From NCBI GenBank assembly GCA_044360365.1, contig JBIKKL010000001.1, positions 3,531-67,530 on the forward strand: a stretch of DNA of 64,000 nucleotides. Direction: 5' to 3'. Shown here piece after piece: positions 1-64,000 of this stretch. Made by a program: the position numbers and the translations under genes. Within the stretch, counting starts at the first letter, position 1. The number at the start of each line of letters is the position of its first letter. This DNA comes from Burkholderiales bacterium (GTDB lineage: Bacteria; Pseudomonadota; Gammaproteobacteria; Burkholderiales; WYBJ01). Under the pieces are notes generated by a model that did no database searches, was not told the DNA's origin, and was given only the letters and a program-made list of their open reading frames with translations.

Positions 1-1027
1 CATCTTTCCGGGCTCGGGAACCGGCGCCTGGGAGGCGGCGCTGGTCAACACGCTCGATCCCGGCGCCAGGATCCTGATGGCAGAAACCGGACAGTTCGCC
101 ACCCTATGGAAGAACATGGCGCAGCGGCTCGGCCTCGACCCCGAGTTCATCCCGGGAGACTGGCGCCACGGCGCCGATGCCGAGGCGATTCGCGAACGCC
201 TGCAGGCCGACACCACGCATGAGATCAAGGCGGTCTGTGTCGTTCACAACGAAACGTCGACCGCAGTAACCACGCGCATCCCGCCGGTGCGTGCCGCCAT
301 CGATGCGGCGAAGCACCCCGCATTGCTCATGGTGGATACCATTTCGTCGCTCGGGTCGATCGACTACCGGCACGACGAATGGGGGGTGGACGTTACCATC
401 GGCGGATCGCAGAAAGGCCTCATGCTGCCGCCGGGCCTGTCGTTCAATGCCCTGAGCGATCGCGCCCTCGCCGCAGCGAAAGCCTCCGGAATGCCGAAGT
501 CGTACTGGTCCTGGGAGGAGATGCTCGCGCCTAACAAGAGCGGCTACTTCCCCTACACGCCGGCGACCAATCTCCTCTACGGCCTGCGCGAAGCCCTCAA
601 GATGCTGCTCGAAGAAGAAGGACTGCAGAACGCATTCCATCGACATACCCGGCACGCCGAAGCGGCGCGTGCCGCCGTCAAGGCCTGGGGGCTCGAGCTG
701 CAGGCGCGCAATCCTGCGGAGTACTCGAACGCGCTCACGGCCGTACGCATGCCAGCCGGCCACAGCGAAATCGGCTTTCGCAAGATTGCACTGGAGCGAT
801 TCGACATCTCGCTCGGCAGCGGCCTCGGTCAACTGACCGACAAGGTGTTTCGTATCGGCCACCTCGGCGACTTCAACGACCTCACGCTGATCGGCACGCT
901 CGCCGGCGTGGAGATGAGCCTGGAGCTTGCCGGGGTGCCGTTCGCCAAAGGCGGCGTCGCGGCGGCGATGAGCCAACTCGTCCGTGCCTCGTCGAGTGCG
1001 GCCGATCCCGTTCGCAGTGCGGCCTGA
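1..1027 (+). CDS. Class V (serine-glyoxylate / alanine-glyoxylate type) aminotransferase, 5'-truncated by the window edge
   Basis: The reading frame is open from nt 2 (IFPGSGTGAWEAALVNTL...) and runs into the track ORF 77..1027. A PLP-lysine context GGSQKGLMLPPGLSF is present, and the overall layout fits the AGT/SGAT family. Confidence 0.85.
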   Translation, partial: IFPGSGTGAWEAALVNTLDPGARILMAETGQFATLWKNMAQRLGLDPEFIPGDWRHGADAEAIRERLQADTTHEIKAVCVVHNETSTAVTTRIPPVRAAIDAAKHPALLMVDTISSLGSIDYRHDEWGVDVTIGGSQKGLMLPPGLSFNALSDRALAAAKASGMPKSYWSWEEMLAPNKSGYFPYTPATNLLYGLREALKMLLEEEGLQNAFHRHTRHAEAARAAVKAWGLELQARNPAEYSNALTAVRMPAGHSEIGFRKIALERFDISLGSGLGQLTDKVFRIGHLGDFNDLTLIGTLAGVEMSLELAGVPFAKGGVAAAMSQLVRASSSAADPVRSAA

Positions 1028-1067
1028 TCCAACGCGGCGCAACGCCGGCACGCGAGTCCGGCACCGC

Positions 1068-1073
1068 TAGAAT
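1068..1073 (+). promoter_or_regulatory. Possible -10 element TAGAAT upstream of the tctC-like gene
   Basis: TAGAAT lies 72 nt upstream of the ATG at 1145. The same hexamer recurs in four intergenic regions of this window. The -35 is weak. Confidence 0.25.
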
Positions 1074-1144
1074 TACGCCGGCTTGCCTCCCGGCAAGACC
1101 GCTTCACCCACGTTAGTTTTCATGTCATCGAAGAAGGATCGACC

Positions 1145-2137
1145 ATGTATCGCGCATCCCCATCGCCGTTCGCCACCCTGACGCTCGCCACCGCCGCCAC
1201 GGCGCTGATCGGCTTGAGCCTGCCGAGCGCGGCGCAATCGAACTTTCCGACGCGCCCGGTTCGGCTCATCAACCCGTACACGCCGGGCGGTTCCGTCGAT
1301 CTGGTCGGGCGTTCGCTCGCCGCCGGATTGACCGAGATCTGGGGCCAGCAGGTCCTCGTCGACAACCGGCCCGGCGCCGGCACGATGATCGGCACCGAGG
1401 CTGTGGTCCGCGCGGAGCCCGACGGCTACACGATGCTGGTGACCAGTACGGCCATTTCGATCCTGACCAGCATGTACAAGAACATCCGCTTCGATCCGGT
1501 ACGTGATCTCGCCCCTGTGGCATTGACCGCGGTGAGCCCGATGATTCTTGTCACGCATCCGAGCCTGCCGACGAAGACCGCGAAAGAACTCGTTTCGCTG
1601 GCGAAATCCCGGCCGGGCAAGATCGCCGGTGCGTCGTCAGGCGTCGGCACCACGACGCATCTGACGCTCGAGATGTTCAAGGCAGCAGCGAAGATCGACA
1701 TCCTGCACGTGCCCTACAAGGGCGGCGGCCCCGCCATCGCCGATCTGATCGGCGGACAAACGCAGGTCCACTTCAACACGCCGGGCACGCTGCTCCCGCA
1801 CGTCAAGGCCGGGAAGCTGCGCGCACTGGGCATCACCAGTCTGAAGCGGGCAGACTTCGCCCCCGAGCTTCCGCCCATCGCGGAGTCCGGAGTGCCGGGC
1901 TTCGAATCGACGGTCTGGTATGGCGTCTACGGTCCGAAGGCGCTGCCTGCACCGCTGATGCAGCGCTGGAGCGATACGATCAACCAGTATCTGAAAACAC
2001 CGGCAGCCCAGGAGCATCTCAAGCGCAGTCACATGATCGGCAATCCGAACACGCCCGCGCAGTTCGCCGAGTTCCACAAGCGCGAGACCGAACGTTGGGC
2101 GGTCGTCATGAAATCAGCCGGCATCACGCCGCAATAG
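1145..2137 (+). CDS. Bug-family (TctC-like) tripartite tricarboxylate transporter substrate-binding protein
   Basis: Signal peptide ...ALIGLSLPSAAQS is followed by FPTRPVRLINPYTPGGSVDLVGR and DNRPGAGT, which are typical Bug/TctC motifs. An AAGGA Shine-Dalgarno (SD) sequence precedes the ATG. Confidence 0.9.
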   Translation: MYRASPSPFATLTLATAATALIGLSLPSAAQSNFPTRPVRLINPYTPGGSVDLVGRSLAAGLTEIWGQQVLVDNRPGAGTMIGTEAVVRAEPDGYTMLVTSTAISILTSMYKNIRFDPVRDLAPVALTAVSPMILVTHPSLPTKTAKELVSLAKSRPGKIAGASSGVGTTTHLTLEMFKAAAKIDILHVPYKGGGPAIADLIGGQTQVHFNTPGTLLPHVKAGKLRALGITSLKRADFAPELPPIAESGVPGFESTVWYGVYGPKALPAPLMQRWSDTINQYLKTPAAQEHLKRSHMIGNPNTPAQFAEFHKRETERWAVVMKSAGITPQ

Positions 2138-2423
2138 CACTCGACCGTACATCGGTCGAAGCCGCCCGGCAGTCCGGCGCACGCGCGATTGGCTCTAGGC
2201 TGCACTTGCGGCGCTCAGCACCCCTGTGCTCGAATCGTCGCACGCCCCCGGACCGGCGCAAAGGATTGCCGCCATCGAACCCAAGCCGCCCTTCGATTCG
2301 CGCGTATCGCCTGCGACGACGACTCGAACCCGCTCGCAGCGGGCGGTCCGGCGTGCCGCACGACATTCTGCGATCGCAACCCTCGGACAAGATGCACTCT
2401 CCGGGACGACACCCGCCGTCCTC

Positions 2424-3611
2424 ATGGAACGGTCGGTACACCTGCTGGCCGAAGTGTTCAAGGTCGATGCGGTCGTGATCCTGCAACTCTCGGCAGACGA
2501 AAGGGTACTTCGTCCGCGCGCCATCTTCGGCCTCGACGCGCGGCAACTCGCCGATCGAGCCTTGGAAATCGAAGGCGATTCACTCGCCAGTTTTGTCGTG
2601 CATCAACATCATCCGGTGATCATTGCCGACCTCGCCGCGGAAACACGCTTTCGCCCCTCGGACATCCTGCTCGCTCGCGGCGTGGTTTCCGGCATCAGCG
2701 TCGTGATACGCGGACGAACCCGTCCCTACGGCGTGCTGTCGATGTTTCACACCCGAAAACGTCGCTTCGAGTCCGAGGAAGCAAGCACGCTCGCCTCCGC
2801 AGCAAACGTGATCGGCATGGCGATCGAACGCGCCGAGACCGAAGAGCAACTGCGCAGTATTCGCGAAGAACTGCTGCGCTTGAACAACGATCTCGAACAT
2901 CGCGTCGCGGCGCGCACCACCGAACTCGAAGCGGCCTATCGGGAAGCGGAAGCGCTCTCCTATTCGATTGCGCATGACCTGCGCGCGCCGCTGCGAGCCA
3001 TCAGCGGCTACGCGAAGATCCTCGAGGAAGAACTCGCGCCCATCCTGCCGCCGCAAGCTCAGAATTACCTCGATCGCATGAGCAGCAATGCCGTGCGTCT
3101 CGGAACGCTGATCGATGCATTGCTGGCGCTGCAGCGTTTGTCACGGCAACCGCTCGCACGCAGCAGGATACCCCTGAGCGAAGCAGTCGAGGACGCACTC
3201 GCCTGGCTGCGCAGCGAGCAGCCGGGGCGCGACATCGAGATCGTGGTGGACGAACTGGGCGTAGCCGAGGTCGATCCTGCGCTGATGCGTCTTGCCTTCG
3301 CAAATCTGCTCTCGAACGCCCTCAAGTTCACGCGCGGCCGCAGTCCGGCCCGCGTCACCGTCGGCAAGATCGACCGCGACGGCGAGCGCATCTACTTCGT
3401 GGAGGACAACGGCGCGGGCTTCGACATGCGCTTCGCCGACAAGCTCTTCGGCGTATTTCAGCGACTGCATCCCGAATCGGAGTACGAAGGCAGCGGCATC
3501 GGCCTGGCGAGCGTGTACCGCATCGTCACGCGCCACGGCGGACGCATCTGGGCCGCCGCCGAAGTCGATCGCGGGGCGACATTTTTCTTCACGCTCGGCG
3601 CCGTCGAATAG
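2424..3611 (+). CDS. GAF-domain sensor histidine kinase (GAF-HisKA-HATPase), orphan (no adjacent response regulator)
   Basis: H-box SIAHDLRAPLRAISGY, N-box FANLLSNALKF, G-boxes VEDNGAGFD and GSGIGLA, with an N-terminal GAF-like segment. The ORF is open from 2226, but the first 66 codons are low-complexity. I prefer the ATG at 2424; the start remains uncertain. Confidence 0.85.
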   Translation: MERSVHLLAEVFKVDAVVILQLSADERVLRPRAIFGLDARQLADRALEIEGDSLASFVVHQHHPVIIADLAAETRFRPSDILLARGVVSGISVVIRGRTRPYGVLSMFHTRKRRFESEEASTLASAANVIGMAIERAETEEQLRSIREELLRLNNDLEHRVAARTTELEAAYREAEALSYSIAHDLRAPLRAISGYAKILEEELAPILPPQAQNYLDRMSSNAVRLGTLIDALLALQRLSRQPLARSRIPLSEAVEDALAWLRSEQPGRDIEIVVDELGVAEVDPALMRLAFANLLSNALKFTRGRSPARVTVGKIDRDGERIYFVEDNGAGFDMRFADKLFGVFQRLHPESEYEGSGIGLASVYRIVTRHGGRIWAAAEVDRGATFFFTLGAVE

Positions 3612-3814
3612 CACAGGAAGCACGCGACCACCGCCCATCCGGGAGATCGGCGGGTGTCCGAAAATCGAATCTCTGTTCGTGGGCGATCGGCCTCGACACG
3701 CCATCGGCATAGACTCGCCTTTCACTCGCGTTCCGATGCGCCCAATGCACGGCTGGTCTGCCCGAGGAGTCGATGCGCCCGGCGCGATCGGGCCGTGAAA
3801 AAGCCGCCTCGTCC

Positions 3815-4534
3815 TCAGGCTCGCTGCAACAGCCCCTCGTATGCGTTGGCGATGCTTTGCAGCGATTCGGCGCATCGGGTTCGAGTCGATGACCCGTGCA
3901 TGATCGCGAGCATCTGCGGCTGCAGCGATGCGAGTCGGCGTAGGGTCTTCGGCGTTTCGGACGACAAGGCTGTGGCGTGAAAGATCGCTTCAGCTGCCAT
4001 CGCCGGGCCTACGATATCTGCATCGGTCAGGGGCGGACCATCGCCCGCATGCGTAAAGAGATCACCGCAGAAGAGCGTCTTCGTGGCCTCCTCGAAAAGA
4101 ACGCGCGCTTCCCAGTTGTGCGGAACGTGGGGCGTATCGATGTGCCGAACGCGCCTGCCCCCGAGGTCGATGACCTCGCCGTCGGCAAGTCTGCGCGGCG
4201 GTCGGTCGCACAGATCATCGAGCGAAACCATGCAACCGATCGCGCCATGGGCCACCTGGGCGCGGGGTGCCGCCGCGAGAAACTCGTTCATTGCGCCGCA
4301 CTCGTCGGATTCGACATGCCCAAAGGCGATCCACCTGAGCCGTTCCAGAGGAACGATGCGGGCGATCGCCTGGGAGACGAGCGGAAACATTCGCCGCGGG
4401 CCCGTATGGAACAGAAGCGGTTCGTCGGCGTCCACGAGAAACTGGTTGAACGTGAAGCCGCCCGGGGCCGCATCCGCAACGCACGTCGAAATGCGGTAGA
4501 TGCGATCGGCGATCTCGTAACTTCTGGTCTGCAT
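3815..4534 (-). CDS. MBL-fold metallo-hydrolase, flavodiiron/ODP-like beta-lactamase domain
   Basis: FGHVESDECG (an HxExD-type metal motif) and HIDTPHVPH. The 239-aa size fits a stand-alone MBL domain. Confidence 0.75.
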   Translation of the reverse strand: MQTRSYEIADRIYRISTCVADAAPGGFTFNQFLVDADEPLLFHTGPRRMFPLVSQAIARIVPLERLRWIAFGHVESDECGAMNEFLAAAPRAQVAHGAIGCMVSLDDLCDRPPRRLADGEVIDLGGRRVRHIDTPHVPHNWEARVLFEEATKTLFCGDLFTHAGDGPPLTDADIVGPAMAAEAIFHATALSSETPKTLRRLASLQPQMLAIMHGSSTRTRCAESLQSIANAYEGLLQRA

Positions 4535-4637
4535 CTGAGCGCTCCTGCCAACGGTATGCGGCCATTATGCCCGCTTGACCGATGCGCACGGGGTGCCCCC
4601 TGCCTCCTGCGCAGGTTCATCGCTTCGCCGGTGATCT

Positions 4638-5621
4638 TCAGGGTTCGTCGTCTTCGCCGGCCGAACCGGCCGCAGCGCGCGTCAATCGGTCCAGGATTGC
4701 GGACCACTCGGCTCGCTCGGGAGGACGCTCGACGATGATCATGTCGGCACGCGCGGCATCCAGATCGCGCAGATTCGCATAGAGCGCATGCGCATACGCT
4801 TCGGCCGCGGTCGATGCCACCCGCCAGGTGAGCCCCGACACCAGCGGCTGCAGCGCGCTGAACGACAACACTGCGAGGCGCTTGCCCTGCCGCGCCAGGC
4901 TATGCACGAGTTCGAGCGCCACGTCGGGCTCGACCAACATGAGCGGCGTACCCGGCGCATAGTGGGCTTTCAGCGTACCGGGAGCCCTGGGAGCGGTCTC
5001 GCCGGGCCGGGCGATCTCTTCATTCAATACCGCCCGCAGCGCTTCGATCGACACGCCACCCGGACGCAGCAGCACCGGCTGCCCGCCACGGATATCGACG
5101 ATCGTGGACTCGATCCCGACATCGCAGTCACCGCCTTCGAGGATGAAGGGCACGTCATCGCCGAACTCGCTGCGCACGTGGTCCGCCGTCGTGGCGCTGA
5201 CGTGCCCGAAGCGATTCGCGGACGGACCGGCAATGCCGCCGCCGAACGCCTGCAGCAACGCCTGCGCCACCGGATGCACCGGCACCCGGATGGCGACGCT
5301 GTCCTGTCCACCCGTCACGATGTCCGGCACAAGGGCCGAGCGGCGAAAGATCATGGTCAGCGGTCCCGGCCAGAACCGGGCGGCAAGGGTGGCCGCCCGT
5401 TCGGGTACGTCGAGCACCCAGGCCGACAACTGCGCCGCGCTCGCAAGATGCACGATGACCGGATGCGTGCTGGGACGCCCCTTCAGCGCATAGATCTTGG
5501 CGACGGCCGCGGGGTTCGAAGCATCGGCACCCAGGCCGTACACCGTCTCGGTGGGAAAGGCGACGACCTCTCCAGCCCGGAGCAAAGCCGCCGCGCGCGC
5601 GATGTCGTCGTTCGAAACCAT
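4638..5621 (-). CDS. L-threonylcarbamoyladenylate synthase (Sua5/YrdC type, with C-terminal Sua5 domain)
   Basis: The N-terminus reads AAALLRAGEVVAFPTETVYGLGADA (YrdC fold), followed by PSANRFG. The 327-aa length fits the long Sua5 form. Confidence 0.9.
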   Translation of the reverse strand: MVSNDDIARAAALLRAGEVVAFPTETVYGLGADASNPAAVAKIYALKGRPSTHPVIVHLASAAQLSAWVLDVPERAATLAARFWPGPLTMIFRRSALVPDIVTGGQDSVAIRVPVHPVAQALLQAFGGGIAGPSANRFGHVSATTADHVRSEFGDDVPFILEGGDCDVGIESTIVDIRGGQPVLLRPGGVSIEALRAVLNEEIARPGETAPRAPGTLKAHYAPGTPLMLVEPDVALELVHSLARQGKRLAVLSFSALQPLVSGLTWRVASTAAEAYAHALYANLRDLDAARADMIIVERPPERAEWSAILDRLTRAAAGSAGEDDEP

Positions 5622-5636
5622 GCGGTGCTCACGCCC

Positions 5637-6527
5637 TCAGGCGGTCAACAGTCGAAACGCCTCGGCATACTTCTCCGAGGTGCGCGCAAGAATGTCGGGG
5701 GGCAGTGCCGGCGCGGGCGCCTTCTTGTTCCATGGCTGAGTCTCCAGCCAATCGCGCACGAACTGCTTGTCGAAGGAGGGCGGATTCGTGCCGACGCGAT
5801 ACTCGGATGCCGGCCAGAAGCGCGAGGAGTCGGGGGTGAGCGCTTCGTCGATGAGATGCAGCTTGCCTTGCCCATCGACGCCGAACTCGAACTTCGTGTC
5901 GGCGATGATGATGCCGCGAGTGGCCGCATAGGCCGCCGCTTCGCTGTACAACTGGATCGCATAGCGGCGCGCCTGCACCGCATGGCTCGCACCGACGATT
6001 CGTTCTGCCTCGGCGAAGTCGATGTTCTCGTCGTGCGAGCCGGCGGGCGCCTTGGTCGCGGGCGTGAATATCGGCTCGGGCAGCTGCTGCGCTTCCTGCA
6101 TGCCGGCCGGCAGGGCAATGCCGCAGACCTTGCCTGTCGTTTGGTAGTCTTTCCAGCCCGAGCCCGCGAGATAGCCGCGTACGACCGCTTCGATCATGAG
6201 CGGCCTGAACTTGTGCACGACCATGGCCCGGCCTGCGATCTGCGCTCGCTCCTCGGGGGCGACCACTGACAACGGATCGATACCGGTCAGGTGATTGGAT
6301 ACGACATGCTTCAGGCGCTCGAACCAGAAGAAGGACATGGCCGTGAGCACTTCGCCCTTGCCGGGAATCGGTGTCGGCAGGATCACGTCGAACGCCGAGA
6401 GCCGATCGGTCTGGACAACGAGGAGCTTGTCTTCTCCAACCGCATAGAGGTCGCGCACCTTGCCGCGATGCAGGAAGGGCAGACTCTTCAGATTCGTTTC
6501 GAGCAGCGGCGTGGTGGTATGCGCCAT
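5637..6527 (-). CDS. purC: Phosphoribosylaminoimidazole-succinocarboxamide synthase
   Basis: [28 protein letters not shown] is a canonical SAICAR synthase motif. The start is set at MAHTTT (ATG 6527), not at the longer ORF start 6710. Confidence 0.95.
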
Positions 6528-6594
6528 GGTGGCCTTCCTGGTGTCCAAAGTCAGAGATTCGTCGAAGAACAGCTCATCGCAGACACTGAGCGAT

Positions 6595-7721
6595 CTATCC
6601 GCCGGCCGCCCGCGGCAGTGATGCGCGCAACGCGAGCGCGTCGCGCAGGGTGGCATCCACGGTGGTACCGAGCACCGTGAAATGACCCATCTTGCGTCCC
6701 TGCCTTGCATCGCGCTTGCCGTACAGGTGCAGCTTCGCCCCCGGATGTTCGAGGAGCTTTTCCCACTGCGGCTCGCCGCCCGCCCAGGATTCCCCGAGGA
6801 GATTCACCATGACCGACGGTCCGTGGATTGCGGTCGATCCCAACGGCAAGCGGGCCATGATGCGCGCCTGCTGCTCGAACTGCGACGTGATGCAGGCATC
6901 GATCGTGTAGTGGCCGCTATTGTGCGGACGCGGTGCGATCTCGTTGGCCAGCAGCGTGCCACCCACGACGAAGAACTCCACGCACATCACGCCCACGTAG
7001 CCCAGCTGCTCGGCAACCGCGCGGGTGGCCTCCTGCGCCTGCATCGCGAGCGTAGGGGCGATCCGGCCGGGGACGATCGACACATCGAGGATGCCGTTCG
7101 CGTGCATGTTTTCAGCGACGGGATAAGCGACGCATGCACCGGTATCCGAGCGCGCAACGACGACCGACACCTCGCAGTCGAAGGCAAGCATGCGCTCCAG
7201 GACGCACGGTTCGCCGCCCATCGCAATAAAGGCAGAGCGCGCCTGTTCGATATCGGCAACCCGCGCCTGCCCCTTGCCGTCGTAGCCGAACCGGCTTCGC
7301 TTCAGGATGCCGGGCAGCAACGATGTGTCGACATTGGAAAAATCCTGCTCGCTTCGAATCACGGCGTAAGGCCCGACGCCGACCACACCCGCCAGGAAGG
7401 CCTTTTCGCGGATCCGATCCTGCGCCACCGCAACACTGTCGGCGCCCGGGGTCACGAAGCAATCGCGGGCAAGACGGCGCAAGGCATCGGCCGGCACATT
7501 TTCGAATTCGGTCGTCACTGCTGCGCACTGGGCCGCCAGCCGACTCAATGCTGCGTCATCGAGATAGTCGGCCCGGATGCAGGCATCCGCGACATCGCCC
7601 GCCGGACTGTGGTCGCCTGGATCCACCACCAACACGCGATAACCCATGCTCTGGGCAGCCATGCTGAACATTCGTCCGAGCTGCCCGCCACCGAGCAGCC
7701 CCAGCCATGCACCGGGCGCGA

Positions 7722-7725
<4 letters not shown>
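6595..7725 (-). CDS. purK: N5-carboxyaminoimidazole ribonucleotide synthase
   Basis: [20 protein letters not shown] is an ATP-grasp N-terminus. The ATG at 7725 forms an ATGA overlap with the purE stop. The 571-aa track ORF is an artefactual 5' extension running through purE. Confidence 0.95.
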
Positions 7726-8216
<491 letters not shown>

Positions 8217-8246
8217 GCTGCGAATTCCCTGCGTCGTCAAAACTCG

Positions 8247-8252
8247 ATTCTA
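8247..8252 (-). promoter_or_regulatory. Possible -10 element (TAGAAT on the minus strand) for the purEKC operon
   Basis: The plus strand reads ATTCTA. TTTTCG lies 17 nt upstream as a weak -35. Confidence 0.3.
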
Positions 8253-8452
8253 ATCGAACGGGCACAGCCCGAAAATTTGATCGCCCTTCGATGCCGCCAC
8301 CTCGGTGCAATGCGCATTGCCGAGAGTGCGTGTTACGATCGACGCGCGTCGACGCCGATGCAGGTCAGCAGCGGCGTGCGTACCGGAACGAAACCGACGC
8401 CCCACATCTCTCCCGCTCGATTGTTCGTAGCTCACACACCAGGAGGAACACC

Positions 8453-9223
8453 ATGGCCGACCCCGGCATGCACAAAGGCGACGAGTTCGCCGGCAAAGTT
8501 GCACTCGTTACCGGCGCTGCCCGCAACATCGGACGCGCAGTGGCACTGTCGCTCGCTTCAGGCGGCGCCAAGGTCGCTGTCTGCACTCGCGCCGACATGG
8601 ACCAGGCCCGCTCCGTGGTCGAGGAAGTCAAGGCGCTCGGCAGCGATGCCGCCGCGTTCAGTGCCGATCTCGCCGATCCGGTCGCGACCCGCAAGATGGT
8701 CGAAGACGCCATCGCCCGCTTCGGCCGCCTGGACATCCTCGTGCTCAATGCAGCGATTCGCGAGCACGATAGTTTCGAGAACCTCACCTACGAAGACTGG
8801 CGGCGTGTCCTCGCCACCGATCTAGACAGCGTCTTCGTCGCGACGTCGGCCGCACTGCCGGCGCTGAAGAAGGCCGGGGACGGCGTGATCGTGACCTTCG
8901 CCGGCGTCACCGCACTGCTCGGCGCGAAGGGCCGCCCGCACGTTGCAGCAGCCAAACACGGCATCGTCGGACTGACCAAGGCCCTCGCCCAGGATCTCTC
9001 CGACTACGGCATCCGCGTCAACTGCGTCTCGCCGGGGCAGATCGATACATCGCGCAAGGCCGGCACCGAACGCCCCTCGCGCGTGACCGACATCCCGCTC
9101 GGCCGCAAGGGCACGTCTTTCGAAGTCGCAGCCATGGTGCGACAGCTCTGCGGGCCGGCCGGCGGTTACATGACCGGGCAGACGATCCACATCAACGGTG
9201 GCCTGTCGAACTCGGGCGTTTGA
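8453..9223 (+). CDS. SDR-family oxidoreductase
   Basis: VALVTGAARNIGRAVA (Rossmann TGxxxxxG), NAA, and a catalytic-region AAKHG (Y replaced in the YxxxK context). AGGAGG lies 6 nt upstream of the ATG at 8453. Confidence 0.85.
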   Translation: MADPGMHKGDEFAGKVALVTGAARNIGRAVALSLASGGAKVAVCTRADMDQARSVVEEVKALGSDAAAFSADLADPVATRKMVEDAIARFGRLDILVLNAAIREHDSFENLTYEDWRRVLATDLDSVFVATSAALPALKKAGDGVIVTFAGVTALLGAKGRPHVAAAKHGIVGLTKALAQDLSDYGIRVNCVSPGQIDTSRKAGTERPSRVTDIPLGRKGTSFEVAAMVRQLCGPAGGYMTGQTIHINGGLSNSGV

Positions 9224-9366
9224 CGTCGCAGGCACTGCGCCGCAGGCAGTCGAGGGCGTCCTTCGGGGCGCCCTTTTCATTCCATCGAGGGCCGACGATC
9301 GGAAAGCCGATCGGTTCCCCCATGCTAAGATTCGACGCAACCCACGTCGTCCAGTCCCGAACTTCC

Positions 9367-11445
9367 ATGACCGATTCCAAGTTCGCGCGCGCCCTGCTCG
9401 CGCCACAGTCTGTCGCGCTCGTCGGCGCCTCCGCAGACATCAAGAAGAACACCGCACGCCCGCAACGATACCTGCGCGAGCACGGCTACACCGGCGCGAT
9501 CGTGCCGATCAACAATACTGCCGCCGAATGCCTGGGCGAGAAGGCCTATCCCTCGCTCGACGACGCACCTGACGGCATCGAACACGCGCTGATCATGGTG
9601 CCCGGCAAGTACGTGCTCGGTGTCATCGAGCAATGCGTACGCAAGAAGATTCCGATGGCCTCGATCTACAGCGACGGCTTTGCGGAAACCGGCGACGAGG
9701 GCCGCAAGCTGCAGGAGCAGCTTGTCGCGGTTGCCCGTGCAGGCGGCATGCGCCTCACGGGGCCGAACTGCATGGGCGTGATCAACACCCATATGCCGTG
9801 TGCCCTGTCCATCAACGCCGTGCTCGACATCGACCAGCTCATCAAGGGCCGCGTCGGGCTGGTCTCGCAAAGCGGCAGCGTCATGGGCGCGCTGCTCTCG
9901 CGCGGGCAGGCGCGTGGCGTCGGCTTCTCGAAGCTCGTCTCGGTCGGCAACGAATGCGATCTGTCCGTAGGCGAAATCGTGGACATCCTGGTCGACGATG
10001 CCGATACCGACGTGATCCTCATGTTCCTCGAAACGATACGAAAGCCCGAGCTGCTGGCACAGGCCGCGCTGCGTGCGCATCAGGCCGGCAAGCCGATCGT
10101 CGTGTACAAGCTCGGCCGCTCCGAAGTCGCACGCGAACTCGCTGCATCGCATACGGGGGCCATGACCGGCTCGGACGACAGCGCCAACGCCTTCTTTCGT
10201 CGCTACGGCATCATGCGCGTCGATACGCTAGAAGCGATGATCGAAGCGCCGCAGTTTCTCCTGCGCGCGAAGCCGCCGAAGGGCCGCCGCATCGCCGTGC
10301 TCACGACGACCGGCGGCGGTGCAGCGACGGTCGTGGACAACATGGGGCGGCTGGGACTCGACGTCGTCCCGCCGACGGACCAGGTCATCGAGAACCTTGC
10401 TGCGAAGAACATCCACATCCACAAGGCAGCACTCACCGACCTCACGATGGCCGGCACGCGCAAGGAGATCTATAGCGCCGTGCTCGACGAACTGCTGCGC
10501 TCGGATCACTGCGATGCCATCCTGGCCGTCGTCGGCTCGTCGAGCCAATTCCATCCGCAGCACGCGGTGGAGCCCATCGTCGAGGCGATGCCCACGCGCA
10601 AGCCGCTCGTGACGTTCCTCGTTCCCGATGCCGTGCGCTCGCTGGAACTGCTGCATGAAGCCGGCGTCGCAGCCTTCCGAACACCGGAGTCCTGTGCCGA
10701 TGCACTGGCTGCCTATTTCAACTGGCAGATCCCCGCCGCATTACCCAAAGGCGACGAGCGCACCGCCGCAGCTTCGGCCCTGCTCGCCGCAGCCACCGGG
10801 AAACAGCTGAACGAGCATGCAGCCTGCAACGTCTTCTCAGCCCTCGGCGTGCCGATCGCCCGTACACAGGTCATCTCAACGGCAGACGAGAAGGTCGACA
10901 TTCGCTTCCCGGTCGTGGCCAAGATCCTCTCGCCCGATATCCTGCACAAGACCGAAGCCGGTGGCGTCGAGTTGAACATCGCGGATGCCGGCGCGCTGCG
11001 CGGCGCCGCGAACCGCATCCTGGAGCGCGTTGCCGCCGCTCGTCCCGGTGCCCGCATCGAGGGCATCCTCGTGCAGGAAATGAAGCAGGGGCGAGGCGAA
11101 GTGATCCTCGGCTACAAGCGTGATCCCCAGGTCGGCCCGGTCGTGGTTCTGGGCGTGGGTGGGACGCTTGCCGAGATCTATCGCGACTTTTGTGTGCGCA
11201 TCGCCCCCGTCTCGGTGGAAGAAGCGCACGCAATGATCGAACAGGTGAAGGGCCTCGCATTGCTGCGCGGCTACCGCGGCCAACCCAAGGGCGACCTGGA
11301 TGCGCTGGCACACACGGTGGCTGCCTTCTCGAACCTCGCGGTACTTTCCGAGCACGACATCGCCGAAGCCGAGATCAACCCGCTCATCGTCGCGGGCGAA
11401 GGGGAAGGCGTCGCCGCAGTGGACGGCCTGATCGTATTCTCATAA
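9367..11445 (+). CDS. ADP-forming acyl-CoA synthetase (acetate--CoA ligase family; CoA-binding + ATP-grasp)
   Basis: PQSVALVGAS...ARP is a CoA-binding N-terminus. The middle is succinyl-CoA-synthetase-like (GPNCMGV, SQSGS), and the C-terminus is ATP-grasp (FPVVAKILSPDILHKTEAGGV). The start is chosen at MTDSKF. Confidence 0.85.
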   Translation: MTDSKFARALLAPQSVALVGASADIKKNTARPQRYLREHGYTGAIVPINNTAAECLGEKAYPSLDDAPDGIEHALIMVPGKYVLGVIEQCVRKKIPMASIYSDGFAETGDEGRKLQEQLVAVARAGGMRLTGPNCMGVINTHMPCALSINAVLDIDQLIKGRVGLVSQSGSVMGALLSRGQARGVGFSKLVSVGNECDLSVGEIVDILVDDADTDVILMFLETIRKPELLAQAALRAHQAGKPIVVYKLGRSEVARELAASHTGAMTGSDDSANAFFRRYGIMRVDTLEAMIEAPQFLLRAKPPKGRRIAVLTTTGGGAATVVDNMGRLGLDVVPPTDQVIENLAAKNIHIHKAALTDLTMAGTRKEIYSAVLDELLRSDHCDAILAVVGSSSQFHPQHAVEPIVEAMPTRKPLVTFLVPDAVRSLELLHEAGVAAFRTPESCADALAAYFNWQIPAALPKGDERTAAASALLAAATGKQLNEHAACNVFSALGVPIARTQVISTADEKVDIRFPVVAKILSPDILHKTEAGGVELNIADAGALRGAANRILERVAAARPGARIEGILVQEMKQGRGEVILGYKRDPQVGPVVVLGVGGTLAEIYRDFCVRIAPVSVEEAHAMIEQVKGLALLRGYRGQPKGDLDALAHTVAAFSNLAVLSEHDIAEAEINPLIVAGEGEGVAAVDGLIVFS

Positions 11446-11483
11446 CGATGCCGGGAAAGCTGCATCCGGCGCACGGAGGAACC

Positions 11484-12464
11484 ATGGTTGCATCACGTAC
11501 GTATTTCTGCGTGGGAATGGCGTTTGCCGGCGTGGCTACTTTCAACTCCAGCGCGTACGCGGCCGAAGGCAGCTTTCCGCAACGGCCCATTCGCTTCATC
11601 GTCGCGCAGGCGCCCGGCGGGAACGCGGATATCGTCGGTCGGGCCTACGCGCTGCGCATGGGCGAAGGCTTCGGTCAGCAGATGGTGATCGACAACCGCC
11701 CCGGCGCCTCCGGCATCATCGCCACCGAGATGACGGTACGGGCCGCCCCCGACGGCTACACGATACTGCTCGTGCCGAGTTCCTTCGGCGTCAATCCGGC
11801 CGTGCGCAAGCTTCCCTACGATCAACTGCGCGATCTCACGCTCGTCACGCAACTCGCCTCTGCGCCGAATCTTCTCGTCGTCAATCCGAACGTTCCGGTC
11901 AAGACCATCGCCGATCTCGCTGCGCTCGCAAAGGCGAAGCCGGGCCAATTGCGGTTCGGCTCCTCGGGCAACCTCGGATCGCCTCATCTTGCCGGCGAAC
12001 TCTTCAAGAGCGTCGCCAACGTGAACATGGTGCATATACCTTACAAGGCTGCGTCCGCCGCGTTGATCGACATCGTGGCCGGCAACATCGAACTGAGCTT
12101 TGCGAGCATGCCCTCCGCGCTGGGGCTCGTGAAAGCCGGTAAGCTGCGTCCGGTGGCCGTGACGAGCCTCAAGCGCTCGGTGGCGGTACCGGAACTGCCC
12201 ACCGTTGCCGAATCGGGCTACCCCGGGTTCGAAACCGCCGCATGGCAGGGCTTGGTCGCGCCGCCGAAGCTTCCGGACCCGATCCTGCGGCGAATTCACG
12301 CGGAAGTCGCAAAGGCTGCACGCAGCCCGGAACTGAAAAAGACGCTGCTCGCCGACGGCTCGGAGCCGATCGGCAACACGCCGGAAGAGTTCCGCACTTG
12401 GGCCACCGCCGAGATCGCCAAGTGGACGAAAGTCGTCAAGGCCATCGGCGTGAAAGTGGACTAG
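11484..12464 (+). CDS. Bug-family (TctC-like) substrate-binding protein
   Basis: A signal peptide is followed by FPQRPIRFIVAQAPGGNADIVGR and DNRPGASG. GGAGGA lies upstream of the ATG at 11484. Confidence 0.9.
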   Translation: MVASRTYFCVGMAFAGVATFNSSAYAAEGSFPQRPIRFIVAQAPGGNADIVGRAYALRMGEGFGQQMVIDNRPGASGIIATEMTVRAAPDGYTILLVPSSFGVNPAVRKLPYDQLRDLTLVTQLASAPNLLVVNPNVPVKTIADLAALAKAKPGQLRFGSSGNLGSPHLAGELFKSVANVNMVHIPYKAASAALIDIVAGNIELSFASMPSALGLVKAGKLRPVAVTSLKRSVAVPELPTVAESGYPGFETAAWQGLVAPPKLPDPILRRIHAEVAKAARSPELKKTLLADGSEPIGNTPEEFRTWATAEIAKWTKVVKAIGVKVD

Positions 12465-12518
12465 ACGTTCTTCACACACCCGCATACGAACCCACCATCG
12501 ACCCACTGGAGAATCCCG

Positions 12519-13415
12519 ATGAGCGAACGCATGACGACCCGTTTGAAGCACCTACTTGCCGGTGATCGCTGTATCGTGGCCCCAGGCGTGGCGGATGCTT
12601 TCGCGGCACGCATGGTCGCCATGGAGGGCTTCGAAGCCTGCTACATGACCGGGTTCGGCACGAGCCTGACCCGGCTCGGCATGCCGGACATCGGGCTCCT
12701 CACCATGAACGAAATGGTCGACAACGCACAGCGAATCGCCGATGCCTGCGGCATGCCGCTGGTGGCCGATGCAGATACGGGCTATGGCAACCCGATGAAC
12801 ACGCGGCGCACGATTCGGGAGTACGAAAGAGCGGGCGTCGCCGGCGTGCATATCGAGGATCAGGCGTGGCCGAAGCGCTGCGGCCACCTCGCCGGCAAGC
12901 GTGTGATTCCGACGGCCGAAATGGTGTCGAAGTTGAAGGCTGCCGTCGACTCCCGGCGCGATCCCGACTTCCTCGTCATGGCGCGTACGGACGCCATCGC
13001 AGTCGAAGGCTTCGAGGCCGCGCTGGATCGGGCGGACCACTATCGCGAAGCCGGTGCCGACGTGCTCTTCGTCGAAGCCCCAACCTCGATGGCGCAGCTG
13101 GAGGCAATTCATCGGCGCTTCAAGGGCGTGCCGCTGCTGTACAACATGGCAGCGAGCGGCAAGACGCCCGATCTCGACAATGCCACGATGGCAAAACTCG
13201 GTTTTCGCCTGTCGATCTTCCCGAACTGGCTGCTGCTCGCGGCGATTCCGGCCATGCGTCGGATGCTGCACGAACTCAAGACGAAGGGCAGCGTCGCGGA
13301 CATCCGCAAGGACGTCGCGACGTTCAAGGAATTCACCGATATCGCGGGGCTGCCGGAAGTGCAGGCGCTCGAGAATCGCTACGGCCTGCCGGAAGATCAG
13401 CGCGCCGGGCTCTGA
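12519..13415 (+). CDS. Isocitrate lyase/PEP mutase family protein (methylisocitrate-lyase-like)
   Basis: DADTGYGN, GVHIEDQAWPKRCGHLAGK (the K-[KR]-C-G-H catalytic loop), and ARTDA. Confidence 0.87.
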   Translation: MSERMTTRLKHLLAGDRCIVAPGVADAFAARMVAMEGFEACYMTGFGTSLTRLGMPDIGLLTMNEMVDNAQRIADACGMPLVADADTGYGNPMNTRRTIREYERAGVAGVHIEDQAWPKRCGHLAGKRVIPTAEMVSKLKAAVDSRRDPDFLVMARTDAIAVEGFEAALDRADHYREAGADVLFVEAPTSMAQLEAIHRRFKGVPLLYNMAASGKTPDLDNATMAKLGFRLSIFPNWLLLAAIPAMRRMLHELKTKGSVADIRKDVATFKEFTDIAGLPEVQALENRYGLPEDQRAGL

Positions 13416-13584
13416 TCGTCAGCCACATCGCTCTCGGATCCGAACCTGCATCGGTCCGCAGCGCAGAGCGCACCGTCCGGCCGCAACGCAACATTACCTC
13501 GTGGACTGCACGACCCTCGGCATCGATGATTGCGCCCCGATGCCTCGTGCAACACGGCTCGCGACGGGCCTTTTGCTGGAAATC

Positions 13585-13607
13585 TGTCGGGCTGGTTTAC
13601 AGGCCCA
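13585..13607 (+). promoter_or_regulatory. Repeat box 1: TGTCGGGCTGGTTTACAGGCCCA (TGT-N11-ACA dyad)
   Basis: It shares about 19 of 24 positions with the box at 13897-13918. It ends 101 nt upstream of the mini-ORF ATG at 13708. Confidence 0.35.
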
Positions 13608-13668
13608 CCTGCCCCGAACTCGCAACCCGGTGAATTCATTGCACGCTTCAGGTTGGCATACGCGTTGC

Positions 13669-13687
13669 TGGATACGGGATCCGTATC
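13669..13687. promoter_or_regulatory. Perfect 8-bp stem / 3-nt loop inverted repeat (GGATACGG-GAT-CCGTATCC)
   Basis: Seen directly. It ends 11 nt before the AGGAG SD of the 25-codon ORF, so it could be an operator or a translational hairpin. Confidence 0.35.
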
Positions 13688-13707
13688 CTCGAACGACAGG
13701 AGCCGTC

Positions 13708-13785
13708 ATGAAAGCCCGCGATGCGTTCTACTTCGCTGCACTTGCAGCATTGCTCATCACGACCATGCTGCCGGGCATTCAATGA
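13708..13785 (+). CDS. Hypothetical 25-aa hydrophobic peptide (MKARDAFYFAALAALLITTMLPGIQ)
   Basis: AGGAG SD 5 nt upstream of the ATG. The stop overlaps (ATGA) a second 55-codon ORF at 13782..13949. I recognise no homology. Confidence 0.25.
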   Translation: MKARDAFYFAALAALLITTMLPGIQ

Positions 13786-13896
13786 CAGATCGATCCGGGG
13801 CTCACGGGCCGGGCGGCGATCCTCCCTGCGGCGAGCCAGCCGACGCACCGGAGTTGAGGGACGACTTCCACCTGGCCCCCGAACGCCCGTACCAGT

Positions 13897-13918
13897 TGTC
13901 GAATCGGTTTACAGCCCA
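13897..13918 (+). promoter_or_regulatory. Repeat box 2: TGTCGAATCGGTTTACAGCCCA (TGT-N11-ACA dyad)
   Basis: A copy of box 1. It ends 100 nt upstream of the ATG at 14018 and abuts the AT-rich patch. Confidence 0.35.
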
Positions 13919-14017
13919 TTCCGCACGAAAAATTAAGCAATTGAATTAGAACAATAATAATTTTTCTGGTATGTGCATTGCTACACATTATTGGCCGCCG
14001 ACTTACCGAGCTTCAGC

Positions 14018-14221
14018 ATGGTCAACTTCTTGCGCGATGTCATGATCGTGGTTGCAGTCCTCGCAACCTTCATTGCCCTGGCTTTCTCTCCCACGCAGGA
14101 GACCGGGACAATCGCCGTAAAGCACGACATCCCGGTAGGTGTTACCCCCGTGCCGGTCGGCATCACGAATGTAAGCGTGGAGGCGGCGGCACCCAAGTTC
14201 GATCAGCACCGTCAGCAGTAG
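14018..14221 (+). CDS. Hypothetical 67-aa protein with one N-terminal TM helix
   Basis: MVNFLRDVMIVVAVLATFIALAF is followed by a Pro/Val-rich tail. The SD is weak and third-position GC is lower than in neighbouring genes. Confidence 0.25.
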   Translation: MVNFLRDVMIVVAVLATFIALAFSPTQETGTIAVKHDIPVGVTPVPVGITNVSVEAAAPKFDQHRQQ

Positions 14222-14255
14222 CATCCGCCACCCATCGACGCGCCCCGAAAACGCG

Positions 14256-15125
14256 TCAATCCCCGAACTGCAAGTATTTCGCTTCCCGTTGCCGCCACGC
14301 TGCGGTGTTTACCGCCACCTCGCGGTCGGTGAAGGTCGCCAATCGATCTTCGATGGCCGCCGTATCGCCGTCGCGCATCATCACGGAGAGCACGTCCTGG
14401 GCTGCCCGAATCGCCGCACGATGGGTCTGCGACGGATAGATGCCGAGCTTGAAACCCATCGCTTCGAGTTGCTTCTTCGGCAGCGCAGGGGTCTTGCCGC
14501 CCTCGAAGATATTGGCCAGGGCAGGCCCCTTCAGTTGCGGCGGAACGGCCGCCAGCTCCTCGATGCTTTGCGGCGCCTCGACGAACCCGACATCCGCCCC
14601 CGCTTCCAGATACGCGTTGACCCGGTCGATCGTGGCCTGCAACCCTTCGATGGCACGCGCATCACTGCGCGCGATGATCACCATGTCGGCATCACGGCGC
14701 GTGTCGACGGCAGCCTTGATCTTGCCGACCATCTCCTCGACGCTGACGACCGCCTTGCCTTCATAGTGCCCGCACTTCTTCGGCGCGACCTGATCTTCGA
14801 TGTGGAAACCCGCCACGCCCGCCCGCTCGTACTCGCGCACGGAACGAATCGTGTTGATCGCATTGCCGTAGCCGGTGTCGATGTCGGCGATCACGGGAAT
14901 GTCGACGGCATCGACGATGCGGCACAGCGTCTGCACGTTCTCGGTCAGCGTAAGCAGCCCCATGTCGGGATACCCTTGCGAGCGTGAGATGCCCCCGCCG
15001 GTAATGTAGACGGCTTCGAACCCCGCCACCTGCACGAGGCGAGCGATCAGAGGATCGTAGGCGCCGGGAACGATCGTGTAGCCGGGACGCGCGATCAGTT
15101 CGCGCAGCTTCTTTCTCGTACTCAT
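14256..15125 (-). CDS. Isocitrate lyase/PEP mutase family protein (second paralog)
   Basis: DIDTGYGN, GFHIEDQVAPKKCGHYEGK, and ARSDA. By eye it is roughly 40-45% identical to the 12519..13415 product. The start is at MSTRKK. Confidence 0.87.
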   Translation of the reverse strand: MSTRKKLRELIARPGYTIVPGAYDPLIARLVQVAGFEAVYITGGGISRSQGYPDMGLLTLTENVQTLCRIVDAVDIPVIADIDTGYGNAINTIRSVREYERAGVAGFHIEDQVAPKKCGHYEGKAVVSVEEMVGKIKAAVDTRRDADMVIIARSDARAIEGLQATIDRVNAYLEAGADVGFVEAPQSIEELAAVPPQLKGPALANIFEGGKTPALPKKQLEAMGFKLGIYPSQTHRAAIRAAQDVLSVMMRDGDTAAIEDRLATFTDREVAVNTAAWRQREAKYLQFGD

Positions 15126-15273
15126 GGTTCGATACTCCTCACTGTCATGAATGGCTTGGACCCATTGAACACTCACCGCGGATCGGACCCGGCCCTGCCT
15201 TCATGTGCACGGGTGTCTCCGAACGGAACCTGCGTTTCCTCGATTGCTGCTCGGCGCGGCTCGCTGACCTCGT

Positions 15274-16677
15274 TCACTTCGACGGCGCCGCCGCCATGAT
15301 CGCAATCAGCTCGCCGATGTCGTGGAGGTCGTCGATGCCGCGCACCAGTTCGATCACCCGTTGAATCCGAGCGGGATCGAGGCACGACTTGACGACCTGC
15401 CGGAACTTGTCGTCGATGTCCGCGGGCGCGAGCGGGTTCTCGGCGCTGCCGCGGCGGTTGAGAATCTCCGTCTTGAAGGATCGTCCGTCGTGTGTCGTCA
15501 CGTTCACGCGGGCGCCGTGGCGAAACGCGGCACCCATCGCCTCGATCTGCGGATCGACGTGGGCGCGTACGCGCGGAACGAGCGCCAGCACTTCGGGATC
15601 GCGCAGACGCTCCTCGCGGTACTGATCCACGAAGGCTGTTCCATCGAGCGCGATCATCGCCATGCCGTAGTAGAGATTCATCTGCGCCGCCGTCACGCCT
15701 TGCGCCTTGTACTCCCAGGCGCAGTGGACGTAGGTCGCCTGGCTGAGGCCCGCGTCGATGCTTGCGATGTCCTTCGCTCGCAGGCCGTGGTCGCGCATGA
15801 TCTGCGCCAGGCCGTCGAGCGCCGTGTGTATGCTCGTGACCGCCGCATAGGGCTTGTAGCCGACGTTTCGTGTTTCCCAGACGCTGCCCAGACCCGCCGT
15901 GAGCTTTTCCGGAAGCGGTTGATCGGAATGCGTGACGAGATAGCCGCCGTACGCGGCTTCGAGCACGTCTTCGATGCCGGTGAAGCCGCGCTCGGCGAGC
16001 AGGACGGAGTACACGCCGCTTTGCGCGGCGCGCCCGGAGTGAAAGCGCTTCACCATCGCGCCTTCCTGTGCGGCCATCAAACCGCATGCCTGCGAACCGA
16101 CGATGCCGAACGCATGCAAGGTCCGGTGAGCGTCGAGCCCGCGCATGCGAGCGGCTGCTGCAGCCGCCGTAAAGGCCCCCGAGGTACCCTGAGGATGAAA
16201 CCCCTTCAGCAGGAGCCGCACCGTTGCAGCGTTGCCGACCCGCGCGCCGACTTCGTAGCCGCCCACCATGGCCGTCAGCAGATCTCGCCCGCTCGCCGCG
16301 CCCCTGGCTTCGGCCATCGCCAGGGCCGCCGGAAGCGCAAGCGAGCCCGGATGAATGATCGACTCCTTGTGGATATCGTCCAGTTCGAAGGCGTGCCCCG
16401 CAGTCGAATTCACCAGGGCTGCATTGGCGATGGAGGTCTTCTTGCCACTACCGTAGATGGACGCCTGCGGCGCACAACCCTCCGCTTCGACCAGCGCCTG
16501 CACGTGCTGCGTCCAGGGCAGCGTGACCCCGTGCAGACAAACCCCGATGCTGTCCAGCAGAGACAGCTTCATGCGCTCCACCACGTCGGCCGGAATGTCG
16601 CTGAATTGCAGCTCGGCACTGAAGCGGGCAAGGTCTCGCGTGGCATTCGCGAGTAAGGGTGCTTGGGATGCGGTCAT
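15274..16677 (-). CDS. MmgE/PrpD family protein (2-methylcitrate-dehydratase-like)
   Basis: The N-terminus LARFSAELQFSDIPADVVERMKLSLLDSIGV and the 467-aa length are typical of the PrpD family. The start is at MTASQ. Confidence 0.9.
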   Translation of the reverse strand: MTASQAPLLANATRDLARFSAELQFSDIPADVVERMKLSLLDSIGVCLHGVTLPWTQHVQALVEAEGCAPQASIYGSGKKTSIANAALVNSTAGHAFELDDIHKESIIHPGSLALPAALAMAEARGAASGRDLLTAMVGGYEVGARVGNAATVRLLLKGFHPQGTSGAFTAAAAAARMRGLDAHRTLHAFGIVGSQACGLMAAQEGAMVKRFHSGRAAQSGVYSVLLAERGFTGIEDVLEAAYGGYLVTHSDQPLPEKLTAGLGSVWETRNVGYKPYAAVTSIHTALDGLAQIMRDHGLRAKDIASIDAGLSQATYVHCAWEYKAQGVTAAQMNLYYGMAMIALDGTAFVDQYREERLRDPEVLALVPRVRAHVDPQIEAMGAAFRHGARVNVTTHDGRSFKTEILNRRGSAENPLAPADIDDKFRQVVKSCLDPARIQRVIELVRGIDDLHDIGELIAIMAAAPSK

Positions 16678-16761
16678 GATCGATCCTATTCGGCGGTACG
16701 ACCCCGCGACGGGCATCCAACGCGATGCGATGCGTGCGCGGTGATCGGCGGCTTGGGTGTC

Positions 16762-17559
16762 TCAGGCGCGTGGCGCCTCGTCCAATCGAACCACGATGCC
16801 CTCCAGCTCCTTGCTGGGTGCAGCGTACCGCTGCATCACGAGCGGATCGTGGCCCGGCACGATGTGCTGGAGCGAGTCGGACAGGCGGCGCAGCGTCTCG
16901 TACCCCTTCATCACGTCGCTCAAATTCAGCGTCGTGGGAAACACCCGATAGTTCTCGAAGTGTTCGTAGTAATGGCTCGTATCGGATGCGAGCACGACCC
17001 AACCGCGCTTCGTCCATACGCGCATGCACTGCACGCCTGCCGTGTGGCCGCCGATCTTGTGCAGCGAAATGCCCGGGGCGATGGTCGACTCGCCGTCGAC
17101 GAAGTTCACGCGACCGTCGAACACCAGCCGTACCATGCCGCACACCTCATCGGGCTCGTAGCTGTGACCGAACTGGCGATAGGCCATGTGGCGGCCCGTG
17201 GCATACGCCATCTCAGCTTCCTGCAGATGAAAGCGGGCGTTCGGAAACGCATCGAACGTACCGACATGGTCGTAGTGCATGTGCGAAAGGACGATTTCGC
17301 TCACGTCCTTCGCCGCGAGCCCCATCATCGACAACCCCTCGGAAGGCGCACGCAGGTATGTGCGGGCACGCTTCTTCGCCATGGATTCGGTAAACCCGGT
17401 GTCGACCACGATGCTGCGTTCTGCGTTGCGCACCAGCCACACGAAGTAATCCATGTTCATGGGCGCGTCGTGCGGATCGCCGCCCACGAAGTTCGCGGGG
17501 CGATTGACGTTGCGCGTCGCGTACTTGATGGCGTAGATCTCGTAGGGTGTGATGTTCAT
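16762..17559 (-). CDS. MBL-fold metallo-hydrolase (N-acyl-homoserine-lactonase-like)
   Basis: LSHMHYDHVG (HxHxDH), GGHTAG, and PGHD. GGAGGA lies upstream of the ATG at 17559. Confidence 0.82.
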   Translation of the reverse strand: MNITPYEIYAIKYATRNVNRPANFVGGDPHDAPMNMDYFVWLVRNAERSIVVDTGFTESMAKKRARTYLRAPSEGLSMMGLAAKDVSEIVLSHMHYDHVGTFDAFPNARFHLQEAEMAYATGRHMAYRQFGHSYEPDEVCGMVRLVFDGRVNFVDGESTIAPGISLHKIGGHTAGVQCMRVWTKRGWVVLASDTSHYYEHFENYRVFPTTLNLSDVMKGYETLRRLSDSLQHIVPGHDPLVMQRYAAPSKELEGIVVRLDEAPRA

Positions 17560-17585
17560 GCAGCTCTCCTCCGTGTTTCCGAGTT

Positions 17586-19583
17586 TCAATCCGATGGCAG
17601 GCGCAGCGTATCGACCGACATGGCAACCATCGCACCGTCTCGAATGGCCGTGAGGAAGTCGCCGGGGCGATAGCAATCGCCCGCCAGTTCGTACGGCACC
17701 CCGACCGCTTCGAGCAGTTCGACGACATCGCGCACCGGCCTCGGTCCGATCGCGATCATCAGCACGTCACCCATCTCGATGCTGCGCCGGACATCCGTCT
17801 TGCCGACCCGCAGGTTCATGACCCGACCCTCGAATCCGTCGATCTTCGCTTCGGTCAGCACTTCGCCGCCCTGGGCACCGACCCGTTCGATCAGCTCGAA
17901 GCGGTTGTTGCGAGCCATACCTTGCGCCACGGCCGTCAGCGTTTCGACGACGCACACCCGCGCCTTGCGTGCAAGCAGCAGGTCGGCTGCCTCCATCCCC
18001 ACCATACCACCACCGACGATCGTGACCCGCGCCCCCGCGGCGATCGACTCGGGCTGCGCAAAGTAATCCCACGCGTGCACGACACGCACGTTCGACGCGA
18101 GCTGCGAGAGGTCGAAAGGTGCCGGTCGCGGCACCGCGCCGGTCGCGACGATCGCGAAGTCCGGGGCGAACGCCCGCACAGTGGCCTCGGTGGCATTTAC
18201 GCCCGTGCGCACCGACACACCGAACGCCTGCAGCTGCTGCCAGCGGTACGACCAGATGGGTTCGACCTCACGCTTGTCGGGCGCCGCCATCGCGAGTTTC
18301 ATCTGTCCGCCCGGCTCGGATCGCTTTTCCCAGACTTCCACGTCATGACCGCGCGCGGCGAGGACACGCGCAGCTTCGATCCCGGCAACGCCGGCACCGA
18401 AGACGAGCACGCGACGGCGCTTGTCTGCCTGCACACGCCGCTCGGGGAAGAGTTGCGGCTCGGCGAACTCCAACGCTTCGAACTCGGTGCCGATCACGGG
18501 ATTGTGCACGCAGGCGACATCCTTCTCGATCGTCAACCGCTCGAAGCAGACGTTGCAAGCGATGCAGCCGCGGATCGGCGCCTGGACGGCTCCGAACGCC
18601 TTCGCGCACCAGTGAGGATCGGCATAGAGCGCTCGTCCGAGCGAAATGAAGTCCGCCGAACCGCTCGCCAACACGGCTTCGCCATCTTCGGGATCGACGA
18701 TGCGGCCGGCAACGAAGCATGGAATCGACACGGCCTGCTTGATCGGCTTCGCATAGGGCGCCAGCATGCCGCGCGGGAACGAAGGCGGCTGGATGCAGTA
18801 TTTCGAAAGCTGCGGACTCTCGTTGCTGCCGCCGGAGAGATCGAGCGCATCCACCCCGGCGCGTTCCAACGCCTTGGCAAGCTCGATGATGTCTGCATCG
18901 CTGTAGCCGTCCGGCACGTACTCCGTGCAGGACAGGCGCACGATGAGTACTGTACCGGGCAGTGCATTGCGCACGCGATCCACGGTCTCGAGCAGGATCC
19001 GCATCCGATTCTCGAGGCTGCCGCCGTATTGATCCGTGCGCTTGTTGATGCGTGGCGTGAAGAATTGTTGAAAGAGATAACCGTTGCCGGCATGGATCTC
19101 GATGCCGTCGTAGCCCGCCTGCACCAATCTGCGCGCCGAGGCGACGAACTGCTTCTGGATCTCGACGATCTCGCCGACTTCGAGCGGACGCACCGCGTCG
19201 CCCGTATTCGGGTTGTGCCAGGGCGACGGACCCACCGGCTCCATGTTGAGCACGAAGCGGCGCAGGAGCGCCCCGCGATGGTTCAGTTGGGCGAACACGC
19301 GGCAATCGTGGACGTGGATCGCCTCGACGAGACTCGCGAGCCCGGGGATGAATCGGTCGTGGTACACGCACAAAGAGTTGTGATGCGGTCGCGCATGCTC
19401 GGTCACGACCATCGCCTCGGTCATGATGGCGGCGACCCCGCCCTTGGCCCGCTCTGCGTAGTAGAGCTTGTCGCGCTCGGTCGAAAGGCCGTCGGTGGTG
19501 CTGTAGTTGGTGCCCATCGGCGCCATGATGACGCGGTTCTTGAGCGCGAGCTTGCCGATGCGGCCGGGCTGGGCGAGGAGCAT
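17586..19583 (-). CDS. OYE-type NADH:flavin oxidoreductase fused to an FAD/NAD(P)-binding domain (2,4-dienoyl-CoA-reductase-like)
   Basis: LKNRVIMAPMGTNY is an OYE N-terminus. The Cys cluster CIACNVCFERL...C follows, then Rossmann motifs VLVFGAGVAGIEAA and VTIVGGGMVGME. Confidence 0.9.
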   Translation of the reverse strand: MLLAQPGRIGKLALKNRVIMAPMGTNYSTTDGLSTERDKLYYAERAKGGVAAIMTEAMVVTEHARPHHNSLCVYHDRFIPGLASLVEAIHVHDCRVFAQLNHRGALLRRFVLNMEPVGPSPWHNPNTGDAVRPLEVGEIVEIQKQFVASARRLVQAGYDGIEIHAGNGYLFQQFFTPRINKRTDQYGGSLENRMRILLETVDRVRNALPGTVLIVRLSCTEYVPDGYSDADIIELAKALERAGVDALDLSGGSNESPQLSKYCIQPPSFPRGMLAPYAKPIKQAVSIPCFVAGRIVDPEDGEAVLASGSADFISLGRALYADPHWCAKAFGAVQAPIRGCIACNVCFERLTIEKDVACVHNPVIGTEFEALEFAEPQLFPERRVQADKRRRVLVFGAGVAGIEAARVLAARGHDVEVWEKRSEPGGQMKLAMAAPDKREVEPIWSYRWQQLQAFGVSVRTGVNATEATVRAFAPDFAIVATGAVPRPAPFDLSQLASNVRVVHAWDYFAQPESIAAGARVTIVGGGMVGMEAADLLLARKARVCVVETLTAVAQGMARNNRFELIERVGAQGGEVLTEAKIDGFEGRVMNLRVGKTDVRRSIEMGDVLMIAIGPRPVRDVVELLEAVGVPYELAGDCYRPGDFLTAIRDGAMVAMSVDTLRLPSD

Positions 19584-19649
19584 AGGGTTACAGTAGGGTG
19601 GGCTTGTGAGATGTTAATGGAGAAACGCTGTTTTGACAGACGCTCCAAT

Positions 19650-19799
19650 GGGGAAAAGGGAAAGGGGAAGAGGGGAACGCAAAACCAGCGACGATAACGG
19701 GCTCCGATTGCATGCTCAAGATATCGTCCATACGGGACCGAGAACGCAGGCGACGCAACCGCGTCACCTACCCTTCCCCCTTCCCCTTTCCCTCTTCCC
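19650..19799. repeat. Imperfect inverted repeat of a 28-29-nt polypurine/polypyrimidine tract (arms 19650-19677 and 19771-19799)
   Basis: Arm 1 is GGGGAAAAGGGAAAGGGGAAGAGGGGAA. The reverse complement of arm 2 is GGGAAGAGGGAAAGGGGAAGGGGGAAGGG, with a shared core GGGAAAGGGGAAG. Arm 2 encodes the RecQ C-terminal tail EEGKGKGEG. Confidence 0.7.
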
Positions 19800-21633
19800 G
19801 CCTCTGCGCAGCAATCGTGAGCACGGCGTCCCCATACCGCTCCAGCCGCTTCGCCCCTATCCCCGAAATGTTCGCCAATGCATCGAGCGAGGTCGGCGTC
19901 ACCTGAGCGATGGCGATCAGCGTCGCATCGTGCAGAATGACGTACGCCGGCACCCCTTGCCGCTTGGCCTCCTCGGCACGCCAGCTCTTGAGCCGCCCCA
20001 ACAGCGAATCGTCGACTTGCGCGGTGAGATTTGCCCGCATGCGCTGGCGGAACTTGCGTTCGGTCGTGCGCTCCGGCGCACGTCGCATCTCGACGGCACA
20101 CTCGCCGCGAAGGATCGGCCGCGCTGACTCGGTCAGGCGCAGCGCGCCATAGGCTTCGTGATCGACGGCGACATGGCCGAGCGCCACGAGCTGGCGCAGG
20201 ATGTTGCGCCACTGGGGATCGTCGATATCGGCACCGATACCGAAAACGCTGAGCTTCTGATGATCCCAGCGGGCGATCCGCTCGTTGGCACGACCGCGCA
20301 GCACGTCGACGACATGCACCGCACCGAAGCGCTGCCCCGTGCGGTAGATTGCGGATAAAGCCTTGCGCGAGGGCTCGGTCGCATCCCAGGTGTGCGGCGG
20401 ATCGATACAGGTGTCGCAATTGCCGCACGGGGAAGACGGTTCACCAAAGTAGGCAAGCAGTCCCACGCGTCTGCATTGCGCGCTTTCGCACAGGGCGAGG
20501 AGCGCATCGAGCTTGGCCGTGGCGACTCGCTTGTGGGCATCACCGGCGTCCGACATCTCGATCAGCCGCCGCTGCTGAACCAGGTCGGCAAGCCCATAGG
20601 CCATCCAGGCGTCGGCAGGCAGTCCGTCGCGCCCGGCGCGCCCCGTTTCCTGGTAGTAGCCTTCCACGCTCTTCGGCAGATCGAGATGAGCGACAAAGCG
20701 AACATCGGGCTTGTCGATCCCCATCCCGAAGGCGATGGTTGCCACGATCACCACCCCCTCTTCGCGCTGAAAGCGCGCCTGGTTTTCGTTGCGATCCTCC
20801 GTTGTCATGCCCGCATGGTAGGCAAGCGCGTTGATGCCATTGCTGCGCAGCCAATGCGCGGTCTCTTCGACCTTGCGCCTCGACAGGCAGTACACGATGC
20901 CGGCATCGCCCATGTGATCGGCCGCGATGAAGCGCAGCAACTGGTTGCGTCCATCGACCTTGTCGACGATGGTGTAGCGGATGTTCGGCCGATCGAAGCT
21001 CGACACGAAGATGCGCGCCTCGCCGAGCGCCAGGCGCTGCACGATCTCGCTTCGCGTTTGCGGATCGGCAGTGGCCGTGAGCGCAACGCGGGGAACATCG
21101 GGAAACCGCTCGTGCAGTATCGAGAGCTGCAAGTACTCCGGACGGAAGTCGTGCCCCCACTGCGACACGCAATGCGCCTCGTCGATGGCGAAGAGCGCAA
21201 GCTCGGCGCGTGAAATCAGGTCCAGGCAGCGTGCCGTCGTCAGGCGCTCGGGAGCCACGTAGAGCAGATCGAGTCGTCCCCCGACGAAGTCCTCCTCGAC
21301 GCGGCGAGCCTCGTCGATGCCGAGGGTCGAATTCAGGAATGCGGCCTTCACCCCGAGTTGTGAAAGGGCCGCCACCTGATCCTGCATCAACGCGATGAGC
21401 GGTGAAACCACGACCGCCGTTCCTCGCCGCAGGAGTGCCGGCAGCTGATAGCAGACCGACTTGCCGCCGCCGGTCGGCATGAGCACCAGTGCATCGCCGC
21501 CACCGCTGACGTGATCGACGATCTCGCGTTGCGGGCCGCGAAACTCGGGATGGCCGAAGACGGTGCGCAGGGTGGCGAGTGCGGGATCTGCGTCTGCCAT
21601 GCGATCTCGAACCGCGCCCTGCGAACTCGTCAT
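19768..21633 (-). CDS. recQ: ATP-dependent DNA helicase RecQ
   Basis: [32 protein letters not shown], the zinc motif CGNCDTC, and a C-terminal HRDC-like region. Confidence 0.95.
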
Positions 21634-23033
21634 CGCCCGCCCGAAGCGCGAATGCCGGGCAGCTTCTCTTCGTCCTTGAGTGCGCGCAACGATTTGTGCC
21701 AGGCATCGAGCGTGTACGCGATGTCCGTGTCGGTGTGCACTGCCGACACGATGCCGCCGCGATAGCCCTTGAGATCCACGCCGTGGTTCAGCATCGCGAG
21801 GCGCAGCTTCGACAACATGCGTTCGTCCTTGCCCTTGAGGGCTTCGATGGTGAGCGTGCGCGCATCGAAGTCGGTTGGCCGGATCGGCTCACCCAACGGA
21901 TTCGAATGCAGATGAAAGAACGAATGCTCGCCGTAGATGGCCCAGGAGATGTTCTCCTCTTCCAGGATCTCGTTCATGCCCGTGCGAAGCTTCGCGGCCG
22001 TGGCCGACGCTCGTTCGCAAGCGTCGGTATCGCGGATGATGTCGAGCGTCGCGATACCCGCCGCGGCGCTCAAGGGGTGCGCATTGTGCGTGCCCTGATG
22101 ATTGATGCGCTCGCGCTTCGCTGCGGCGGCCGCTTCGAAATCGAGCCAGTCGAGGATTTCCCTGCGCGCGCCCACGGCACCGCCCGGCATGCCGCCGGCG
22201 ACGATCTTCGCCATCGTCGTGATGTCGGGCGTGACGCCGTAAAGCGCCTGCGCCCCGCCCTTGTGGACGCGAAAGCACGTGACGACTTCATCGAAGATGA
22301 GCAGCGCACCGTGACGCGTCGTGACCTGACGCAGCGCGTTGAGCACTTCCGGCGAGGTCGGAATCATGCCCGAGCTGCTGCCGATCGGCTCCATGATCAC
22401 GGCGGCAACGTCCTTGTTCTGCGCGAGCACCCGCTCGATGGCAGCGACATCGTTGGGCGGCACCAGCGAGGTATGCGACGCAACATCGGCCAGCACACCG
22501 ACCGACGCACTGCCGTCGAGATGATCGTTGACGCCGAACGACACCTGGTCGTGCCAGCCATGGAAATGGCTTTGAAAGCGGACGATGCGTCCGCGCCCGG
22601 TGGCGGCACGCGCCAATCGAATCGCAAGTTGCGTCGCCTCCGTGCCGGACGACGTGAAACGCACCCGCTCGGCCGACGGGACGAGCGCTTGAATCCGGCG
22701 CGCCCATTCGATCTCGAGTTCGTTGGCCGCGGCCAGATGCATGCCCTTGCCGAGCTGGGCCTGAATGGCCGCCACGACCTTCGGATGCTGATGACCGAGG
22801 ATCAGCGAGCCGTGGCCACCGTAGTAGTCGACGTACTCGTTGCCGTCGACATCCCATTTGTGCGAGCCGTGCGCATGATCCCCGTAGATGGAATACGGCC
22901 AGGTGCGGCGCGAATCGTGAACGATGCCGCTCGGCAGCAGGTCACGCGCCTGCCTTGCGAGCGCTTCGGCCTTCGGCGTGCGTGACCGATAGGCGGCAAG
23001 AATTTTCGATTCGGTGTTCGATCCGTCGGCCAT
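21630..23033 (-). CDS. Class III (omega/GSA-type) aminotransferase
   Basis: [28 protein letters not shown], and the PLP lysine in [10 protein letters not shown]. The start is at MADGSN with a GAGGAG SD. The stop overlaps the recQ ATG (ATGA). Confidence 0.9.
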
Positions 23034-23115
23034 GTCGAGACTCCTCGGGTTGCAATGCTTGTCGTGATGCCGGCGAACGCCGGCAAGCGCTGACGCGGTG
23101 GGGATCGCCGATGCG

Positions 23116-24093
23116 TCAGCGAATCTGAATCGGCCTGCCGCGCGTCGAAGACTTCTCGATCGCCTCCAGCACCGCGACGCCATTGACGATATCCGCCGGG
23201 GACACGAGAAACTTCTCGCCCGCCGCAACCGCCGCGGCGAATGCCTCGAGTTCCGCGCGCTCGCGGTCGACCGCCGGAAAGCTCATCGTCTGCGCCGGAC
23301 CGGACAACCCCCGCGCGACGAGTTCGGTATCGCTGCGCAATTCGAGCCATCCCTTCGTGCCCAGCGCCTGCACGCGCCAGTAGTCGCCTGTGACGAACAC
23401 GCTGGTGAGACAGCCGCTCGTTCCGTTGGCGAACTTGAGCAGCATCGTGGTGGTGTCGTCGATGTCGATCTCGTCGGGCAGGCAGAGCTTCTGGGAACTC
23501 GCATATACCGTCGCAACGTGGCCTGCGATGCGGATCATGCAATCGAGCGCATGGACCCCACGCGCCGTCATGCCGCCGCCGGGCGCCTCTTTGCGCGTGG
23601 AGCGCCAGTAACCGGGCTTCAGGCCGTGACCGGTGCCGCCCGAGTTCTGCCCCTCGACATGAACGACGCGGCCGATGTCGCCGGCTTCGATCCGCCGCAG
23701 CATTTCGACGAAAGAGGGCGCGTAGCGCCGGTTGAATCCCAGCACCAGCGTCACGCCGGCTTCCTTGCAGGCATCGATCGCACGCTCGGCGCTCGCCCGC
23801 GTCAAGGTGAACGGCTTCTCGACGAAGACGTGCTTGCCGGCCTTCGCGGCCTGGACGATCTGCGTGGCATGCTGACTGTGCGGCGTGGCAAGGATCACCG
23901 CGTCGATCTGAGGGTCCTTCAATACGCGGGCATACGAAGAGACGACACGAATACCGCACTTCTGCGCGAGTTCGGCGTGCTTGCCGGGATCCCGCGAGAT
24001 GCCGGTCGTGATACGCAGGGCGTCGCTATCCTGGACAGACTCCAGCAGGCGCTGCCCCCAGCGCCCCAGCCCGTACATCGCTGCCTTGAGCAT
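23116..24093 (-). CDS. Gfo/Idh/MocA family oxidoreductase
   Basis: MLKAAMYGLGRWGQ is an N-terminal Rossmann motif, followed by the EKP motif (VFVEKPF). The length is 325 aa. Confidence 0.9.
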   Translation of the reverse strand: MLKAAMYGLGRWGQRLLESVQDSDALRITTGISRDPGKHAELAQKCGIRVVSSYARVLKDPQIDAVILATPHSQHATQIVQAAKAGKHVFVEKPFTLTRASAERAIDACKEAGVTLVLGFNRRYAPSFVEMLRRIEAGDIGRVVHVEGQNSGGTGHGLKPGYWRSTRKEAPGGGMTARGVHALDCMIRIAGHVATVYASSQKLCLPDEIDIDDTTTMLLKFANGTSGCLTSVFVTGDYWRVQALGTKGWLELRSDTELVARGLSGPAQTMSFPAVDRERAELEAFAAAVAAGEKFLVSPADIVNGVAVLEAIEKSSTRGRPIQIR

Positions 24094-24120
24094 CCTCCGG
24101 CCTCCCTGTTCAGATTCGGA

Positions 24121-24810
24121 TCAGCGCTTGCCGTGCACGCGCGCGGCTTCTGCCCGTGACATCCCCGCGAGCACGGATGTCGTGACCTTCTCGTTGAGCG
24201 CCGCGACCTGCTCTGCGCCGGCAACGATGTCAGCAGCGATGGCCGCCGGAATGACGATGGCCCCGTCGTGGTCGGCGAGCACGAGATCCCCGGTGTTCGC
24301 GGTCACCATGCCGCCGACGCCACGAAGGTCGATGGGGGCGTCGATCGCGGTCATCGCGAAGCGGCCGACGAAGCGCAGTGCATGCGAACCTCTGGCCAGC
24401 ACCGGCAAAGCGCACTGAGCGATCTCTTCGCCGTCGCGCACCATGCCATCGACGATGACGCCGCTGACGCCTCGCCGCTGCAGGGAGAGCGCAAGTCCGC
24501 CGCCGAGCACCGCGGCATCATCGTAGCTGCCTGTGGCGTACAGCAGCACGGCACCGGCGGGCACCCGGTCGTCAAGACTGTCGTAGAGCGGATCGCGCCC
24601 CGTGGGCATGGCGAGCCGGCCCGCGGCGTTGAGCTTGCGACCTTCGATGCAAAAGGCGATGCCTGCAAACTTCTGCGCCCGGCCGATCGCGCACAGTTCC
24701 TTCGCGAGCACGGGCGGTACAAGTGCGCGCTTGTCGAACTCGTCGGCGACATCGGCCACCGACAGGCGCCATAGCCGGGCTACGAGGGTATCGGATGCTT
24801 GGTTCATCAT
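24121..24810 (-). CDS. RraA-family protein (4-hydroxy-4-methyl-2-oxoglutarate / CHA aldolase-like)
   Basis: GGLALSLQRRGVSGVIVDGMVRD and GDLVLADHDGAIVIPA are typical RraA/HMG-aldolase motifs. The start is at MMNQ; the longer ORF runs to 24870. Confidence 0.8.
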   Translation of the reverse strand: MMNQASDTLVARLWRLSVADVADEFDKRALVPPVLAKELCAIGRAQKFAGIAFCIEGRKLNAAGRLAMPTGRDPLYDSLDDRVPAGAVLLYATGSYDDAAVLGGGLALSLQRRGVSGVIVDGMVRDGEEIAQCALPVLARGSHALRFVGRFAMTAIDAPIDLRGVGGMVTANTGDLVLADHDGAIVIPAAIAADIVAGAEQVAALNEKVTTSVLAGMSRAEAARVHGKR

Positions 24811-24971
24811 TGCAGCAAAGAAGTTGGATTGACCGCGAAGGGGGCCAGGAGCACGATCGATTATAGGCACGATTGCATCGCGGCAGAGGCAACCCCCGAC
24901 AAATTCGGGAGCACCCCCATGCTATAGTCGACACGCAGCTTTTGCCGTCGCGACGTGGAGGAGATGCCCGC

Positions 24972-26369
24972 ATGGGACGTACGCTGTTCGAGAAGATCTG
25001 GCACCGGCATGTCATCACCGAGGGGCCAGGCGGCGATTCGCTTCTCTTCGTCGATCGCCACTATCTGCACGAGGGTTCCTTCCACGCGTTCCGCGCCCTG
25101 GAACGCGCTGGCCAGCCGGTGCGCAGCCCACGCCACTGTTTCGCCTTCGACGACCATTACGTGCCGACCGCCGATCGCCACCTCGGCATCGCCGGTGTCG
25201 CCGATGCCGAAGCGCGTGGCCTGATCGAGTACCTCGCCCGCAACGCGGCGACGCACGGCATCCGCCACTTTGCCATGGACGCCGCTCAGCAGGGGATCGT
25301 GCATGTCGCCGCGCCCGAACTGGGTCTGACGCTCCCCGGGCTCGTCCTCAACTGCGGCGATTCGCATACCTCGACGCACGGTGCATTCGGCACACTCGCT
25401 TTCGGCATCGGCGCCTCGCAGGTCAAGCAGGTGCTCGCCACGCAGTGCATCTGGCAGAAGAAGCCCCGCAGCATGCGGGTGACCATCGACGGCACGCTGG
25501 GCGCAGGCGTCACGGCAAAGGACGTGATCCTCGCCGTCATCGCGAAAATCGGCATCGGCGGCGCCCAGGGGCACGTCGTCGAGTACGCGGGCGCGGCAGT
25601 GCGTGCACTGTCCATGGAAGCGCGCATGACGATGTGCAACATGTCGATCGAAGCCGGTGCCCGGGCGGGCATGGTTGCGCCGGACGACACGACGTTTCGA
25701 TACCTTGCAGGGCGGCCGTATTCGCCTTCGGGCGCAACCTGGGATCAGGCCTTGGCATACTGGCGCACCTTGCCGAGCGACGCGGATGCGACATTCGATC
25801 GAGATGTCGCCCTGGACGGCAGTGCGCTCGAACCCATGGTCACCTGGGGGACCAATCCCGAGGAGGGTGTCGCCGTGAGCGCGACCGTGCCGGATCCGGC
25901 GATGCAATCCGATCCTGCGCGGCGCGAACGCATGGAAGCCTCGTTGCGCTACATGGGGCTCACGCCGGGGACGCGCATGACCGACATCGCGGTCGATCGC
26001 GTCTTCATCGGCTCGTGCACCAACGGCCGGCTGGAGGATCTGCGCGCCGCGGCGGCGATTGCCAAAGGGCGCAAGGCGAAGGTGCCGACCCTGGTGTCGC
26101 CGGGATCGCGCACGGTGAAGGCGGCTGCCGAAGCCGAAGGGCTCGACCAGATCTTTCGCGAAGCCGGTTTCGACTGGCGCGACGCCGGCTGCTCGATGTG
26201 CGTCGGCATGAACGGGGACCAAGTGCCCGCCGGCATGCGCAGCGCTTCGACTTCGAACCGCAATTTCGAAGGCCGCCAGGGCAAGAACGCTCGAACGCAT
26301 CTCGTGGGGCCCGCCATGGCCGCGGCCGCTGCGGTGACCGGACGCATCACCGACGTTCGCAGCTTGTAG
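24972..26369 (+). CDS. leuC: 3-isopropylmalate-dehydratase-type hydro-lyase, large subunit (LeuC-like; probably a catabolic paralog)
   Basis: [34 protein letters not shown], and CSMCVGMN, which supply the three [4Fe-4S] cysteines. GGAGGAG SD. Confidence 0.9.
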
Positions 26370-26383
26370 AAGGACAAGAGCGC

Positions 26384-26995
26384 ATGGAACCCTTCACGAA
26401 ACTGACCGCCACTGCGGCACCGATCGACATCCTCAACTGCGATACCGATCGCATCATTCCCGCGCGCTTCCTGCGCAAGCCGCGCGAGCCGGGCTTCGAG
26501 CGCTGGCTCTTTCACGACATACGCTTCGATGCCGAGGGCAACGAGCGCCCGGAGTTCATCCTCAACCAGCCGGCATATCGGAACGCGCGCATCCTCGTGG
26601 CCGATGCGAACTACGGCTGCGGTTCGTCGCGCGAAGCTGCCGTATACGTCATGTACGACTACGGCATCCGCAGCGTGATCGCGCCCTCGTTCGGCGACAT
26701 CCACTATGGCAACGCCTTGCAGAACGGTTTCCTGCCGATCGTGCTGACGCACGAGGAATGTCAGCGCCTGCGCTCGCAACTGCACGAAAAACCCGGTGCT
26801 GAAATCAGCGTCGACCTGCCCGCGCAAACGGTGACTGGTCCCGACGGCATCGTGTACCGGTTCGAAATCGATCCGGCCGCGAAGGAGCGGCTCGTCAAGG
26901 GTCTCGATGACGTAGGCCTGGTGCTGCAGCACATCGAGCGCATCGAGGGCTTCGAGGAGCGGTATTTCGAGGAGCAGCCTTGGGCGAAAGTGTGA
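26384..26995 (+). CDS. leuD: 3-isopropylmalate-dehydratase-type hydro-lyase, small subunit (LeuD-like)
   Basis: DTDRIIPARFL, YGCGSSREAA, and SFGDIHYGNALQNG. The start is 15 nt after the leuC-like stop. Confidence 0.9.
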   Translation: MEPFTKLTATAAPIDILNCDTDRIIPARFLRKPREPGFERWLFHDIRFDAEGNERPEFILNQPAYRNARILVADANYGCGSSREAAVYVMYDYGIRSVIAPSFGDIHYGNALQNGFLPIVLTHEECQRLRSQLHEKPGAEISVDLPAQTVTGPDGIVYRFEIDPAAKERLVKGLDDVGLVLQHIERIEGFEERYFEEQPWAKV

Positions 26996-27086
26996 CTCGA
27001 TGCTGGGCAATGAGCCCGTATCCGTTCGCGAGGCCGAATGCTCAGTGCGCAGATCTCGCGGGCCAGGAATTCGAGTGCGCCGGCAC

Positions 27087-27911
27087 TCACCACCCGATCC
27101 ACTGACATAACCCGCGCCCCATCACCCACGCGAGGTCGTCGCCCTTCAGCCACGGGATCTCCTGCGTGAACATCGTGACGCCCTGGCGATAGCTGCACGG
27201 CAGGCGTGACAGATCGGTGCCCCAGAAGGTGCGCTGGGGACCAAAGGCATCGAACACCTGCCGGATGTACTCGTGGGTGTACCGGTATGGATAAGGGTCC
27301 GTCGTATAGCCGGGAAAGCAGCTCACCTTCGCCGCCACGTTCGGGCGCTTCGCGATGGCAAGCATCTTGTCGAAGTCCCTGAACGCTTCGTGGTCGCGTT
27401 TGCTGCTGTCGAGCGCGCAGTGATCCATCACGAGCTTCAAGGCCGGATACCGCGCAGCCACGTCGTCGATCAGATGCACCGTCGCGTGCTTCACGAGGAC
27501 GAATATCGGCAGCCCCTGCCGCTCGCATTCGGCCCAGACCCAATCCATTCGACCTTCGGTCAGGATCGGTTCGGAGAACGGGCGATGCAGCGAGAAGCGC
27601 AGCCCGAGCATGCCTTGAGAGCGCCAGCGCTGGAGTTTCTCCTGCGCGTCGGCAGCGTCCGGGTCGAGACGGCCCATCACGGCGAACCTTTCGGGGTGGG
27701 CACGCGCGGCGGCAATCGCCAGATCGTTGCGCTCTCCCTCCCAGGAAGGCGGCACGAGCACGGCGCGATCGACGCTCGCTTCGTTCATCTCCCGCAGCAG
27801 TTCATCGGGGCCGAGCGGCTGCGGCCGATGCGCCTTGTGCCGACCCGGGGGCCACGGGCGCTCCGGCGTGTCCGCGGCCCAAACGTGCACCTGTGCATCG
27901 GCGATCAGCAT
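27087..27911 (-). CDS. Amidohydrolase-2 family protein (TIM-barrel lactonase/decarboxylase type, LigI/fuconolactonase-like)
   Basis: MLIADAQVHVW is the N-terminal metal-binding HxH-like motif. VMDHCA follows, and the length is 274 aa. Confidence 0.85.
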   Translation of the reverse strand: MLIADAQVHVWAADTPERPWPPGRHKAHRPQPLGPDELLREMNEASVDRAVLVPPSWEGERNDLAIAAARAHPERFAVMGRLDPDAADAQEKLQRWRSQGMLGLRFSLHRPFSEPILTEGRMDWVWAECERQGLPIFVLVKHATVHLIDDVAARYPALKLVMDHCALDSSKRDHEAFRDFDKMLAIAKRPNVAAKVSCFPGYTTDPYPYRYTHEYIRQVFDAFGPQRTFWGTDLSRLPCSYRQGVTMFTQEIPWLKGDDLAWVMGRGLCQWIGW

Positions 27912-27945
27912 CGTGTTCTCCTTCCCTCATGCCAGAACATCTCGC

Positions 27946-27972
27946 TCGACACGGCGAGCTCCAGGCGATAAT
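27946..27972 (+). promoter_or_regulatory. Candidate sigma70 promoter for proC-yggT-yggU-dynamin (TCGACA-N15-GATAAT)
   Basis: Read directly. The -35 matches the consensus at 5 of 6 positions, the spacer is short, and the element lies about 100 nt upstream of proC. Confidence 0.3.
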
Positions 27973-28075
27973 AGCTGCAAGCACCGTGAGCGGGATCGCG
28001 TTGTCATGAAATCCCGTCGCACACTCCGAGAACGACAATGACACCCGCGGCGTTTGGCGCAGGAGAAGGACTGAC

Positions 28076-28897
28076 ATGCACGACAAGATCGCATTCGTGG
28101 GCGGCGGCAACATGGCAAGTGCCCTGATCGGTGGGCTTATTGGGAACGGCGTGCCTGCAGCCTCGCTCAGCGCCGTGGACATCGCGGCCGAACAGCGCGA
28201 ACGCCTCACCGCGAAATTCGGCATCAAGGTTTCCGCAGGTGCAGCCGATATCGCAGTCGAGGCCGATACGATCGTCCTCGCGGTCAAGCCGCAGAGCATG
28301 CACGAGGTGGCGAAAAGCATCGCGCCGTTGCTGCGACAGCAGCTCGTCGTGACGATCGCCGCCGGCATACGCACTTCGGATCTCGCCCGCTGGCTCGGCA
28401 ACTACTCGCGCATCGTGCGCGTCATGCCGAACACCCCGGCACTGATTGGCGCCGGCGTGTCCGGGCTTTATGCCTGCCCGGAGGTGAGTGCTGCCGAGCG
28501 GGCGCGAGCCGAAACCATTCTGCAGGCCGTGGGGACATCGATCTGGGTCGACCGGGAGGATCTGATCGATGCCGTCACCGCCGTCTCGGGCAGCGGGCCG
28601 GCCTATGTGTTCTATTTCATCGAAGCCGTGAGAAAGGCTGCGCTGGAGATGGGCTTCTCGTCGGCGGATGCACAAAAGCTCGTGATGGGTACGTTCGATG
28701 GCGCCGTGCGGCTGGCGCAGACAAGCGACGAAGATGTGGCCCTACTGCGGCAACGGGTGACTTCCAAGGGCGGGACCACCGAGCGCGCGCTCGCGGCAAT
28801 GGAGAGCGGCGGCGTGGGCAACGGCATCGTAAGTGCGGTACATGCCGCGATGACGCGTGCCGGCGAGCTGGGCGACGAACTCGGAAAGGCGGAATAA
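28076..28897 (+). CDS. proC: Pyrroline-5-carboxylate reductase
   Basis: IAFVGGGNMASALIGGL, MPNTPALIG, and TSKGGTTERAL. Confidence 0.95.
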   Translation: MHDKIAFVGGGNMASALIGGLIGNGVPAASLSAVDIAAEQRERLTAKFGIKVSAGAADIAVEADTIVLAVKPQSMHEVAKSIAPLLRQQLVVTIAAGIRTSDLARWLGNYSRIVRVMPNTPALIGAGVSGLYACPEVSAAERARAETILQAVGTSIWVDREDLIDAVTAVSGSGPAYVFYFIEAVRKAALEMGFSSADAQKLVMGTFDGAVRLAQTSDEDVALLRQRVTSKGGTTERALAAMESGGVGNGIVSAVHAAMTRAGELGDELGKAE

Positions 28898-29473
28898 ATG
28901 TTTGCGCAAGCCGCAAGCTTCCTCGCCGAAGTGGTGATCGGGCTATTCTCCCTCGCCCTGCTGTTGCGCTTTTTCCTGCAGCTGGTACGTGCGCCGTTTC
29001 GCAATCCCGTTTCGCAGTTCGTCGCGGCACTTACCGACTTCATGGTGAAGCCGGCCCGCCGATTCATCCCGGGCCTGTGGGGAATAGACCTTGCCACGCT
29101 CGTCCTGGCCTGGTTGTGCGAAGTCCTGCTGCTCGTCGTGCTGCTCGCCATTCGCGGCGTCGAGCCCGGCGCACTCGGGGCAACGGCATTCATGGGCATC
29201 CTCGTGCTGGGACTGATCAAGCTGCTCAAGACGAGCGTCTACATCGTGATGGTCGCTCTCTTCGTGCAGGCCATCATGTCCTGGTTCGGCACCTACAGCC
29301 CGCTCGCCCCGATCCTCAACGCCCTCACCCAACCCCTGCTCGGCCCACTGCAAAAGCGCATGCCCCTCATCGGCAACGTGGATTTGTCGCCCCTGGTACT
29401 CATCGTAATCCTGCAGCTGGTACTGATGGTGCCGATTGCCTGGCTCGAGATGACCGTCACGAGGCTTTTTTGA
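28898..29473 (+). CDS. yggT: YggT family membrane protein
   Basis: Four hydrophobic segments, and the two-repeat YGGT layout (LLLRFFLQLV...; ...QAIMSWF). The ATG directly follows the proC stop. Confidence 0.85.
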   Translation: MFAQAASFLAEVVIGLFSLALLLRFFLQLVRAPFRNPVSQFVAALTDFMVKPARRFIPGLWGIDLATLVLAWLCEVLLLVVLLAIRGVEPGALGATAFMGILVLGLIKLLKTSVYIVMVALFVQAIMSWFGTYSPLAPILNALTQPLLGPLQKRMPLIGNVDLSPLVLIVILQLVLMVPIAWLEMTVTRLF

Positions 29474-29499
29474 CCGCTGCGGCGGATCGCAACACGCAG

Positions 29500-29826
29500 A
29501 TGTCCGGGCCGCTGCCCCCGTGGGCAAAACCCGGAACAGGCGGACAAACCGTCGTGCTGACCCTGCACATCCAGCCCGGCGCATCGAAAATCGGCCCCGC
29601 CGGACGTCATGGCAGCGCATTGAAGCTGCGGATATCGGCCCCTGCTGCCGATAACAAGGCGAACGAGGCTTTGATCGAGTATCTGCGCGACGCTTTCGGA
29701 CTGCCGAAGACCAGCGTGCGGATCACCCGTGGCGCGCATTCGCGCCAAAAGGTCGTCGAAATCGATGCGCTCCCGGCGAGGCTGGTGGCGCAGCTTTGCG
29801 CATGGGATGCAGGGACACCGTCATGA
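29500..29826 (+). CDS. yggU: DUF167 (YggU) family protein
   Basis: LTLHIQPGASK...LKLRISAPAADNKANEALIEYL...V.I..G..SR.K is the DUF167 signature. Confidence 0.8.
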   Translation: MSGPLPPWAKPGTGGQTVVLTLHIQPGASKIGPAGRHGSALKLRISAPAADNKANEALIEYLRDAFGLPKTSVRITRGAHSRQKVVEIDALPARLVAQLCAWDAGTPS

Positions 29827-31805
29827 CCACGATGCTCGAAGAACGCATAGCCGGATTCGCACGCTGGCGCACCGCCATGGTGTCCGGCATCGAAACCTAC
29901 AAGCAGTGGCTCGACTCGAACGGGATCGCGGACATCCAGCAGTCCCTGCGCATCTACGACCTCATCGAGAGCCTGAAGCACGAGCGGATGACGCTCGCCC
30001 TGCTGGCCGAATACTCTCGCGGCAAGACCGAACTGATCAACGCGCTCCTGTTCGGACAATACAAGCGCCGCATCCTGCCCTCCGACGTCGGCCGCACCAC
30101 GATGTCGCCGACGGAAATCTTCCACGATCCCAACGAGCCGGCGTGCATCCGGCTGCTTCCCATCGAGACGCGTCGTCGCAGCGAAACCATCGCGGCGCTG
30201 AGGACGCGTCCGGTCGAGTGGATCAAGATCACCTTCGATCCGAACTCGGAAGACGATCTGTGCGAAGCGCTGCGCTCGCTCGTCCAGACGAAGCAGGTGC
30301 CGAAGGAGGAAGCGATTGCACTCGGCCTCTACGACGACGAGGCCATGCAGGCGGCCGGCGCAGACGCAGGCATGGTGCAGATTCCTGCGTGGCGTCACGC
30401 CCTGATCAACTACCCGCATCCGCTGCTTACGAGCGGGCTCGTCATTCTGGATACGCCGGGCCTCAACGCCCTCGGCAGCGAACCCGAATTGACGATGAGC
30501 ATGATCCCGAGTGCGCATGCGGTGCTGTTCCTGCTCGCCATGGACACCGGGGTGACCCGTTCGGATCTGGAGGTGTGGCGAAAGCACGTGCAGCCCCGGG
30601 TTTCTCGCCGCCTGGCAGTGCTCAACAAGATCGACCTGCTTTGGGACGACATCAAGACCGACGACGAGATCCGTGCAAGCGTCGATCGGCAGCTCGAAGA
30701 AACCGCCCGACTCCTCGAAATCCCCAAGGCGGCCGTGCTGCCCATCTCTGCCAAGCGTGCACTGGTGGCCCGCATTCGGGGCGACGCCGACATGCTGAAA
30801 AAAAGCGGGATCGTCGACCTCGAGCGCCTGCTCGCCGACGAGATCGTTCCGGCGAAGCAGGAAATCATGCGCGCCACGGTTCAGCGCGAGATCGGCGCCA
30901 TGGTAGAGGCCTCGCGACAGTCGATCGTCGCCCAGTTCAACGCAGCTCGCGCCGAGCACAAGTCCCTCGGCGAGCTGGTGGGCAAGAACCGCGATGTCGC
31001 GCAAGCCATGCTCGCGCAGCTGGAAACGGACCGCAAACACTACCTCGAAGCCGTCGACCGCTACCGCGACACCCACGAAGTGCTGTCACGGCAGGCGACT
31101 TCGTTGCTGAAGTCGCTCTCGACGCAGGCGCTGGACGAACTCGTCAACCGCGACCGCAAGTACATCGAAGGGGCCTGGTCCACTGCCGGTCTCTTCAAGA
31201 GCATGCAGGGACTCTTCAACCACTTCACGACGCAATCGAACCGGATCATCCGCTTCGTCGACGATATCCTGAGCCTGGTCGAAGAGAAGCTCGTACCGCC
31301 CCCGCTCAACATGGAGAAGCATGGCCTCGCGATGCACCGCCTGCAGCAGACGGCGGTCGAGTTCTGCCATCACCCCAAGCAGATCCTCACCGAGAAGCAC
31401 TTTCTCGTGCCGAATTTCTACAACAACCTCGTCGGCGAAGCGCGCCGCATCTTCGAGATGACGCGCCTCGACATCGAAGGTTGGCTGCGCGCCTCGCTCG
31501 GCCCGCTCAATGCCGCCATCAAGGCGCACGAAACCCAGCTCAACAAGCGCGTCGAGAATCTGCGCAGCCTGCAGAACAATCTCCACTCCGTCGGCGACCG
31601 CAGCAGGCAGCTCGAACAGGAGTTGCAGGCATTGCGTGCCCAGCACGAGGTGCTGGTCGGCATCCGCACGAACCTGAGCGGCGAAGCGCCGCCTGCCCAT
31701 CGCGCCACCGAAGCGCCGGCCGCTGCCTCGCCTCAGCTTGCGTCAGCCAACGAGTCTCGAGCAGGCGGGGAAGAAGCGCCCGCGCAACCTCAGCAAGCTG
31801 CATAG
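29823..31805 (+). CDS. Bacterial dynamin-like GTPase (dynamin family protein)
   Basis: G1 AEYSRGKT, G3 DTPGLNALG, and G4 VLNKID. A long helical C-terminal region and a low-complexity Ala/Pro tail follow. The ATG overlaps the yggU stop (ATGA). Confidence 0.8.
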   Translation: MTTMLEERIAGFARWRTAMVSGIETYKQWLDSNGIADIQQSLRIYDLIESLKHERMTLALLAEYSRGKTELINALLFGQYKRRILPSDVGRTTMSPTEIFHDPNEPACIRLLPIETRRRSETIAALRTRPVEWIKITFDPNSEDDLCEALRSLVQTKQVPKEEAIALGLYDDEAMQAAGADAGMVQIPAWRHALINYPHPLLTSGLVILDTPGLNALGSEPELTMSMIPSAHAVLFLLAMDTGVTRSDLEVWRKHVQPRVSRRLAVLNKIDLLWDDIKTDDEIRASVDRQLEETARLLEIPKAAVLPISAKRALVARIRGDADMLKKSGIVDLERLLADEIVPAKQEIMRATVQREIGAMVEASRQSIVAQFNAARAEHKSLGELVGKNRDVAQAMLAQLETDRKHYLEAVDRYRDTHEVLSRQATSLLKSLSTQALDELVNRDRKYIEGAWSTAGLFKSMQGLFNHFTTQSNRIIRFVDDILSLVEEKLVPPPLNMEKHGLAMHRLQQTAVEFCHHPKQILTEKHFLVPNFYNNLVGEARRIFEMTRLDIEGWLRASLGPLNAAIKAHETQLNKRVENLRSLQNNLHSVGDRSRQLEQELQALRAQHEVLVGIRTNLSGEAPPAHRATEAPAAASPQLASANESRAGGEEAPAQPQQAA

Positions 31806-31883
31806 CGCGGCGCGCTCCGCGCAGACGCGACGACTCCGGCGTCCGCGGCATCCCCACGCGTCGATCGCTCGTCCGGGCGCTGT

Positions 31884-31912
31884 TTGCGGCCCCGCCCACC
31901 TGCCGTTAGAAT
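31884..31912 (+). promoter_or_regulatory. Candidate sigma70 promoter TTGCGG-N17-TAGAAT
   Basis: Read directly. It would give a leader of about 175 nt ahead of the aldehyde dehydrogenase gene. Confidence 0.35.
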
Positions 31913-31922
31913 CGCGCGGCTC

Positions 31923-31957
31923 GCGAGTGCCTCGTGCCGACGCCGACAGGCACTCGC
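31923..31957 (+). other. Perfect 10-bp stem hairpin (GCGAGTGCCT / AGGCACTCGC, 15-nt loop) at the predicted 5' end of the ALDH leader
   Basis: Seen directly in the sequence. Confidence 0.5.
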
Positions 31958-32093
31958 TGGCGCCCCGTCTTGCAATACGATCTACCAACCTCGCGCCGTC
32001 GTCCGCAACAACACCAACGATACGAACGGCCGCGTGTCCTGGTTCGGTTCCCACTTTCGACATGCCATCCTCCTCTTCTCGACGTAGATTGCC

Positions 32094-33728
32094 GTGAGAC
32101 GACACCATCGCCAGAAGCGTCGGCCGGAGCCGTCATCGCCGTCGTCATCTACTACGTCGGACGAGACGTTCCGGCTCACGTACGCAACGCTGGCCGATCC
32201 GCCGCCCGAGGTGCACGCGCGCCTGGACGCCGCGATCACCGATATCCGCAGCAACCTCGGCGCGGAACATGCGATGCTGATCGCCGGCCAGGACGCCCGC
32301 GCCGACGGCCAGTTCGAATCCCGCAGCCCCATCGACACGGATCTGCTGATCGGACGCTTTCAGGACGGCACCGCGGACGACGTCGATGCCGCAGTTCGGG
32401 CCGCCCAGACGGCGGGGCCTGCATGGGCCAGAACGCCATGGCCCCGCCGCGTCGATATCCTGATGCGCGCAGCCGGCATCCTTGAGGCGAGTGCGTTTCA
32501 CCTCGCTGCTGTGGCGATTCTCGAAATCGGCAAATCGCGTATCGACGCGTTGACCGAGATTCAGCAGACCGCCGATCTGATCCGCTGGTACTGTCGCGAG
32601 ATGCAGGATCACCACGGCTACGTGCGGGATCTGCCCAAGGACCCGATCAACGGCTTCGTCAGTCGCAATCGCTCGATCCTCAAACCCTACGGTGTCTGGG
32701 CCGTGATCGCGCCCTTCAATCAGCCCTTTCTGGCAGGCGGAGGTCCGGTCGCCGCCGCCCTGGTCGCCGGCAACAGCGTCGTGTACAAATCGGCGACCGC
32801 GAGCTCCTGGTGCGGCTGGCTGCTGGCGCAATGTCTGCGCGAAGCGGGCGTGCCTCCCGGCGTATTCAATTTCGTGACGGGCAGCGGCGAACGTCTCGGC
32901 GATCCCTTGATGCGTCATCCCGGCATCGCGGGCATCACGTTCGGCGGCACCCATGACGTGGGAATGAAGATCGTCCGGGCATTCGCGGCGCACAAGTATC
33001 CGCGGCCCTGCATCGCTGAAATGGGCGGCAAGAATGCCGTCATCGTCAGCCGCAATGCCGATGTCGATCGCGCCGCACTCGGTATCGTTCGTTCAGCCTA
33101 TGCGCTTCAGGGCCAGCACTGCGGAGCATGCTCGCGAGTGTTGGTGGAGCGCGTGCTCACCGATCAGCTGGTCGACAGAATGCTCGCCCACGTGCGCGAC
33201 CTGAAGCTCGGCAACCCTGCCGAGCGCGGCATATCGATGGGGCCGGTCATCAACCGTTCGGCCTACGAGCGATATCTGCGCCTCAGCTCGGAACTCGCCA
33301 TCGAAGGACAACTGCTGCACGGTGGTCGCACCCTCAATGAGGGCGATCTGCTGCGCGGCTATTTTTGCGAGCCGACAATCGCGCAACTGGGCACCGGGCA
33401 TCCGCTCTGGCGCGATGAACTGATGCTGCCCATCCTGCTCATCTCGCCGATCGGCAGCCTGGAAGAAGCCCTGGAGGTCGCCAACGCAGTCGACTACGGG
33501 CTCACCGCCGGCTTCTACGGCACCCGGGAAGAGGCCGAGTGGTTTCTCGAATACATCCATGCAGGCACGGCGTATTGCAATCGCCCGCAAGGCGCAACCA
33601 CGGGGACATGGCCGGGCTACCAGGCCTTCGGCGGATGGAAAGCTTCCGGCTCGACCGGCAAGGGCAGCGGATCCGCCTACTATCTTCAGCAGTACATGCG
33701 CGAGCAGTCGCAGACACTCGTCGACTGA
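32094..33728 (+). CDS. Aldehyde dehydrogenase family protein (glutamate-semialdehyde/P5C-dehydrogenase-like)
   Basis: The conserved N-terminus is FRLTYATLADPP.EVH. Catalytic Glu lies in AEMGGKNAVIV and catalytic Cys in QGQHCGACSRVLV. The only in-frame start is the GTG at 32094, which gives a 24-aa basic/Ser-rich extension and has no SD. Confidence 0.88.
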   Translation: MRRHHRQKRRPEPSSPSSSTTSDETFRLTYATLADPPPEVHARLDAAITDIRSNLGAEHAMLIAGQDARADGQFESRSPIDTDLLIGRFQDGTADDVDAAVRAAQTAGPAWARTPWPRRVDILMRAAGILEASAFHLAAVAILEIGKSRIDALTEIQQTADLIRWYCREMQDHHGYVRDLPKDPINGFVSRNRSILKPYGVWAVIAPFNQPFLAGGGPVAAALVAGNSVVYKSATASSWCGWLLAQCLREAGVPPGVFNFVTGSGERLGDPLMRHPGIAGITFGGTHDVGMKIVRAFAAHKYPRPCIAEMGGKNAVIVSRNADVDRAALGIVRSAYALQGQHCGACSRVLVERVLTDQLVDRMLAHVRDLKLGNPAERGISMGPVINRSAYERYLRLSSELAIEGQLLHGGRTLNEGDLLRGYFCEPTIAQLGTGHPLWRDELMLPILLISPIGSLEEALEVANAVDYGLTAGFYGTREEAEWFLEYIHAGTAYCNRPQGATTGTWPGYQAFGGWKASGSTGKGSGSAYYLQQYMREQSQTLVD

Positions 33729-33739
33729 TCGACCGATCC

Positions 33740-33880
33740 ATGAACGACGAGCGAACGGCCTTGCCCGGAGAAGCATTCGACGACGTCCTGACCAAACCGA
33801 TCGTTCGCCGGACGATGCAGGCGATGCTCGATCGGATGGGTTTCGCCCGCGCCGACTCGGAGTCAGTACGCCGAGCTTGA
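33740..33880 (+). pseudogene. Possible remnant of a response-regulator receiver domain C-terminus (46 codons)
   Basis: GEAFDDVLTKPIVRRTMQAMLDRM resembles the receiver motif G(A/F)DDYLTKP(I/F)....L. Nothing upstream completes a domain. Confidence 0.25.
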
Positions 33881-33906
33881 GTGACCCGCTGAGCGGCCGG
33901 TGGCCG

Positions 33907-35358
33907 CTACATCAGGATCACGTCGTACTGCTCCTGCGAGTACTGACTTTCCACCTGCAGGGAGATCGGCTTGCGGATGAACTCTTCGAGCATCGCCAGA
34001 TGCTGGGATTCGTCGTCCAGGAACCGGTCGATCACCGCCTGTGACGCGAGGATCCGAAACTCGCGCGCATTGAACTGGCGGGACTCGCGCATGATGTCGC
34101 GCAGGATCTGATAGCACACGGTCTGCGCCGTCTTGAGTTCTCCCCGCCCCTGGCACACCGCACACGGCTCGCACAGTACATGGGCCAGACTCTCGCGCGT
34201 GCGCTTTCGCGTCATCTCGACGAGCCCGAGCTGCGTAAAGCCGTTGACTGTCATGCGCACCCGATCGCGCGCCAGCGCCTTGCGCAGTTCGCCAAGAACG
34301 GCATTGCGATGCTCCTCGCTTTCCATGTCGATGAAGTCGAGGATGATGATCCCGCCGAGGTTGCGCAGCCTAAGCTGTCTTGCGATGACCTGGGCAGCTT
34401 CCAGGTTCGTCTTGAAAATGGTGTCGTCGAAACTGCGGCCGCCGACGAAGGCGCCCGTGTTGACGTCGATGGTGGTCAGCGCCTCGGTCTGGTCGATGAT
34501 GAGATAGCCGCCCGACTTGAGTTCGACGCGCCGGGCAAGTGCACGCTCGATTTCATCTTCGACGCTGTAGAGATCGAACAACGGCCGCTCGCCCATGTAG
34601 TGCTGTACGCGCGCTGCGACGTTCGGTATGTAGTCTTGCGCGAATCCGAGCACCTTGCGATAGGTCTCGCGCGAGTCGATCAGCACGCGCCCAGTGTCAT
34701 CATGGACCATGTCGCGCAGGACGCGCAGGCTGAGATTGAGATCCTGATAAAGCAGGCAGGGCGCAGATGCCGTCTTCGCCTTCGCTTCGATGCCGGCCCA
34801 GACCTTGCGCAGGTAGTCCACATCGAAGCCCAACTCCCGCTCCGATGCGCTCTCGGCCACGGTGCGTACGATGAAGCCGCCGCTCTGGCCTTCGGGGAGC
34901 AGATGGGCGAGCTTTTCGCGCAGCACCGCGCGCTCGGTTTCATCGCCGATGCGCTGGGAGATGCCGATATGCGATTCCTGCGGCAAGTAGACGACCAGCC
35001 GCCCGGCCACGCTGATCTGCGTCGACAACCGCGCGCCCTTGGTGCCGATGGGATCCTTCACCACCTGCACCATGATGCTCTGGCCCTCGCTCAGCATGCG
35101 CTCGATGGGGCGAATGCCATCGTGATTGCGTGCCTCCCAGATATCGGCCACGTGCAGGAAGGCCGCGCGCTCGCAACCGATGTCGATGAATGCGGACTGC
35201 ATGCCGGGCAGCACGCGAGCAACCCGACCCATGTACACGTTGCCCACGAGACCGAGTGCCGACGATCGCTCGACGTGCAGCTCCTGCACGACCGCCTGCT
35301 GCATGATGGCCACCCGGGTCTCCTGCGGGGTGATGTTGACGAGAATGTCCTCGCTCAC
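33907..35358 (-). CDS. rng: Ribonuclease G
   Basis: The S1-like N-terminus is VGNVYMGRVARVLPGMQSAFIDIG, with the RNase E/G catalytic core (DFIDM, TIDVNTG). The GTG start overlaps the maf stop. Confidence 0.92.
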   Translation of the reverse strand: MSEDILVNITPQETRVAIMQQAVVQELHVERSSALGLVGNVYMGRVARVLPGMQSAFIDIGCERAAFLHVADIWEARNHDGIRPIERMLSEGQSIMVQVVKDPIGTKGARLSTQISVAGRLVVYLPQESHIGISQRIGDETERAVLREKLAHLLPEGQSGGFIVRTVAESASERELGFDVDYLRKVWAGIEAKAKTASAPCLLYQDLNLSLRVLRDMVHDDTGRVLIDSRETYRKVLGFAQDYIPNVAARVQHYMGERPLFDLYSVEDEIERALARRVELKSGGYLIIDQTEALTTIDVNTGAFVGGRSFDDTIFKTNLEAAQVIARQLRLRNLGGIIILDFIDMESEEHRNAVLGELRKALARDRVRMTVNGFTQLGLVEMTRKRTRESLAHVLCEPCAVCQGRGELKTAQTVCYQILRDIMRESRQFNAREFRILASQAVIDRFLDDESQHLAMLEEFIRKPISLQVESQYSQEQYDVILM

Positions 35359-35972
35359 AGGGCCACCCCGAAGGCATCGAGCAATTCGACCGTCTCGTAC
35401 AACGGGAGCCCCATGACCCCGGTGTAGCTGCCTGAGAGTTGACGCACGAACGCACCTGCACGCCCTTGAATGCCATAGGCGCCGGCCTTGTCGAGCGGTT
35501 CGCCGGTCGCGACGTACTGACGCAGTCGGGCGCTGGAGATCGGAGCGAACTCGACGGTCGTCACGGACAAGCGGGTTTCCAGGCGCTCGTGCCGCATGAC
35601 CGCAATGGCCGTCAACACCTCATGACTGCGGCCCGAGAGATCGGTCAGCATCGAGAGCGCCTCGACATGATCGGCTGGTTTGCCGAGGATGCGCCCGTCG
35701 AGCACCACGGTGGTATCGGCGCAGAGCACCGGATAGTCGGGCAAGCGGCGCTGCTGCAGACGCAGTCCCGCGGCCGCGGCCTTGATGCGTGCCATGCGCA
35801 GCACGTAGTCGCGGGGATCCTCGCCGGGCTGCGGGGTTTCGTCGACGTCCACGCCGCGCCGCACGTCCTCGCGGTACAGCAGCACCTCGAAGGGAATGTT
35901 GGCCTGCTTGAGCAGTTCGCGCCGTCGCGGGCTGCGCGACGCGAGATAGATGCGTCTCAAGGTTGCGTTCAT
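35355..35972 (-). CDS. maf: Maf-family nucleoside triphosphate pyrophosphatase
   Basis: IYLASRSPRRRELL, and AGAYGIQG near the C-terminus. Confidence 0.9.
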   Translation of the reverse strand: MNATLRRIYLASRSPRRRELLKQANIPFEVLLYREDVRRGVDVDETPQPGEDPRDYVLRMARIKAAAAGLRLQQRRLPDYPVLCADTTVVLDGRILGKPADHVEALSMLTDLSGRSHEVLTAIAVMRHERLETRLSVTTVEFAPISSARLRQYVATGEPLDKAGAYGIQGRAGAFVRQLSGSYTGVMGLPLYETVELLDAFGVAL

Positions 35973-36439
35973 GCGCGATGGTAGGGATGGCCGCTCAGTA
36001 TGGTATGGGCCCGATAGATCTGTTCGGCCAGCATCACGCGAGCCATGCCATGGGGCAGCGTCATCCTGGACAAGGATAGAAGCATGGCTGCGGACGACTT
36101 CAGTTCGGGCGCAAGACCGTCGGCACCGCCGATCAGGAAGGCGACATCGTCGCCGTCACCGCGCCAGCGATCGAACTCTACGGCAAACTGCTCGCTGCTC
36201 AAAGCGCGACCGCGCTCGTCGAGCGCCACGACACGACAACCGCGGGGAAGCACGGTCCGGATGCGCTGACATTCGAGCGCCATCGCACGTTCCACTGTGA
36301 CGGCGCCGGTACGCTTCTCGGCTCTCACCTCGACGAGATCCATCCGGAATTCGCGCGGCATGCGTGCCCGGTAATCCTCGAACGCATCGACGACCCATTG
36401 CGGCATGCGCGTTCCCACGGCCACCACCAGTGCACGCAT
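35969..36439 (-). CDS. rlmH: 23S rRNA (pseudouridine1915-N3)-methyltransferase
   Basis: FLIGGADGL...LSLSRMTLPH is the SPOUT knot. The 156-aa length from MRALVV fits. The stop overlaps the maf ATG. Confidence 0.92.
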   Translation of the reverse strand: MRALVVAVGTRMPQWVVDAFEDYRARMPREFRMDLVEVRAEKRTGAVTVERAMALECQRIRTVLPRGCRVVALDERGRALSSEQFAVEFDRWRGDGDDVAFLIGGADGLAPELKSSAAMLLSLSRMTLPHGMARVMLAEQIYRAHTILSGHPYHRA

Positions 36440-36512
36440 CGCTCCCCGCGCTTCGACCCGCAGTTCAAAAAGAAAGAACGGCAGCCACCGCAAGGCCGCC
36501 GCACACCGTTCA

Positions 36513-36887
36513 TCAGACCTCTGCCTGCGCCTCGTCGGCTGCCTTCGTGCGACTCTTGCGGGCCGGCCGCGCCGTCCACAATTCCTCGAGATTGTAGTGG
36601 GCGCGCACCGTCGGCAACATCACGTGGACGACCACCGTTCCAAGGTCGATCAACACCCACTCGCCGGTCTGCTGGCCTTCGACGCCACTGACCTTGGCGC
36701 CCTTCTCTCTCAGCTTGCTCTGCACATTGTCCGCCATGGCTTTCACCTGGCGGGTGGAGTCCCCCGTCGCGATGATCACGCGATCGAAGAGCGCAGTAAG
36801 TTTGACCACGTTCAGCACGACGATGTCGCGCCCCTTGATGTCTTCCAGCGCTTCGACGGCGCCCTTGACGATTCGATCGACTCTCAT
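36513..36887 (-). CDS. rsfS: Ribosome silencing factor
   Basis: ALEDIKGRDIVVLNV...FDRVIIATG.S.RQ...A..V and EWVLIDLG.VVVHVM are RsfS/iojap motifs. Confidence 0.9.
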   Translation of the reverse strand: MRVDRIVKGAVEALEDIKGRDIVVLNVVKLTALFDRVIIATGDSTRQVKAMADNVQSKLREKGAKVSGVEGQQTGEWVLIDLGTVVVHVMLPTVRAHYNLEELWTARPARKSRTKAADEAQAEV

Positions 36888-37549
36888 TGATGTCCGTAGA
36901 GGTGATGTGAAGCAATATAATCGACCACCGCATCCGGCAGCAAATACCGAACGCTTGCGCGTCGCGACAATCGGTCCCGCACGTCGGTGGCAGAGATCTC
37001 CAGCAGCGGAATGTCGAGCCGGGCGATGCGCCCCGCGGATTCCCCGCCGAGCAGCGCGGCTTCAACCCGGCGCCGGCGCCATTCGTCGACGAGTGCCGGC
37101 ACCTCGGCAGTCCTGGCGTCCAGGTCGTAGCCCGGCCGCGTCGCCACCAGGACATGCGCAAGCTCGAAAAGATGCAGCCAGCGGTGCCAACGCGGCAGCC
37201 GCAGGAACGCGTCGGCGCCCAGGATGATCGTCAATGCAGTCTGCGTACCCACCTCGGCGCGAAGTTCGAGCAGCGTATCGACGGTATAGCTCATGCCTTC
37301 GCGCTTCAACTCGCGATCGTCGACGCTCAGGCGCGGATTGCCGCGCACTGCGAGCCGCGTCATTTCGAGACGATGTGCTGCGGGCGTAGCGGGCACATCC
37401 CGAAGATTGGGCAGTGCGGCAGGGATCAGCAGGACGCGACCGAAGCCGCACACATCGGCCGCCTCTTCCGCAAGCCGCAGGTGCCCGTGATGCACGGGAT
37501 CGAAGGTACCGCCGAGCACGCCCAGCGACGATGCGGGCGCGTCGCTCAT
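36884..37549 (-). CDS. nadD: Nicotinate-nucleotide adenylyltransferase
   Basis: GVLGGTFDPVHHGHL (the HxGH motif) and ISATDVR (ISST-like). Confidence 0.92.
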   Translation of the reverse strand: MSDAPASSLGVLGGTFDPVHHGHLRLAEEAADVCGFGRVLLIPAALPNLRDVPATPAAHRLEMTRLAVRGNPRLSVDDRELKREGMSYTVDTLLELRAEVGTQTALTIILGADAFLRLPRWHRWLHLFELAHVLVATRPGYDLDARTAEVPALVDEWRRRRVEAALLGGESAGRIARLDIPLLEISATDVRDRLSRRASVRYLLPDAVVDYIASHHLYGHQ

Positions 37550-37577
37550 CGAGCGCGCGACTCGAATTGCCGTCGCG

Positions 37578-38915
37578 TCACAGCACCAGCCGGCGAATGT
37601 CGGACAACACGCCGTTCAGGTACGTGATGAACCGTGCCCCCTGGGCACCATCGATCACGCGGTGATCGTAAGACAGCGACAACGGCAGCATCAGGCGCGG
37701 CTCGAACCGGCCCTCGACATGGACCGGACGCATCACGGACTTCGACACCCCGAGAATCGCCACTTCGGGCGCGTTGATGATGGGCGTGAACGACGTGCCC
37801 CCGATGCCGCCCAAACTGGATATCGAGAAGCTGCCGCCCTGCATGTCGGCCGGCGAGAGCTTCCTGTCGCGGGCCTTGGCACTGATCTGCGCCAGCTCCT
37901 TGGCAAGCTGCATCACACCCTTGGCATCCGCGTCGCGAATGACGGGCACGACCAGCCCGTCCGGCGTATCGACCGCCACGCCGATGTGGAAGTACTTTTT
38001 CAGCACCAGCGTCGTGCCATCGGCAGACAGCGAGGCGTTGAACTCGGGAAACGCCTTCAATGCCGCGACGACGGCCTTCATGATGAAGGCCAGCGGCGTC
38101 AAGCGCACATCCTGTTTGCGCGCCGCTTCGCCCTGCGCCCTGCGAAATGCTTCGAGTTCGGTGATGTCCGCTTCGTCATGCTGGGTGACGTGAGGGATCA
38201 TGACCCAATTGCGATGCAGATTCGCGCCCGAGAGTTTCCTGATTCGCGAAAGTGCCACGCTTTCGGTCTCGCCGAACTTGGCGAAGTCGACCTGCGGCCA
38301 CGGCAACAGGCCAAGCGCCGCGCCGCCGCCCGGGCCGCCTGCCGAAGCGACCTGCGGCGTGCCCATTGCCTGCTTCACATAGGCCTGGACGTCTTCCTTC
38401 AGGATGCGCGCCTTGGGACCACTGCCCTGAACGCGGCCCAGGTCGACCCCCAGCTCGCGTGCGAACCGTCGCACGGCCGGGCTCGCATGCGCCGACTCGA
38501 AGCCGGCCTCGTCGACCGGAGGCATCGAAGCCAGATGACGCTCGCCGGGGCCTGTGGTCGATGGCGCCTCGTCCGCCGGCGCCTTGGGCTCATCAGGGGT
38601 CGGGGCTGGCGTCGGAGTCGCGGCAGCCGGCGCTGGCGCACTGGCAGGCTGCGGCGCGCTGCTTTCGGCCCCACCGGCCGACTCGAGCAACAGCACCACG
38701 GTACCTTGCGATACCTTGTCCCCGACCTTCACCCTGAGCTCCTTGACGACGCCGCCGCTCGGCGCGGGGACTTCCATGGTCGCTTTCTCGGATTCGAGGG
38801 TCAGCAGCGGATCTTCGGCCTTGATCGTATCGCCCGGGCCCACCAGCACCTCGATCACGGGAATGTCATTGAAGTCCCCGAGGTCGGGCACCTTCACTTC
38901 GATGGTTTCGCTCAT
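37578..38915 (-). CDS. aceF: Pyruvate dehydrogenase E2, dihydrolipoyllysine acetyltransferase (single lipoyl domain)
   Basis: Lipoyl motif [11 protein letters not shown], an Ala/Pro linker, a PSBD ([16 protein letters not shown]), and the catalytic SYDHRVIDG. The start is at MSETIE. Confidence 0.93.
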
Positions 38916-39012
38916 GTTGGCTCTGCTGTCCTGAGTGTCTCGATCCGTCGCTGCGACGTGCTTCGCGGGATTCGCCGGCAGGGGCCAGGCCCGCGCCGGC
39001 GAATCGATGAGG

Positions 39013-41688
39013 TCACACCTTCGCGGGATTCGGCGCTTCCGGGTTGATGCCGTACTTCTGAATGGCTTCCGCAACCTTCTTCGGCGCGACGGACTCGGTC
39101 GTGTCGGCCAGTGCCTTCAGCGCGGCGACCGCGACGTGATGGCGGTCCACTTCGAAGAACTGGCGCAATTTCTCGCGGGTGTCCGACCGGCCGAAGCCGT
39201 CGGTGCCCAACACGGTAAAGTGGCTGTGCACGAAAGGTCGTATCTGATCGGCGTAGGCCTTCATGTAATCGGTCGAGGCGATGACCGGACCCTGGCGCCC
39301 CTTCAGACACTGCTCGACATGCGACAGCCGAGGCTCCGCTTCGGGGTGCAGCCGATTCCAGCGCTCGACTTCGAGGCCATCGCGCCGCAACTCGTTGAAG
39401 CTCGTGCAACTCCAGATGTCTGCGGCCACACCGTAGTCGCGCTCGAGCAGTTCGGCCCCGGCGATCACTTCGCGCAGGATCGTTCCCGACCCCATCAGCT
39501 GCACACGCGGTGCGCTCATGGACTTGGCCTTGCCCTCGCGAAGCAGGTACATGCCCTTGAGGATGTTCTGCTCCGCACCCTGCGGCATTGCCGGATGGGC
39601 GTAGTTCTCGTTCATCACCGTGATGTAGTAGTAGACATCCTCCTGTTCGGCATACATGCGCCGCATGCCGTCCTGGATGATCACCGCCACTTCGTAGGCG
39701 AACGTCGGATCGTACGAAATGCAGTTCGGCACGGTGGCCGCCATCAGATGGCTGTGTCCGTCCTCGTGCTGCAGGCCCTCGCCGTTCAGTGTGGTGCGCC
39801 CTGCAGTACCCCCGAGGAGGAAGCCGCGTGCTCGCATGTCGCCCGCGGCCCAGCAAAGATCGCCGACACGCTGGAAGCCGAACATCGAGTAGAAGATGTA
39901 GAACGGGACCATCTGCACGCCGTGGGTGCTGTAGGCGGTTGCCGCTGCAATCCACGACGACATTGCACCGGCTTCGTTGATGCCTTCCTGCAGAATCTGC
40001 CCGGACTGATCCTCCTTGTAGAACATGAGCTGCGAGGCATCCTGCGGGGTGTAGAGCTGCCCCACGTGGGAGTAGATGCCGAGCTGCCGGAACATGCCTT
40101 CCATGCCGAACGTGCGCGATTCGTCCGGCACGATGGGCACGACCTGCTTGCCGATCTTCTTGTCGCGTACCAGCGTCGAGAGGATGCGCACGAAGGCCAT
40201 CGTCGTCGACATCTCGCGGTCATCGCCAGTCGCCTTCAACAGCGATTCGAAGGCCGACAGCGGCGGCACTTCCAGCGGTGCGGCCTTGCGTCGTCGCGAA
40301 GGCAGTACGCCCCCCAGCGCGTCGCGGCGCTGGATGAGATACTTGTATTCAGCGCTGTTCTCGTCGAATTTCAGATACGGCACTTCGTCGAGCTTCTCGT
40401 CCGGCACCGGGACGCCGAAGCGGTCACGGAACGCACGCATCGACGACGTGCCCATCTTCTTCTGCTGATGGGTGATGTTCTGCGACTCGCCCGACTCGCC
40501 CATGCCATAGCCCTTGATGGTCTTCGCAAGGATCACGGTGGGCTGACCCGAATGCTTCATCGCCGCCGCATAGGCGGCATACATCTTGTGCGGATCGTGG
40601 CCGCCCCGGTTCAGACGCCAGATGTCGTCATCGGTCATCGTCGCGACCATCTCGGCGAGTTCGGGATACTTGCCGAAGAAGTGCTTGCGCACATACGCGC
40701 CGTCCTTCGACTTGAATGTCTGGTACTCGCCGTCGACGCACTCCTCCATGCGCTTCAAGAGGATGCCTTTCGTATCGCGCATGAAAAGAGGATCCCAGTA
40801 AGAGCCCCAGATCACCTTGATCACGTTCCAGCCGGCGCCGCGAAAATCGGATTCGAGTTCCTGGATGATCTTGCCGTTGCCGCGCACCGGGCCGTCGAGC
40901 CGCTGCAGGTTGCAGTTGATGACGAAGACGAGGTTGTCGAGCTTTTCGCGACCGGCCAGGGAAATGGCACCGAGGGATTCAGGCTCGTCCATCTCGCCGT
41001 CGCCCATGAAGGCCCAGACCTTGCGGCCCTGGTTCTCGGTGATGCCGCGATCCTTCAGGTAGCGCATGAAGCGCGCCTGGTAGATCGCCATCAGGGGGCC
41101 GAGGCCCATCGAGACGGTCGGAAACTGCCAGAAATCCGGCATGAGCCAGGGATGCGGGTACGAAGACAAGCCCTTGCCGTCGACTTCCTGACGGAAGTTG
41201 TCGAGCTGATCTTCGGTGAGCAGGCCGAGCAGGTAGGCGCGGGCATACACGCCGGGCGCCGAGTGCCCCTGGAAAAAAACGATGTCGCCGCGGAAGTTCT
41301 CGTTCGGCCCGCGCCAGAAGTGATTGAAGCCGACGTCGTAGAGCGTGGCCGCCGACGCGAAACTTGCAATGTGGCCGCCGACGTTCGTATCGCGATTGGC
41401 GCGCACGACCATCGCCATGGCATTCCAGCGCACGTAGGCGCGAATGCGATCTTCGAGTTCGTGATCACCCGGGGAGCGTTCCTCCAGACCCGTCGGGATC
41501 GTGTTCATGTAGGCCGTCGTGGCCTTGTACGGCAGATTCGCCCCGGCACGGCGCGCACGTTCGATCAGCCGCTCCAGCAGGAAGTGCGCGCGCTCGACGC
41601 CTTCGACCTTGAGCACGGCATCCAGGGCTTCGAGCCACTCCTGGGTTTCCTGGGGATCGACGTCCGGCTGCAGATCCTTCATGTCCAT
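39013..41688 (-). CDS. aceE: Pyruvate dehydrogenase E1 component (homodimeric type)
   Basis: 891 aa. [13 protein letters not shown]-terminus, the ThDP motif [10 protein letters not shown]...NCNLQRLDG, and overall AceE colinearity. Confidence 0.97.
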
Positions 41689-41748
41689 GACGCATCCTCA
41701 TTCGATGGCGCGCCGTTGAACTCGTCACGCGCCGATTGGAGTCGACAA

Positions 41749-41754
41749 ATTATA
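41749..41754 (-). promoter_or_regulatory. Perfect TATAAT -10 hexamer about 55 nt upstream of aceE
   Basis: The minus strand reads GGCTATAATTTG. A perfect hexamer in very GC-rich surroundings stands out. The -35 is poor. Confidence 0.4.
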
Positions 41755-41847
41755 GCCTGTGGACTTCCGCAGCCGCCCCGCCATGGCGCGGGTGCCTTGG
41801 CCCACCGGGATGCTGCAATGCGGAAGCCGTGCGCGCATCAGCTGCCG

Positions 41848-42102
41848 CTACGCAGGCGAGCGTTGCTGCCGGGCACGCACGTGACCAAGTAGGGTCAGGG
41901 CCGCACCCACATCGAGTGCAATTCCCACGCCCACCAGGCTCCAGGCCGTCGTCGGATCCGTGAGGGCAGGCACGGCCTTCACGACATCCGGCGCGAACAG
42001 CCCGATGAGGCCCGCCGCAATGAACAACCCACCCATTACATTGACGGCCACGGCCCCCAGGGGCAGGCCCGCGCCTTTCGATGCTGCATTTGCATTCATC
42101 AT
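41848..42102 (-). CDS. Hypothetical small membrane protein (84 aa, two TM helices)
   Basis: LPLGAVAVNVMGGLFIAAGLIGLFA and AWSLVGVGIALDVGAALTLLG. An AGGAG SD lies inside the 3' end of the upstream SPFH gene. Confidence 0.5.
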   Translation of the reverse strand: MMNANAASKGAGLPLGAVAVNVMGGLFIAAGLIGLFAPDVVKAVPALTDPTTAWSLVGVGIALDVGAALTLLGHVRARQQRSPA

Positions 42103-42106
42103 CGCC

Positions 42107-42979
42107 CTACTCCTTGCCGACGGAAAGAACCGGTTGCGCCTCGCTGTCGGAGACAAGCACCGTCATGAGGCTCGTCACCAACCGCACGCGATCGGTATCG
42201 TTCAGATGGACGATGTTCTCGTCCTTCAATCGATCGAGGCCGAGCTTCACCATGCTCACCGCACCCTCGACGATATGCGTGCGCGCCGCGACCACGGCCT
42301 GGGCCTGCTGCCGACGCAGCATCGCACTGGCGATCTCGGCGGCGTAAGCGAGATGGGAGATTCGAGCCTCGAGAATCTCCAACCCGGCGAGCCCCACGTG
42401 CTCCTGGATCGTCTCGGTCAGCGTCTTCGCGACGGCATCGAGATCACCTCGCAGCGACTGACGCCCGTCGTCGTCGCCGTCGTACCATCGCGTGCTGACG
42501 ACCTGACGCACCGCCGATTCGCTCTGCATGGTCACGTACGCCACGTAATCCTCGACGTCGAACGTCGCCCGGGCGGAGTCCATCACCCGCCAGACGATCA
42601 CCGCCGCCACTTCGATCGGATTGCCGGCCCGGTCGTTAACCTTCAGGGTCGGCGTATTGAGATTGTTCGCCCGCAGGGAGATGCGGCGCTGCTTGCAGAG
42701 CGGGTTGTAATAGAAGAAGCCGTCGCCGCGGATCGTCCCGGCGTAGCGGCCGAAGAATGTCAGCACCGACGCGAGGTTCGGCTCCAGCACGGCAAACCCC
42801 TTGCTCAGGAACATCAGCAGGGGAATCGCCAGGATCGAAGACAGCGGCAAGGCGCCGCGCTGGTACACGATACTGGTGCCTAGGCTCCACAGGGCCCACG
42901 CCATCGCGCCGATCCAAAGGACGAGCGCGACCCAACCCGATAAACAGAGGGCCTCGCGTTCCTCGACTTCCGTCATCAT
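42107..42979 (-). CDS. SPFH/band-7 domain membrane protein
   Basis: Two N-terminal TM helices are followed by an SPFH core (V.EPN...V..FG.Y......G..F..P.......SL........KVND..GNPIE) and a coiled helical region AAEIASAMLRRQQAQAV. Confidence 0.85.
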   Translation of the reverse strand: MMTEVEEREALCLSGWVALVLWIGAMAWALWSLGTSIVYQRGALPLSSILAIPLLMFLSKGFAVLEPNLASVLTFFGRYAGTIRGDGFFYYNPLCKQRRISLRANNLNTPTLKVNDRAGNPIEVAAVIVWRVMDSARATFDVEDYVAYVTMQSESAVRQVVSTRWYDGDDDGRQSLRGDLDAVAKTLTETIQEHVGLAGLEILEARISHLAYAAEIASAMLRRQQAQAVVAARTHIVEGAVSMVKLGLDRLKDENIVHLNDTDRVRLVTSLMTVLVSDSEAQPVLSVGKE

Positions 42980-43130
42980 CGCTCCCCTTCTTGTCTGTTG
43001 CGAATCCCATCCGCGTCAGAGCGGTAACGCCGCAATCGTCGAAGGCTTTAGCGATTCGGCACGCGGGGACGATCTGAGCGAAGCCTGGGACGCTCGTCGT
43101 GCCCGACGCATCGGCGAACGGGCAAACGCC

Positions 43131-43913
43131 TCAGCGACCCACGAACTTCGCGGGGCGCTTTTCCAGGAACGCCTTCATGCCCTCTTTCTGATCCTCCGTG
43201 GCGCAGCACAGACCAAACGCATACGCCTCCTGCTGGCAGGCATTGGCGAGATCGAGATCCTGGCCGCGCTGCACGATCTGCTTGGTCAGGCGCACCGCCA
43301 CCGGCCCCTTGGAAGCGATCGAGCGTGCGATCTCGAGCCCTTTCTCCAGGATCTGCTCGGGGGCCACGACCTGATTCACCAGTCCGATGCGCAGGGCTTC
43401 GTCGGCCTTGACCATGCGACCGGTGACGAGCAGATCCATCGCCATCGCGCGGCCGACCAGTCGTGTGAGGCGTTGCGTACCGCCGAATCCGGCGACGACC
43501 CCGAGATTGACCTCCGGCTGACCGAACATGGCTCGCTCGGACGCGACGATCCAGTCGCAAGCCATCGCAAGCTCGCAGCCGCCGCCCAGCGCATAGCCGT
43601 TGACCAGCGCCACGACGGGCACCGGCAGCATCTCCAAGGCGCGAAAGGTCCGGTTGCCCCGCTCGGAGAAGGCTTGCGCCTGCGCCGAATCGAAGTTCTG
43701 CATCTGCGAAATGTCCGCTCCGGCGACGAACGCCTTTTCGCCTGCGCCCGTCACCAGCAGTGCGCGCGCGCCGCTGTCCCCGCCGACCTCAGCGACTGCC
43801 GCAGCGATTTCATCCAGTGTGTCGGCATTGAGCGCGTTGAGCGATTTGGGCCGGTTGATCGTGAGCAGATAGATGCCGGGTTCGGGGGTGGCGAGGGTGA
43901 GATTGGTGTACAT
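43131..43913 (-). CDS. Enoyl-CoA hydratase (crotonase family)
   Basis: INRPKSLNALN, FVAGADI, GYALGGGCELAMACD, and PEVNLGV. Confidence 0.92.
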   Translation of the reverse strand: MYTNLTLATPEPGIYLLTINRPKSLNALNADTLDEIAAAVAEVGGDSGARALLVTGAGEKAFVAGADISQMQNFDSAQAQAFSERGNRTFRALEMLPVPVVALVNGYALGGGCELAMACDWIVASERAMFGQPEVNLGVVAGFGGTQRLTRLVGRAMAMDLLVTGRMVKADEALRIGLVNQVVAPEQILEKGLEIARSIASKGPVAVRLTKQIVQRGQDLDLANACQQEAYAFGLCCATEDQKEGMKAFLEKRPAKFVGR

Positions 43914-43937
43914 GCGTGACTCCGTGTTTTGCTGCGC

Positions 43938-44055
43938 GTGAAATGTGCAAAGGTGAACAGTGAAGGGTAACCGGTGAAGCCGGTCGCAAATATCGTTGCG
44001 ACTGCAAAGTGTGGCGCGCCGCGGTGTGCTTCACACTTCACTCTTCACCGTTCAC
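43938..44055. repeat. GTGAA-repeat element: a 27-nt imperfect inverted repeat (43953-43979 vs 44029-44055) with four tandem CTTCACN heptamers and an internal perfect hairpin (43983-44002)
   Basis: Right arm: CTTCACA CTTCACT CTTCACC GTTCACG. Left arm: GTGAACAGTGAAGGGTAACCGGTGAAG, matching 21 of 27 positions as reverse complement. Inner hairpin: GTCGCAA-ATATCG-TTGCGAC. Confidence 0.65.
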
Positions 44056-44062
44056 GACGCAG

Positions 44063-44830
44063 TCAACGCGCCGCCATCCGGATCGCCCCATCCAGTCGGA
44101 TCGTCTCGCCGTTCAGCATCTGGTTCTCGACGATGTGCTTCACCAGCGCGGCATACTCGTCCGGACGACCGAGGCGCGAGGGAAACGGGATCTGGGCAGC
44201 CAGCGAATCCTTCAGCGCATCGTCGAATCCGCCCACCATCGCCGTATCGAAAATTCCCGGCGCGATGGTGACGATGCGGATGCCCGAGCGGGCGAGTTCG
44301 CGCGCGATCGGGAGGGTCATGCCGGCGATGCCGGCTTTCGACGCCGCATAGGCGGCCTGCCCGACCTGACCGTCGAACGCGGCCACCGAGGCGGTACACA
44401 CGATCACGCCGCGCTCGCCGCTTTCGCCCGGCTCGTTCTTCGCCATTGCCGCGGCAACGAGCCGGATCACGTTGAACGTCCCGATCAGGTTCACTTCGAT
44501 CACACGCCTGAAGGCATCGAGCCGATGCGGCCCGTCGCGACCAAGGACGCGCTCACCAAGCACGATGCCGGCACAATTGATCAGCCCGTCGACTCGACCG
44601 AACGTGCTCACGGCGCAGTCGACCGCAGCTTGCACCTGCGCTTCCTGAGTCACGTCGACCGGCACGAAGCGCGCGCACTCGCCGAGTTCGGTAGCGAGAG
44701 CCGTACCCTGCGTCGCATTCGTGTCGGCCAGCACGACGCTGGCGCCGGCCGCAGCAAGCGCGCGCGCCGAACCCGCGCCCAGCCCGGAGGCGCCTCCGGT
44801 CACGATGAAGGTGCTGCCCTGGAGTTTCAT
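44063..44830 (-). CDS. SDR-family 3-hydroxyacyl-CoA dehydrogenase (type-2 / 3-hydroxy-2-methylbutyryl-CoA dehydrogenase-like)
   Basis: [20 protein letters not shown], and [18 protein letters not shown]. The C-terminus is typical of the HSD10-like group. Confidence 0.9.
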
Positions 44831-44912
44831 GACGGCATCTGCTTTCCGGCTGCAAGAAACGAAGACCCGATGTTAGCCCGAAGGCAGCGAATCGTTGGTC
44901 GATTGCCGAAAA

Positions 44913-46928
44913 CTACTCCCCGCGACCCGCAAACCCCAGGGTCTTTTCGAGGCGTCGATCGAGTTTCAGGTTGTCGTTGCGGATGCGGGCGTTGCGCCGC
45001 TCGGCGGCCGCCTGCGATGCCGCCTGAACGAGCCGCAACAGCCACGGGGATGCGCGCAATGCCAGGCCCGCGTTGGCGGCGAAACGCGTGAGCCACGGCG
45101 AATTGGTGCGGAAGAGTTCATCCTCCAGCGACACGAGCATGACGCAACTGCCCGGATCCCCCTGGCGGGCGCAGCGACCGTAGAGCTGACGATCGATCCG
45201 CGCAGACTCGTGGCATTCGGTGAGGATGACGTGCAACCCGCCGCGCGCGGACACTTCGCTCGAGATCTTGATGTCCGTGCCGCGCCCGGCCATGTTCGTC
45301 GCCACGGTAACGGCGCCCGGCAGTCCAGCCCTCGCCACGATCTCGGCCTCCTCGCGATCCTGCTTGGCATTGAGCAGCAGGTGTTCGATTCCACGCTGGG
45401 CAAGCACCGCGGACAAGGCCTCGGATGCCTGGACCGAACGTGTTCCGATGAGCACCGGGCGTCGCTGCTCGATCGCGCAGCGCTGCGCCTCGTCGGCCAC
45501 CGCCTCCCACTTCTGCGCCGCCGTCGACAACAGCCTGCCTCGCCGAAAGCCGCGCCGGCTGGGTCGGTTGAGCGGCACCTTCACGACACCCAGTCGGAAG
45601 ATGGACCAGATTTCAGGCGCGACCTCCATCCCGGTGCCCGTCATGCCAGCGAGGCGCAGGTAGCGTCGGAAGAGGCGCTGATAGGTGATGCGCGCAAGCG
45701 TCTCGCGCCGCGCAGTGATCTCGACGCCCTCCTTGGTCTCGATCATCTGATGCAGCCCGCGCTCCCACGAGCGATCGGCCATGATGCGGCCGGTGAACTC
45801 GTCGACGATCTGCACCTTCCCCTCCGCGACGACATAGTGCTGATCGAGGAGGAAGAGATGGATCGCCGACAGCGCCTGTCGCAAGAGTTCTTCCCGGGTG
45901 CGCTTGGAGGTCCAGACGCCTTCCTGCTGCTCGCTCCACTCGTCGAGCCAGCGCTTGCCCGACTCGCGCAGCTCGACATAGCGCTCGCGCCGATCGATCA
46001 CGTAATGATCGCCTTCGATCATGGATCGTGCGAGCGTGAGTGCCTGCTCGCACATCTGGCCCTCCTTCTCGTCCTCACGCGACGCCGAGAGGATGAGCGG
46101 GGTGCGTGCTTCGTCGATGAACACGCTATCGGCCTCGTCGACGATGGCGAAGTGCAGCCCGCGCAGCACCACGCGATCGGCGATGCTGCGCCCGTCGCGC
46201 AAGCGCGCAAGCGCGATGTGCGCCGCACTTCCCGAGCTGCCCAGCGCAACACGATCGCGCAGGTAATCGAAGGCGACATCCTTGTTGGTGCAATAGGTCA
46301 CGTCGCAGGCGTACGCGGCGCGGCGCAGATCCGGCGCCATCTCCTGCGTCACTACGCCGACCGTGAGCCCGAGAAAACGGTAGATCGGCCCCATCGATTC
46401 GGCGTCGCGAGCCGCGAGATATTCGTTGACCGTGATGACATGCACCGGTACGCCCGCCAACGCGGCCGTGGCCGCCGGGAGTGTGGCCGTCAATGTCTTG
46501 CCCTCGCCCGTCTCCATCTCGACGAGCCGTCCCTCCAGAATGCCCCAGCCGCCCATCAGCTGCACGTCGAAATGCCGCTGACCTACGGTGCGTCCGCCGA
46601 CCTCCCGCAACAATGCGAATACTTCGCCAACCACCGGCAGATCGAAGCCGTCGCGCCGGAGCCGCCGCCGCAGATCGACCCCCAGCTCGCGCAGGCGGGC
46701 ATCGGAGATCGTACGCAATGCCGCCTCGTGCGCGGCAGCGTACGGGACGATCCGTTGCAGCCGCCGCGCCGGATTGGCGAACGTCCGAACGGCAGGCTGG
46801 AGCACGCGACTCGTCAACCAGTCGGCAATGTGATCATGCCACTTGGGTTCGTGCTCCACGCGCTCGGGATAGGCTCGCGTCGCCGACAGCTCGGCATCGG
46901 CATGCAGCACGGCAGCACTAGCCCGCAC
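44913..46928 (-). CDS. SecA-like ATPase lacking the C-terminal translocation domains
   Basis: SecA NBD1 is colinear: RHFDVQLMGGWGILEGRLVEMETGEGKTLTATLPA, VITVNEYLAARDA, VDEADSVFIDEARTPLILS. A shortened PPXD follows, then NBD2 with TNMAGRGTDIK and DRQLYGRCARQGDPGS. The protein stops about 60 aa later. The GTG start has GGAG 6 nt upstream. Confidence 0.85.
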   Translation of the reverse strand: MRASAAVLHADAELSATRAYPERVEHEPKWHDHIADWLTSRVLQPAVRTFANPARRLQRIVPYAAAHEAALRTISDARLRELGVDLRRRLRRDGFDLPVVGEVFALLREVGGRTVGQRHFDVQLMGGWGILEGRLVEMETGEGKTLTATLPAATAALAGVPVHVITVNEYLAARDAESMGPIYRFLGLTVGVVTQEMAPDLRRAAYACDVTYCTNKDVAFDYLRDRVALGSSGSAAHIALARLRDGRSIADRVVLRGLHFAIVDEADSVFIDEARTPLILSASREDEKEGQMCEQALTLARSMIEGDHYVIDRRERYVELRESGKRWLDEWSEQQEGVWTSKRTREELLRQALSAIHLFLLDQHYVVAEGKVQIVDEFTGRIMADRSWERGLHQMIETKEGVEITARRETLARITYQRLFRRYLRLAGMTGTGMEVAPEIWSIFRLGVVKVPLNRPSRRGFRRGRLLSTAAQKWEAVADEAQRCAIEQRRPVLIGTRSVQASEALSAVLAQRGIEHLLLNAKQDREEAEIVARAGLPGAVTVATNMAGRGTDIKISSEVSARGGLHVILTECHESARIDRQLYGRCARQGDPGSCVMLVSLEDELFRTNSPWLTRFAANAGLALRASPWLLRLVQAASQAAAERRNARIRNDNLKLDRRLEKTLGFAGRGE

Positions 46929-46995
46929 GCGGGTCGCTCCGAAGCAGCAAGTGCACAGGCGTCACGGTCATCCCAGCCCTCGCAGAATGCGCCGC

Positions 46996-49140
46996 TCAGA
47001 CATTGAATCGGGTCAGGAACAAGCGCCGCAAACCGCGATACCACTGCGTCCCGAGCGGTTCGGGCACGTGGTCGAAACGGACGTAGACCCGACCGCCGTA
47101 GAGGACCGTTGCAGGCGCATCGAGTTCGATCTCGAGCTGGAATACGCGCTGCATCGTCTTCGTGCCCTTGGGATCCCGCGGGTCGATGGGCACGGTACCG
47201 CCGCCCTCCGTCGACAAGGCCTTGCTGGGCAGTTCCTCGTTGCCGCCGGGAACCTGACGCACGATGCGCGCCTTGACGACATGCTCGACACGAGCGGCGG
47301 TCCGGATCTCGACTTCGTTCGTCGCCAGCCGTACGACGTCGACTTCGGCCTGCTGCACGATCACGCGCGCCCGCGGCTGCGCCGGCTCGATGACGTAGCC
47401 CACCATCTCGCCCTTGCGGAAATACCGTCCCGGCAGATCCGCCGGGTGCGGCACGGTGAACACGCCGGCCGACCGGCTACGGGCGATGAGATCGGCGCCA
47501 CGATCGACGGCGCGCTGCAGCGCGGCCAGCTCGCGGTCGAGCGCCTCCTGGGTGATCTGCGCCTGTACCCGGTCCGTGATGAAGTGATGGGCGAACTGTG
47601 CATCGAGTTCAGCCACCTTCGCCTGCGCCACCCGGATCTCGGCATCGAGCACCGGATCGATGCTCTCGATCAGGGCTTCGTCGGGCTGCACCCGGGACCC
47701 GGGTTCGACCAGATAGCGCGTGAGAAATCCATTGGCGCGGGCGCGGACCATCTGCTGCTCCGGCAGCCAGATCACGCCTTCGGTCTGGGTACGAAACGGG
47801 ACCGGCACCCAGAGAACGAATGCGACCGTGACCGCCAGTGCACCGAAACACACGCCTGCCACTCGCCGCCGATGCCGCGCCAGACGCGGACTGGTCGCCA
47901 GGTGATGCACTGTCTTGGACACGGGCACGACCGCCATGGCGATCACCGCCCAGATCGCGAGCACCACGCCGATCACGAAAAACTCGCCGGCGATGAACAG
48001 GATGATCGCGACGACGACGACGATGCGATACAGGAACGACCCGATGCCATAGAAGACGAACCACGCCTTCTCGCCCGGTGTCCCTTCGGGCTCTTCGATC
48101 TCGCGCGCTCCGAACAGGTGGCGCTCGAAAAGAAAGCCGAGGTAACGCATCGAGCGCGTCGCGAGGTTCGGAATCTCGATCAGGTCCGACAGAATGTAAT
48201 AGGCGTCGTAGCGCAGCAGCGGATTGCCATTGAACAACAGGGTGGACACCCCGGCGATCAGCATGACGTTGAAGGCCACGGCCCGCACCGTGCCCGGCTC
48301 GGCCAGCATCCAGACGAAGAACGCGATGGCCGCGAGCATCAACTCGATCATCATGCCGGCGGCGCCGACGACAGCGCGCTCGTATTTGGATTTGAAGAGC
48401 GCCGAACTGGTCGCGTCGACGTAGGGCACCGGCATGAGCACGAGCAGCATCAGGCCCATGTCGTGCACTTCACCGCCGCCGGCCTTCGCAGCGATCCCGT
48501 GCCCCAGTTCGTGAAACGCCTTCAGGAGCGGAAACAGCAGCCAGATCATCAACAGGTTGTCGACGGCGAAGACCCGATCGGCCACGCCGTGCGTGAGCTC
48601 GTCCCAGTGCGGGGGCACGAGCAGCAGCGCCGGAACCACGATGGCCAGCCAGACGAGCATGCCCTTCCAGCCCCAGAACGGCCGCACGAAGGGCAGCATC
48701 CGTTCGAGCAGTCGGTCGGGATCGATCAGGGGCACCTTGATCGCCATCGGATTGCCGATGGCCCGCTTGACTCGCGCCCGGTCCTGGCGCTGCGCGCGGT
48801 CGAAGAGTTCGGCCACGTCAGGCGACACGTCGCACTGAAGCAGGTCGGACGAGTGCAGCTGGCCCAGCAGATGAATCAGTTCGTCCTGACTCGGCGCCGA
48901 CTCGCCCAGGCGCTTGTTCGCCATTTCCCACAGTGCACCGACGCTGCGCTCGCCGTCCATGCCGTTCATGATGAGCCGGGCCGCAGGCGTGAATCGATGC
49001 GCGCGCCCCGACGCGGGATCCTGCAGGACGAACCAGACCTGGCCGCGGTAGCGATGTCGCTGCATGCGCGCATGCGTGCGCATGCGAGGCTTCAACTCGC
49101 TGACCCGATACCACGAAGCGCTCAGCAGCGGGCCGGTCAT
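46996..49140 (-). CDS. Site-2-protease-type zinc metalloprotease (peptidase M50-like) with an N-terminal PqqD/RRE-like region and a C-terminal HlyD-like periplasmic domain
   Basis: HELGH at nt 48499-48513 and a second motif NGNPLLRYDAYY (NxxPxxxxD). There are multiple TM helices, and the C-terminus combines a barrel-sandwich with a coiled coil (IRVAQAKVAELDAQ...). An alternative GTG start lies at 49209. Confidence 0.8.
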   Translation of the reverse strand: MTGPLLSASWYRVSELKPRMRTHARMQRHRYRGQVWFVLQDPASGRAHRFTPAARLIMNGMDGERSVGALWEMANKRLGESAPSQDELIHLLGQLHSSDLLQCDVSPDVAELFDRAQRQDRARVKRAIGNPMAIKVPLIDPDRLLERMLPFVRPFWGWKGMLVWLAIVVPALLLVPPHWDELTHGVADRVFAVDNLLMIWLLFPLLKAFHELGHGIAAKAGGGEVHDMGLMLLVLMPVPYVDATSSALFKSKYERAVVGAAGMMIELMLAAIAFFVWMLAEPGTVRAVAFNVMLIAGVSTLLFNGNPLLRYDAYYILSDLIEIPNLATRSMRYLGFLFERHLFGAREIEEPEGTPGEKAWFVFYGIGSFLYRIVVVVAIILFIAGEFFVIGVVLAIWAVIAMAVVPVSKTVHHLATSPRLARHRRRVAGVCFGALAVTVAFVLWVPVPFRTQTEGVIWLPEQQMVRARANGFLTRYLVEPGSRVQPDEALIESIDPVLDAEIRVAQAKVAELDAQFAHHFITDRVQAQITQEALDRELAALQRAVDRGADLIARSRSAGVFTVPHPADLPGRYFRKGEMVGYVIEPAQPRARVIVQQAEVDVVRLATNEVEIRTAARVEHVVKARIVRQVPGGNEELPSKALSTEGGGTVPIDPRDPKGTKTMQRVFQLEIELDAPATVLYGGRVYVRFDHVPEPLGTQWYRGLRRLFLTRFNV

Positions 49141-49216
49141 TGCTCGCGACAGCGCAGACGGCGGGTCGACGCGACCTTGGCGGAACCCGCGCACGCCAGG
49201 GCATGGCACACGACCA

Positions 49217-51112
49217 TCACGGCATCCAGCTCCAGAATGCGAGGCGCACCCAGTCGATGAGCTTGTGCGTCCAGATCCAGATCAGGCGCCGCTCGCCGAT
49301 GGCAACCTTGCCGACGCCTTCCATGCCGGGTCGCAGCCTTTCGCTGACAACTGCCATCTTCGCTTCGACACGGAAGTAGTTGCGGCCCTCGTCTGCCGTC
49401 GACACCGGTGTAATGCGCGCAACGGTAAAGGGCTGCCGCGCTCCCGGAATCCCGGACAGGACGAGTTCGCCCTCCTGCCCGACGGCGAGATACGTGATGT
49501 CGCGCTCGTCCACTTTCAGTATCACGCGATAGGCATCGAGCGGCGCAATCTCGAACAACACCTTGCCTTGCTCCACGGGCGTGCCGAGGAGCTGGCTCAG
49601 ATCACCGCTGACGACGATGCCGTCGAACGGTGCGCTGATGCGCGAGCGGGCGAGCTTCTCGTTGATCAGCTGCAGCTGGGCCTCGGCCTGATTGACCTGA
49701 GCACCGACGACGTTCATCGTCGGCCGATCACGAGTCGCGAGCGCCTGGCGGTACTTGCGCAGGTGCTGCTCGCGTTCCGCTTCCCAGCGGGTACGCTCCA
49801 GCAGCAGCTCCTTGTCATCGAGTCGCGCGAGCAGCGCCCCGGCTTTCACGACATCGCCTGCCCGCACGAGACTTTCAGCAATGTAGCCCTCGAAGGGCGC
49901 GACGGCTGCGCGCTGGACCTCGCCCTCCACGACGGTCTTGGCCGCCACACGATGCTCGCCATCGGCAAGACTCAAGAACAACAGCACGCCCAGCACGACC
50001 GCGGCGATCAGCTTCCAGCCGGGGTGCCGCGGCCCGAAGAAGGCACGCGTCCCGGCGACGAGCCCATCCCACGCACGACGCGGTATGCCGCGCTCGTTGT
50101 CCCGCTTCAGATCGAGGACCGGCCCAAGGAGCAACCCCAGCGTTCGCACCAGTTCGAGCGTTGGCACATCGAAGACCGCGCCACGCGTGCGTTCGAGCAT
50201 CAGGACGCCCCAATCCTCGCCGTGTGCATTCAGGGGCGTGGATACGATGGCGATGTCGCCCGCTTCCTGGGCCAGCGCCAGGTGCGAAGCACCGCTCAGC
50301 GCTTCGTCTCCGGGGGCGGGAAACACGAAGGTCGCCCCGAGATCCAGTGCTTCGTCCATGGCATCGCCGAGGCGACGCGCGAGACTGGACTTCGGATCGA
50401 ACATGGCCGTGTGCGAGATCGCGAGCACGCGGCATTCGCCATGCTTGTCCATGCCGATGCTGACGCGCTCGCATTCCAGGCGCCGAGCGATATCGTTTGC
50501 TATGGCGAGCGCCGCCGCCCTGAAGCGCTTTTCCTGAACAGCCGTTGCGACCAGCTCCGTCGCCAGCGCCAGCCGGTCGATGGCGGCCTGGCGCTGCTCG
50601 AACTCGCGCTGGCGGAAAAGATCGACCAGCCAGGCCGCCCCCCAGTGGATGAGACGCAAGGCGCGCTGCAGATCGCGACTGGCCCGGGGCGCGAGATCGA
50701 GCACCACGGCGCCATGCAGGGCGCCCGCCACTTCGATGGGATAGGCGACTTTCGCGCCGCGCAGCTCCCGAGATTCGCCCGCGTCTTCGCCCGTATCGAC
50801 CACGCCCTGCCGCTCGGTCAACGCTCGTTGGGCAGTGGGGGCAAGATGGGTCATGTCCCGACTGACGTCGGGCCAAATGGCCCCCGGGACGTAGGTATTC
50901 TCGGTATCCGAGCGGATCAGGAGCAGCGCGCCGAGCACCTGTTCGACTTGCGCGCAGAGGATGGCAAGCCAGCTCGCGTAAAACTGATCGACCGAGTTTG
51001 CCGCAACGAAGGTGCTCCAGGTCGACGCGTCGGCGTCGCCTGCGAGGTCCTGTGCGCCGGGGGCGGCACGCGCGTCCTCGAGGGTGCGCTCGATTTCCGT
51101 GGTCGATGACAT
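49217..51112 (-). CDS. GAF-GAF-TM-HlyD family membrane-fusion (periplasmic adaptor) protein
   Basis: Two GAF-like blocks in the N-terminal ~335 aa are followed by the TM helix WKLIAAVVLGVLLFLSLA. A HlyD-type lipoyl/coiled-coil/beta-barrel region comes next (VEGEVQRAAVAPFEGYI...RISAPFDGIV...). Confidence 0.8.
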   Translation of the reverse strand: MSSTTEIERTLEDARAAPGAQDLAGDADASTWSTFVAANSVDQFYASWLAILCAQVEQVLGALLLIRSDTENTYVPGAIWPDVSRDMTHLAPTAQRALTERQGVVDTGEDAGESRELRGAKVAYPIEVAGALHGAVVLDLAPRASRDLQRALRLIHWGAAWLVDLFRQREFEQRQAAIDRLALATELVATAVQEKRFRAAALAIANDIARRLECERVSIGMDKHGECRVLAISHTAMFDPKSSLARRLGDAMDEALDLGATFVFPAPGDEALSGASHLALAQEAGDIAIVSTPLNAHGEDWGVLMLERTRGAVFDVPTLELVRTLGLLLGPVLDLKRDNERGIPRRAWDGLVAGTRAFFGPRHPGWKLIAAVVLGVLLFLSLADGEHRVAAKTVVEGEVQRAAVAPFEGYIAESLVRAGDVVKAGALLARLDDKELLLERTRWEAEREQHLRKYRQALATRDRPTMNVVGAQVNQAEAQLQLINEKLARSRISAPFDGIVVSGDLSQLLGTPVEQGKVLFEIAPLDAYRVILKVDERDITYLAVGQEGELVLSGIPGARQPFTVARITPVSTADEGRNYFRVEAKMAVVSERLRPGMEGVGKVAIGERRLIWIWTHKLIDWVRLAFWSWMP

Positions 51113-51230
51113 CTCGTTCCGATTCTTGGCGGAGCCTGGAGTCTAACCGCTCGCCCGCGGACGACCAAAGCATAACGCCCGGGCACTCGATCTTCCCGCA
51201 TCTGCAGCCCGCACGGCCCGCCTGCCGAGG

Positions 51231-53033
51231 TCACTTCGAATCGAGTCGCACGTTCACGTAGCTGCCGGGTGCCGCCTCCACGACCTTCAACTTGCCGTCC
51301 CCCGGCGTCCTTGCGGGGACCATGGCGCCGGCGTGTTTGCCGACCCACGACGCCCAGTCCGTCCACCACGACCCCGGATACTGCTTCGCCTGCTCGAACC
51401 AGGCATCCGGCTCACCCTGAGGTTTCGGCCCGGTCCAGTAGCAGTACTTGTTGCCGGCCGGCGGATTGATGATGCCCGCGATGTGTCCGGAGCCCCCGAG
51501 TACGAACCGCACCGGGCCGGCAAGCAACTGCGCGCCGGAGAAAGTCGACTTCCAGGGTGCGATGTGATCCTCGATCGTGGAGATGAAATAGGCCGGGATC
51601 CTGATCTGCGTGACGTCGATCGGCACGCCACCCAGGGTGATTCCGCCCGGTTCGCGCAGCGCATTGCGGATATACATGTTGCGCAGGTAGAAGGCATGCA
51701 TGCAGGCCGGCATGCGGGTCGAATCCGAATTCCAGTGCAGCAGGTCGAAGGGCATCGGCTCCTTGCCGAGCAGGTAGTTGTTGATCACGAATGACCAGAT
51801 CAGGTCGTTGGAGCGCAGCATGTTGAACGTGTTGCCCATCTCCGAGCCCTCGAGGTAGCCGCGCTCGTTCATGCGCTGCTCCAGCGCGGCGACCGTCTGC
51901 TCGTCGGTGAACACGCCGAGCTCGCCGGGCTCTTCGAAGTCGATCAGGCTGACGAAGAACGTCGCGCTCGCCACGCGCGCGGCCTGCTTCTTTGCCGTCA
52001 GGTACGCCAGCGTGCACGCGAGCAGCGTCCCGCCCAGGCAGTAACCGATGACGTTCAGGCTTTTCTCGCCGGTGGCTTTCTCGATCGCATCCATCGCAGC
52101 GAGCGGGCCTTCGAACATGTAGTCCTCGAAGCTCTTCTGGGCGAAACGCTCGTCGGGATTGGCCCAGGAGACTACGAACACGGTATGGCCCTGTTCCGAG
52201 GCCCAGCGCACGAAGGAATTCTTCTCGCGCAGATCGAGGATGTAGAACTTGTTGATCCAGGGCGGAATGATCAGCAGCGGCTTGGCGTGAACCTTGGGCG
52301 TGCGCGGCTCGTACTGGATGAGCTGGATGAGATCGTTCTGGAACACCACCTTCCCCGGGGTGGTGGCGATGTTCTCGCCGAGCTTGAACGCCTTCGGGTC
52401 GGTCATCTTGACGCGGACCTGGGTGCCGTTGCCTCGATCGAGGTCTTCGAGCAGGTTCTTCAGCCCCTCGACGAGGTTCTTGCCCCCCGTCGCAGCCGTC
52501 TCGCGCATTACTTCCGGATTGGTCAGGGCGAAGTTGGTCGGCGAGAGCGCATCGATGTACTGGCGCGTGTAGAAGTCGACTTTTCTGGCCGTCGTTTCGT
52601 CGAGCCCCTCCACTTCCGCCACCGCGTGGTGCAAATGCTTCGCAGTGATCAGGTAGGACTGCTTGATGTAGTCGAACACGAAGTTCTGCTCCCACTCCGG
52701 ATCCTTGAAGCGGCGGTCGGCCTTGTCCGGAACGGCCACTGGATTCGCCGGCTGCCCGAGCATGCGCATCATGGCGCCCTGCCAGAGCGTCATGTAGTCC
52801 TTCCAGAGCTTCATCTGCACTTCCGCGAGCTTCATCGGATCCGACATCATCTTCGCGGTCAGGTCGAAGAAGGCCTTCGCGATGCCCATCTCGTCGCCCA
52901 TGCTGAAATGGCTCGTTTTGGAGTCGGCCTGTCGCTGCATCGCAGCCGCAATCAGCCGGCTGCTTTTCTCGGCGATCTCCGCCAGGGTGTCGGGCGCAAT
53001 GTGAATTGCAGGCGTTTCCTTCGGTGGGCTCAT
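51231..53033 (-). CDS. phaC: Class I poly(R)-hydroxyalkanoate synthase
   Basis: The lipase box is GYCLGG, with FVVSWANPD and GGSGHIAGIINPP. The length is 600 aa from MSPPKE. Confidence 0.93.
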   Translation of the reverse strand: MSPPKETPAIHIAPDTLAEIAEKSSRLIAAAMQRQADSKTSHFSMGDEMGIAKAFFDLTAKMMSDPMKLAEVQMKLWKDYMTLWQGAMMRMLGQPANPVAVPDKADRRFKDPEWEQNFVFDYIKQSYLITAKHLHHAVAEVEGLDETTARKVDFYTRQYIDALSPTNFALTNPEVMRETAATGGKNLVEGLKNLLEDLDRGNGTQVRVKMTDPKAFKLGENIATTPGKVVFQNDLIQLIQYEPRTPKVHAKPLLIIPPWINKFYILDLREKNSFVRWASEQGHTVFVVSWANPDERFAQKSFEDYMFEGPLAAMDAIEKATGEKSLNVIGYCLGGTLLACTLAYLTAKKQAARVASATFFVSLIDFEEPGELGVFTDEQTVAALEQRMNERGYLEGSEMGNTFNMLRSNDLIWSFVINNYLLGKEPMPFDLLHWNSDSTRMPACMHAFYLRNMYIRNALREPGGITLGGVPIDVTQIRIPAYFISTIEDHIAPWKSTFSGAQLLAGPVRFVLGGSGHIAGIINPPAGNKYCYWTGPKPQGEPDAWFEQAKQYPGSWWTDWASWVGKHAGAMVPARTPGDGKLKVVEAAPGSYVNVRLDSK

Positions 53034-53047
53034 GGAATGGCTCCGGT

Positions 53048-54097
53048 CTAGGCGGCGACGAACCGCAGCACGCCGTCCGGGTGACTTTCGCGTCGAAGTC
53101 GGCCGGCATGCATCAGATGATTGAGATGGGCGATGCACTCGCCCATGGCGAAATACCAGCCGCGATCGTCCAGCGGACGGCGGAACAGAACGGGAACGAG
53201 ATCGGTCGCGCTCTTCGGTTCGGTGCAGGCGGCCAACAGATCGTCGAGGCGCTCTGCGTGATGCATCTGCAACTGTTCGATCCGACCATGCAGGCCGCGG
53301 AAGGGCAATCCGTGCGAAGGCAGGATCAGCGTGTCGGCGGGCAACGCGGTAAAGCGTTCGATGGAGTCCAGGAAGCGGCCCAGCGGATCCCCATCCGGTT
53401 CGACCGGTCGCACGCTGACGTTGGTGCTGATGCGGGGCAACATCATGTCGCCGGCGATCATGACTCCCAGCGCTTCGCAGTAGAGCGATGCATGCTCCGG
53501 TGCATGCCCGTACCCGGGGAGCACCTGCCAGGCGTGGCCCCCGATCATTAGGTTCTCGTGCGGCATGATGCGGTGGAACGTCGGCGGCAGTTCAACAATG
53601 AGGCGGCGATACGCGCCGGAAAACGCCTTCATGCCCTCCAGCCGCGATTCCGGCAGCCCGTGACTGCGAAAGAGGTCGAACATCGAGCCGCGGTGATGCC
53701 CGGGAGTTTCGTGGTAAAGGGCAAGCGCGGTGAGGTATTCACCCTCGGTCATCCAAAGCGGCGCATTCCACCGCTTCGCATGCCAACCCGCCAACCCCAC
53801 CTGATCTGCATGATAGTGAGTTACCACTAACCTTTGAATTTTCCGGGCCGCAACGCCTTCGGCGAAGTAGCGCTCCCACAACTCGATCGTGGGCGGGTCA
53901 TTGAGGCCGCAGTCGACCAGGGTCCAGCCGTCTCGATCTTCGAGCAGCCAGAGGTTGATGTGATCGAGCGCAAACGGCAAGGGCATCCGCAGCCAGTGCA
54001 CGCCGGGTGCGACCTCGCGCGTCGAGGCGGGCTCGGGGACCTGGTCGCCTAGAACGTAGTCGATCGGCGAAGCGGTTGCGGACGATGCAGTCGTCAC
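53048..54097 (-). CDS. MBL-fold metallo-hydrolase
   Basis: VVTHYHADQVG (HxHxDQ variant), LPGYGHAPEH, and LPSHG. GTG start. Confidence 0.85.
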   Translation of the reverse strand: MTTASSATASPIDYVLGDQVPEPASTREVAPGVHWLRMPLPFALDHINLWLLEDRDGWTLVDCGLNDPPTIELWERYFAEGVAARKIQRLVVTHYHADQVGLAGWHAKRWNAPLWMTEGEYLTALALYHETPGHHRGSMFDLFRSHGLPESRLEGMKAFSGAYRRLIVELPPTFHRIMPHENLMIGGHAWQVLPGYGHAPEHASLYCEALGVMIAGDMMLPRISTNVSVRPVEPDGDPLGRFLDSIERFTALPADTLILPSHGLPFRGLHGRIEQLQMHHAERLDDLLAACTEPKSATDLVPVLFRRPLDDRGWYFAMGECIAHLNHLMHAGRLRRESHPDGVLRFVAA

Positions 54098-54128
54098 GTT
54101 ACGGATCCAGGCTGGGGAATGGCGCGCT

Positions 54129-54134
54129 ATTCTA
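54129..54134 (-). promoter_or_regulatory. Possible -10 element (TAGAAT on the minus strand) for the MBL-phaC transcription unit
   Basis: The plus strand reads ATTCTA, 32 nt upstream of the GTG at 54097. TTGTGC lies 18 nt upstream. Confidence 0.3.
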
Positions 54135-54265
54135 GTGCGTGAATGTTGCAGAGCACAAACGATGCCCCGGAGTATCGGCCCTGGCGGGCGGCCGCTGTCG
54201 CGTTTACGCTCGGCCAGCTTGGAATACTATCCATCGCTCGTCAACGCACATGTCGGGAGAAAGTC

Positions 54266-55432
54266 GTGTCTGCACCCGCAAGCCTTGAATTCGATCTCGG
54301 CGACGCCGTCGACATGCTGCGAGAAAGTACGGCCAGCTTCTGCGCCCGGGAGATTGCGCCGCTGGCGGCCGCCATCGACCGGGACAACGCCTTTCCTCGG
54401 GCGCTCTGGCGCAAGCTCGGCGACATGGGCTTGCTCGGCGTCACGGTCGAAGACGAGTACGGTGGCGCGGGCATGGGCTACACCGCGCACGTCGTTGCGA
54501 TGGAAGAGATCAGCCGCGCTTCGGCGTCGGTCGGGCTGTCGTACGGGGCGCATTCGAATCTGTGCGTGAATCAGATCCGGCGCAACGGTTCGGCCGAACA
54601 GAAGGCGCGCTACCTGCCGAAGCTCATCGCCGGCGAGCACGTCGGCGCGCTTGCGATGTCCGAGCCCGATGCCGGATCGGACGTGGTGAGCATGCGTCTG
54701 CGTGCCGACCGCAAGGGGGATCGCTATGTCCTCAACGGCACGAAGATGTGGATCACCAACGGGCCGGACGCCGATGTGCTCGTCGTCTATGCCAAGACGA
54801 CGCCTGAGGCAGGAGCAAGAGGCATCACCGCATTTCTGATCGAAAGGGGCTTCTCCGGATTCTCGACCGGCCCGAAGCTCGACAAGCTCGGTATGCGCGG
54901 CTCGAATACCTGCGAGCTCGTTTTCCAGGACTGCGAAGTGCCCGCGGAGAACGTGCTCGGCCAGGTGAGCGGCGGCGTAAACGTGCTCATGAGCGGTCTC
55001 GACTACGAGCGTGCGGTGCTGGCGGCCGGGCCGCTCGGAATCATGCAGGCTTGTCTCGATGTCGTCCTGCCCTATGTACACGCGCGCGAACAGTTCGGAC
55101 AGGCCATCGGCCAGTTCCAGCTCATGCAGGGCAAGCTCGCGGACATGTACACCACGCTCAACGCCTGTCGGTCGTATGTCTATGCGGTGGCCCAGGCCTG
55201 CGACCGCGGTCGCATCACCCGTCGGGACGCCGCCGGCGCGATTCTCTACGCCGCCGAGCGGGCGACATGGATGGCCTCCGAGGCCATCCAGTGCCTGGGT
55301 GGCGTGGGCTATACCAACGATTTCCCGACCGGCCGGCTGCTTCGCGATGCGAAGCTGTACGAGATCGGCGCCGGCACCTCGGAAATCCGCCGATGGCTGA
55401 TCGGCCGCGAACTCTTCGACCAGTCCACATGA
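54266..55432 (+). CDS. Isovaleryl-CoA dehydrogenase
   Basis: The acyl-CoA dehydrogenase motifs are [28 protein letters not shown] and [12 protein letters not shown], and the IVD-type N-terminus is [15 protein letters not shown]. The GTG start at 54266 follows GGGAGA. The longer ORF from 54143 is rejected. Confidence 0.9.
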
Positions 55433-55434
55433 CG

Positions 55435-55470
55435 AAATTCGGTGCCTGGCACGTGCCAGGCACCGAATTT
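55435..55470. terminator. Bidirectional intrinsic terminator: a perfect 36-bp palindrome
   Basis: AAATTCGGTGCCTGGCAC|GTGCCAGGCACCGAATTT lies between the convergent ivd-like (+) and DUF3025 (-) genes. It is flanked by A-rich and T-rich runs. Confidence 0.7.
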
Positions 55471-55481
55471 TGAATTTTGAG

Positions 55482-56387
55482 TTATCGGGGGCGGAACTGG
55501 CGTTGGTCCTCGTAGTAGGCGGGACACTCGCTGTCCCTGCACACGCCGGGAATGCCGAGGACGGGCACGGGGGCAAAGACCTTCGGGCGGGGATACCACG
55601 ATCGCACCGCGAAGCGGTGCGCCACGATATCGTCCGCGCGAGCCAATTGCTCGGCCAGCGGCGCGGCGGCGAGCAGTTCCGGTTCGACTTCGACCAGCGC
55701 TGCGCGTGCGCAGAGACCGAAGAACGGCGCACGCAGCGCATCGTACAAGCCATGGCCGAAGACGAAGAACCGCAGTTGTCGCTTCACGTCCTTGCGACGA
55801 TGCCAGAAGAGGTCCGCCCAGCGTCTTGCGCGCAGCAGTTCGAGCAACTCCGGATCCGCACCGAGGACGATCATGCCGCTCTCGTCGAACTGCGTTGCCG
55901 CGTCGCGCAGGGTGCCGCGTGGCGCACCGGGGAGCTGGGCAGCGATCTCCTCGACATGCAAGCGATTGAGGGCTGCCTTCGTCCGCGGAAACACTGTCCA
56001 GACAAGCGCATTGAAGAAGTCGTGCCAGCTGCCGGATCGCGTCGACACCTCCCCGCGATCGTGGATGCGCTGCTCGTACTTCGCGTCCCCGGCATCCGGC
56101 ATTGCGAACCGGATCGGCAGACCCGCGGCGTTCACGGGTCTGGACGTTCGGCGCGCAGCCCACGCATCGAGCGCGGGCGCATCGATCCGGTCCCGTGCTG
56201 CGAGATCTTCGAGCGATGACGACAGCGGCTCGTACAACGGCCGCCGCGCGAGCAACGACAGCACCTCGCCTGCAATGACGTCGCAAGGTGGCGCGATGAC
56301 GGCACAACGAGAAGAGCCGGGCAAGATCGAGATTACCCATCCAGGACGATGGTCGGCGCGCAGTGCGCGGGAAGCACCCAAGCCCAC
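55482..56387 (-). CDS. DUF3025-like hypothetical protein
   Basis: SWHDFFNALVWTVFPRTKAALN and FVFGHGLYD match my memory of the DUF3025 family. The start (GTG 56387) is uncertain. Confidence 0.6.
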   Translation of the reverse strand: MGLGASRALRADHRPGWVISILPGSSRCAVIAPPCDVIAGEVLSLLARRPLYEPLSSSLEDLAARDRIDAPALDAWAARRTSRPVNAAGLPIRFAMPDAGDAKYEQRIHDRGEVSTRSGSWHDFFNALVWTVFPRTKAALNRLHVEEIAAQLPGAPRGTLRDAATQFDESGMIVLGADPELLELLRARRWADLFWHRRKDVKRQLRFFVFGHGLYDALRAPFFGLCARAALVEVEPELLAAAPLAEQLARADDIVAHRFAVRSWYPRPKVFAPVPVLGIPGVCRDSECPAYYEDQRQFRPR

Positions 56388-56478
56388 CGACGAGGGGCAA
56401 GGCTATCATGCTGACCGTCGAGGTCCATGTGGCGCCGCTTGCCAGGAGACGGATCTCTTATCCACGAGGTACGTCGGC

Positions 56479-58257
56479 GTGACTTCGCTTTCCAATCGAC
56501 CCGGGCCACACCCCCGCAATCACCTGCGACCGCTCGCCGCCGTCGCACTCCTGGTTATCGGCCTCAACGTGCAGGCGCAAGTCGCCCGACCGTCCCAGCC
56601 CGAGCCCGCCAGCGGACGCACCGAAAACGCGCTGGCCCACGGCCGGGAATACATGGTCGCCGCGGCCCATCCGCTGGCGGTGGAAGCAGGCTTGAAGATG
56701 CTCGAGCGCGGCGGCACCGCTGTGGACGCTGCGATCGCCACGCAACTCGTGTTGAACCTGGTCGAGCCTCAGGCCTCCGGCTTGGGCGGCGGCGCCTTCC
56801 TCATGCATTTCGATGCGACCAGCGCGACGACGCGTGCCTATGACGGTCGCGAAACGGCCCCGGCAGGCGTAGACGAGAGGCTCTTCCTCAAACCCGACGG
56901 CAAGCCCATGGCGTTTCCCGACGCGGTTGCCGGCGGACGCTCGGTCGGCGTGCCGGGACTCGCTCGCCTGCTCGGCCTCGCCCACCGCGATCACGGCAAA
57001 CTTCCCTGGGCCACGCTGTTCGGCCCTGCCATCGAACTGGCGGAATCCGGCTACCCGCTCACGCCGCGCGTCCATCATCTGCTCGGGCGCGCAGCCGGGC
57101 TCGCTGCCGACCCCGCCGCCCGCGCCCTGTTCTTCGACGACGCAGGACAACCCAAACCCGCAGGCACGCTGCTCACGAACCCTGCCTTCGCGGCGACGCT
57201 TCGGGCGCTCGCACGCGATGGCGCAGACGCCTTCTATCGCGGCGACATTGCCAAGCGCGTCGTTGCTGCGGTACGGGACCACCCGGTCAATCCCGGCACG
57301 CTGAGCGAGGAAGACCTCGACCGCTACGCCGTCCGCGAAGTGACGCCGCTGTGCGGCCCCTACCGCAGCTATCGGATCTGCGGCATGCCGCCCTCGTCAT
57401 CCGGGGGCATTGCCGTGCTGCAGATGCTCGGCGTGCTGTCGCACTTCGACATGGCCGACGTGCGCCCGGTCTCGGCCCAGGCGGCGCACCTGCTCTCGGA
57501 AGTCGCGCGCCTCGCCTTTGCCGATCGCAATCGCTACGTCGCCGACGACCGCTTCGTGACCGTGCCGGTCACGGGGCTCCTCGACCCGGCGTACATCGAG
57601 TCGCGCGCACGCCTGATCCGGCTCGAGCGATCCATGGGCAAAGCGCAGCCGGGCACCCCGCAAGGCGTGACGACGGCGCACGCGGACGACCGCTACGACG
57701 AAGCCAGCGGCACGAGTCACATCGCGATCGTCGATCGCAACGGCAACGCCGTATCGATGACGACCACGATCGAATCGTTCTTCGGCGCACGCATCATGGC
57801 TGGCGGCTTCCTGCTGAACAACCAGCTGACGGACTTCAGCTTCGTGCCCGAGCAGGGGGGGCTGCCCGTCGCAAATCGCGTCCAGCCCGGAAAGCGGCCG
57901 CGCAGTTCCATGGCCCCCACTCTGGTCTTCGACAACTCCGGCAAACTGCACATGGTGGTCGGCTCGCCGGGCGGTAGCCTCATCATCGCCTATGTCGTCA
58001 AAGCGCTGGTCGGCACGCTGGACTGGAAGCTCGACATCCAGGCTGCCATCGATCTGCCCAACATGACGAGCCGCAACGACGCCACCGAGATCGAGGCCGG
58101 CACCGAAGCGGAGACGCTGCAGGCCGCCCTCGTCGCGATGGAGCACGTCGTTCGGCGCATCGACATGACCAGCGGCATCCACGGCATCGCACGAACTCGG
58201 GAGGGTTGGACCGGCGGCGCCGATCCGCGACGTGAGGGCATTGCGAAGGGCCGATAG
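56479..58257 (+). CDS. ggt: Gamma-glutamyltransferase
   Basis: A signal peptide (LAAVALLVIGLNVQAQ), then GGTAVDAAIA and GLGGGAF. The nucleophile Thr lies in GTSHIAIVD, and GSPGGS follows. The GTG start at 56479 is chosen; the 901-aa track ORF is a spurious 5' extension. Confidence 0.9.
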   Translation: MTSLSNRPGPHPRNHLRPLAAVALLVIGLNVQAQVARPSQPEPASGRTENALAHGREYMVAAAHPLAVEAGLKMLERGGTAVDAAIATQLVLNLVEPQASGLGGGAFLMHFDATSATTRAYDGRETAPAGVDERLFLKPDGKPMAFPDAVAGGRSVGVPGLARLLGLAHRDHGKLPWATLFGPAIELAESGYPLTPRVHHLLGRAAGLAADPAARALFFDDAGQPKPAGTLLTNPAFAATLRALARDGADAFYRGDIAKRVVAAVRDHPVNPGTLSEEDLDRYAVREVTPLCGPYRSYRICGMPPSSSGGIAVLQMLGVLSHFDMADVRPVSAQAAHLLSEVARLAFADRNRYVADDRFVTVPVTGLLDPAYIESRARLIRLERSMGKAQPGTPQGVTTAHADDRYDEASGTSHIAIVDRNGNAVSMTTTIESFFGARIMAGGFLLNNQLTDFSFVPEQGGLPVANRVQPGKRPRSSMAPTLVFDNSGKLHMVVGSPGGSLIIAYVVKALVGTLDWKLDIQAAIDLPNMTSRNDATEIEAGTEAETLQAALVAMEHVVRRIDMTSGIHGIARTREGWTGGADPRREGIAKGR

Positions 58258-58347
58258 GCGGGCGGTCCTTTCAGCGCCGTCCTGCAATAGTTTGCCTGCA
58301 TAATGACGACGGGGCGAACTACACGTCATCCACCCAGGGAGATAGCC

Positions 58348-58875
58348 ATGGTCAAGAAGATCGCCGGCGTTTTCGCCGCACTTGCTGGAACCGTCCTCGT
58401 CCTGGCCATCATGCAGCCGGACAGCTTCACCGTTCAGCGCTCGACCGACATCCAGGCCCCGCCCGAGAAGATATTCCCCTTCGTCGACGATTTCGCACGG
58501 TGGCAGGCGTGGTCGCCGTGGGACAGCAAGGATCCCGCCATGACACGGACGATCAGCACGCCGAGCGCCGGCAGGGCGGCCACCTATGCCTGGGAAGGCA
58601 ACGATGACGTTGGCAAGGGCCGGATGACCATCGTCGAATCGACCCCGCCGAGCCGTGTTGCCATCAAGCTCGACTTCACCGCCCCCTTCGAGGCCCACAA
58701 CGACGTTGCCTTCACGATGGAACCGAAAGGTGCAAGCACGCAGGTGACCTGGACGATGCAGGGCCCGATGCCCTTCGTCAGCAAACTCATCGGCGTGTTC
58801 GTCAGCATGGACACCATGGTGGGCAAGGATTTCGAAACCGGCCTTGCGAACCTCAAGGCCGCGGCGGAGAAATAG
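58348..58875 (+). CDS. SRPBCC (START/polyketide-cyclase-like) family protein
   Basis: An N-terminal hydrophobic segment is followed by F.V.RS..I.APPEKIFPFV.DF..W..WSPW, typical of this family. AGGGAG SD. Confidence 0.78.
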   Translation: MVKKIAGVFAALAGTVLVLAIMQPDSFTVQRSTDIQAPPEKIFPFVDDFARWQAWSPWDSKDPAMTRTISTPSAGRAATYAWEGNDDVGKGRMTIVESTPPSRVAIKLDFTAPFEAHNDVAFTMEPKGASTQVTWTMQGPMPFVSKLIGVFVSMDTMVGKDFETGLANLKAAAEK

Positions 58876-58986
58876 CCTGCAAAGGACAAAGCGCTCGGAT
58901 CGCCACCGCCGGGCGATCGATCGACCTATACTTGCATTCGACAGCGCCTCGGTCGAGGTGCCCTCGACGGCCATCAGGAGGATGCC

Positions 58987-60171
58987 ATGAACGATCCCAT
59001 CGTCATCGTCGGTGCCGCGCGCACACCCATGGGCGGGTTTCTCGGCGATCTCGCTGCCGCCCCCGCCGCAGAACTCGGCGCTTGTGCGATACGTGCCGCT
59101 GTCGAGCGCACGGGCTTGAGCGCCGCTGCCATAGACGAAGTGATCATGGGCAACGTCCTGCCGGCCGGTCAGGGTCAGGCCCCCGCCCGTCAGGCCAGTC
59201 TCGGCGCAGGTCTGTCCGAAGCCGTCGGCTGCACCACCATCAACAAGATGTGCGGCTCGGGCATGAAGGCCGCCATGCTCGCTCACGACCTGCTGCTCGC
59301 CGGGACCAATCGCGTGATGGTCGCAGGCGGCATGGAGAGCATGTCGAACGCCCCGTACCTGCTGCCGAAAGCACGAGCCGGCATGCGTCTCGGGCACAGC
59401 GACGTGAAGGACCACATGTTTCTCGACGGGCTCGAGGATGCCTACGACAAGGGCCGACTCATGGGCAGCTTCGCCGAAGACTGCGCAGCCCACTATCGAT
59501 TCAGCCGGGAGGCGCAGGACCGCTTTGCGATCGAATCGCTGACGCGCTCGCAAGCCGCCATCCGCAACGGCAGTTTCCAGGGCGAGATCGCGCCCGTCAC
59601 GATCACGACGACCAAGGGCGACAAGACGATCCCCCAGGACGAACAGCCCCTCAAGGCCAATCTCGAGCGCATTCCGACGCTGCGACCAGCCTTCCGCAAG
59701 GATGGTACGGTGACAGCCGCAAACTCGAGTTCCATCTCCGACGGTGCCGCGGTCCTGGTCATGATGCGACTCTCCGAATCGCAGCGGCGCGGGGCTCGAC
59801 CGCTTGCGCGCATCGTCGGGCATGCGACCCACGCGCAGGCGCCGGGCTGGTTCACGACGGCACCCGTAGGCGCGATGCGCACGCTTTTCGAGAAGACGGG
59901 CTGGCGCGCCGCGGACGTGGATCTTTACGAAGTCAACGAAGCCTTCGCCGTCGTGACCATGGCCGCGATGCACGAATTGAATCTGCCGCACGACAAGGTA
60001 AACGTACACGGCGGCGCCTGCGCGCTGGGCCATCCCATCGGGGCCTCGGGCGCGCGAATCATCGTGACCCTGCTGGCCGCCCTCGACAAGTACGACCTGA
60101 AACGTGGCGTTGCCTCGCTGTGCATCGGTGGCGGCGAAGCCACGGCGATGGCGCTCGAACGCATGCACTGA
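58987..60171 (+). CDS. Acetyl-CoA C-acetyltransferase (thiolase II)
   Basis: NKMCGSGMKA (active-site Cys), NEAFA, GGACALGHPIGASGARI, and CIGGGEA. Confidence 0.95.
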   Translation: MNDPIVIVGAARTPMGGFLGDLAAAPAAELGACAIRAAVERTGLSAAAIDEVIMGNVLPAGQGQAPARQASLGAGLSEAVGCTTINKMCGSGMKAAMLAHDLLLAGTNRVMVAGGMESMSNAPYLLPKARAGMRLGHSDVKDHMFLDGLEDAYDKGRLMGSFAEDCAAHYRFSREAQDRFAIESLTRSQAAIRNGSFQGEIAPVTITTTKGDKTIPQDEQPLKANLERIPTLRPAFRKDGTVTAANSSSISDGAAVLVMMRLSESQRRGARPLARIVGHATHAQAPGWFTTAPVGAMRTLFEKTGWRAADVDLYEVNEAFAVVTMAAMHELNLPHDKVNVHGGACALGHPIGASGARIIVTLLAALDKYDLKRGVASLCIGGGEATAMALERMH

Positions 60172-60207
60172 CCCGCCCGTCGCCCTGCCCGAAGAGAAAG
60201 GTTCGCC

Positions 60208-60810
60208 ATGACGAACGCAATCGACTTCTACTTTGACTTTTCCTCGCCCTACGGGTACCTCGCGAGCACGCGCATCGATGCGCTCGGCGCGAAGTTCCAG
60301 CGTCACGTGCGCTGGCACCCCATCCTGCTCGGGGCGATCTTCAAGGTCTCCGGCGGCGCACCCCTGACGACGATTCCGTTGAAGGGCGAATACTCGATCC
60401 ACGACATGGTTCGCAGCGCACGCCTCTACGACGTGCCGTTCAGGATGCCGAGCAAGTTCCCGATTCCGACCCAGCATGCTGCACGCCTGACCCTTTGGGC
60501 GCAGCAGGCGGACGAAGCCCAGGGAAAACGCATGGCGGGCGCGCTGTACCGGGCCTACTTCGCCGACGACCGCGACATCTCGAATCCCGAGGTCTGCGCC
60601 GACATTGCGGCCGAAAGCGGTTTCGATCGCGCTGCAGCCGTCGCCGGAATGAACGCTGCCGCAGTCAAGGAGGCGCTGAAGTCCGAGGTCGAACAGGCCA
60701 TCGAACGCAAGGTGTTCGGCTCCCCATTCGTGATCGTCGACGGCGAGCCGTTCTGGGGAGCCGACCGACTCGACCAGGTCGAGCGCTGGCTGATCACCGG
60801 CGGGTGGTGA
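60208..60810 (+). CDS. 2-hydroxychromene-2-carboxylate isomerase family (DsbA-like) protein
   Basis: [16 protein letters not shown] and [19 protein letters not shown]. Confidence 0.87.
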
Positions 60811-62417
60811 TGGGGCCGATCAAGTCAAGGCTGCAGCCGGCGTCGGAGGAGTTTCGCGCAAACGCCGAAGCGATGAACACGCTGGTCGAGGACCTGCGCG
60901 CCAGGCACGCAGCCGCACGGCAGGGAGGCGATCCGAAATCACGCGAACGCCACACCGCAAGGGGCAAACTGCTCGTGCGCGATCGCATCGCGGCGCTCGC
61001 CGATCCGGCGTCCGAATTCCTGGAGTTGTCGACGCTCGCGGCGCATGAAGTCTATCCGGAGCCCTTGCCCGGCGCTGGCATCGTGACCGGCATCGTCCGC
61101 GTGAACGCGCGCGAATGCGTGGTCATCGCGAACGATGCCACCGTGAAGGGCGGCACCTACTTCCCGCTCACGGTGAAGAAGCATTTGCGAGCGCAGGAGA
61201 TCGCCGCGGAAAACCGGCTTCCGTGCATCTATCTCGTCGACTCGGGCGGCGCCCACCTGCCGAGTCAGGACGAGGTCTTCCCCGATCGCGATCACTTCGG
61301 GCGCATCTTCTACCACCAGGCGACGATGTCGGCGAACGGTGTCGCGCAGATCGCGGTAGTCATGGGCTCGTGCACCGCCGGCGGCGCCTACGTGCCGGCG
61401 ATGTCGGACGAGACCATCATCGTGCGCAATCAGGGGACGATCTTCCTCGGCGGCCCGCCGCTGGTGAAGGCAGCCACCGGGGAGATCGTCACCGCCGAAG
61501 CACTGGGCGGGGCGGACGTTCATACCAAGGTCTCCGGCGTCGCGGATCATCTGGCGAGGGACGACCGGCACGCGCTCGAACTCGCGCGGCGCGCCGTCGC
61601 GAATCTCGGTTCACGACCGGCGTGTCCCCTCGCGCGGCAAACGCCTTCGCCGCCCCACCATGATCCGGCCGAACTCGCGGGCGTGATCCCGACGAACCCG
61701 CGCCGTCTCTTCGACATCCGGGAGATCATCGCGCGCATCGTCGACGATTCCACGTTCGACGAATTCAAGCAGCGCTACGGCGCCACCCTCGTCTGCGGCT
61801 TCGCGCACATCGACGGCTATCTCGTCGGGATCGTGGCCAACAACGGCATCCTGTTCTCCGAATCGGCGCTCAAGGGCACGCACTTCATTCAACTGTGTGC
61901 CCAGCGCGGCATTCCGCTCGTGTTCCTGCAGAACATCACGGGCTTCATGGTCGGCGAGAAGTACGAGACGGGCGGCATCGCCAAGGACGGCGCGAAAATG
62001 GTGACGGCCGTCAGCTGCGCCCGCGTGCCGAAGTTCACCGTGATCGTCGGCGGCAGTTTCGGCGCCGGCAACTACGGCATGTGCGGGCGCGCGTTCGGCC
62101 CTCGCTTCCTCTGGATGTGGCCGAACGCACGCATCTCCGTGATGGGGGGCGATCAGGCGGCGCATGTCCTTGCACAGGTTCGACGCGATGCGCTCGAGAA
62201 GCAAGGTCGCTCCTGGAGCGCAGACGAAGAAACCGCATTCAAGGCACCGATCGCCGAGCAGTACGCGCGTCAGGGCCATCCCTATTACGCCAGCGCCCGG
62301 CTGTGGGACGACGGCATCATCGAACCGGCCGATACGCGCAAGATGCTCGCCGCCGGGTTGGCCGTCGCCGCGAATGCCCCCGTCGAACCCAGCACGTTCG
62401 GCGTGTTTCGCATGTAG
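60810..62417 (+). CDS. Methylcrotonyl-CoA carboxylase, carboxyltransferase (beta) subunit
   Basis: [38 protein letters not shown], and [14 protein letters not shown]. The length is 535 aa. The ATG overlaps the preceding stop (TGATG). Confidence 0.92.
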
Positions 62418-62535
62418 TCCTCGACGCAGCGGGAATCGCCTGCGGCCGCGATGTGCCATGCCGCAGCAGTTGCCGCATTCTCATGCGCGCCGAATCGCGC
62501 GAGAATCGCACCTCCCATTCCGACCAGAGACTGCG

Positions 62536-63342
62536 ATGAGCCCACCGTGCGTCCTCACCGACATCGGCAGCAACGGCGTCGCGACGATCACCTTCGATCG
62601 CCCCGCCCTGCACAACGCCATCGACGAAGCCGTGATCGCCGAGTTCAAGGCCGGTCTGCGCCGCGTGGCGGAAGATCCTGCAGCCCGTGTGGTGGTCATC
62701 GCCGGCAACGGCAAGAGCTTCTGCGCCGGTGCCGATCTGAACTGGATGAAGCGCACCGCGAACTACAGCGAAGAACAGAACTACCGCGACGCTCTGGAAT
62801 TCACCGAACTGCTCGCCCTGCTCGATCGCATGCCCAAGCCCACGATCGCACGGGTCCATGGTCCGGCCTACGGCGGCGGCGTGGGCATCGTCGCGTGCTG
62901 CGATATCGCGATCGGTACCGAAGCGGCCGCCTTCTCGTTTTCCGAGGTGCGCCTGGGCCTCATCCCCGCCATGATCAGCCCCTACGCCGTCGCCGTGATC
63001 GGCGAGCGTCATGCCCGGCGCTTCATGCTCACCGCGGAGCGCATCGACGCCGCCGAAGCATTGCGCCTCGGACTGCTGCACGAACTTTGCGGGGCAGACG
63101 AACTCGATGCGAAGATCGCAGGCCTCGTCGAACACTGCCTGCGCGGGGGTCCCGCCTCGATCGCTCGCAGCAAAGCCCTGATCGCTGCCGTCGCGCACGG
63201 CCCGATCGATCAGGCCAGGCAGGAGTACACCGCGCGCCAGATCGCCGCCACCCGCGCCAGCGACGAAGGCAATGAAGGCATCGGCGCGTTCCTCGAGAAG
63301 CGCAAACCCGCCTGGATTATTCCCGGCAAAGGAGCGAAGTGA
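62536..63342 (+). CDS. Enoyl-CoA hydratase family (methylglutaconyl-CoA hydratase-like)
   Basis: TFDRPALHNAID, FCAGADLNWM, HGPAYGGGVGIVACCDIA, and EVRLGLIPA. Confidence 0.88.
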   Translation: MSPPCVLTDIGSNGVATITFDRPALHNAIDEAVIAEFKAGLRRVAEDPAARVVVIAGNGKSFCAGADLNWMKRTANYSEEQNYRDALEFTELLALLDRMPKPTIARVHGPAYGGGVGIVACCDIAIGTEAAAFSFSEVRLGLIPAMISPYAVAVIGERHARRFMLTAERIDAAEALRLGLLHELCGADELDAKIAGLVEHCLRGGPASIARSKALIAAVAHGPIDQARQEYTARQIAATRASDEGNEGIGAFLEKRKPAWIIPGKGAK

Positions 63343-64000
63343 TGGCAAATCTGCCGCAGAAGGTCCGCATGTTCGAGGTCGGTCCCCGCGATGGACTTCA
63401 GAACGAAAAGAACGTCGTCCCGGTCGAGATCAAGGTCGGGTTGATCGATCGGCTCACCGACGCGGGGCTGCCCGCCGTCGAAGCCACCAGCTTCGTCTCG
63501 CCGAAGTGGGTGCCGCAGCTCGCCGATGCGCCCGAAGTCATGGCGAAGATCAAGCGCAGGCCCGGCGTCGCGTATCCGGTGCTCGTACCCAATCGCAAGG
63601 GCCTCGATGGCGCCATCGCTGCAGGCTGCGACGAAATCGTGATCTTCGGCGCTGCGAGCGAAGCCTTTTCGAAGCGCAATACGAACTGCACCATTGCCGA
63701 AGGTCTCGCGCGCTTCGGTGAAGTCTGCGACGAGGCCCTGAAGCGCGGCATGCGGGTCCGGGGCGATATCTCGGTGTGCCTCGGCTGCCCGTACGACGGC
63801 GAAGTCGCGCCGGCGCAGGTGACGGCCGTCGCCCGCGAACTGTACGCCATGGGCTGCTACGAGATCTGCATCGCCGATACCATCGGTGTCGGCACGCCCG
63901 GCAAAACGCGCGCCGTGTTCGAAGACTCGGCACGCTACATCCCGGTCGAGAAGCTCGCCGGACATTTCCACGATACGTATGGACAGGCGCTTGCAAACAC
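63342..64000 (+). CDS. Hydroxymethylglutaryl-CoA lyase, 3'-truncated by the window edge
   Basis: This gene is absent from the supplied ORF track; I translated it myself from the open frame. VRMFEVGPRDGLQNE, EATSFVSPKWVPQ, and ADTIGVGTP...GHFHDTYG. The ATG overlaps the preceding stop (TGATG). Confidence 0.9.
   Translation, partial: MANLPQKVRMFEVGPRDGLQNEKNVVPVEIKVGLIDRLTDAGLPAVEATSFVSPKWVPQLADAPEVMAKIKRRPGVAYPVLVPNRKGLDGAIAAGCDEIVIFGAASEAFSKRNTNCTIAEGLARFGEVCDEALKRGMRVRGDISVCLGCPYDGEVAPAQVTAVARELYAMGCYEICIADTIGVGTPGKTRAVFEDSARYIPVEKLAGHFHDTYGQALAN

Follow-up and report, generated by a model that had tools for sequence, protein, structure and literature searches.

Three consecutive genes, here called g1, g2 and g3, are located on the minus strand of the window (the whole 64-kb stretch of DNA analysed). 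They are real genes and look like one co-transcribed unit:

49217..51112, minus strand: g1, ORF of 631 aa, predicted inner-membrane adaptor
46996..49140, minus strand: g2, ORF of 714 aa, predicted PqqD-like RRE plus M50/S2P-type protease plus membrane-fusion-protein domain
44913..46928, minus strand: g3, ORF of 671 aa, predicted cytoplasmic SecA-like ATPase

The ORF coordinates leave intergenic gaps of 76 nt (g1/g2) and 67 nt (g2/g3) and flanking gaps of 118 nt upstream and 82 nt downstream of the triad, exactly as a first-pass annotation of this DNA had given them. More than 100 homologs measure 714-717 aa, which favours the ATG at 49140 rather than the GTG at 49209 as the start of g2. The neighbours (phaC upstream, SDR/enoyl-CoA hydratase downstream) match the described setting, in which phaC and beta-oxidation genes enclose the triad. 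Two absences remarked on in that annotation were likewise found: i) no gene for an ABC, RND or MFS pump or a TolC-like channel was present beside the triad or elsewhere in the 64-kb window; and ii) neither the 118-nt nor the 82-nt gap held a credible small ORF that could encode a precursor. Moreover, the window contained no ORF longer than 1026 aa.

On domain matches and hydropathy, g1 has one GAF domain in its cytoplasmic N-terminal region, crosses the membrane with one TM helix and continues into a HlyD/MFP domain in the periplasm:

50123..50506, minus strand: GAF domain of g1, aa 203-330 (Pfam PF01590, E=7.8e-10, 39.8 bits, cutoff 22.4)
49964..50020, minus strand: single predicted TM helix of g1, aa 365-383 (Kyte-Doolittle window score 2.19)
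49322..49906, minus strand: periplasmic membrane-fusion domain (HlyD_D23/HlyD_3) of g1, aa 403-597 (Pfam PF16576, E=8e-15; PF13437, E=4e-19)

An NCBIfam RND_mfp match in g1 was sub-threshold. Two GAF domains had been proposed in the first pass; only one is demonstrable and the second, N-terminal one was not confirmed by sequence, while the TM helix and the HlyD-type domain stood. In related loci, g1 orthologs are found directly upstream of g2.

For g2, the earlier reading as an RRE, a polytopic HELGH site-2-type protease and a HlyD-like C-terminus was borne out by Pfam, profile matches and AlphaFold2 in agreement:

48832..49113, minus strand: RRE of g2 (PqqD-like winged-helix peptide-binding domain), about aa 10-103 (Pfam PqqD in the family, profile match to 3g2b, AlphaFold2)
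47806..48717, minus strand: polytopic membrane domain of g2, about aa 142-445 (motifs and hydropathy)
48499-48513, minus strand: HELGH motif of g2, about aa 210, within the polytopic membrane domain
48202-48231, minus strand: NGNPLLRYDA motif of g2, about aa 304, within the polytopic membrane domain
47068..47793, minus strand: periplasmic membrane-fusion-protein domain of g2, about aa 450-691, alpha-hairpin 495-548 (AlphaFold2, Foldseek, profile matches)

Hydropathy predicted at least six TM segments. Among 13 members of the g2 family, Pfam matched M50 in 13, PqqD in eight and HlyD in three; on the window copy the M50 match (25.8 bits) was slightly under the cutoff (27.2). The family profile matched the PqqD structure 3g2b (E=2.8e-5, positions 16-102) and also many adaptor structures (MacA, MexA, HlyD and LipC). 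In the AlphaFold2 model (pLDDT 92), the RRE consists of three strands followed by three helices (pLDDT ~90), and in Foldseek the C-terminus matched MexA/AcrA/MacA/EmrA at E ~1e-11 with a target-normalised TM of at most 0.61. Residues H209, E210, H213, N303, N305, P306 and D311 were invariant across 136 diverse homologs.

The third gene carries SecA_DEAD, SecA preprotein cross-linking and P-loop_SecA domains, and its ATPase motifs (Walker A, DEAD and GRGTD) are intact:

45738..46058, minus strand: PPXD (preprotein cross-linking domain) of g3, aa 291-397 (Pfam PF01043, E=5e-26)

Besides both nucleotide-binding domains (NBD1 and NBD2) and the preprotein cross-linking domain, g3 thus has only the first part of the scaffold helix and ends just past NBD2. 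Its alignment to B. subtilis SecA covers residues 21-594 of 841; therefore the wing domain, the two-helix finger and the C-terminal tail are missing, in line with the view that g3 is a SecA paralog without the SecY-engaging parts. Relative to SecA, g3 has a ~50-aa N-terminal extension and a ~20-aa insert, and it scored under every NCBIfam SecA/SecA2 cutoff (595.9 vs 814; 534.6 vs 1085).

The g2 family comprises 4,358 clusters (50% identity, E<=1e-30), nearly all of ~715 aa, and occurs in at least 593 species-representative genome stretches, where the triad recurs in the same gene order. Taxa with the triad include Alpha-, Beta- and Gammaproteobacteria, Desulfobacterota, Myxococcota, Nitrospira and Omnitrophota. 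Among 80 related metagenome or genome loci kept with 10-kb flanks, order and strand of g1-g2-g3 were preserved in 73 of the 75 with enough flank, a strongly positive answer to the synteny question raised in the first pass; thus the three-gene arrangement exceeds chance. Adjoining triad genes often abut or overlap (e.g., L003, L005 and L024). A g3 ortholog was present in 73 of the 75 loci with room for it; the SecA-like gene is absent in a few systems (Thalassospira, L042 and L061), suggesting that the motor may be dispensable or replaceable. No match to the triad composition was found in Pfam, NCBIfam, PADLOC or the literature searched, consistent with the earlier statement that no experimentally characterised system of this kind was known. 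The triad is apparently the conserved core of a widespread bacterial machine, undescribed so far.

Several partner genes accompany the triad in related loci: i) the fourth component g4, a small periplasmic adaptor of ~290 aa that bears a signal peptide, in 51 of 62 loci; ii) SapC or DUF3467, in 34 of 64; iii) TolC, in five; and iv) a giant ORF on the same strand and immediately upstream, in 26 of 49, all 26 running off the locus edge at >2,100-2,700 aa. Of the travelling companions considered in the first-pass annotation, an outer-membrane gene was thus found in some genomes (TolC), and no small conserved ORF or RiPP modification enzyme travelled with the triad in the 80 loci. The giant ORFs carry RTX, PKD, cadherin, Big_9, cohesin/dockerin or Ig-type domains. 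On annotated plasmids, the giants beside the cluster measure 4,033-12,737 aa:

Methylosinus pMSC49a: gene order 8,847-aa giant, DUF3467, g1, g2, g3, g4, TolC
Pseudosulfitobacter: cluster-linked giant of 12,737 aa
Mesorhizobium ciceri: cluster-linked giant of 10,518 aa
Pontibrevibacter: cluster-linked giant of 10,603 aa
Alisedimentitalea: cluster-linked giant of 8,148 aa
Thalassospira: cluster-linked giant of 4,033 aa, SecA-like gene absent

No HlyB-type ABC exporter was present among the conserved neighbours of the triad, and in the PLSDB gene tables, which are incomplete, none was annotated ~15-25 kb upstream of five giants or ~18-20 kb downstream in the four clusters with the widest flanks. 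The NCBIfam model NF012209 (LEPR-XLL) scored above cutoff on all five giant N-termini tested; this leader consists of a basic stretch followed by hExLEPRxLLSAD and has no classical hydrophobic core. Related loci gave seven more LEPR-type ORF starts: six of them adjoin clusters (L015, L044, L056, L058, L060 and L070), and the seventh belongs to another ORF of the Pontibrevibacter plasmid (L095). Within 10 kb, 17 of the 40 long-flank loci (~40%) had no giant or LEPR gene. SapC-type giants also have a conserved extreme C-terminal tag, so that either end may be the recognised one.

Since the recurrent partners are g4, SapC/DUF3467, TolC and LEPR-XLL giants, the likely substrate is the giant protein. 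Building on gene neighbourhood and domain identity, we consider it rather probable that the triad is the core of an envelope-spanning export/processing machine for giant surface or secreted proteins with a LEPR-XLL leader; the best reading is a putative TolC-linked exporter with a SecA-like motor in place of the ABC ATPase, in which the RRE and M50 part of g2 likely acts on the giant's leader. The proposed steps are as follows: i) the cargo would be a giant protein without a Sec signal, its N-terminal leader being docked at the membrane by the cytoplasmic PqqD-like RRE of g2, with SapC or DUF3467, if present, as a possible cytoplasmic helper or chaperone; ii) g3, a SecA motor core with the preprotein clamp present and the SecY-inserting finger absent, would use ATP to thread the unfolded chain into a platform in the inner membrane, to which g2 may contribute its polytopic M50 domain and g1 its TM helix; iii) the invariant HExxH...D site of g2 would cut off the leader; iv) the membrane-fusion domains of g1, g2 and g4 would form a periplasmic tunnel to a TolC-type channel; v) outside, Ca2+-dependent folding of RTX/Ig/cadherin repeats would draw the chain through; and vi) a small ligand sensed by the g1 GAF domain may gate the machine.

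S2P-type proteases are not known to act as protein-conducting channels, which counts against the g2 platform and favours a two-step variant: the SecA-like ATPase would pass the giant to the housekeeping SecYEG, g2 would be only a leader peptidase and receptor, and g1/g2/g4 plus TolC would carry out a separate periplasm-to-outside step. In canonical SecA, the preprotein cross-linking domain and the nucleotide-binding domains touch SecY, and g3 retains all of these; systems without g3 are also easier to explain if housekeeping SecA substitutes. On the other hand, the two-helix finger, wing domain and C-terminal tail missing from g3, the LEPR-XLL leader without a classical hydrophobic core, and the tight, often overlapping g2-g3 genes, which suggest a physical g2-g3 partnership, make this variant unlikely.

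The three separate membrane-fusion domains (g1, g2 and g4) and the cluster-encoded TolC fit a conduit, and the annotations show no ABC exporter upstream of five complete giants or downstream of four clusters. Both points argue against a control device, a doubtful reading in which the GAF-sensor adaptor and the intramembrane protease would decide whether a giant adhesin is retained or released, or would oversee its quality control (LapD/LapG-like or akin to regulated intramembrane proteolysis), with the SecA-like ATPase as unfoldase or extractor and secretion via an unlinked type I system. Its support comes from the GAF domain in g1, the invariant catalytic site of g2, the window triad being unlinked to any cargo, and the 10-kb flanks of the 80 loci, which end inside the giant gene, so that an ABC exporter may lie further upstream.

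The first-pass annotation had suggested peptide processing and export, which in the RiPP sense (the RRE binds a leader peptide, M50 cleaves it, the adaptors export) was not supported and is highly improbable. The RRE and HExxH half of g2 does resemble the daptide (NF041824) and YydH/LiaK (NF058609) proteases, and with these and the site-2 proteases RseP and MjS2P it shares a HExxH...NxxPxxxxD zinc site in a polytopic domain; the daptide model aligns over aa 48-429, including the N-terminal peptide-binding domain (E=1.4e-44), and NF058609 matches at E=3e-8. However, both scores are far under the cutoffs (152.7 vs 300 and 33.5 vs 225, respectively), g2 has a 260-aa C-terminal periplasmic adaptor unlike those proteases, no precursor or modification genes lie alongside in the 80 loci or the window gaps, and the recurrent neighbours are giant proteins instead.

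In this genome the triad is bare: no cargo gene, g4, SapC/DUF3467 or TolC was found in the 64-kb window, so that its link to giant proteins is by orthology only (the window g2 is 44-60% identical to cargo-linked copies). Such bare triads account for three of the 40 long-flank loci. The same layout beside phaC occurs in relatives with g2 95% and 81% identical, and in those with g2 75% and 66% identical DUF3467 adjoins the triad, with or without g4. The dN/dS was 0.071 for g1 (vs L001), 0.048 for g2 and 0.067 for g3; against a 93-95% identical relative, the triad value of 0.05-0.07 equals that of phaC and enoyl-CoA hydratase. The window triad is under strong purifying selection. A decaying remnant that lost cargo, g4 and DUF3467 and has no present function would suit the rarity of bare triads and the DUF3467 kept by the more distant relatives, but is barely credible given three intact ORFs with every catalytic motif, the dN/dS and the shared bare layout. 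Therefore, being intact and under purifying selection, the window triad probably works with cargo, a g4-type adaptor and TolC whose genes lie in other parts of the genome.

Among known systems, the putative exporter resembles type I secretion (HlyB-HlyD-TolC; LapEBC and SiiCDF for giant RTX adhesins) in its HlyD-type proteins, TolC in fuller clusters and adjacent giant RTX/Ig-repeat cargo genes without Sec signal peptides. In the Campylobacter fetus sapCDEF operon, SapC rides along with a type I secretion cluster. SapC is generally linked to such clusters (bioRxiv 10.64898/2026.03.19.712371). Unlike in type I secretion, there is no ABC transporter and a SecA-like DEAD motor would supply the energy, the component in the inner membrane combines an M50-type protease and an adaptor in one protein, two to three different adaptors are present, and the cargo has a conserved N-terminal LEPR-XLL leader rather than a C-terminal signal alone. 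PCATs and bacteriocin/RiPP exporters also combine leader recognition, a leader protease and ATP-driven export, often with a HlyD-type accessory; the triad differs in its intramembrane M50 protease (vs C39), PqqD-like RRE recognition, SecA-like ATPase (vs ABC) and cargo of thousands of residues (vs a peptide).

As for the motor, the Gram-positive accessory Sec (SecA2 with or without SecY2/Asp) likewise reserves a second, specialised SecA, encoded with accessory factors, for a small number of surface proteins that are very large or unusual. However, g3 is far shorter than SecA2, all NCBIfam SecA2 models fall far below their cutoffs on it, no SecY2 accompanies the triad, the hosts are Gram-negative, and g3 is accompanied by adaptors, TolC and a protease. 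In domain content g3 is close to the E. coli SecA N68 fragment (the DEAD motor without the C-terminal regulatory domain), an unregulated ATPase that is not known to drive SecYEG translocation; N68 is a laboratory truncation, whereas g3 is a natural conserved protein with its own extension and insert. Giants of Omnitrophota/Actinobacteriota embed SecA_DEAD and preprotein-binding domains (West-Roberts et al., bioRxiv 10.1101/2023.11.21.568195); like g3, this is a giant-associated SecA motor without scaffold and wing, for which self-export was proposed and with which a normal SecA coexists, but g3 is free-standing in an operon with an adaptor and a protease. Finally, the Chlorochromatium giants (36,806 and 20,647 aa) have LEPRxLL N-termini, are flanked by sapC and tolC and are co-expressed with a 'recently acquired' secA (bioRxiv 10.64898/2026.03.19.712371), an independent hint of a giant/LEPR/SecA link.

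The triad occupies three consecutive ORFs of the window, in which g1 joins a GAF domain, a transmembrane (TM) helix and a HlyD-type adaptor, g2 joins a PqqD-like RiPP recognition element (RRE), an M50 domain and an adaptor, and g3 is a SecA-like ATPase:

49217-51112, minus strand: g1, ORF of 631 aa
46996-49140, minus strand: g2, ORF of 714 aa
44913-46928, minus strand: g3, ORF of 671 aa

Gaps computed from the ORF coordinates (76 and 67 nt within the triad, 118 nt upstream to phaC and 82 nt downstream to the SDR gene) were identical to those of the first-pass annotation. Its alternative g2 start, a GTG at 49209 that would shorten the first gap to 7 nt, is unlikely, because the start of over 100 homologs of 714-717 aa corresponds to the ATG at 49140. 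One flank carries phaC, a metallo-beta-lactamase-fold gene and acyl-CoA dehydrogenase, and the other SDR, enoyl-CoA hydratase, Band 7 and pyruvate dehydrogenase E1, in agreement with the placement first given, between phaC and beta-oxidation genes. As also first noticed, the gaps around the triad hold no small conserved precursor ORF, and the absence of a nearby ABC, RND or MFS pump or TolC extends to the whole 64-kb window, where the longest ORF is 1026 aa. That ORF (57397-60477, minus strand) has no Pfam match and is overlapped by long plus-strand ORFs; it is probably no true gene but an antisense artefact that arises where sequence is GC-rich. A promoter and terminator scan (0 promoter-like sites; 8 terminator-like sites vs 4.8 +/- 2.0 expected) was uninformative on operon structure.

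Domain analysis bore out the original three-gene observation save for one GAF domain. In g1, Pfam GAF spans aa 203-330, with one TM helix (365-383) and HlyD_3 and HlyD_D23 domains; of the two GAF-like domains first proposed only this one is demonstrable, the N-terminal 170 residues having neither an HMM match for a second GAF nor internal similarity. g3 consists of the DEAD motor (NBD1 and NBD2) and the preprotein cross-linking domain (Pfam SecA_DEAD, E=6e-102; SecA_PP_bind, E=5e-26; P-loop_SecA, E=4e-50), with Walker A, DEAD and GRGTD motifs intact. Its alignment to B. subtilis SecA covers residues 21-594 of 841 only, and it falls below every NCBIfam cutoff for both housekeeping SecA (PRK12904, 595.9 vs 814; TIGR00963, 591.3 vs 800) and SecA2 (TIGR04397, 534.6 vs 1085; TIGR03714, 462.5 vs 930; TIGR04221, 443.6 vs 725). 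Therefore g3 is without the wing domain, two-helix finger and C-terminal tail, in line with the earlier description of a SecA paralog that lacks the parts for driving SecYEG.

The g2 protein is a fusion of three parts: i) an N-terminal PqqD-like RRE; ii) a polytopic membrane domain; and iii) a C-terminal periplasmic membrane-fusion domain. For the RRE, Pfam PqqD matched eight of 13 family members, the family profile matched the PqqD structure 3g2b (E=2.8e-5, positions 16-102), and the AlphaFold2 model contained three strands and three helices at pLDDT of about 90. The membrane domain carries HELGH at 210 and NGNPLLRYDA at 304 (i.e., HExxH and NxxPxxxxD) in transmembrane helices, and the putative zinc ligands and catalytic Glu were invariant in 136 diverse homologs. 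Against the M50 model (PF02163) the window copy scored 25.8 bits (gathering cutoff 27.2), and all 13 family members matched at E<=0.01 (best 9e-8); the family profile matched the MjS2P structure at E=0.18 only. This domain is a putative M50/site-2-type protease. A structure model from 13 sequences reached a pLDDT of just 55 and was set aside for one built from 136 sequences (pLDDT 92, pTM 0.80). Its C-terminal third resembled MexA, AcrA, MacA and EmrA (Foldseek E about 1e-11), and the matches of the family profile also included HlyD and LipC; with the whole model as query, the top 50 Foldseek matches were all adaptors and none bore on the S2P fold of the membrane domain.

The triad is widespread. 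A degenerate-pattern scan derived from the g2 alignment, with one genome per species, found at least 593 encoding stretches, the best 80 of which were analyzed; these came from Beta-, Gamma- and Alphaproteobacteria, Desulfobacterota, Myxococcota, Nitrospira and Omnitrophota. In these best 80 of at least 593 loci g1-g2-g3 lay on one strand in constant order, frequently abutting or overlapping, a strongly positive outcome for the gene-neighbourhood check proposed in the first-pass annotation; g3 was found in 73 of the 75 with room for it. When 1.84 billion cluster representatives were searched exhaustively, 4,358 g2-family clusters (50% identity) matched at E<=1e-30, with strikingly uniform lengths around ~715 aa. 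Relative to the related locus L001 (three proteins 93-95% identical), dN/dS was 0.071, 0.048 and 0.067 for g1, g2 and g3, similar to that of the flanking phaC (0.067) and enoyl-CoA hydratase (0.053). Thus the three genes are functional in the window lineage, which leaves a dead remnant in this genome as a highly improbable reading.

Flanking ORFs of the same 80 loci (the best of at least 593) were clustered and representatives searched with Pfam and NCBIfam. The commonest partner is g4, a HlyD_D23/HlyD_3 adaptor of ~290 aa with a signal peptide, usually directly 3' of g3 (51/62 loci). SapC (PF07277) or DUF3467 (PF11950) lies directly 5' of g1 in 34/64 loci, and SapC/DUF3467 is itself preceded by a same-strand giant ORF in 26 of the 49 loci whose upstream flank reaches 4 kb or more. 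In all cases the giants run off the 10-kb flank, each thus being longer than 2,100-2,700 aa, and their domains include RTX nonapeptide repeats, PKD, cadherin-like, Big_9 and cohesin or dockerin. An outer-membrane gene also travels with the triad elsewhere, TolC being inside the cluster at five related loci and on the Methylosinus and Thalassospira plasmids. The conserved neighbours of the 80 loci included no HlyB-type ABC exporter, no SecY-like gene (none in the window either) and no small conserved ORF or modifying enzyme. The PLSDB gene table, which is incomplete, lists no type I ABC exporter on the upstream side of the giant for the five replicons read there (~15-25 kb), and none downstream of the four widest-flank clusters (~18-20 kb).

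Full clusters read from annotated plasmids and chromids, in gene order:
Methylosinus sp. C49 pMSC49a: 8,847-aa giant, DUF3467, g1, g2, g3 (misnamed "prepilin peptidase"), g4, TolC
Pseudosulfitobacter sp. DSM 107133: g4 (divergent), 12,737-aa giant, DUF3467, g1, g2, g3
Mesorhizobium ciceri R30: 10,518-aa giant, DUF3467, g4, g1, g2, g3
Pontibrevibacter nitratireducens: 10,603-aa giant, DUF3467, g1, g2, g3, g4
Alisedimentitalea scapharcae: 8,148-aa "calcium-binding protein", g1, g2, g3
Thalassospira marina: 4,033-aa giant, DUF3467, g1, g2, g4, TolC (no g3)

Upstream of the 10,518-aa giant gene, at a distance of ~5 kb, the Mesorhizobium ciceri plasmid has a defence operon, a CBASS phospholipase/nucleotidyltransferase pair (L096, 7467-9675), which is probably unrelated island content. 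The Pontibrevibacter plasmid (L095) carries a second TolC and small adaptor pair (7341-9682), then a second long ORF from ~9749 whose start, MEPRIMLDAS, is LEPR-like; the first giant starts about 8 kb away. DUF3467, usually free-standing at ~105 aa, is fused into 416-aa and 203-aa proteins at L042 (4858-5208 region and ~887). Its conserved 'ILSPFAAKRL' helix (e.g., L084 5834-6142, L085 5425-5733) resembles 'ILFPYARECI' of E. coli SecB. DUF3467 as a SecB-like chaperone found no support: hhalign against E. coli SecB gave a non-significant probability of 0.4% over 16 aligned residues, a profile search of PDB sequences returned nothing relevant, and a SecB-like fold is only an idea.

The giants share their N-terminus. 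NF012209 ("LEPR-XLL domain", cutoff 17 bits) matched all five giant N-termini tested (Thalassospira, Pontibrevibacter, Mesorhizobium, Pseudosulfitobacter and Methylosinus) at 27.7-33.9 bits; their repeat domains differ, but the LEPR-XLL start is common to all. The leader consists of an Arg/Lys-rich stretch followed by [FI]ExLEPR[VIL]LLSAD, inside the first 11-66 residues. A regular-expression scan found seven further LEPR-type starts, each heading an ORF that runs off the locus: six adjoin clusters with either no upstream giant or an additional one (L015, L044, L056, L058, L060 and L070), and the seventh is the second ORF on the Pontibrevibacter plasmid. Giants of the SapC type additionally end in the tag W-x-DF[VL]NHLG-x-EAQRNPNA-x-LR[IV]Q[IV], preceded by IDW plus about 25 aa, in the final ~60 codons of the ORF, which stops upstream of SapC (L003, L004, L005, L011-L013, L015, L016, L021, L024, L025 and L074); the L025 giant bears it though its C-terminal 1,056 residues are without a Pfam domain. 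This tag is a candidate second recognition signal besides the leader. In Chlorochromatium, according to an independent 2026 preprint, a LEPRxLL domain of 24 aa opens proteins of 36,806 and 20,647 aa; sapC and tolC flank them, and a "recently acquired" secA, Cag_1676, is co-expressed with them. The preprint's authors draw no connection from these proteins to the M50/SecA-like module (10.64898/2026.03.19.712371).

Several lines of evidence bear on function: i) domain content; ii) conserved catalytic and ATPase residues; iii) gene order; iv) linkage to adaptors, TolC, SapC, DUF3467 and LEPR-XLL giants; and v) the absence of an ABC exporter. From genomic context alone we infer that the triad is probably the core of an export and processing machine for LEPR-XLL giants. 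It is somewhat less probable, at a little under even odds, that it represents an unrecognised class of Gram-negative secretion system dedicated to these giants (4,000 to >30,000 residues, the largest bacterial proteins), in which a free-standing, SecY-independent SecA-like motor and an RRE-bearing site-2-type protease-MFP (membrane-fusion protein) fusion would replace the type I ABC transporter and LEPR-XLL would be a cleavable N-terminal secretion leader.

The detailed order of steps is proposed still more tentatively. PqqD-type RREs bind leader peptides through strand addition, and the RRE of g2 may bind the LEPR-XLL leader, which the M50 site would cut off. The SecA-like motor, with the polypeptide clamp kept and the SecY-inserting finger missing, would thread the unfolded chain, and the set as a whole, g1-g2-g3(+g4), would be an envelope-spanning exporter. 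The connection to TolC would be made by the membrane-fusion domains of g1, g2 and g4. Ca2+-dependent folding of the repeat domains outside the cell could help by pulling on the chain, as it does in type I secretion, and ligand control may come from the GAF domain of g1. The weak points of the proposed mechanism include the inner-membrane path, since S2P-type proteins are not known as protein conduits, and the few systems without g3. At L093 (Thalassospira marina pCSC3H3), L042 and L061, g1, g2 and g4 are present (L093 also has TolC) with no SecA-like gene within reach; some lineages may do without the motor or provide it in trans.

In a two-step model the giants would pass through SecYEG with g2 as leader peptidase, a route that spares the S2P-type domain from being a conduit; with a motor stripped of its SecYEG-driving parts, we consider it unlikely. 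Alternatively, the triad could serve control or quality control in a Lap-like manner and not be the conduit; the GAF domain and the invariant protease site would suit this, but the membrane-fusion domains of g1, g2 and g4, the TolC of some clusters and the lack of an annotated type I ABC exporter beside the giants of the replicons read make it improbable in our judgment. A RiPP small-peptide system, as first suggested, has the RRE and protease in its favour and is very improbable: precursor and tailoring genes are absent from the conserved neighbours of the 80 loci, and no small ORF was found in the window's gaps; g2 scores below threshold for the RiPP protease models NF041824 (152.7, cutoff 300) and NF058609 (33.5, cutoff 225), and a RiPP cluster was rejected. 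The first-pass interpretation is supported in part: the triad is a real, undescribed machine, probably for export and processing, with giant LEPR-XLL proteins rather than small peptides as its probable cargo.

Among known systems, the proposed exporter is closest in working to type I secretion, sharing with it an adaptor, TolC, adjacent giant RTX cargo and SapC in the fuller clusters, and in the window HlyD-family MFPs (HlyD_3/HlyD_D23 of g1 and the C-terminus of g2); on the other hand, the defining HlyB/LapB-type ABC transporter was not found in the window, among the conserved neighbours of the 80 loci or in the annotated flanks read, and the TolC-type factor, in the cluster of some relatives, is absent from the window. 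Housekeeping SecA shares the DEAD motor and cross-linking domain with g3, which falls short of its full set of helical scaffold and wing domains, two-helix finger and C-terminal tail and scores below the equivalog cutoffs. Accessory SecA2 systems likewise use a specialised SecA paralog for huge surface proteins, whereas g3 is below SecA2 cutoffs and no SecY-like partner was found. PCAT and RiPP exporters also combine recognition of a leader, a protease that cuts it and an ATPase in a single machine, but the triad fails their family thresholds or partners, and unlike daptide/epipeptide clusters it has no small precursor or modifying enzymes and its protease scores are sub-cutoff. The nearest published parallel is the truncated SecA domains (no scaffold or wing) embedded in Omnitrophota giant proteins (10.1101/2023.11.21.568195). 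Pfam, NCBIfam (release 20) and PADLOC hold no specific model for g1, g2 or g3, and a full-text search found the gene set nowhere described within the literature covered, in line with the first-pass annotation. The modules of the system are known, and within the literature searched their combination is in no described secretion system. An anti-phage defence role was rejected, PADLOC matching none of the three proteins.

Compared with the LEPR-XLL giant-protein cluster defined here, the window has g1-g2-g3 in order without adjacent cargo, g4 or SapC/DUF3467; neither tblastn (to E=10) nor motif scans nor ORF sizes revealed any of these, or TolC, in the 64 kb, and no search there for RTX or giant ORFs, for the C-terminal tag of the SapC type or for the LEPR motif gave a positive result. 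The one FEPRLML match was rejected as a leader, since it sits inside a 2-oxoacid dehydrogenase E2 domain. Bare triads make up three of the 40 loci with long flanks (among the best 80 of at least 593). The bare triad beside phaC recurs in relatives with g2 95% and 81% identical; a relative at 75% has g1-g2-g3-DUF3467-g4, one at 66% has DUF3467-g1-g2-g3, and the nearest cargo-linked clusters have g2 about 55-60% identical to the window copy. Because the triad is under purifying selection, the simplest reading is that the lineage retains the core and encodes cargo and g4 elsewhere in the genome, where TolC could be encoded as well.

How bacterial proteins of 5,000-36,000 residues cross two membranes is an open question, for which the g1-g4 set (with or without SapC/DUF3467 and TolC) beside giant genes in many phyla offers a testable candidate, in which LEPR-XLL would be the signal, the RRE the receptor, M50 the leader protease and truncated SecA the motor. 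If confirmed, it would constitute a new secretion-system type, demonstrate that a SecA motor can operate apart from SecYEG, carry RRE-guided recognition of leaders over from small RiPPs to giant proteins, and correct thousands of misleading annotations, e.g., "preprotein translocase SecA", "PqqD family chaperone", "RND adaptor" and "prepilin peptidase". In RefSeq/PGAP, g3 orthologs are inconsistently named 'prepilin peptidase', 'DEAD/DEAH box helicase', 'translocase', 'hypothetical protein' or 'preprotein translocase subunit SecA' (L087 22210-24126; L091 14177-16138; L089 22129-24111; L097 12031-14037), and the names given to g2 orthologs are 'PqqD family peptide modification chaperone', 'peptidase M50', 'biotin/lipoyl-binding protein' or 'hypothetical'.

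Follow-up and report, generated by a model that had tools for sequence, protein, structure and literature searches.

Secondary SecA_DEAD proteins, and the conserved locus that encodes them, were described computationally by Kamneva, Poudel and Ward in 2015 (PLoS One; PMC4452313), who proposed, independently of the present analysis, that a SecA_DEAD ATPase stands in for the ABC transporter in a system otherwise like type I secretion (T1SS). Proteins of that family have SecA_DEAD and SecA_PP_bind domains, with SecA_SW missing or fragmentary, and their neighbours are a GAF/HlyD protein and a protein that combines a weak Peptidase_M50 match with HlyD. A separate HlyD/Biotin_lipoyl protein is usual at that locus and an OEP protein is sometimes present, and partners may be encoded elsewhere in the genome (PMC4452313). 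The gene considered here is, judged from its sequence, a member of this family, with a predicted function. The 2015 paper makes no mention of a PqqD-like domain, of conservation of the catalytic motifs, of DUF3467, SapC or RTX/LEPR-XLL giants, or of any substrate, and literature searches found no functional study of the family after it.

Several better known systems offer points of comparison. With canonical SecA (E. coli b0098, 901 aa; B. subtilis, PDB 3jv2 and 6itc) the protein shares a colinear arrangement of NBD1, PPXD, NBD2 and the first scaffold helix and the presence of all ATPase motifs; it differs in ending at E. coli position 665, in a longer N-terminus with its own motif, and in an NBD1 insertion. 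In its end point it is close to the engineered E. coli SecA deletions (N68/N609 to N668; Hsieh et al. 2017, PMC5456053; PDB 5k9t), matching approximately N668. These fragments have a de-repressed ATPase and do not translocate preproteins, and for fragments N649–N668 ATPase activity is high while pOmpA translocation is 0%, whether assayed with liposomes, SecYEG or membranes (PMC5456053). Those deletions are laboratory constructs of the housekeeping SecA, whereas the present protein is a paralogue that occurs naturally, is maintained by selection and has partners and an N-terminus of its own.

The SecA2 proteins of Gram-positive and mycobacterial species (PDB 4uaq, 6sxh) are likewise second SecA-family ATPases, presumably for special substrates. 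They are 760–790 aa long, and alignments of our protein to them stop about 170 residues before they end. SecA2 keeps the scaffold and the two-helix finger and acts with SecY or SecY2, whereas the window protein is without a complete scaffold or a two-helix finger and is tied to adaptor and M50 proteins. The likeness to type I and tripartite pumps (HlyBD-TolC, MacAB-TolC) lies in periplasmic adaptors with an alpha-hairpin, in TolC genes in a subset of the loci and in RTX repeats in many neighbouring giant proteins; as in the peptidase-containing ABC transporters, protease activity is joined with an export ATPase. The present system departs from type I systems in having a soluble motor of the SecA type as its ATPase and no ABC transporter, an adaptor-fused intramembrane M50 enzyme as its protease, and candidate substrates with an N-terminal LEPR-XLL motif. 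Finally, a SecA_DEAD domain that lacks scaffold and wing lies within giant Omnitrophota and actinobacterial proteins (bioRxiv 10.1101/2023.11.21.568195). These proteins share with the present family a SecA motor that is devoid of the SecA_SW region and associated with giant proteins; there the motor lies inside the giant, whereas the 671-aa motor of the window has a gene of its own, alongside those of the M50 and adaptor partners.

The window, a 64-kb stretch of DNA, contains a three-gene core that encodes a GAF-adaptor, an M50-adaptor and the SecA-like motor. Its features, in window coordinates, are as follows.

44913–46928, minus strand: SecA-like motor protein, 671 aa plus stop, with a GTG start and a TAG stop at 44913–44915
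46767–46928, minus strand: family-specific N-terminal extension, aa 1–54, 36 aa longer than in E. coli SecA
46494–46508, minus strand: Walker A GEGKT, aa 141–145, with K144 equivalent to E. coli K108
46179–46235, minus strand: 19-aa insertion in NBD1, aa 232–250, missing in B. subtilis and E. coli SecA
46128–46139, minus strand: DEAD motif, aa 264–267, with D264 equivalent to E. coli D209
45738–46058, minus strand: PPXD (Pfam SecA_PP_bind), aa 291–397, model positions 4–110 of 110
45129–45533, minus strand: NBD2 (P-loop_SecA), aa 466 to about 600
44931–45047, minus strand: single long helix, aa 628–666, the first helical-scaffold helix (E. coli 621–660)
46996–49140, minus strand: partner 1, PqqD-M50-adaptor, 714 aa; the listed open reading frame starts 23 codons too early
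49217–51112, minus strand: partner 2, GAF-adaptor, 631 aa, with GAF, one TM helix and an HlyD/membrane-fusion domain

The 671-aa protein contains a complete SecA DEAD motor and a complete PPXD. Over 613 aligned columns it shares 43% identity with E. coli SecA, and the catalytic residues K144, D264 and R549 align with K108, D209 and R509, in keeping with the sequence-only reading of the gene as a SecA paralogue that keeps its motor. The four motifs which that reading quoted are all present, with VDEADSVFIDEARTPLILS at residues 263–281, TNMAGRGTDIK at 544–554 and DRQLYGRCARQGDPGS at 579–594 in addition to GEGKT, and their cores are invariant in 33 family members. NBD2 contains the motif V arginine finger, R549, and motif VI, QLYGRCARQGD. 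A Pfam scan matched SecA_DEAD (E 6e-102), SecA_PP_bind (E 5e-26) and P-loop_SecA (E 4e-50) and gave no match to SecA_SW at E ≤ 0.01, which bears out the predicted absence of domains. The last residue, E671, aligns with E665 of the 901 residues of E. coli SecA, and the wing domain, the two-helix finger (IRA1) and the C-terminal Zn/SecB-binding tail are all absent.

Two details of the sequence-only reading need revision. The segment equivalent to the PPXD had been described as visibly shorter than in canonical SecA; the Pfam model is matched over essentially its whole length, and the DEAD aspartate and the GMTGT glycine lie 164 aa apart, compared with 162 aa in B. subtilis SecA and 180 aa in E. 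coli SecA, so that the PPXD falls within the canonical range. The true differences in the N-terminal half are the NBD1 insertion, in which S234, H237, L240, L243 and R244 are nearly invariant across the family, and the longer N-terminus, which replaces the canonical lipid-binding N-terminus and carries a conserved motif, RPYPER.E.EP.WHD, with E22, R23, D32 and A35 invariant. The chain does end soon after NBD2, as had been said, at about 70 rather than 60 residues past the last NBD2 strand (594–600). The scaffold is incomplete, but the protein extends beyond its start; the whole first long scaffold helix (628–666) is retained, and the chain ends five residues past it.

Scores against curated models place the protein outside both the canonical and the SecA2 groups. 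The canonical SecA models TIGR00963 and NF009538 give 595.9 bits (cut-off 814) and 591.3 bits (cut-off 800), and the SecA2 models TIGR03714, TIGR04221, TIGR04397 and NF012136 give 462, 444, 535 and 381 bits against cut-offs of 930, 725, 1085 and 1100; the SecA2 matches are not full-length, stopping at positions 541–600 of 762–776. In a predicted structure of moderate confidence (pLDDT 74, low at the NBD1 insertion) the protein adopts the SecA fold up to residue 666, and every top Foldseek match is a SecA. The best superpositions are on SecY-bound, closed-clamp SecA (6itc, 5eul, 3dl8 and 3din; TMq 0.72–0.77), compared with TMq 0.52–0.63 for other SecA structures. This closed-clamp shape of the model may reflect AlphaFold bias. 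By analogy with the E. coli fragments N649–N668, for which translocation is 0%, we infer, in line with the sequence-only reading, that the SecA-like protein is probably not a SecY pusher.

A sequencing frameshift, an assembly artefact or a decaying secA pseudogene could be proposed to explain the short gene, and a frameshift had been named beforehand as one outcome that would overturn the sequence-only reading; short length, and nothing else, speaks for such an origin. An identical 671-aa protein is encoded on an independent ENA metagenome contig. At least 120 homologue clusters, among the matches listed, have lengths of 647–700 aa (nearly all 659–673) at 57–92% identity, relatives are encoded in at least 574 species-level genomes, and the C-terminal pattern AERRNA..R.QNLKLDRRLE..L.F.GRGE is kept across the family to the final residue. 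The in-frame stop that had been noted is present, and an SDR gene begins just 82 nt beyond it (83 nt had been given). The ratio dN/dS is 0.067 for the SecA-like gene against a 93%-identical relative, 0.067–0.18 across the comparisons made for this gene, and 0.05–0.07 for the three module genes in the window lineage. We reject the frameshift and the pseudogene, to which we attach almost no probability, on the conserved length and C-terminus, the identical protein on another contig and the dN/dS values. On these sequence comparisons the short SecA-like gene is a real, conserved, natural truncation under purifying selection.

The two partners of the motor are membrane proteins with fused periplasmic adaptor domains. 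Partner 1 begins with a cytoplasmic PqqD-like (RiPP recognition element, RRE) domain, an assignment backed by NCBIfam, by Pfam matches on homologues, by PGAP names and by the topology of the structure model (three strands and three helices). There follows an M50-type intramembrane metalloprotease core of six hydrophobic segments with the catalytic motifs HELGH (210–214) and NGNP...D312, of which HExxH and NxxP...D are invariant. The C-terminal part (residues ∼450–714) is a periplasmic membrane-fusion-protein domain with an alpha-hairpin, matching MexA, MacA, AcrA and EmrA at E ∼1e-9. The structure model of this protein has a pLDDT of 69 and a pTM of 0.40. Partner 1 also matches the daptide intramembrane metalloprotease model (E 1.4e-44, positions 6–365 of 379) and the YydH/LiaK model (3e-8), and JGI names its homologues 'putative peptide zinc metalloprotease'. 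Partner 2 comprises a cytoplasmic GAF sensor domain, a TM helix (365–383) and a periplasmic HlyD/membrane-fusion domain matched by HlyD_3 and HlyD_D23 (Pfam). Relative to the 2015 description, it is new that the M50 partner keeps its catalytic motifs and combines them with a PqqD-like N-terminus and a MexA-like adaptor C-terminus.

The order GAF-adaptor, M50-adaptor, SecA-like is invariant in all of the ∼65 related loci with enough upstream DNA, and is found on four annotated plasmids; the SecA-like gene is never alone in these loci, always lying downstream of the two adaptor fusions, and in several annotated loci the start and stop codons of module genes overlap. The module occurs in Alpha-, Beta-, Gamma- and Deltaproteobacteria, Nitrospira, Rokubacteria and others. 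Culturable carriers include Methylobacterium extorquens AM1 (META1p2399-2402), Mesorhizobium ciceri R30 (on a plasmid, LRP29_RS31435-31460) and Pseudosulfitobacter DSM 107133. Among 80 loci, a small HlyD adaptor adjoins the module in 65, DUF3467 recurs in the flanks of 26, a TolC/OEP-like cluster in 20 and SapC in nine; on a Methylosinus plasmid a TolC family gene follows the module. For DUF3467 we found no informative literature, and by sequence no relative with a solved structure. PGAP names members of the SecA-like family 'prepilin peptidase', 'DEAD/DEAH box helicase', 'translocase' or 'SecA', none of which fits the protein. A linked ABC transporter was considered as the energiser and is essentially absent: the ABC signature motif occurs in only two of ∼95 related loci, adjacent to the module in neither, the clusters that recur in the flanks of the 80 loci include no ABC family, and the window has no ABC signature motif. 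The earlier suggestion that the motor has been re-purposed for the adjacent membrane proteins gains support from the invariant gene order and the scarcity of ABC motifs, and is the conclusion also reached by Kamneva et al. (2015).

Giant proteins are encoded beside the module in many relatives, which is also new here. A same-strand open frame of at least 900 aa was found in 24 of the 43 loci with at least 3 kb of upstream DNA, whereas in ∼45% of the related loci a giant gene is absent within the fetched flanks. In all four annotated plasmids a CDS of ∼8,800–12,700 aa precedes the module. All four of these giants start with a LEPR-XLL motif, as identified by eye, and the two that were scanned match NF012209; LEPR-XLL also starts long open reading frames beside the module in about seven further loci. 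The giants sampled have an N-terminal LEPR-XLL and often a common C-terminal tail, for which there is no curated family, Pfam and NCBIfam matching only the RTX repeats that precede it; such repeats lie close to the C-terminus in many of the neighbouring giants. We regard these giant surface or RTX-type proteins as likely candidate substrates in many relatives.

The window itself holds the three-gene core only. The small adaptor, DUF3467, SapC, TolC, an RTX giant, the C-terminal tail motif and LEPR-XLL are all absent from its 64 kb, as are the separate HlyD/Biotin_lipoyl and OEP genes of the 2015 locus, and a small HlyD adaptor exemplar gave no tblastn match in it at E ≤ 0.01. The close relatives of the window are similarly without the small adaptor (in L081, L083 and L085, beside the module), TolC, DUF3467, SapC and a giant or LEPR-XLL gene. 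A relative with 95% identity lies on contig CAXWKI010000020.1 of GCA_964268585.1. With only the core present, the substrate and the outer-membrane partner must be encoded elsewhere. A canonical secA was sought in the window, where tblastn matches the 671-aa gene alone; the occurrence of the module on megaplasmids in relatives implies a chromosomal secA elsewhere, and a full-length secA with SecA_SW is expected in the genome of the window. The window genes upstream of the module are of a housekeeping kind (PhaC, MBL-fold hydrolase, acyl-CoA dehydrogenase, gamma-glutamyltranspeptidase and carboxyltransferase). A 1026-aa open reading frame at 57397–60477 (minus strand) was discarded as a spurious high-GC frame, having no Pfam match and overlapping better-supported plus-strand genes.

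We consider it somewhat probable that the SecA-like protein serves as ATPase to an inner-membrane module of three proteins, resembling a type I system in which a SecA motor stands in the ABC transporter's place. The motor would retain ATP hydrolysis and the polypeptide clamp (PPXD against NBD2), and has lost every element that couples SecA to SecY or restrains its ATPase, namely the wing domain, the two-helix finger and the C-terminal tail. It may dock on the cytoplasmic face of the assembly of M50-adaptor and GAF-adaptor and thread unfolded polypeptide into it. The PqqD-like domain of the M50 protein would bind the leader of the substrate, which is probably cut by a still-catalytic M50 site. 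The two periplasmic adaptor domains, with the third, small adaptor in most relatives, would join a TolC-type outer-membrane channel, and the GAF domain may gate the module in response to a small-ligand signal.

A more specific form of this proposal is decidedly tentative. The module, with the small adaptor and TolC where these are present, could be a distinct envelope-spanning system dedicated to LEPR-XLL giants of 8,000 to more than 12,000 aa, which would be recognised by the PqqD-like domain, cleaved by the M50 site and threaded N-terminus first, possibly while still being translated. ABC-driven type I systems export their substrates C-terminus first, after the whole chain has been made; N-terminus-first threading would avoid the wait for a completed chain. 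Several points count against the module model. M50/site-2 proteases are not known to form protein-conducting pores, and a pore would need an oligomer of the two adaptor fusions; the window and its close relatives have neither the accessory genes nor a giant or LEPR-XLL gene within 64 kb, which leaves the link to giant substrates conjectural for this genome; a giant gene is missing from the flanks of nearly half of the loci; and of the M. extorquens module genes, all but the GAF gene were barely expressed in exponential growth (PMC4452313).

Other roles for the same three genes have to be weighed. M50 enzymes have their classic role in regulated intramembrane proteolysis, and the SecA-like protein might be an unfoldase that feeds the M50 protease under GAF control, in regulated proteolysis or signalling with no envelope transport. 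The invariant M50 motifs, the GAF sensor on the first protein and that classic role fit such a function, as does purifying selection on the core in the window lineage, where no secretion substrate is adjacent. We nevertheless think it rather unlikely: each of the two membrane partners has a complete periplasmic membrane-fusion domain with an alpha-hairpin, a type of domain that serves as adaptor for outer-membrane channels, an extra adaptor and TolC are common neighbours, and neither anti-sigma nor sigma-factor genes recur in the module flanks. Maturation and export of a RiPP-like peptide, in which the PqqD-like domain binds a leader, the M50 enzyme trims it and the motor and adaptors expel the product, we judge unlikely. 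The PqqD-like N-terminus, the daptide and YydH/LiaK matches of the M50 partner and the JGI name of its homologues all point in that direction, but both matches lie below the curated cut-offs (153 against 300 bits and 33 against 225), a short peptide needs no processive polypeptide motor, and the genes that recur around the module in the 80 loci include neither a modifying enzyme, radical-SAM or other, nor a short precursor; the neighbours that do recur are giant proteins, DUF3467, SapC, adaptors and TolC. A system of this RiPP-like kind would resemble daptide or YydF-type systems with a different ATPase.

It is highly improbable that the protein is an accessory ATPase of the SecA2 type, serving the housekeeping SecYEG for special substrates. 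The identity to E. coli SecA, the retained PPXD and clamp and the position of the clade beside actinobacterial SecA2 in Kamneva's phylogeny (PMC4452313) are compatible with this role, and E. coli fragments N643–N668 still elicit SecYEG channel activity in oocytes (Hsieh et al., PMC5456053). Against it, the two-helix finger, wing domain and C-terminal tail are missing, all four SecA2 models score far under their cut-offs, the equivalent E. coli fragments show 0% translocation (PMC5456053), the gene never occurs without the two adaptor fusions upstream, and the module flanks are without secY2 or asp genes.

SecA is among the best-studied molecular motors, and the present family amounts to an experiment made by nature: the motor and clamp have been kept, the SecY-coupling and auto-inhibitory elements are gone, and the remainder has been wired to a protease-adaptor and a sensor-adaptor fusion. 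Should the link to the giants hold, the module would become a candidate for the route, so far missing, by which some of the largest bacterial proteins are exported, a question that also concerns the giants of the Chlorochromatium symbiosis. The link is approachable in culturable rhizobia, methylotrophs and roseobacters.

The SecA-like motor is encoded in a three-gene module, behind two genes whose products carry a membrane fusion (HlyD-type) adaptor domain:

49217-51112, minus strand: GAF-adaptor gene, 631 aa, upstream of the motor gene
46996-49140, minus strand: M50-adaptor gene, 714 aa, directly upstream of the motor gene
44913-46928, minus strand: SecA-like motor gene, GTG start, TAG stop at 44913-44915, 671 aa

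The sequence-only reading had described the last of these as a SecA paralogue that keeps the motor and ends after the start of the helical scaffold. The ORF and its in-frame stop are confirmed, and all four motor motifs quoted there are present, with core residues that are invariant across 33 aligned family members. Pfam places the following domains in the protein, with no match to SecA_SW:

aa 53-441: SecA_DEAD, E 6e-102
aa 291-397: SecA_PP_bind, E 5e-26
P-loop_SecA, E 4e-50

The NCBIfam SecA and SecA2 models all match strongly and all fall well under their curated cut-offs (e.g. 596 vs 814 bits), the matches ending at about model position 600 of 770-790. When MAFFT aligns the motor with E. 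coli K-12 SecA (43% identity, 613 columns), K144, D264 and R549 correspond with K108, D209 and R509, the terminal helix aligns with residues 621-660, and the last residue, E671, falls on E665 of 901. In an AlphaFold2 model (pLDDT 74.4, pTM 0.72), the last NBD2 strand (594-600) is followed by three short helices and a long helix (628-666), after which the chain ends. The top Foldseek matches to this model are all SecA; SecY-engaged forms superpose best, with TMq 0.77 (6itc), 0.74 (5eul) and 0.72 (3dl8, 3din), and the remaining SecA structures give 0.52-0.63. The ATPase motifs and clamp domains are intact, and the SecY-coupling and auto-inhibitory parts are all lost. Apart from the length of the PPXD the first observation was correct; that domain, thought to be shortened, is covered end to end by its Pfam model, and the DEAD-to-GMTGT span is 164 aa, against 162 in B. 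subtilis SecA and 180 in E. coli SecA. The N-terminal half departs from canonical SecA elsewhere: its N-terminus is 36 aa longer, with a conserved motif RPYPER.E.EP.WHD, and NBD1 carries a 19-aa insertion at aa 232-250.

An artefact, such as the frameshift that the sequence-only reading had named as a possible refutation, is rejected as the cause of the short chain, and its probability is negligible. An independent metagenome contig in ENA encodes an identical protein, the 120 best homologue clusters (57-92% identity) span 647-700 aa, nearly all of them 659-673, and the C-terminal sequence is conserved through the final glutamate. The next gene, an SDR, lies only 82 nt from the stop codon. Low dN/dS values against L083, the locus of a 93%-identical relative (motor 0.067, M50 gene 0.048, GAF gene 0.071; flanking PhaC 0.067 and SDR 0.105), indicate purifying selection on the module genes. 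With one genome scanned per species, relatives of the motor turned up in 574 genomes.

The M50-adaptor, for which the mechanical ORF call was 23 codons too long, begins with a PqqD-like domain, modelled as three strands and three helices, that gives a weak NCBIfam PqqD match; among its homologues some match PF05402 (Pfam), and PGAP uses the name 'PqqD family peptide modification chaperone'. Six hydrophobic segments follow within residues 157-445. Both zinc-site motifs, HELGH (210-214) and N304-x-N-P...D312, are invariant, and the best family is the daptide intramembrane metalloprotease (E 1.4e-44, under cut-off). The C-terminal domain (~270 aa), which includes an alpha-hairpin, matches MexA, MacA, AcrA and EmrA at E ~1e-9. 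In the GAF-adaptor, a single transmembrane helix (365-383) links a GAF domain in the cytoplasm with a HlyD domain in the periplasm. The M50 site is of the catalytic type, and the adaptor folds are true ones. On four annotated plasmids (L086, L087, L090, L091) the PGAP names for the SecA-like family are inconsistent ('prepilin peptidase', 'DEAD/DEAH box helicase', 'translocase', 'preprotein translocase subunit SecA', 'hypothetical protein'), and the M50-adaptor is either the PqqD chaperone or a 'hypothetical protein'.

Around the module the window contains genes of ordinary metabolism. Upstream of it are genes for PhaC, an MBL-fold hydrolase, acyl-CoA dehydrogenase and gamma-glutamyltranspeptidase; downstream are those for the SDR, enoyl-CoA hydratase, pyruvate dehydrogenase E1 and a Band 7 protein. 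The class I PHA synthase ORF (51231-53138, minus strand) is listed at 635 aa vs 599-600 aa in relatives, and translation probably starts ~35 codons after the first GTG. At 44895-47006, 46951-49260 and 49064-51109 (plus strand) and at 57397-60477 (minus strand), real genes are overlapped by antisense ORFs of 681-1026 aa; those that were tested match no family, and all are of the spurious kind typical of 65% GC DNA.

The order GAF-adaptor, M50-adaptor, SecA-like gene was compared across 80 loci of other species (50-60% identity) and is the same wherever the sequence extends far enough upstream; the loci belong to Alpha-, Beta-, Gamma- and Deltaproteobacteria, Nitrospira, Rokubacteria, Syntrophorhabdus and further groups. 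The synteny is invariant, and stop and start codons overlap in several relatives. Recurrent neighbours, none of which was found within the 64-kb window, are:

Directly downstream: small HlyD/biotin-lipoyl adaptor, ~287 aa, 65 of 80 loci
Directly upstream: DUF3467 protein, 26 loci
Upstream: SapC, 9 loci
Upstream: RTX calcium-binding giant protein, 12 loci
Near the module: TolC/OEP-like cluster, 20 loci

No ABC transporter is linked to the module, the ABC signature motif occurring in only two loci and adjoining it in neither. The PhaC-module-SDR arrangement recurs in the close relatives L083 and L085; in L081, from a 79%-identical relative, a protein of at least 2,382 aa takes PhaC's upstream place. 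The Burkholderiales MAG GCA_022841915.1 carries the whole module twice in differing contexts, L049 (JALHQN010000031.1) and L081 (JALHQN010000010.1), with motors respectively 52% and 79% identical to that of the window; two paralogous systems or a contaminated bin could explain this.

What the analysis chiefly adds to the literature is the link to giant neighbours, which are frequent beside the module. Of 43 loci whose upstream sequence reaches 3 kb or more, 24 have a same-strand open frame of at least 900 aa there, and most of these frames run off the edge of the locus. A common tail, W-[LV]-x-[DE]-F-[LV]-x(3-18)-[ND]-P-N-x-x-[ILM]-x-[IV], often preceded by RTX repeats, ends fifteen giants and the contig-truncated ORF of L050, 2-25 residues before the stop:

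Loci with the tail: L001-L009, L023, L027, L033, L034, L043, L050, L075, L081, L091 (e.g. L001:4902-4973, L033:5458-5517)

The strict pattern has 10 matches in a 1.26 Mb six-frame translation, all C-terminal, upstream of the module and on its strand, with no off-target match and none in the window; since it was derived from the same giant sequences, only the absence of off-target matches counts as evidence. No Pfam or NCBIfam model covers this tail, which may act as a signal for secretion, sorting or anchoring. Between giant ORF and module lies SapC in the closest alpha/beta group (L001-L009) and DUF3467 in most other loci (L011, L013, L015, L018 etc.) and all four plasmids below; the two occur together only in L001, where DUF3467 is downstream. 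SapC is otherwise familiar from S-layer type I secretion operons.

Plasmids of four cultured strains (Methylosinus C49, Pontibrevibacter nitratireducens, Pseudosulfitobacter DSM 107133 and Mesorhizobium ciceri R30) carry a CDS of 26.5-38.2 kb (~8,800-12,700 aa), then DUF3467, then the module; the small adaptor follows on two of the four, and TolC after it on one. By eye, all four giants start with the LEPR-XLL motif, and NCBIfam NF012209 matches both of those scanned (E 4e-7, 8e-8).

N-terminal LEPR-XLL: L088:1384-1410, L089:1459-1485, L093:1-450, L094:1-450

Long ORFs next to the module start with this motif in about seven more loci (L031, L046, L053, L055, L062, L065, L067). The Methylosinus plasmid also has an adenylate/guanylate cyclase gene (L086:18336-20273) ~4 kb downstream of the module, a single case of a possible source of cyclic-nucleotide ligand for the GAF domain.

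Secondary SecA_DEAD domain proteins that are without SecA_SW and encoded with Peptidase_M50-like, GAF/HlyD and HlyD/Biotin_lipoyl proteins were described computationally by Kamneva et al. 2015 (PMC4452313), who proposed that a type I-like system had taken over the ATPase and that the M50 protein might serve it as a membrane component. PqqD, substrates, RTX, SapC and DUF3467 are absent from that paper, and we found no experimental follow-up in the literature. The suggestion that the motor is re-purposed for the adjacent membrane proteins agrees with their description and is supported by comparative genomics. We found no link between LEPR-XLL and the module in the literature on them; a published paper on giant proteins mentions a recently acquired secA and draws no connection between the two.

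The best-supported reading, to us slightly better than an even bet, is that the motor energises an adaptor- and TolC-coupled export and processing machine. The SecA-derived ATPase would occupy the place of the ABC transporter in a type I system, in complex with the M50-adaptor and GAF-adaptor fusions, which would build the inner-membrane platform. The PqqD-like domain may recognise a substrate leader, which would be cleaved, and the substrate would be threaded N-to-C through a machine coupled to TolC and perhaps gated by the GAF domain. The catalytic M50 site would also suit an unfoldase serving regulated M50 proteolysis, and the adaptor domains and TolC-like neighbours speak against this unlikely reading. 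Export of a RiPP-like peptide, towards which the PqqD-like domain and the daptide protease match point, is less likely again, the giant ORFs being the frequent neighbours. A SecYEG-dependent SecA2 is very improbable: the SecY-coupling parts are gone, and the E. coli SecA constructs N649-N668, an experimental analogue of this truncation, have high ATPase activity and translocate no pOmpA with liposomes, SecYEG or membranes (Hsieh et al. 2017, PMC5456053).

Returning to the export and processing machine, the window carries the three-gene core only and so says nothing direct on the substrate, whose identity we infer. The gene is a further member, from a Burkholderiales-like lineage, of a computationally described family, and the link to giant LEPR-XLL proteins, drawn from its relatives, is the lead most deserving of testing.

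Follow-up and report, generated by a model that had tools for sequence, protein, structure and literature searches.

The gene studied here encodes, as we can say with high confidence, a fusion of three parts: a PqqD-type RiPP recognition element (RRE) at approximately residues 18–101, an intact site-2 (M50) protease, and a C-terminal periplasmic adaptor. Taken as a whole, the evidence is best read as describing a machine that cleaves and exports its substrate, in which the RRE would act as the cytoplasmic reader of the cargo, and we assign this reading a probability of roughly 0.55. The RRE call itself is not new, as RefSeq names relatives after PqqD (a 58%-identical homologue is labelled “PqqD family peptide modification chaperone”); modestly novel is the placement of an RRE in a widespread secretion-like module.

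Gene and Domain Layout

The enclosing open reading frame occupies 46996..49209 on the minus strand and offers a GTG start at 49209 (737 aa) as well as the ATG at 49140. Because homologues open with M-x-x-P-L-L-S at the latter position and are 713–717 aa long, the ATG was taken as the true start and the GTG was dropped. The segment to which the initial annotation had drawn attention, residues 33–100, was reproduced exactly: Minus-strand positions 48841–49044 translate to GQVWFVLQDPASGRAHRFTPAARLIMNGMDGERSVGALWEMANKRLGESAPSQDELIHLLGQLHSSDL; a plus-strand translation of these positions is meaningless, the gene being on the minus strand. The boundaries proposed for the domain were less fortunate, since the segment does lie inside the domain but its start, G33, sits in the turn between β1 and β2. 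We place the domain at approximately residues 18–101 because the PqqD alignments open at P18 and because of the limits of the secondary structure elements in the AlphaFold2 (AF2) model. Further upstream, a short conserved motif is found (Table 1), with an invariant W10 and with S7, R12, and V13 each conserved in at least 90% of a set of 61 diverse family members sharing 33–55% identity with the protein; AF2 predicts a short helix over residues 8–13. The helix linking the RRE to the membrane domain is weakly conserved. Promoter and terminator scans gave no signal above background.

Table 1. Positions of the gene, its domains and motifs, and its two partner genes within the window (the whole 64-kb stretch of DNA that was analysed).
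Feature	Coordinates	Strand	Details or basis
RRE / M50 site-2-protease / periplasmic-adaptor fusion gene	46996..49140	-	714 aa; ATG at 49140; stop at 46996-46998
Conserved S-x-x-W-Y-R-V motif, residues 7-13, N-terminal of the RRE	49102..49122	-	conservation
PqqD/RRE-like domain, residues 18-101, encloses 48841-49044	48838..49089	-	profiles, AF2, Foldseek
Linker helix, residues 109-129, RRE to membrane domain	48754..48816	-	AF2 (107-127 / 109-129)
M50 (site-2-protease) membrane domain, residues 141-444	47809..48720	-	Pfam, NCBIfam, AF2 and hydropathy
HELGH zinc-binding / catalytic motif, residues 210-214	48499..48513	-	conservation
NGNPLLRYDAY, residues 304-314, NxxPxxxxD(G) motif with third zinc ligand (presumed)	48199..48231	-	conservation
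Periplasmic adaptor (HlyD/MexA-like), residues 450-714	46999..47793	-	Foldseek, Pfam, AF2
Upstream partner, cytoplasmic GAF and periplasmic HlyD-type adaptor	49217..51112	-	631 aa; Pfam
Downstream partner, SecA-like ATPase	44913..46928	-	671 aa; Pfam

Sequence Evidence for the RRE

The claim of a PqqD/RRE-type N-terminus holds on the combined evidence of profiles, predicted fold, and collinear homology with the RRE-fused peptidase family of the daptides. Taken alone, the protein matches PF05402 with 15.5 bits (E 0.022, profile positions 3–67 of 67) and TIGR03859 with 16.9 bits (E 0.0042, profile positions 1–80 of 81), and thereby stays under the curated cut-offs of both models, which are 23.4 and 46 bits, respectively. 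Its relatives match more clearly: 41 of the 61 individually hit PF05402 at E ≤0.01, with a best E of 6.3e-8, and 13 hit TIGR03859 at E ≤0.001, while single matches to the RRE models lasso-PqqD, ScmD, and ApyI also occur; for some homologues, a PF05402 match had already been precomputed. With scores below threshold and matching relatives, the domain is therefore a divergent relative of PqqD and not a member that passes the family threshold. In a profile search of the PDB with 32 N-terminal domains, PqqD (3g2b_A) was found at E 0.0056 over residues 12–94 of 95, being the sole match below E 0.9, and hhalign against the PqqD fragment of 3g2b gave 75% probability and E 2.5e-5 over 80 aligned columns at 28% identity. 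The alignments extend over the entire PqqD model and take in the N-terminal P-x-L-R strand as well as the DG-x-(R/K)-(S/T) motif.

The marginal E values of the single sequence would also suit a generic winged-helix similarity that arose by chance and implies no evolutionary or functional relation to PqqD or RREs. We consider this explanation highly improbable and largely refuted, because diverged relatives match PF05402 independently of each other, PqqD is the only credible match by sequence in the PDB, its model is covered along its whole length, and the homology to a published RRE–protease fusion is collinear.

Predicted Fold and Conservation of the RRE

The order of β-strands followed by three helices, which had been read from the sequence pattern, returns in the AF2 model: β1 (residues 25–31), β2 (34–40), and β3 (47–50) are followed by α1 (52–59), α2 (67–81), and α3 (85–97), which gives the three-stranded antiparallel sheet and the three helices of the winged helix-turn-helix RRE fold. 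The region is predicted to be ordered, with pLDDT values of 76–93 over the domain; the model of the isolated domain reaches 82.5, that of the full-length protein 88.8. Structural comparison by Foldseek recovered leader-bound lasso peptide RREs, namely 6jx3_B (probability 0.99, TM 0.67) and 5v1v_A (TM 0.72; both TM values normalised to the target), and also the RRE-containing proteins MibB and CteB. With the 128-residue model, which included the helices 8–13 and 107–127 that do not belong to the RRE, nothing was found at E ≤0.001, and PqqD structures were absent from the top 50. As the first-ranked matches are GdmN and Rv2067c, both non-RRE proteins, the structural case consists of moderate RRE matches that are not top-ranked, and these unrelated enzymes at the head of the list are the second observation in keeping with a chance similarity. 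Of the profile and structure comparisons proposed at the outset, the first recovered PqqD, and the second gave the moderate RRE matches.

Among the 61 family members, the RRE is the second best conserved region behind the catalytic core, with a top-residue frequency of 0.60 versus 0.48 for the adaptor domain. Conservation of this extent across phyla is unusually high for a leader reader and would suit a conserved protein partner: The RRE fold might be used for docking or gating, either by binding the SecA-like ATPase, the cytoplasmic GAF region of the upstream protein, or DUF3467, or by controlling, much like the PDZ and CBS domains of other site-2 proteases, what reaches the active site. Regulatory soluble domains are indeed carried by other families of these proteases, and the additional conserved motif at residues 7–13 in front of the RRE fits such a function as well. 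Within the RRE, however, β3 and α3 are conserved most, and these are the canonical leader-binding elements of RREs. By analogy, we infer that the predicted RRE would bind a leader along β3/α3. Moreover, MpaP, the closest characterised relative, uses its fused RRE for leader-dependent cleavage, and lasso RRE–protease pairs act alike, which is why we regard a pure docking or gating role as unlikely.

Protease, Adaptor, and Topology

The membrane domain matches Pfam Peptidase_M50 at E 7e-6 with 26.0–26.3 bits, just below the cut-off of 27.2, and 57 of the 61 relatives match this model. According to the AF2 model and hydropathy, it consists of seven transmembrane (TM) helices and a re-entrant β-hairpin at residues 228–241. 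H210, E211, and H214 are invariant among the 61 members, as are N304, N306, P307, L308, D312, and Y314. The protein thus displays the features of a site-2 protease, an HExxH motif within a TM helix and an NxxPxxxxDG-type motif; from general knowledge of these proteases we take the NxxPxxxxD motif at residues 304–312 to be the site of the third zinc ligand.

The daptide_HExxH model NF041824, which represents MpaP, is matched with 152.9 bits and E 1.3e-44 over residues 25–406 (profile positions 6–365 of 379), the equivalog cut-off being 300 bits. All 61 relatives match it from residue ~25 through the protease, with E values down to 2.5e-52. Judged by these profile scores, the protein is homologous to MpaP and not its equivalog. 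The YydH/LiaK model NF058609 is matched at E 3e-8 with 33.6 bits (cut-off 225) over residues 193–323, and 60 of the 61 relatives match it as well.

The C-terminal part is predicted to comprise the lipoyl, α-hairpin, and β-barrel elements of a periplasmic adaptor, or membrane fusion protein: Foldseek of the full-length model returned MexA, MacA, AcrA, and EmrA at E ~1e-10, HlyD_3 is matched by 52 of the 61 relatives, and the α-hairpin is predicted at residues 496–549, after the seventh TM helix. As the full-length model contains seven TM helices, the RRE and the HELGH motif at the end of TM2 would face the cytoplasm and the adaptor the periplasm, which agrees with the topology initially suggested. 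The accompanying idea of a hand-off of the cleaved peptide to the HlyD-like part is too loosely put, given that the usual task of periplasmic adaptors is to make the connection to a TolC-type channel and not to deal with the cargo.

The Operon and the Wider Module

The gene is flanked on the same strand by two partners (Table 1). The upstream one combines a GAF domain (Pfam E 7.8e-10) with an adaptor domain (HlyD_3, E 4.3e-19), and its gene lies directly upstream of the RRE–M50–adaptor gene in nearly all of the 81 loci compared. The downstream one is a SecA-like ATPase (SecA_DEAD, E 6e-102; SecA_PP_bind, E 5e-26) with the DEAD motor, the preprotein cross-linking domain, and the second nucleotide-binding domain; the canonical C-terminal part of SecA is missing, and the protein scores under every SecA/SecA2 equivalog cut-off. 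Its gene is found downstream of the RRE–M50–adaptor gene in 62 of the 70 loci with sufficient flank. That the partners are nearly always co-encoded would again fit a docking function of the RRE; against it, the RRE is kept in loci without an adjacent SecA-like gene.

The module is widespread, with thousands of homologues in Proteobacteria, Nitrospirota, Myxococcota, and other phyla. No ABC transporter was found in it, neither here nor in the related loci, so that it does not correspond to canonical type I secretion. In 34 of 58 other loci, the module includes a fourth gene, which encodes a short HlyD/biotin-lipoyl protein and belongs after the SecA-like gene. It is absent from the window (no tblastn match), where an SDR gene follows the SecA-like gene instead, and it is likewise lacking in a syntenic relative of 95% identity. 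The SDR gene was considered as a daptide-type oxidoreductase and rejected: It is not conserved beside the module elsewhere and stands in a fatty-acid/PHA context, for which reason its position is taken as coincidence. Of the 81 loci, 9 have TolC-type (OEP) genes, 10 genes for giant RTX proteins, and 11 SapC in the vicinity of the module, and DUF3467 occurs as an occasional neighbour. Within the 64-kb window, none of the genes for DUF3467, SapC, TolC, and RTX proteins was found (by tblastn in the case of the first three).

Two further ideas on these neighbours were abandoned. The assignment of DUF3467 as a SecB-like chaperone was supported neither by a PDB profile search nor by a permissive Pfam scan, and a C-terminal secretion signal on the giant proteins was discarded since their tails are not conserved. 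The one feature that these proteins have in common there is a zincin HExxGHxxGxxH motif located ~150 aa before the C-terminus.

Search for Cargo and RiPP Genes

The initial annotation had recommended a search for short open reading frames with conserved leaders. Performed on the 81 module loci by clustering frames of at least 30 aa and setting shadow frames aside, it identified DUF3467 as the sole recurrent small gene; a conserved precursor frame did not emerge beside the module in the 80 other genomes, nor does the 64-kb window contain a precursor-like gene. This lack of a conserved precursor nearby is a further point in keeping with docking or gating. Radical-SAM, YcaO, lanthipeptide, aminotransferase, and methyltransferase enzymes are neither found near the operon nor recurrent in the 80 other loci, and the same holds for pqq genes, so that the locus does not resemble a PQQ pathway or, with precursor and modifying enzymes not co-located, a RiPP biosynthetic gene cluster. 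The operon is instead flanked by housekeeping genes (PhaC, MBL hydrolase, acyl-CoA dehydrogenase, SDR, enoyl-CoA hydratase, PDH). The daptide-type motif ELExMEAP yielded no strict and two loose matches in 1.4 Mb, none of them in a short frame.

These results bear on the possibility that the protein is only the dedicated leader peptidase and exporter of a modified peptide from a classical RiPP pathway, with the small precursor and the enzymes that modify it encoded at another place in the genome. PqqD/RRE domains are characteristic of RiPP pathways, the best NCBIfam matches described above are to RiPP leader peptidases, and the RefSeq name speaks of a peptide modification chaperone. We nevertheless deem this possibility improbable: RiPP clusters are normally compact, whereas maturase genes and a daptide-like precursor were not detected in the searches above, both NCBIfam scores fall far under their equivalog cut-offs, and the constant partners are a SecA-like translocation motor and adaptors, sometimes joined by giant RTX proteins. 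The original argument for a peptide substrate is to be widened: The SecA-like/GAF-adaptor module, together with its occasional neighbours (giant RTX proteins, SapC, TolC, and DUF3467), points to protein export at least as much as to a small RiPP.

Proposed Mechanism

Within the preferred reading of the RRE as a cargo reader, the most likely mechanism, to which we would give about even odds, is leader capture followed by cleavage and export driven by the SecA-like ATPase. The RRE would capture the short leader of a ribosomally made cargo, either a peptide or an unfolded protein, in the cytoplasm; by analogy with solved RRE–leader complexes, binding would occur by strand addition along β3 against α3. 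The RRE would then present the cargo to the HELGH site at the cytoplasmic end of TM2, where the M50 protease would clip the leader. Finally, the SecA-like motor would push the cargo out via an envelope-spanning assembly in which the adaptor domain of the protease itself and the GAF-adaptor protein would be joined by a TolC-type channel from another locus. It is conceivable, and we propose it only tentatively, that this constitutes a distinct envelope-spanning secretion system, widespread in Gram-negatives and built from an RRE-guided site-2 protease, a SecA-like motor, and a hetero-oligomeric adaptor/TolC conduit. In some genomes, such a system might carry the giant RTX/zincin proteins encoded next to it, and DUF3467 or SapC might assist.

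[quoted passage not shown]

Since 2015, the module has been known only as a cluster of a “secondary SecA plus type-I-secretion-like proteins”. With a conserved RRE and intact protease motifs, the former pore candidate becomes the centre of a testable mechanism of leader recognition, cleavage, and export, for which the isolated 100-residue domain may serve as bait for the cargo. RREs, the known range of which covers RiPP tailoring enzymes and the daptide peptidase of Gram-positives, would thereby also be part of an adaptor-fused, envelope-spanning machine of Gram-negatives.

Comparison with Known Systems

The nearest counterpart is MpaP, an RRE-dependent leader peptidase in which the RRE is fused N-terminally to a site-2 protease (PMC10028931). 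The protein described here matches it collinearly and has the same architecture of N-terminal RRE and intramembrane M50 protease; it differs in its score, which is about half the equivalog cut-off, and in the C-terminal periplasmic adaptor, which MpaP lacks. Their genomic settings differ as well: Daptide clusters occur in Actinomycetota and Bacillota and comprise ELExMEAP...Thr precursors together with genes for an oxidoreductase, an aminotransferase, and a methyltransferase, all of which were sought here without success, whereas the partners of the present family are GAF-adaptor and SecA-like proteins.

PqqD (PF05402/TIGR03859; 3g2b) serves PQQ biosynthesis as a peptide chaperone and is the founding member of the RRE fold. 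The domain shares with it the P-x-L-R strand, the DG-x-R-S/T motif, the leucine pattern of α3, and the order of β3 and α3. PqqD, however, is a free-standing protein of ~90 aa that passes PqqA to the radical-SAM enzyme PqqE, whereas the present domain forms one polypeptide with a membrane protease. Among compact structural matches, those to the lasso B1/B2 pairs (TbiB1, 5v1v; B1 of 6jx3) rank best, with TM values of 0.67–0.72 and probabilities of 0.95–0.99, at an identity of 10–16% and Foldseek E values of 0.1–0.4. In lasso systems, too, an RRE brings the leader to a protease (PMC10885120); B2 is a soluble, transglutaminase-like cysteine protease, as opposed to the membrane zinc protease here. 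Another RiPP pathway, that of the epipeptides, has the M50 intramembrane protease EpeP/YydH, which is thought to both cleave and export its peptide (PMC10885120). Its core is homologous, but the match is limited to this catalytic core, and neither an RRE nor an adaptor is present in the aligned part.

The module as such was described bioinformatically by Kamneva, Poudel and Ward in 2015 as an ABC-transporter-less, type I secretion-like system with SecA_DEAD as candidate ATPase (PMC4452313). The window contains its GAF-HlyD, Peptidase_M50-HlyD, and secondary SecA_DEAD genes, adjacent on one strand and in the same order, without the fourth gene; this order also holds in the related loci, and the phyla are the same as in that study. 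There, the M50 protein is regarded chiefly as a pore candidate, and the text does not mention PqqD/RRE, cargo, or DUF3467, SapC, and RTX neighbours. Among publications on SapC/SecA/HlyD, RRE/M50/HlyD, and DUF3467, our literature search brought up none that deals with an RRE in the module; preprints on giant genes and on Chlorochromatium concern other systems.

The peptidase-containing ABC exporters of bacteriocin-type type I secretion, composed of a C39-ABC protein, an HlyD-type adaptor, and TolC, are a functional analogy only, which lies in cytoplasmic leader recognition and cleavage coupled to ATP-driven export via an adaptor/TolC conduit. The present module has neither an ABC nor a C39 component: In the proposed parallel, the RRE reader and the M50 protease would stand in for the C39 peptidase, and the SecA-like ATPase for the ABC ATPase.

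Gene Assignment and Operon Layout

When translated from the minus strand, the segment for which the initial annotation had proposed a PqqD/RRE-like signature yields exactly the residues quoted there; the plus-strand reading of 48841-49044 gives nonsense and was rejected. The segment lies within a minus-strand ORF (46996..49209), whose start we place at an internal ATG because all homologues begin with M-x-x-P-L-L-S and measure 713-717 aa. The resulting protein, referred to as the target, is a fusion of a PqqD/RRE domain, an M50 site-2 protease (S2P) and a periplasmic adaptor, and is encoded between two same-strand partners. The downstream partner has a DEAD motor, a preprotein cross-linking domain and a second nucleotide-binding domain. 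It aligns to model positions ~15-605 of 789 only, so it lacks the C-terminal part of canonical SecA, and it reaches none of the SecA/SecA2 equivalog cut-offs. In the upstream partner, residues 1 to ~200, which precede the GAF domain (203-330), matched no Pfam family, and the extreme N-terminus (~1-27) shows low conservation across homologues. Long antisense ORFs over the three real genes are high-GC shadow ORFs; such ORFs also gave rise to numerous false 'conserved' clusters when the loci were compared.

The window and a 95%-identical syntenic relative (L084) carry the three-gene core set only, amid housekeeping genes. The short HlyD/biotin-lipoyl adaptor, usually the fourth gene, is absent from the window, and L084 has the same three-gene form. 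A DUF3025 gene (E 2.7e-70), whose arrangement is kept in this relative, appears unrelated to the RRE finding.

Features of the operon and its surroundings in window coordinates
Feature	Position	Strand	Remark
Initially marked segment	48841-49044	-	within the target
Target gene	46996..49140	-	ATG 49140, 714 aa; residue numbering as in the initial annotation
RRE domain	48838..49089	-	residues ~18-101
Motif S-x-x-W-Y-R-V...L-x-P-x-L	49102-49122	-	residues 7-13, on to residue 24; before the RRE
Upstream partner	49217..51112	-	631 aa; GAF domain and HlyD-type adaptor
Downstream partner	44913..46928	-	SecA-like ATPase, 671 aa
SDR gene	44063-44913		directly after the SecA-like gene
DUF3025 gene	55482-56387	-	between acyl-CoA dehydrogenase and gamma-glutamyltranspeptidase (GGT) genes
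Neighbours, one side			PhaC, MBL hydrolase, acyl-CoA dehydrogenase, DUF3025, GGT
Neighbours, other side			SDR, enoyl-CoA hydratase, SPFH protein, PDH E1/E2
Antisense shadow ORFs	46951-49260, 44895-47006, 49064-51109	+	769, 703, 681 aa

Evidence for a PqqD-Type RRE

Taken alone, the target stays below threshold with both Pfam PqqD (15.5 bits against a cut-off of 23.4; E 0.022) and TIGR03859 (E 0.0042), in alignments extending over nearly the full length of either model. In the family, 61 diverse full-length relatives, 33-55% identical to the target, were aligned and each was scanned singly. PF05402 was matched by 41 of them at E<=0.01 (best 6.3e-8) and the PQQ PqqD model by 13 at E<=0.001, and single members matched the lasso-PqqD, ScmD and ApyI RRE models, which removes the doubt raised by the target's own scores. 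When a profile built from 32 N-terminal domains was run against the full set of PDB sequences, Xanthomonas PqqD (3g2b) was the sole match below E 0.9 (E 0.0056, residues 12-94 of 95), and hhalign of the N-terminal-domain profile with 3g2b gave E 2.5e-5 at 28% identity over 80 columns.

AlphaFold2 modeling of the domain alignment (pLDDT 82.5) predicted the elements β25-31, β34-40, β47-50, α52-59, α67-81 and α85-97, and the full-length model (pLDDT 88.8) has the same order. The succession β1-β2-β3-α1-α2-α3 is the canonical RRE topology. Foldseek support is weaker than the sequence evidence: the domain model found no PDB structure at E<=0.001, and the top-ranked matches, GdmN and Rv2067c, are not RREs. 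Compact RRE matches were obtained with lasso B1 proteins, namely 6jx3_B (probability 0.99, TM 0.67 normalised to the PDB structure) and 5v1v_A (TM 0.72), both solved with the leader peptide bound, and the RRE-bearing enzymes MibB and CteB were also matched. With a probability of roughly 0.85, we consider the N-terminus of the target to be a PqqD-type RRE domain. The signature seen in the initial annotation is confirmed, and its reading as to fold and homology is supported; the domain extends slightly beyond the segment marked there.

In conservation the RRE ranks second among the regions of the target, behind the catalytic core (top-residue frequency 0.60 vs 0.68 in the core and 0.48 in the adaptor). 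Its most conserved elements are β3 and α3, by which the leader is held in RRE complexes of known structure. The S-x-x-W-Y-R-V motif, a predicted short helix outside the PqqD model, equals the RRE in conservation, with W10 invariant in the 61 relatives.

Protease, Membrane and Adaptor Anatomy

HELGH (210-214) and N304-x-x-P307-x-x-x-x-D312, the latter being the S2P motif with the third zinc ligand, are invariant across the 61 relatives; by these residues, the protease is not a degenerate pore. The target model contains 7 TM helices and a re-entrant hairpin, with a positively charged RHRRR before the last TM helix. Its last 265 residues match periplasmic adaptors in structure, namely MexA, MacA, AcrA and EmrA (E ~1e-10). 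The modeled N-in/C-out topology places the RRE on the same side as the active site, at the cytoplasmic end of TM2, and the adaptor in the periplasm.

The Module across Genomes

Kamneva, Poudel & Ward have described this operon as the "secondary SecA_DEAD" module, which consists of GAF-HlyD, Peptidase_M50-HlyD, SecA_DEAD, short HlyD and sometimes OEP, and for which these authors proposed a type-I-secretion-like machine without ABC transporter, its "biological role completely unknown" (PMC4452313). PqqD, leaders, RTX, SapC and DUF3467 are mentioned nowhere in that paper (PMC4452313), and we found no later publication tying an RRE to the module.

We compared 80 loci from GTDB species genomes and one metagenome contig, covering Alpha-, Beta-, Gamma- and Deltaproteobacteria, Nitrospirota, Myxococcota and one Flavobacteriales MAG. 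Complete genomes with the module include Bradyrhizobium sp. KBS0727 and M. extorquens AM1 (META1p2399-2402). The GAF-adaptor gene lies directly 5' of the target gene in nearly every locus with flank, the SecA-like gene lies 3' in 62 of 70, and a short HlyD gene follows the latter in 34/58. Among the less constant neighbours, TolC-type OEP occurs in 9 loci, SapC in 11 and giant RTX proteins in 10. Eight of the 70 loci with enough flank have no complete SecA-like ORF after the target gene (L057, L068, L069, L070, L073, L075, L077, L024): wherever a gene could be seen in its place, it codes for a longer HlyD-like protein (284-497 aa); in L024 a partial SecA-like match remains by tblastn. The target protein of such loci keeps its RRE.

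A DUF3467 protein of ~110 aa (PF11950, E 1e-22) is the first gene product in 24/64 loci, encoded directly 5' of, and in the same direction as, the GAF-adaptor gene (e.g. L061 6878-7177, L011 7638-7979, L033 7667-8035); its gene is absent from the window. It combines a variable charged N-terminus with the conserved core YANVCNV...REEV.L.FG...RI.LSP.AAKRL, has no relatives in PDB or other Pfam families, and we found no functional paper on DUF3467. The giant proteins with calcium-binding RTX repeats adjoin the module in L001, L002, L010, L015, L032, L033, L036, L040, L046 and L053, with >2,200 aa visible (the L001 pair measures 9,216 and 5,988 aa). Their loci often contain a SapC-family gene and have no ABC transporter; a zincin-like HExxGHxxGxxH is common to them ~150 aa before the C-terminus, and their tails show no conservation. 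The module may have these proteins as its cargo.

The window contains neither a RiPP maturase nor a precursor-like short ORF nor a daptide-type leader motif, and none was found to recur across the other loci. In the main rival explanation, the domain would keep the RRE fold but serve for docking a conserved partner or for gating; this would fit the lack of a nearby precursor as well as the high cross-phylum conservation of the RRE. Leader binding and cleavage by the target are a plausible proposal and consistent with the predicted topology; that the substrate is a peptide encoded elsewhere, as the initial annotation had it, is an assumption.

Proposed Mechanism and Relation to Known Systems

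Our proposal builds on the RRE fold and homology, on an S2P with intact motifs, on the topology with its adaptor domain and on the conservation of the three-gene operon. In the cytoplasm, the RRE would capture a ribosomally made cargo by its recognition segment and offer it to the HELGH site, where the leader would be clipped; the SecA-like motor would then expel the cargo through a conduit formed by the adaptor-bearing proteins (two here, three in other loci) together with a TolC-type channel whose gene lies elsewhere. A protein cargo is favoured by the SecA-like motor and by the giant RTX neighbours of some loci, a peptide by the RiPP-peptidase homology.

As a domain call, the RRE is ordinary because it is already in RefSeq, where a 58%-identical Bradyrhizobium homologue is named "PqqD family peptide modification chaperone", and because an RRE-S2P fusion has been published: the daptide protease MpaP carries its RRE N-terminally fused to the site-2 protease and removes the leader in an RRE-dependent manner (PMC10028931). 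The NCBIfam model of this daptide intramembrane metalloprotease matches 61/61 relatives in a collinear alignment that takes in both RRE and protease, and the target itself at E 1.3e-44 over residues 25-406 (152.9 bits vs a cut-off of 300). With the module published as well, the finding was largely known in pieces; its moderate value lies in the RRE as a clue to a very widespread, uncharacterised secretion-like module. Precedents for the proposed mechanism are MpaP as an RRE-dependent S2P, lasso B1/B2 as a protease activated by an RRE, and EpeP as an M50 enzyme to which both cleavage and export are ascribed.
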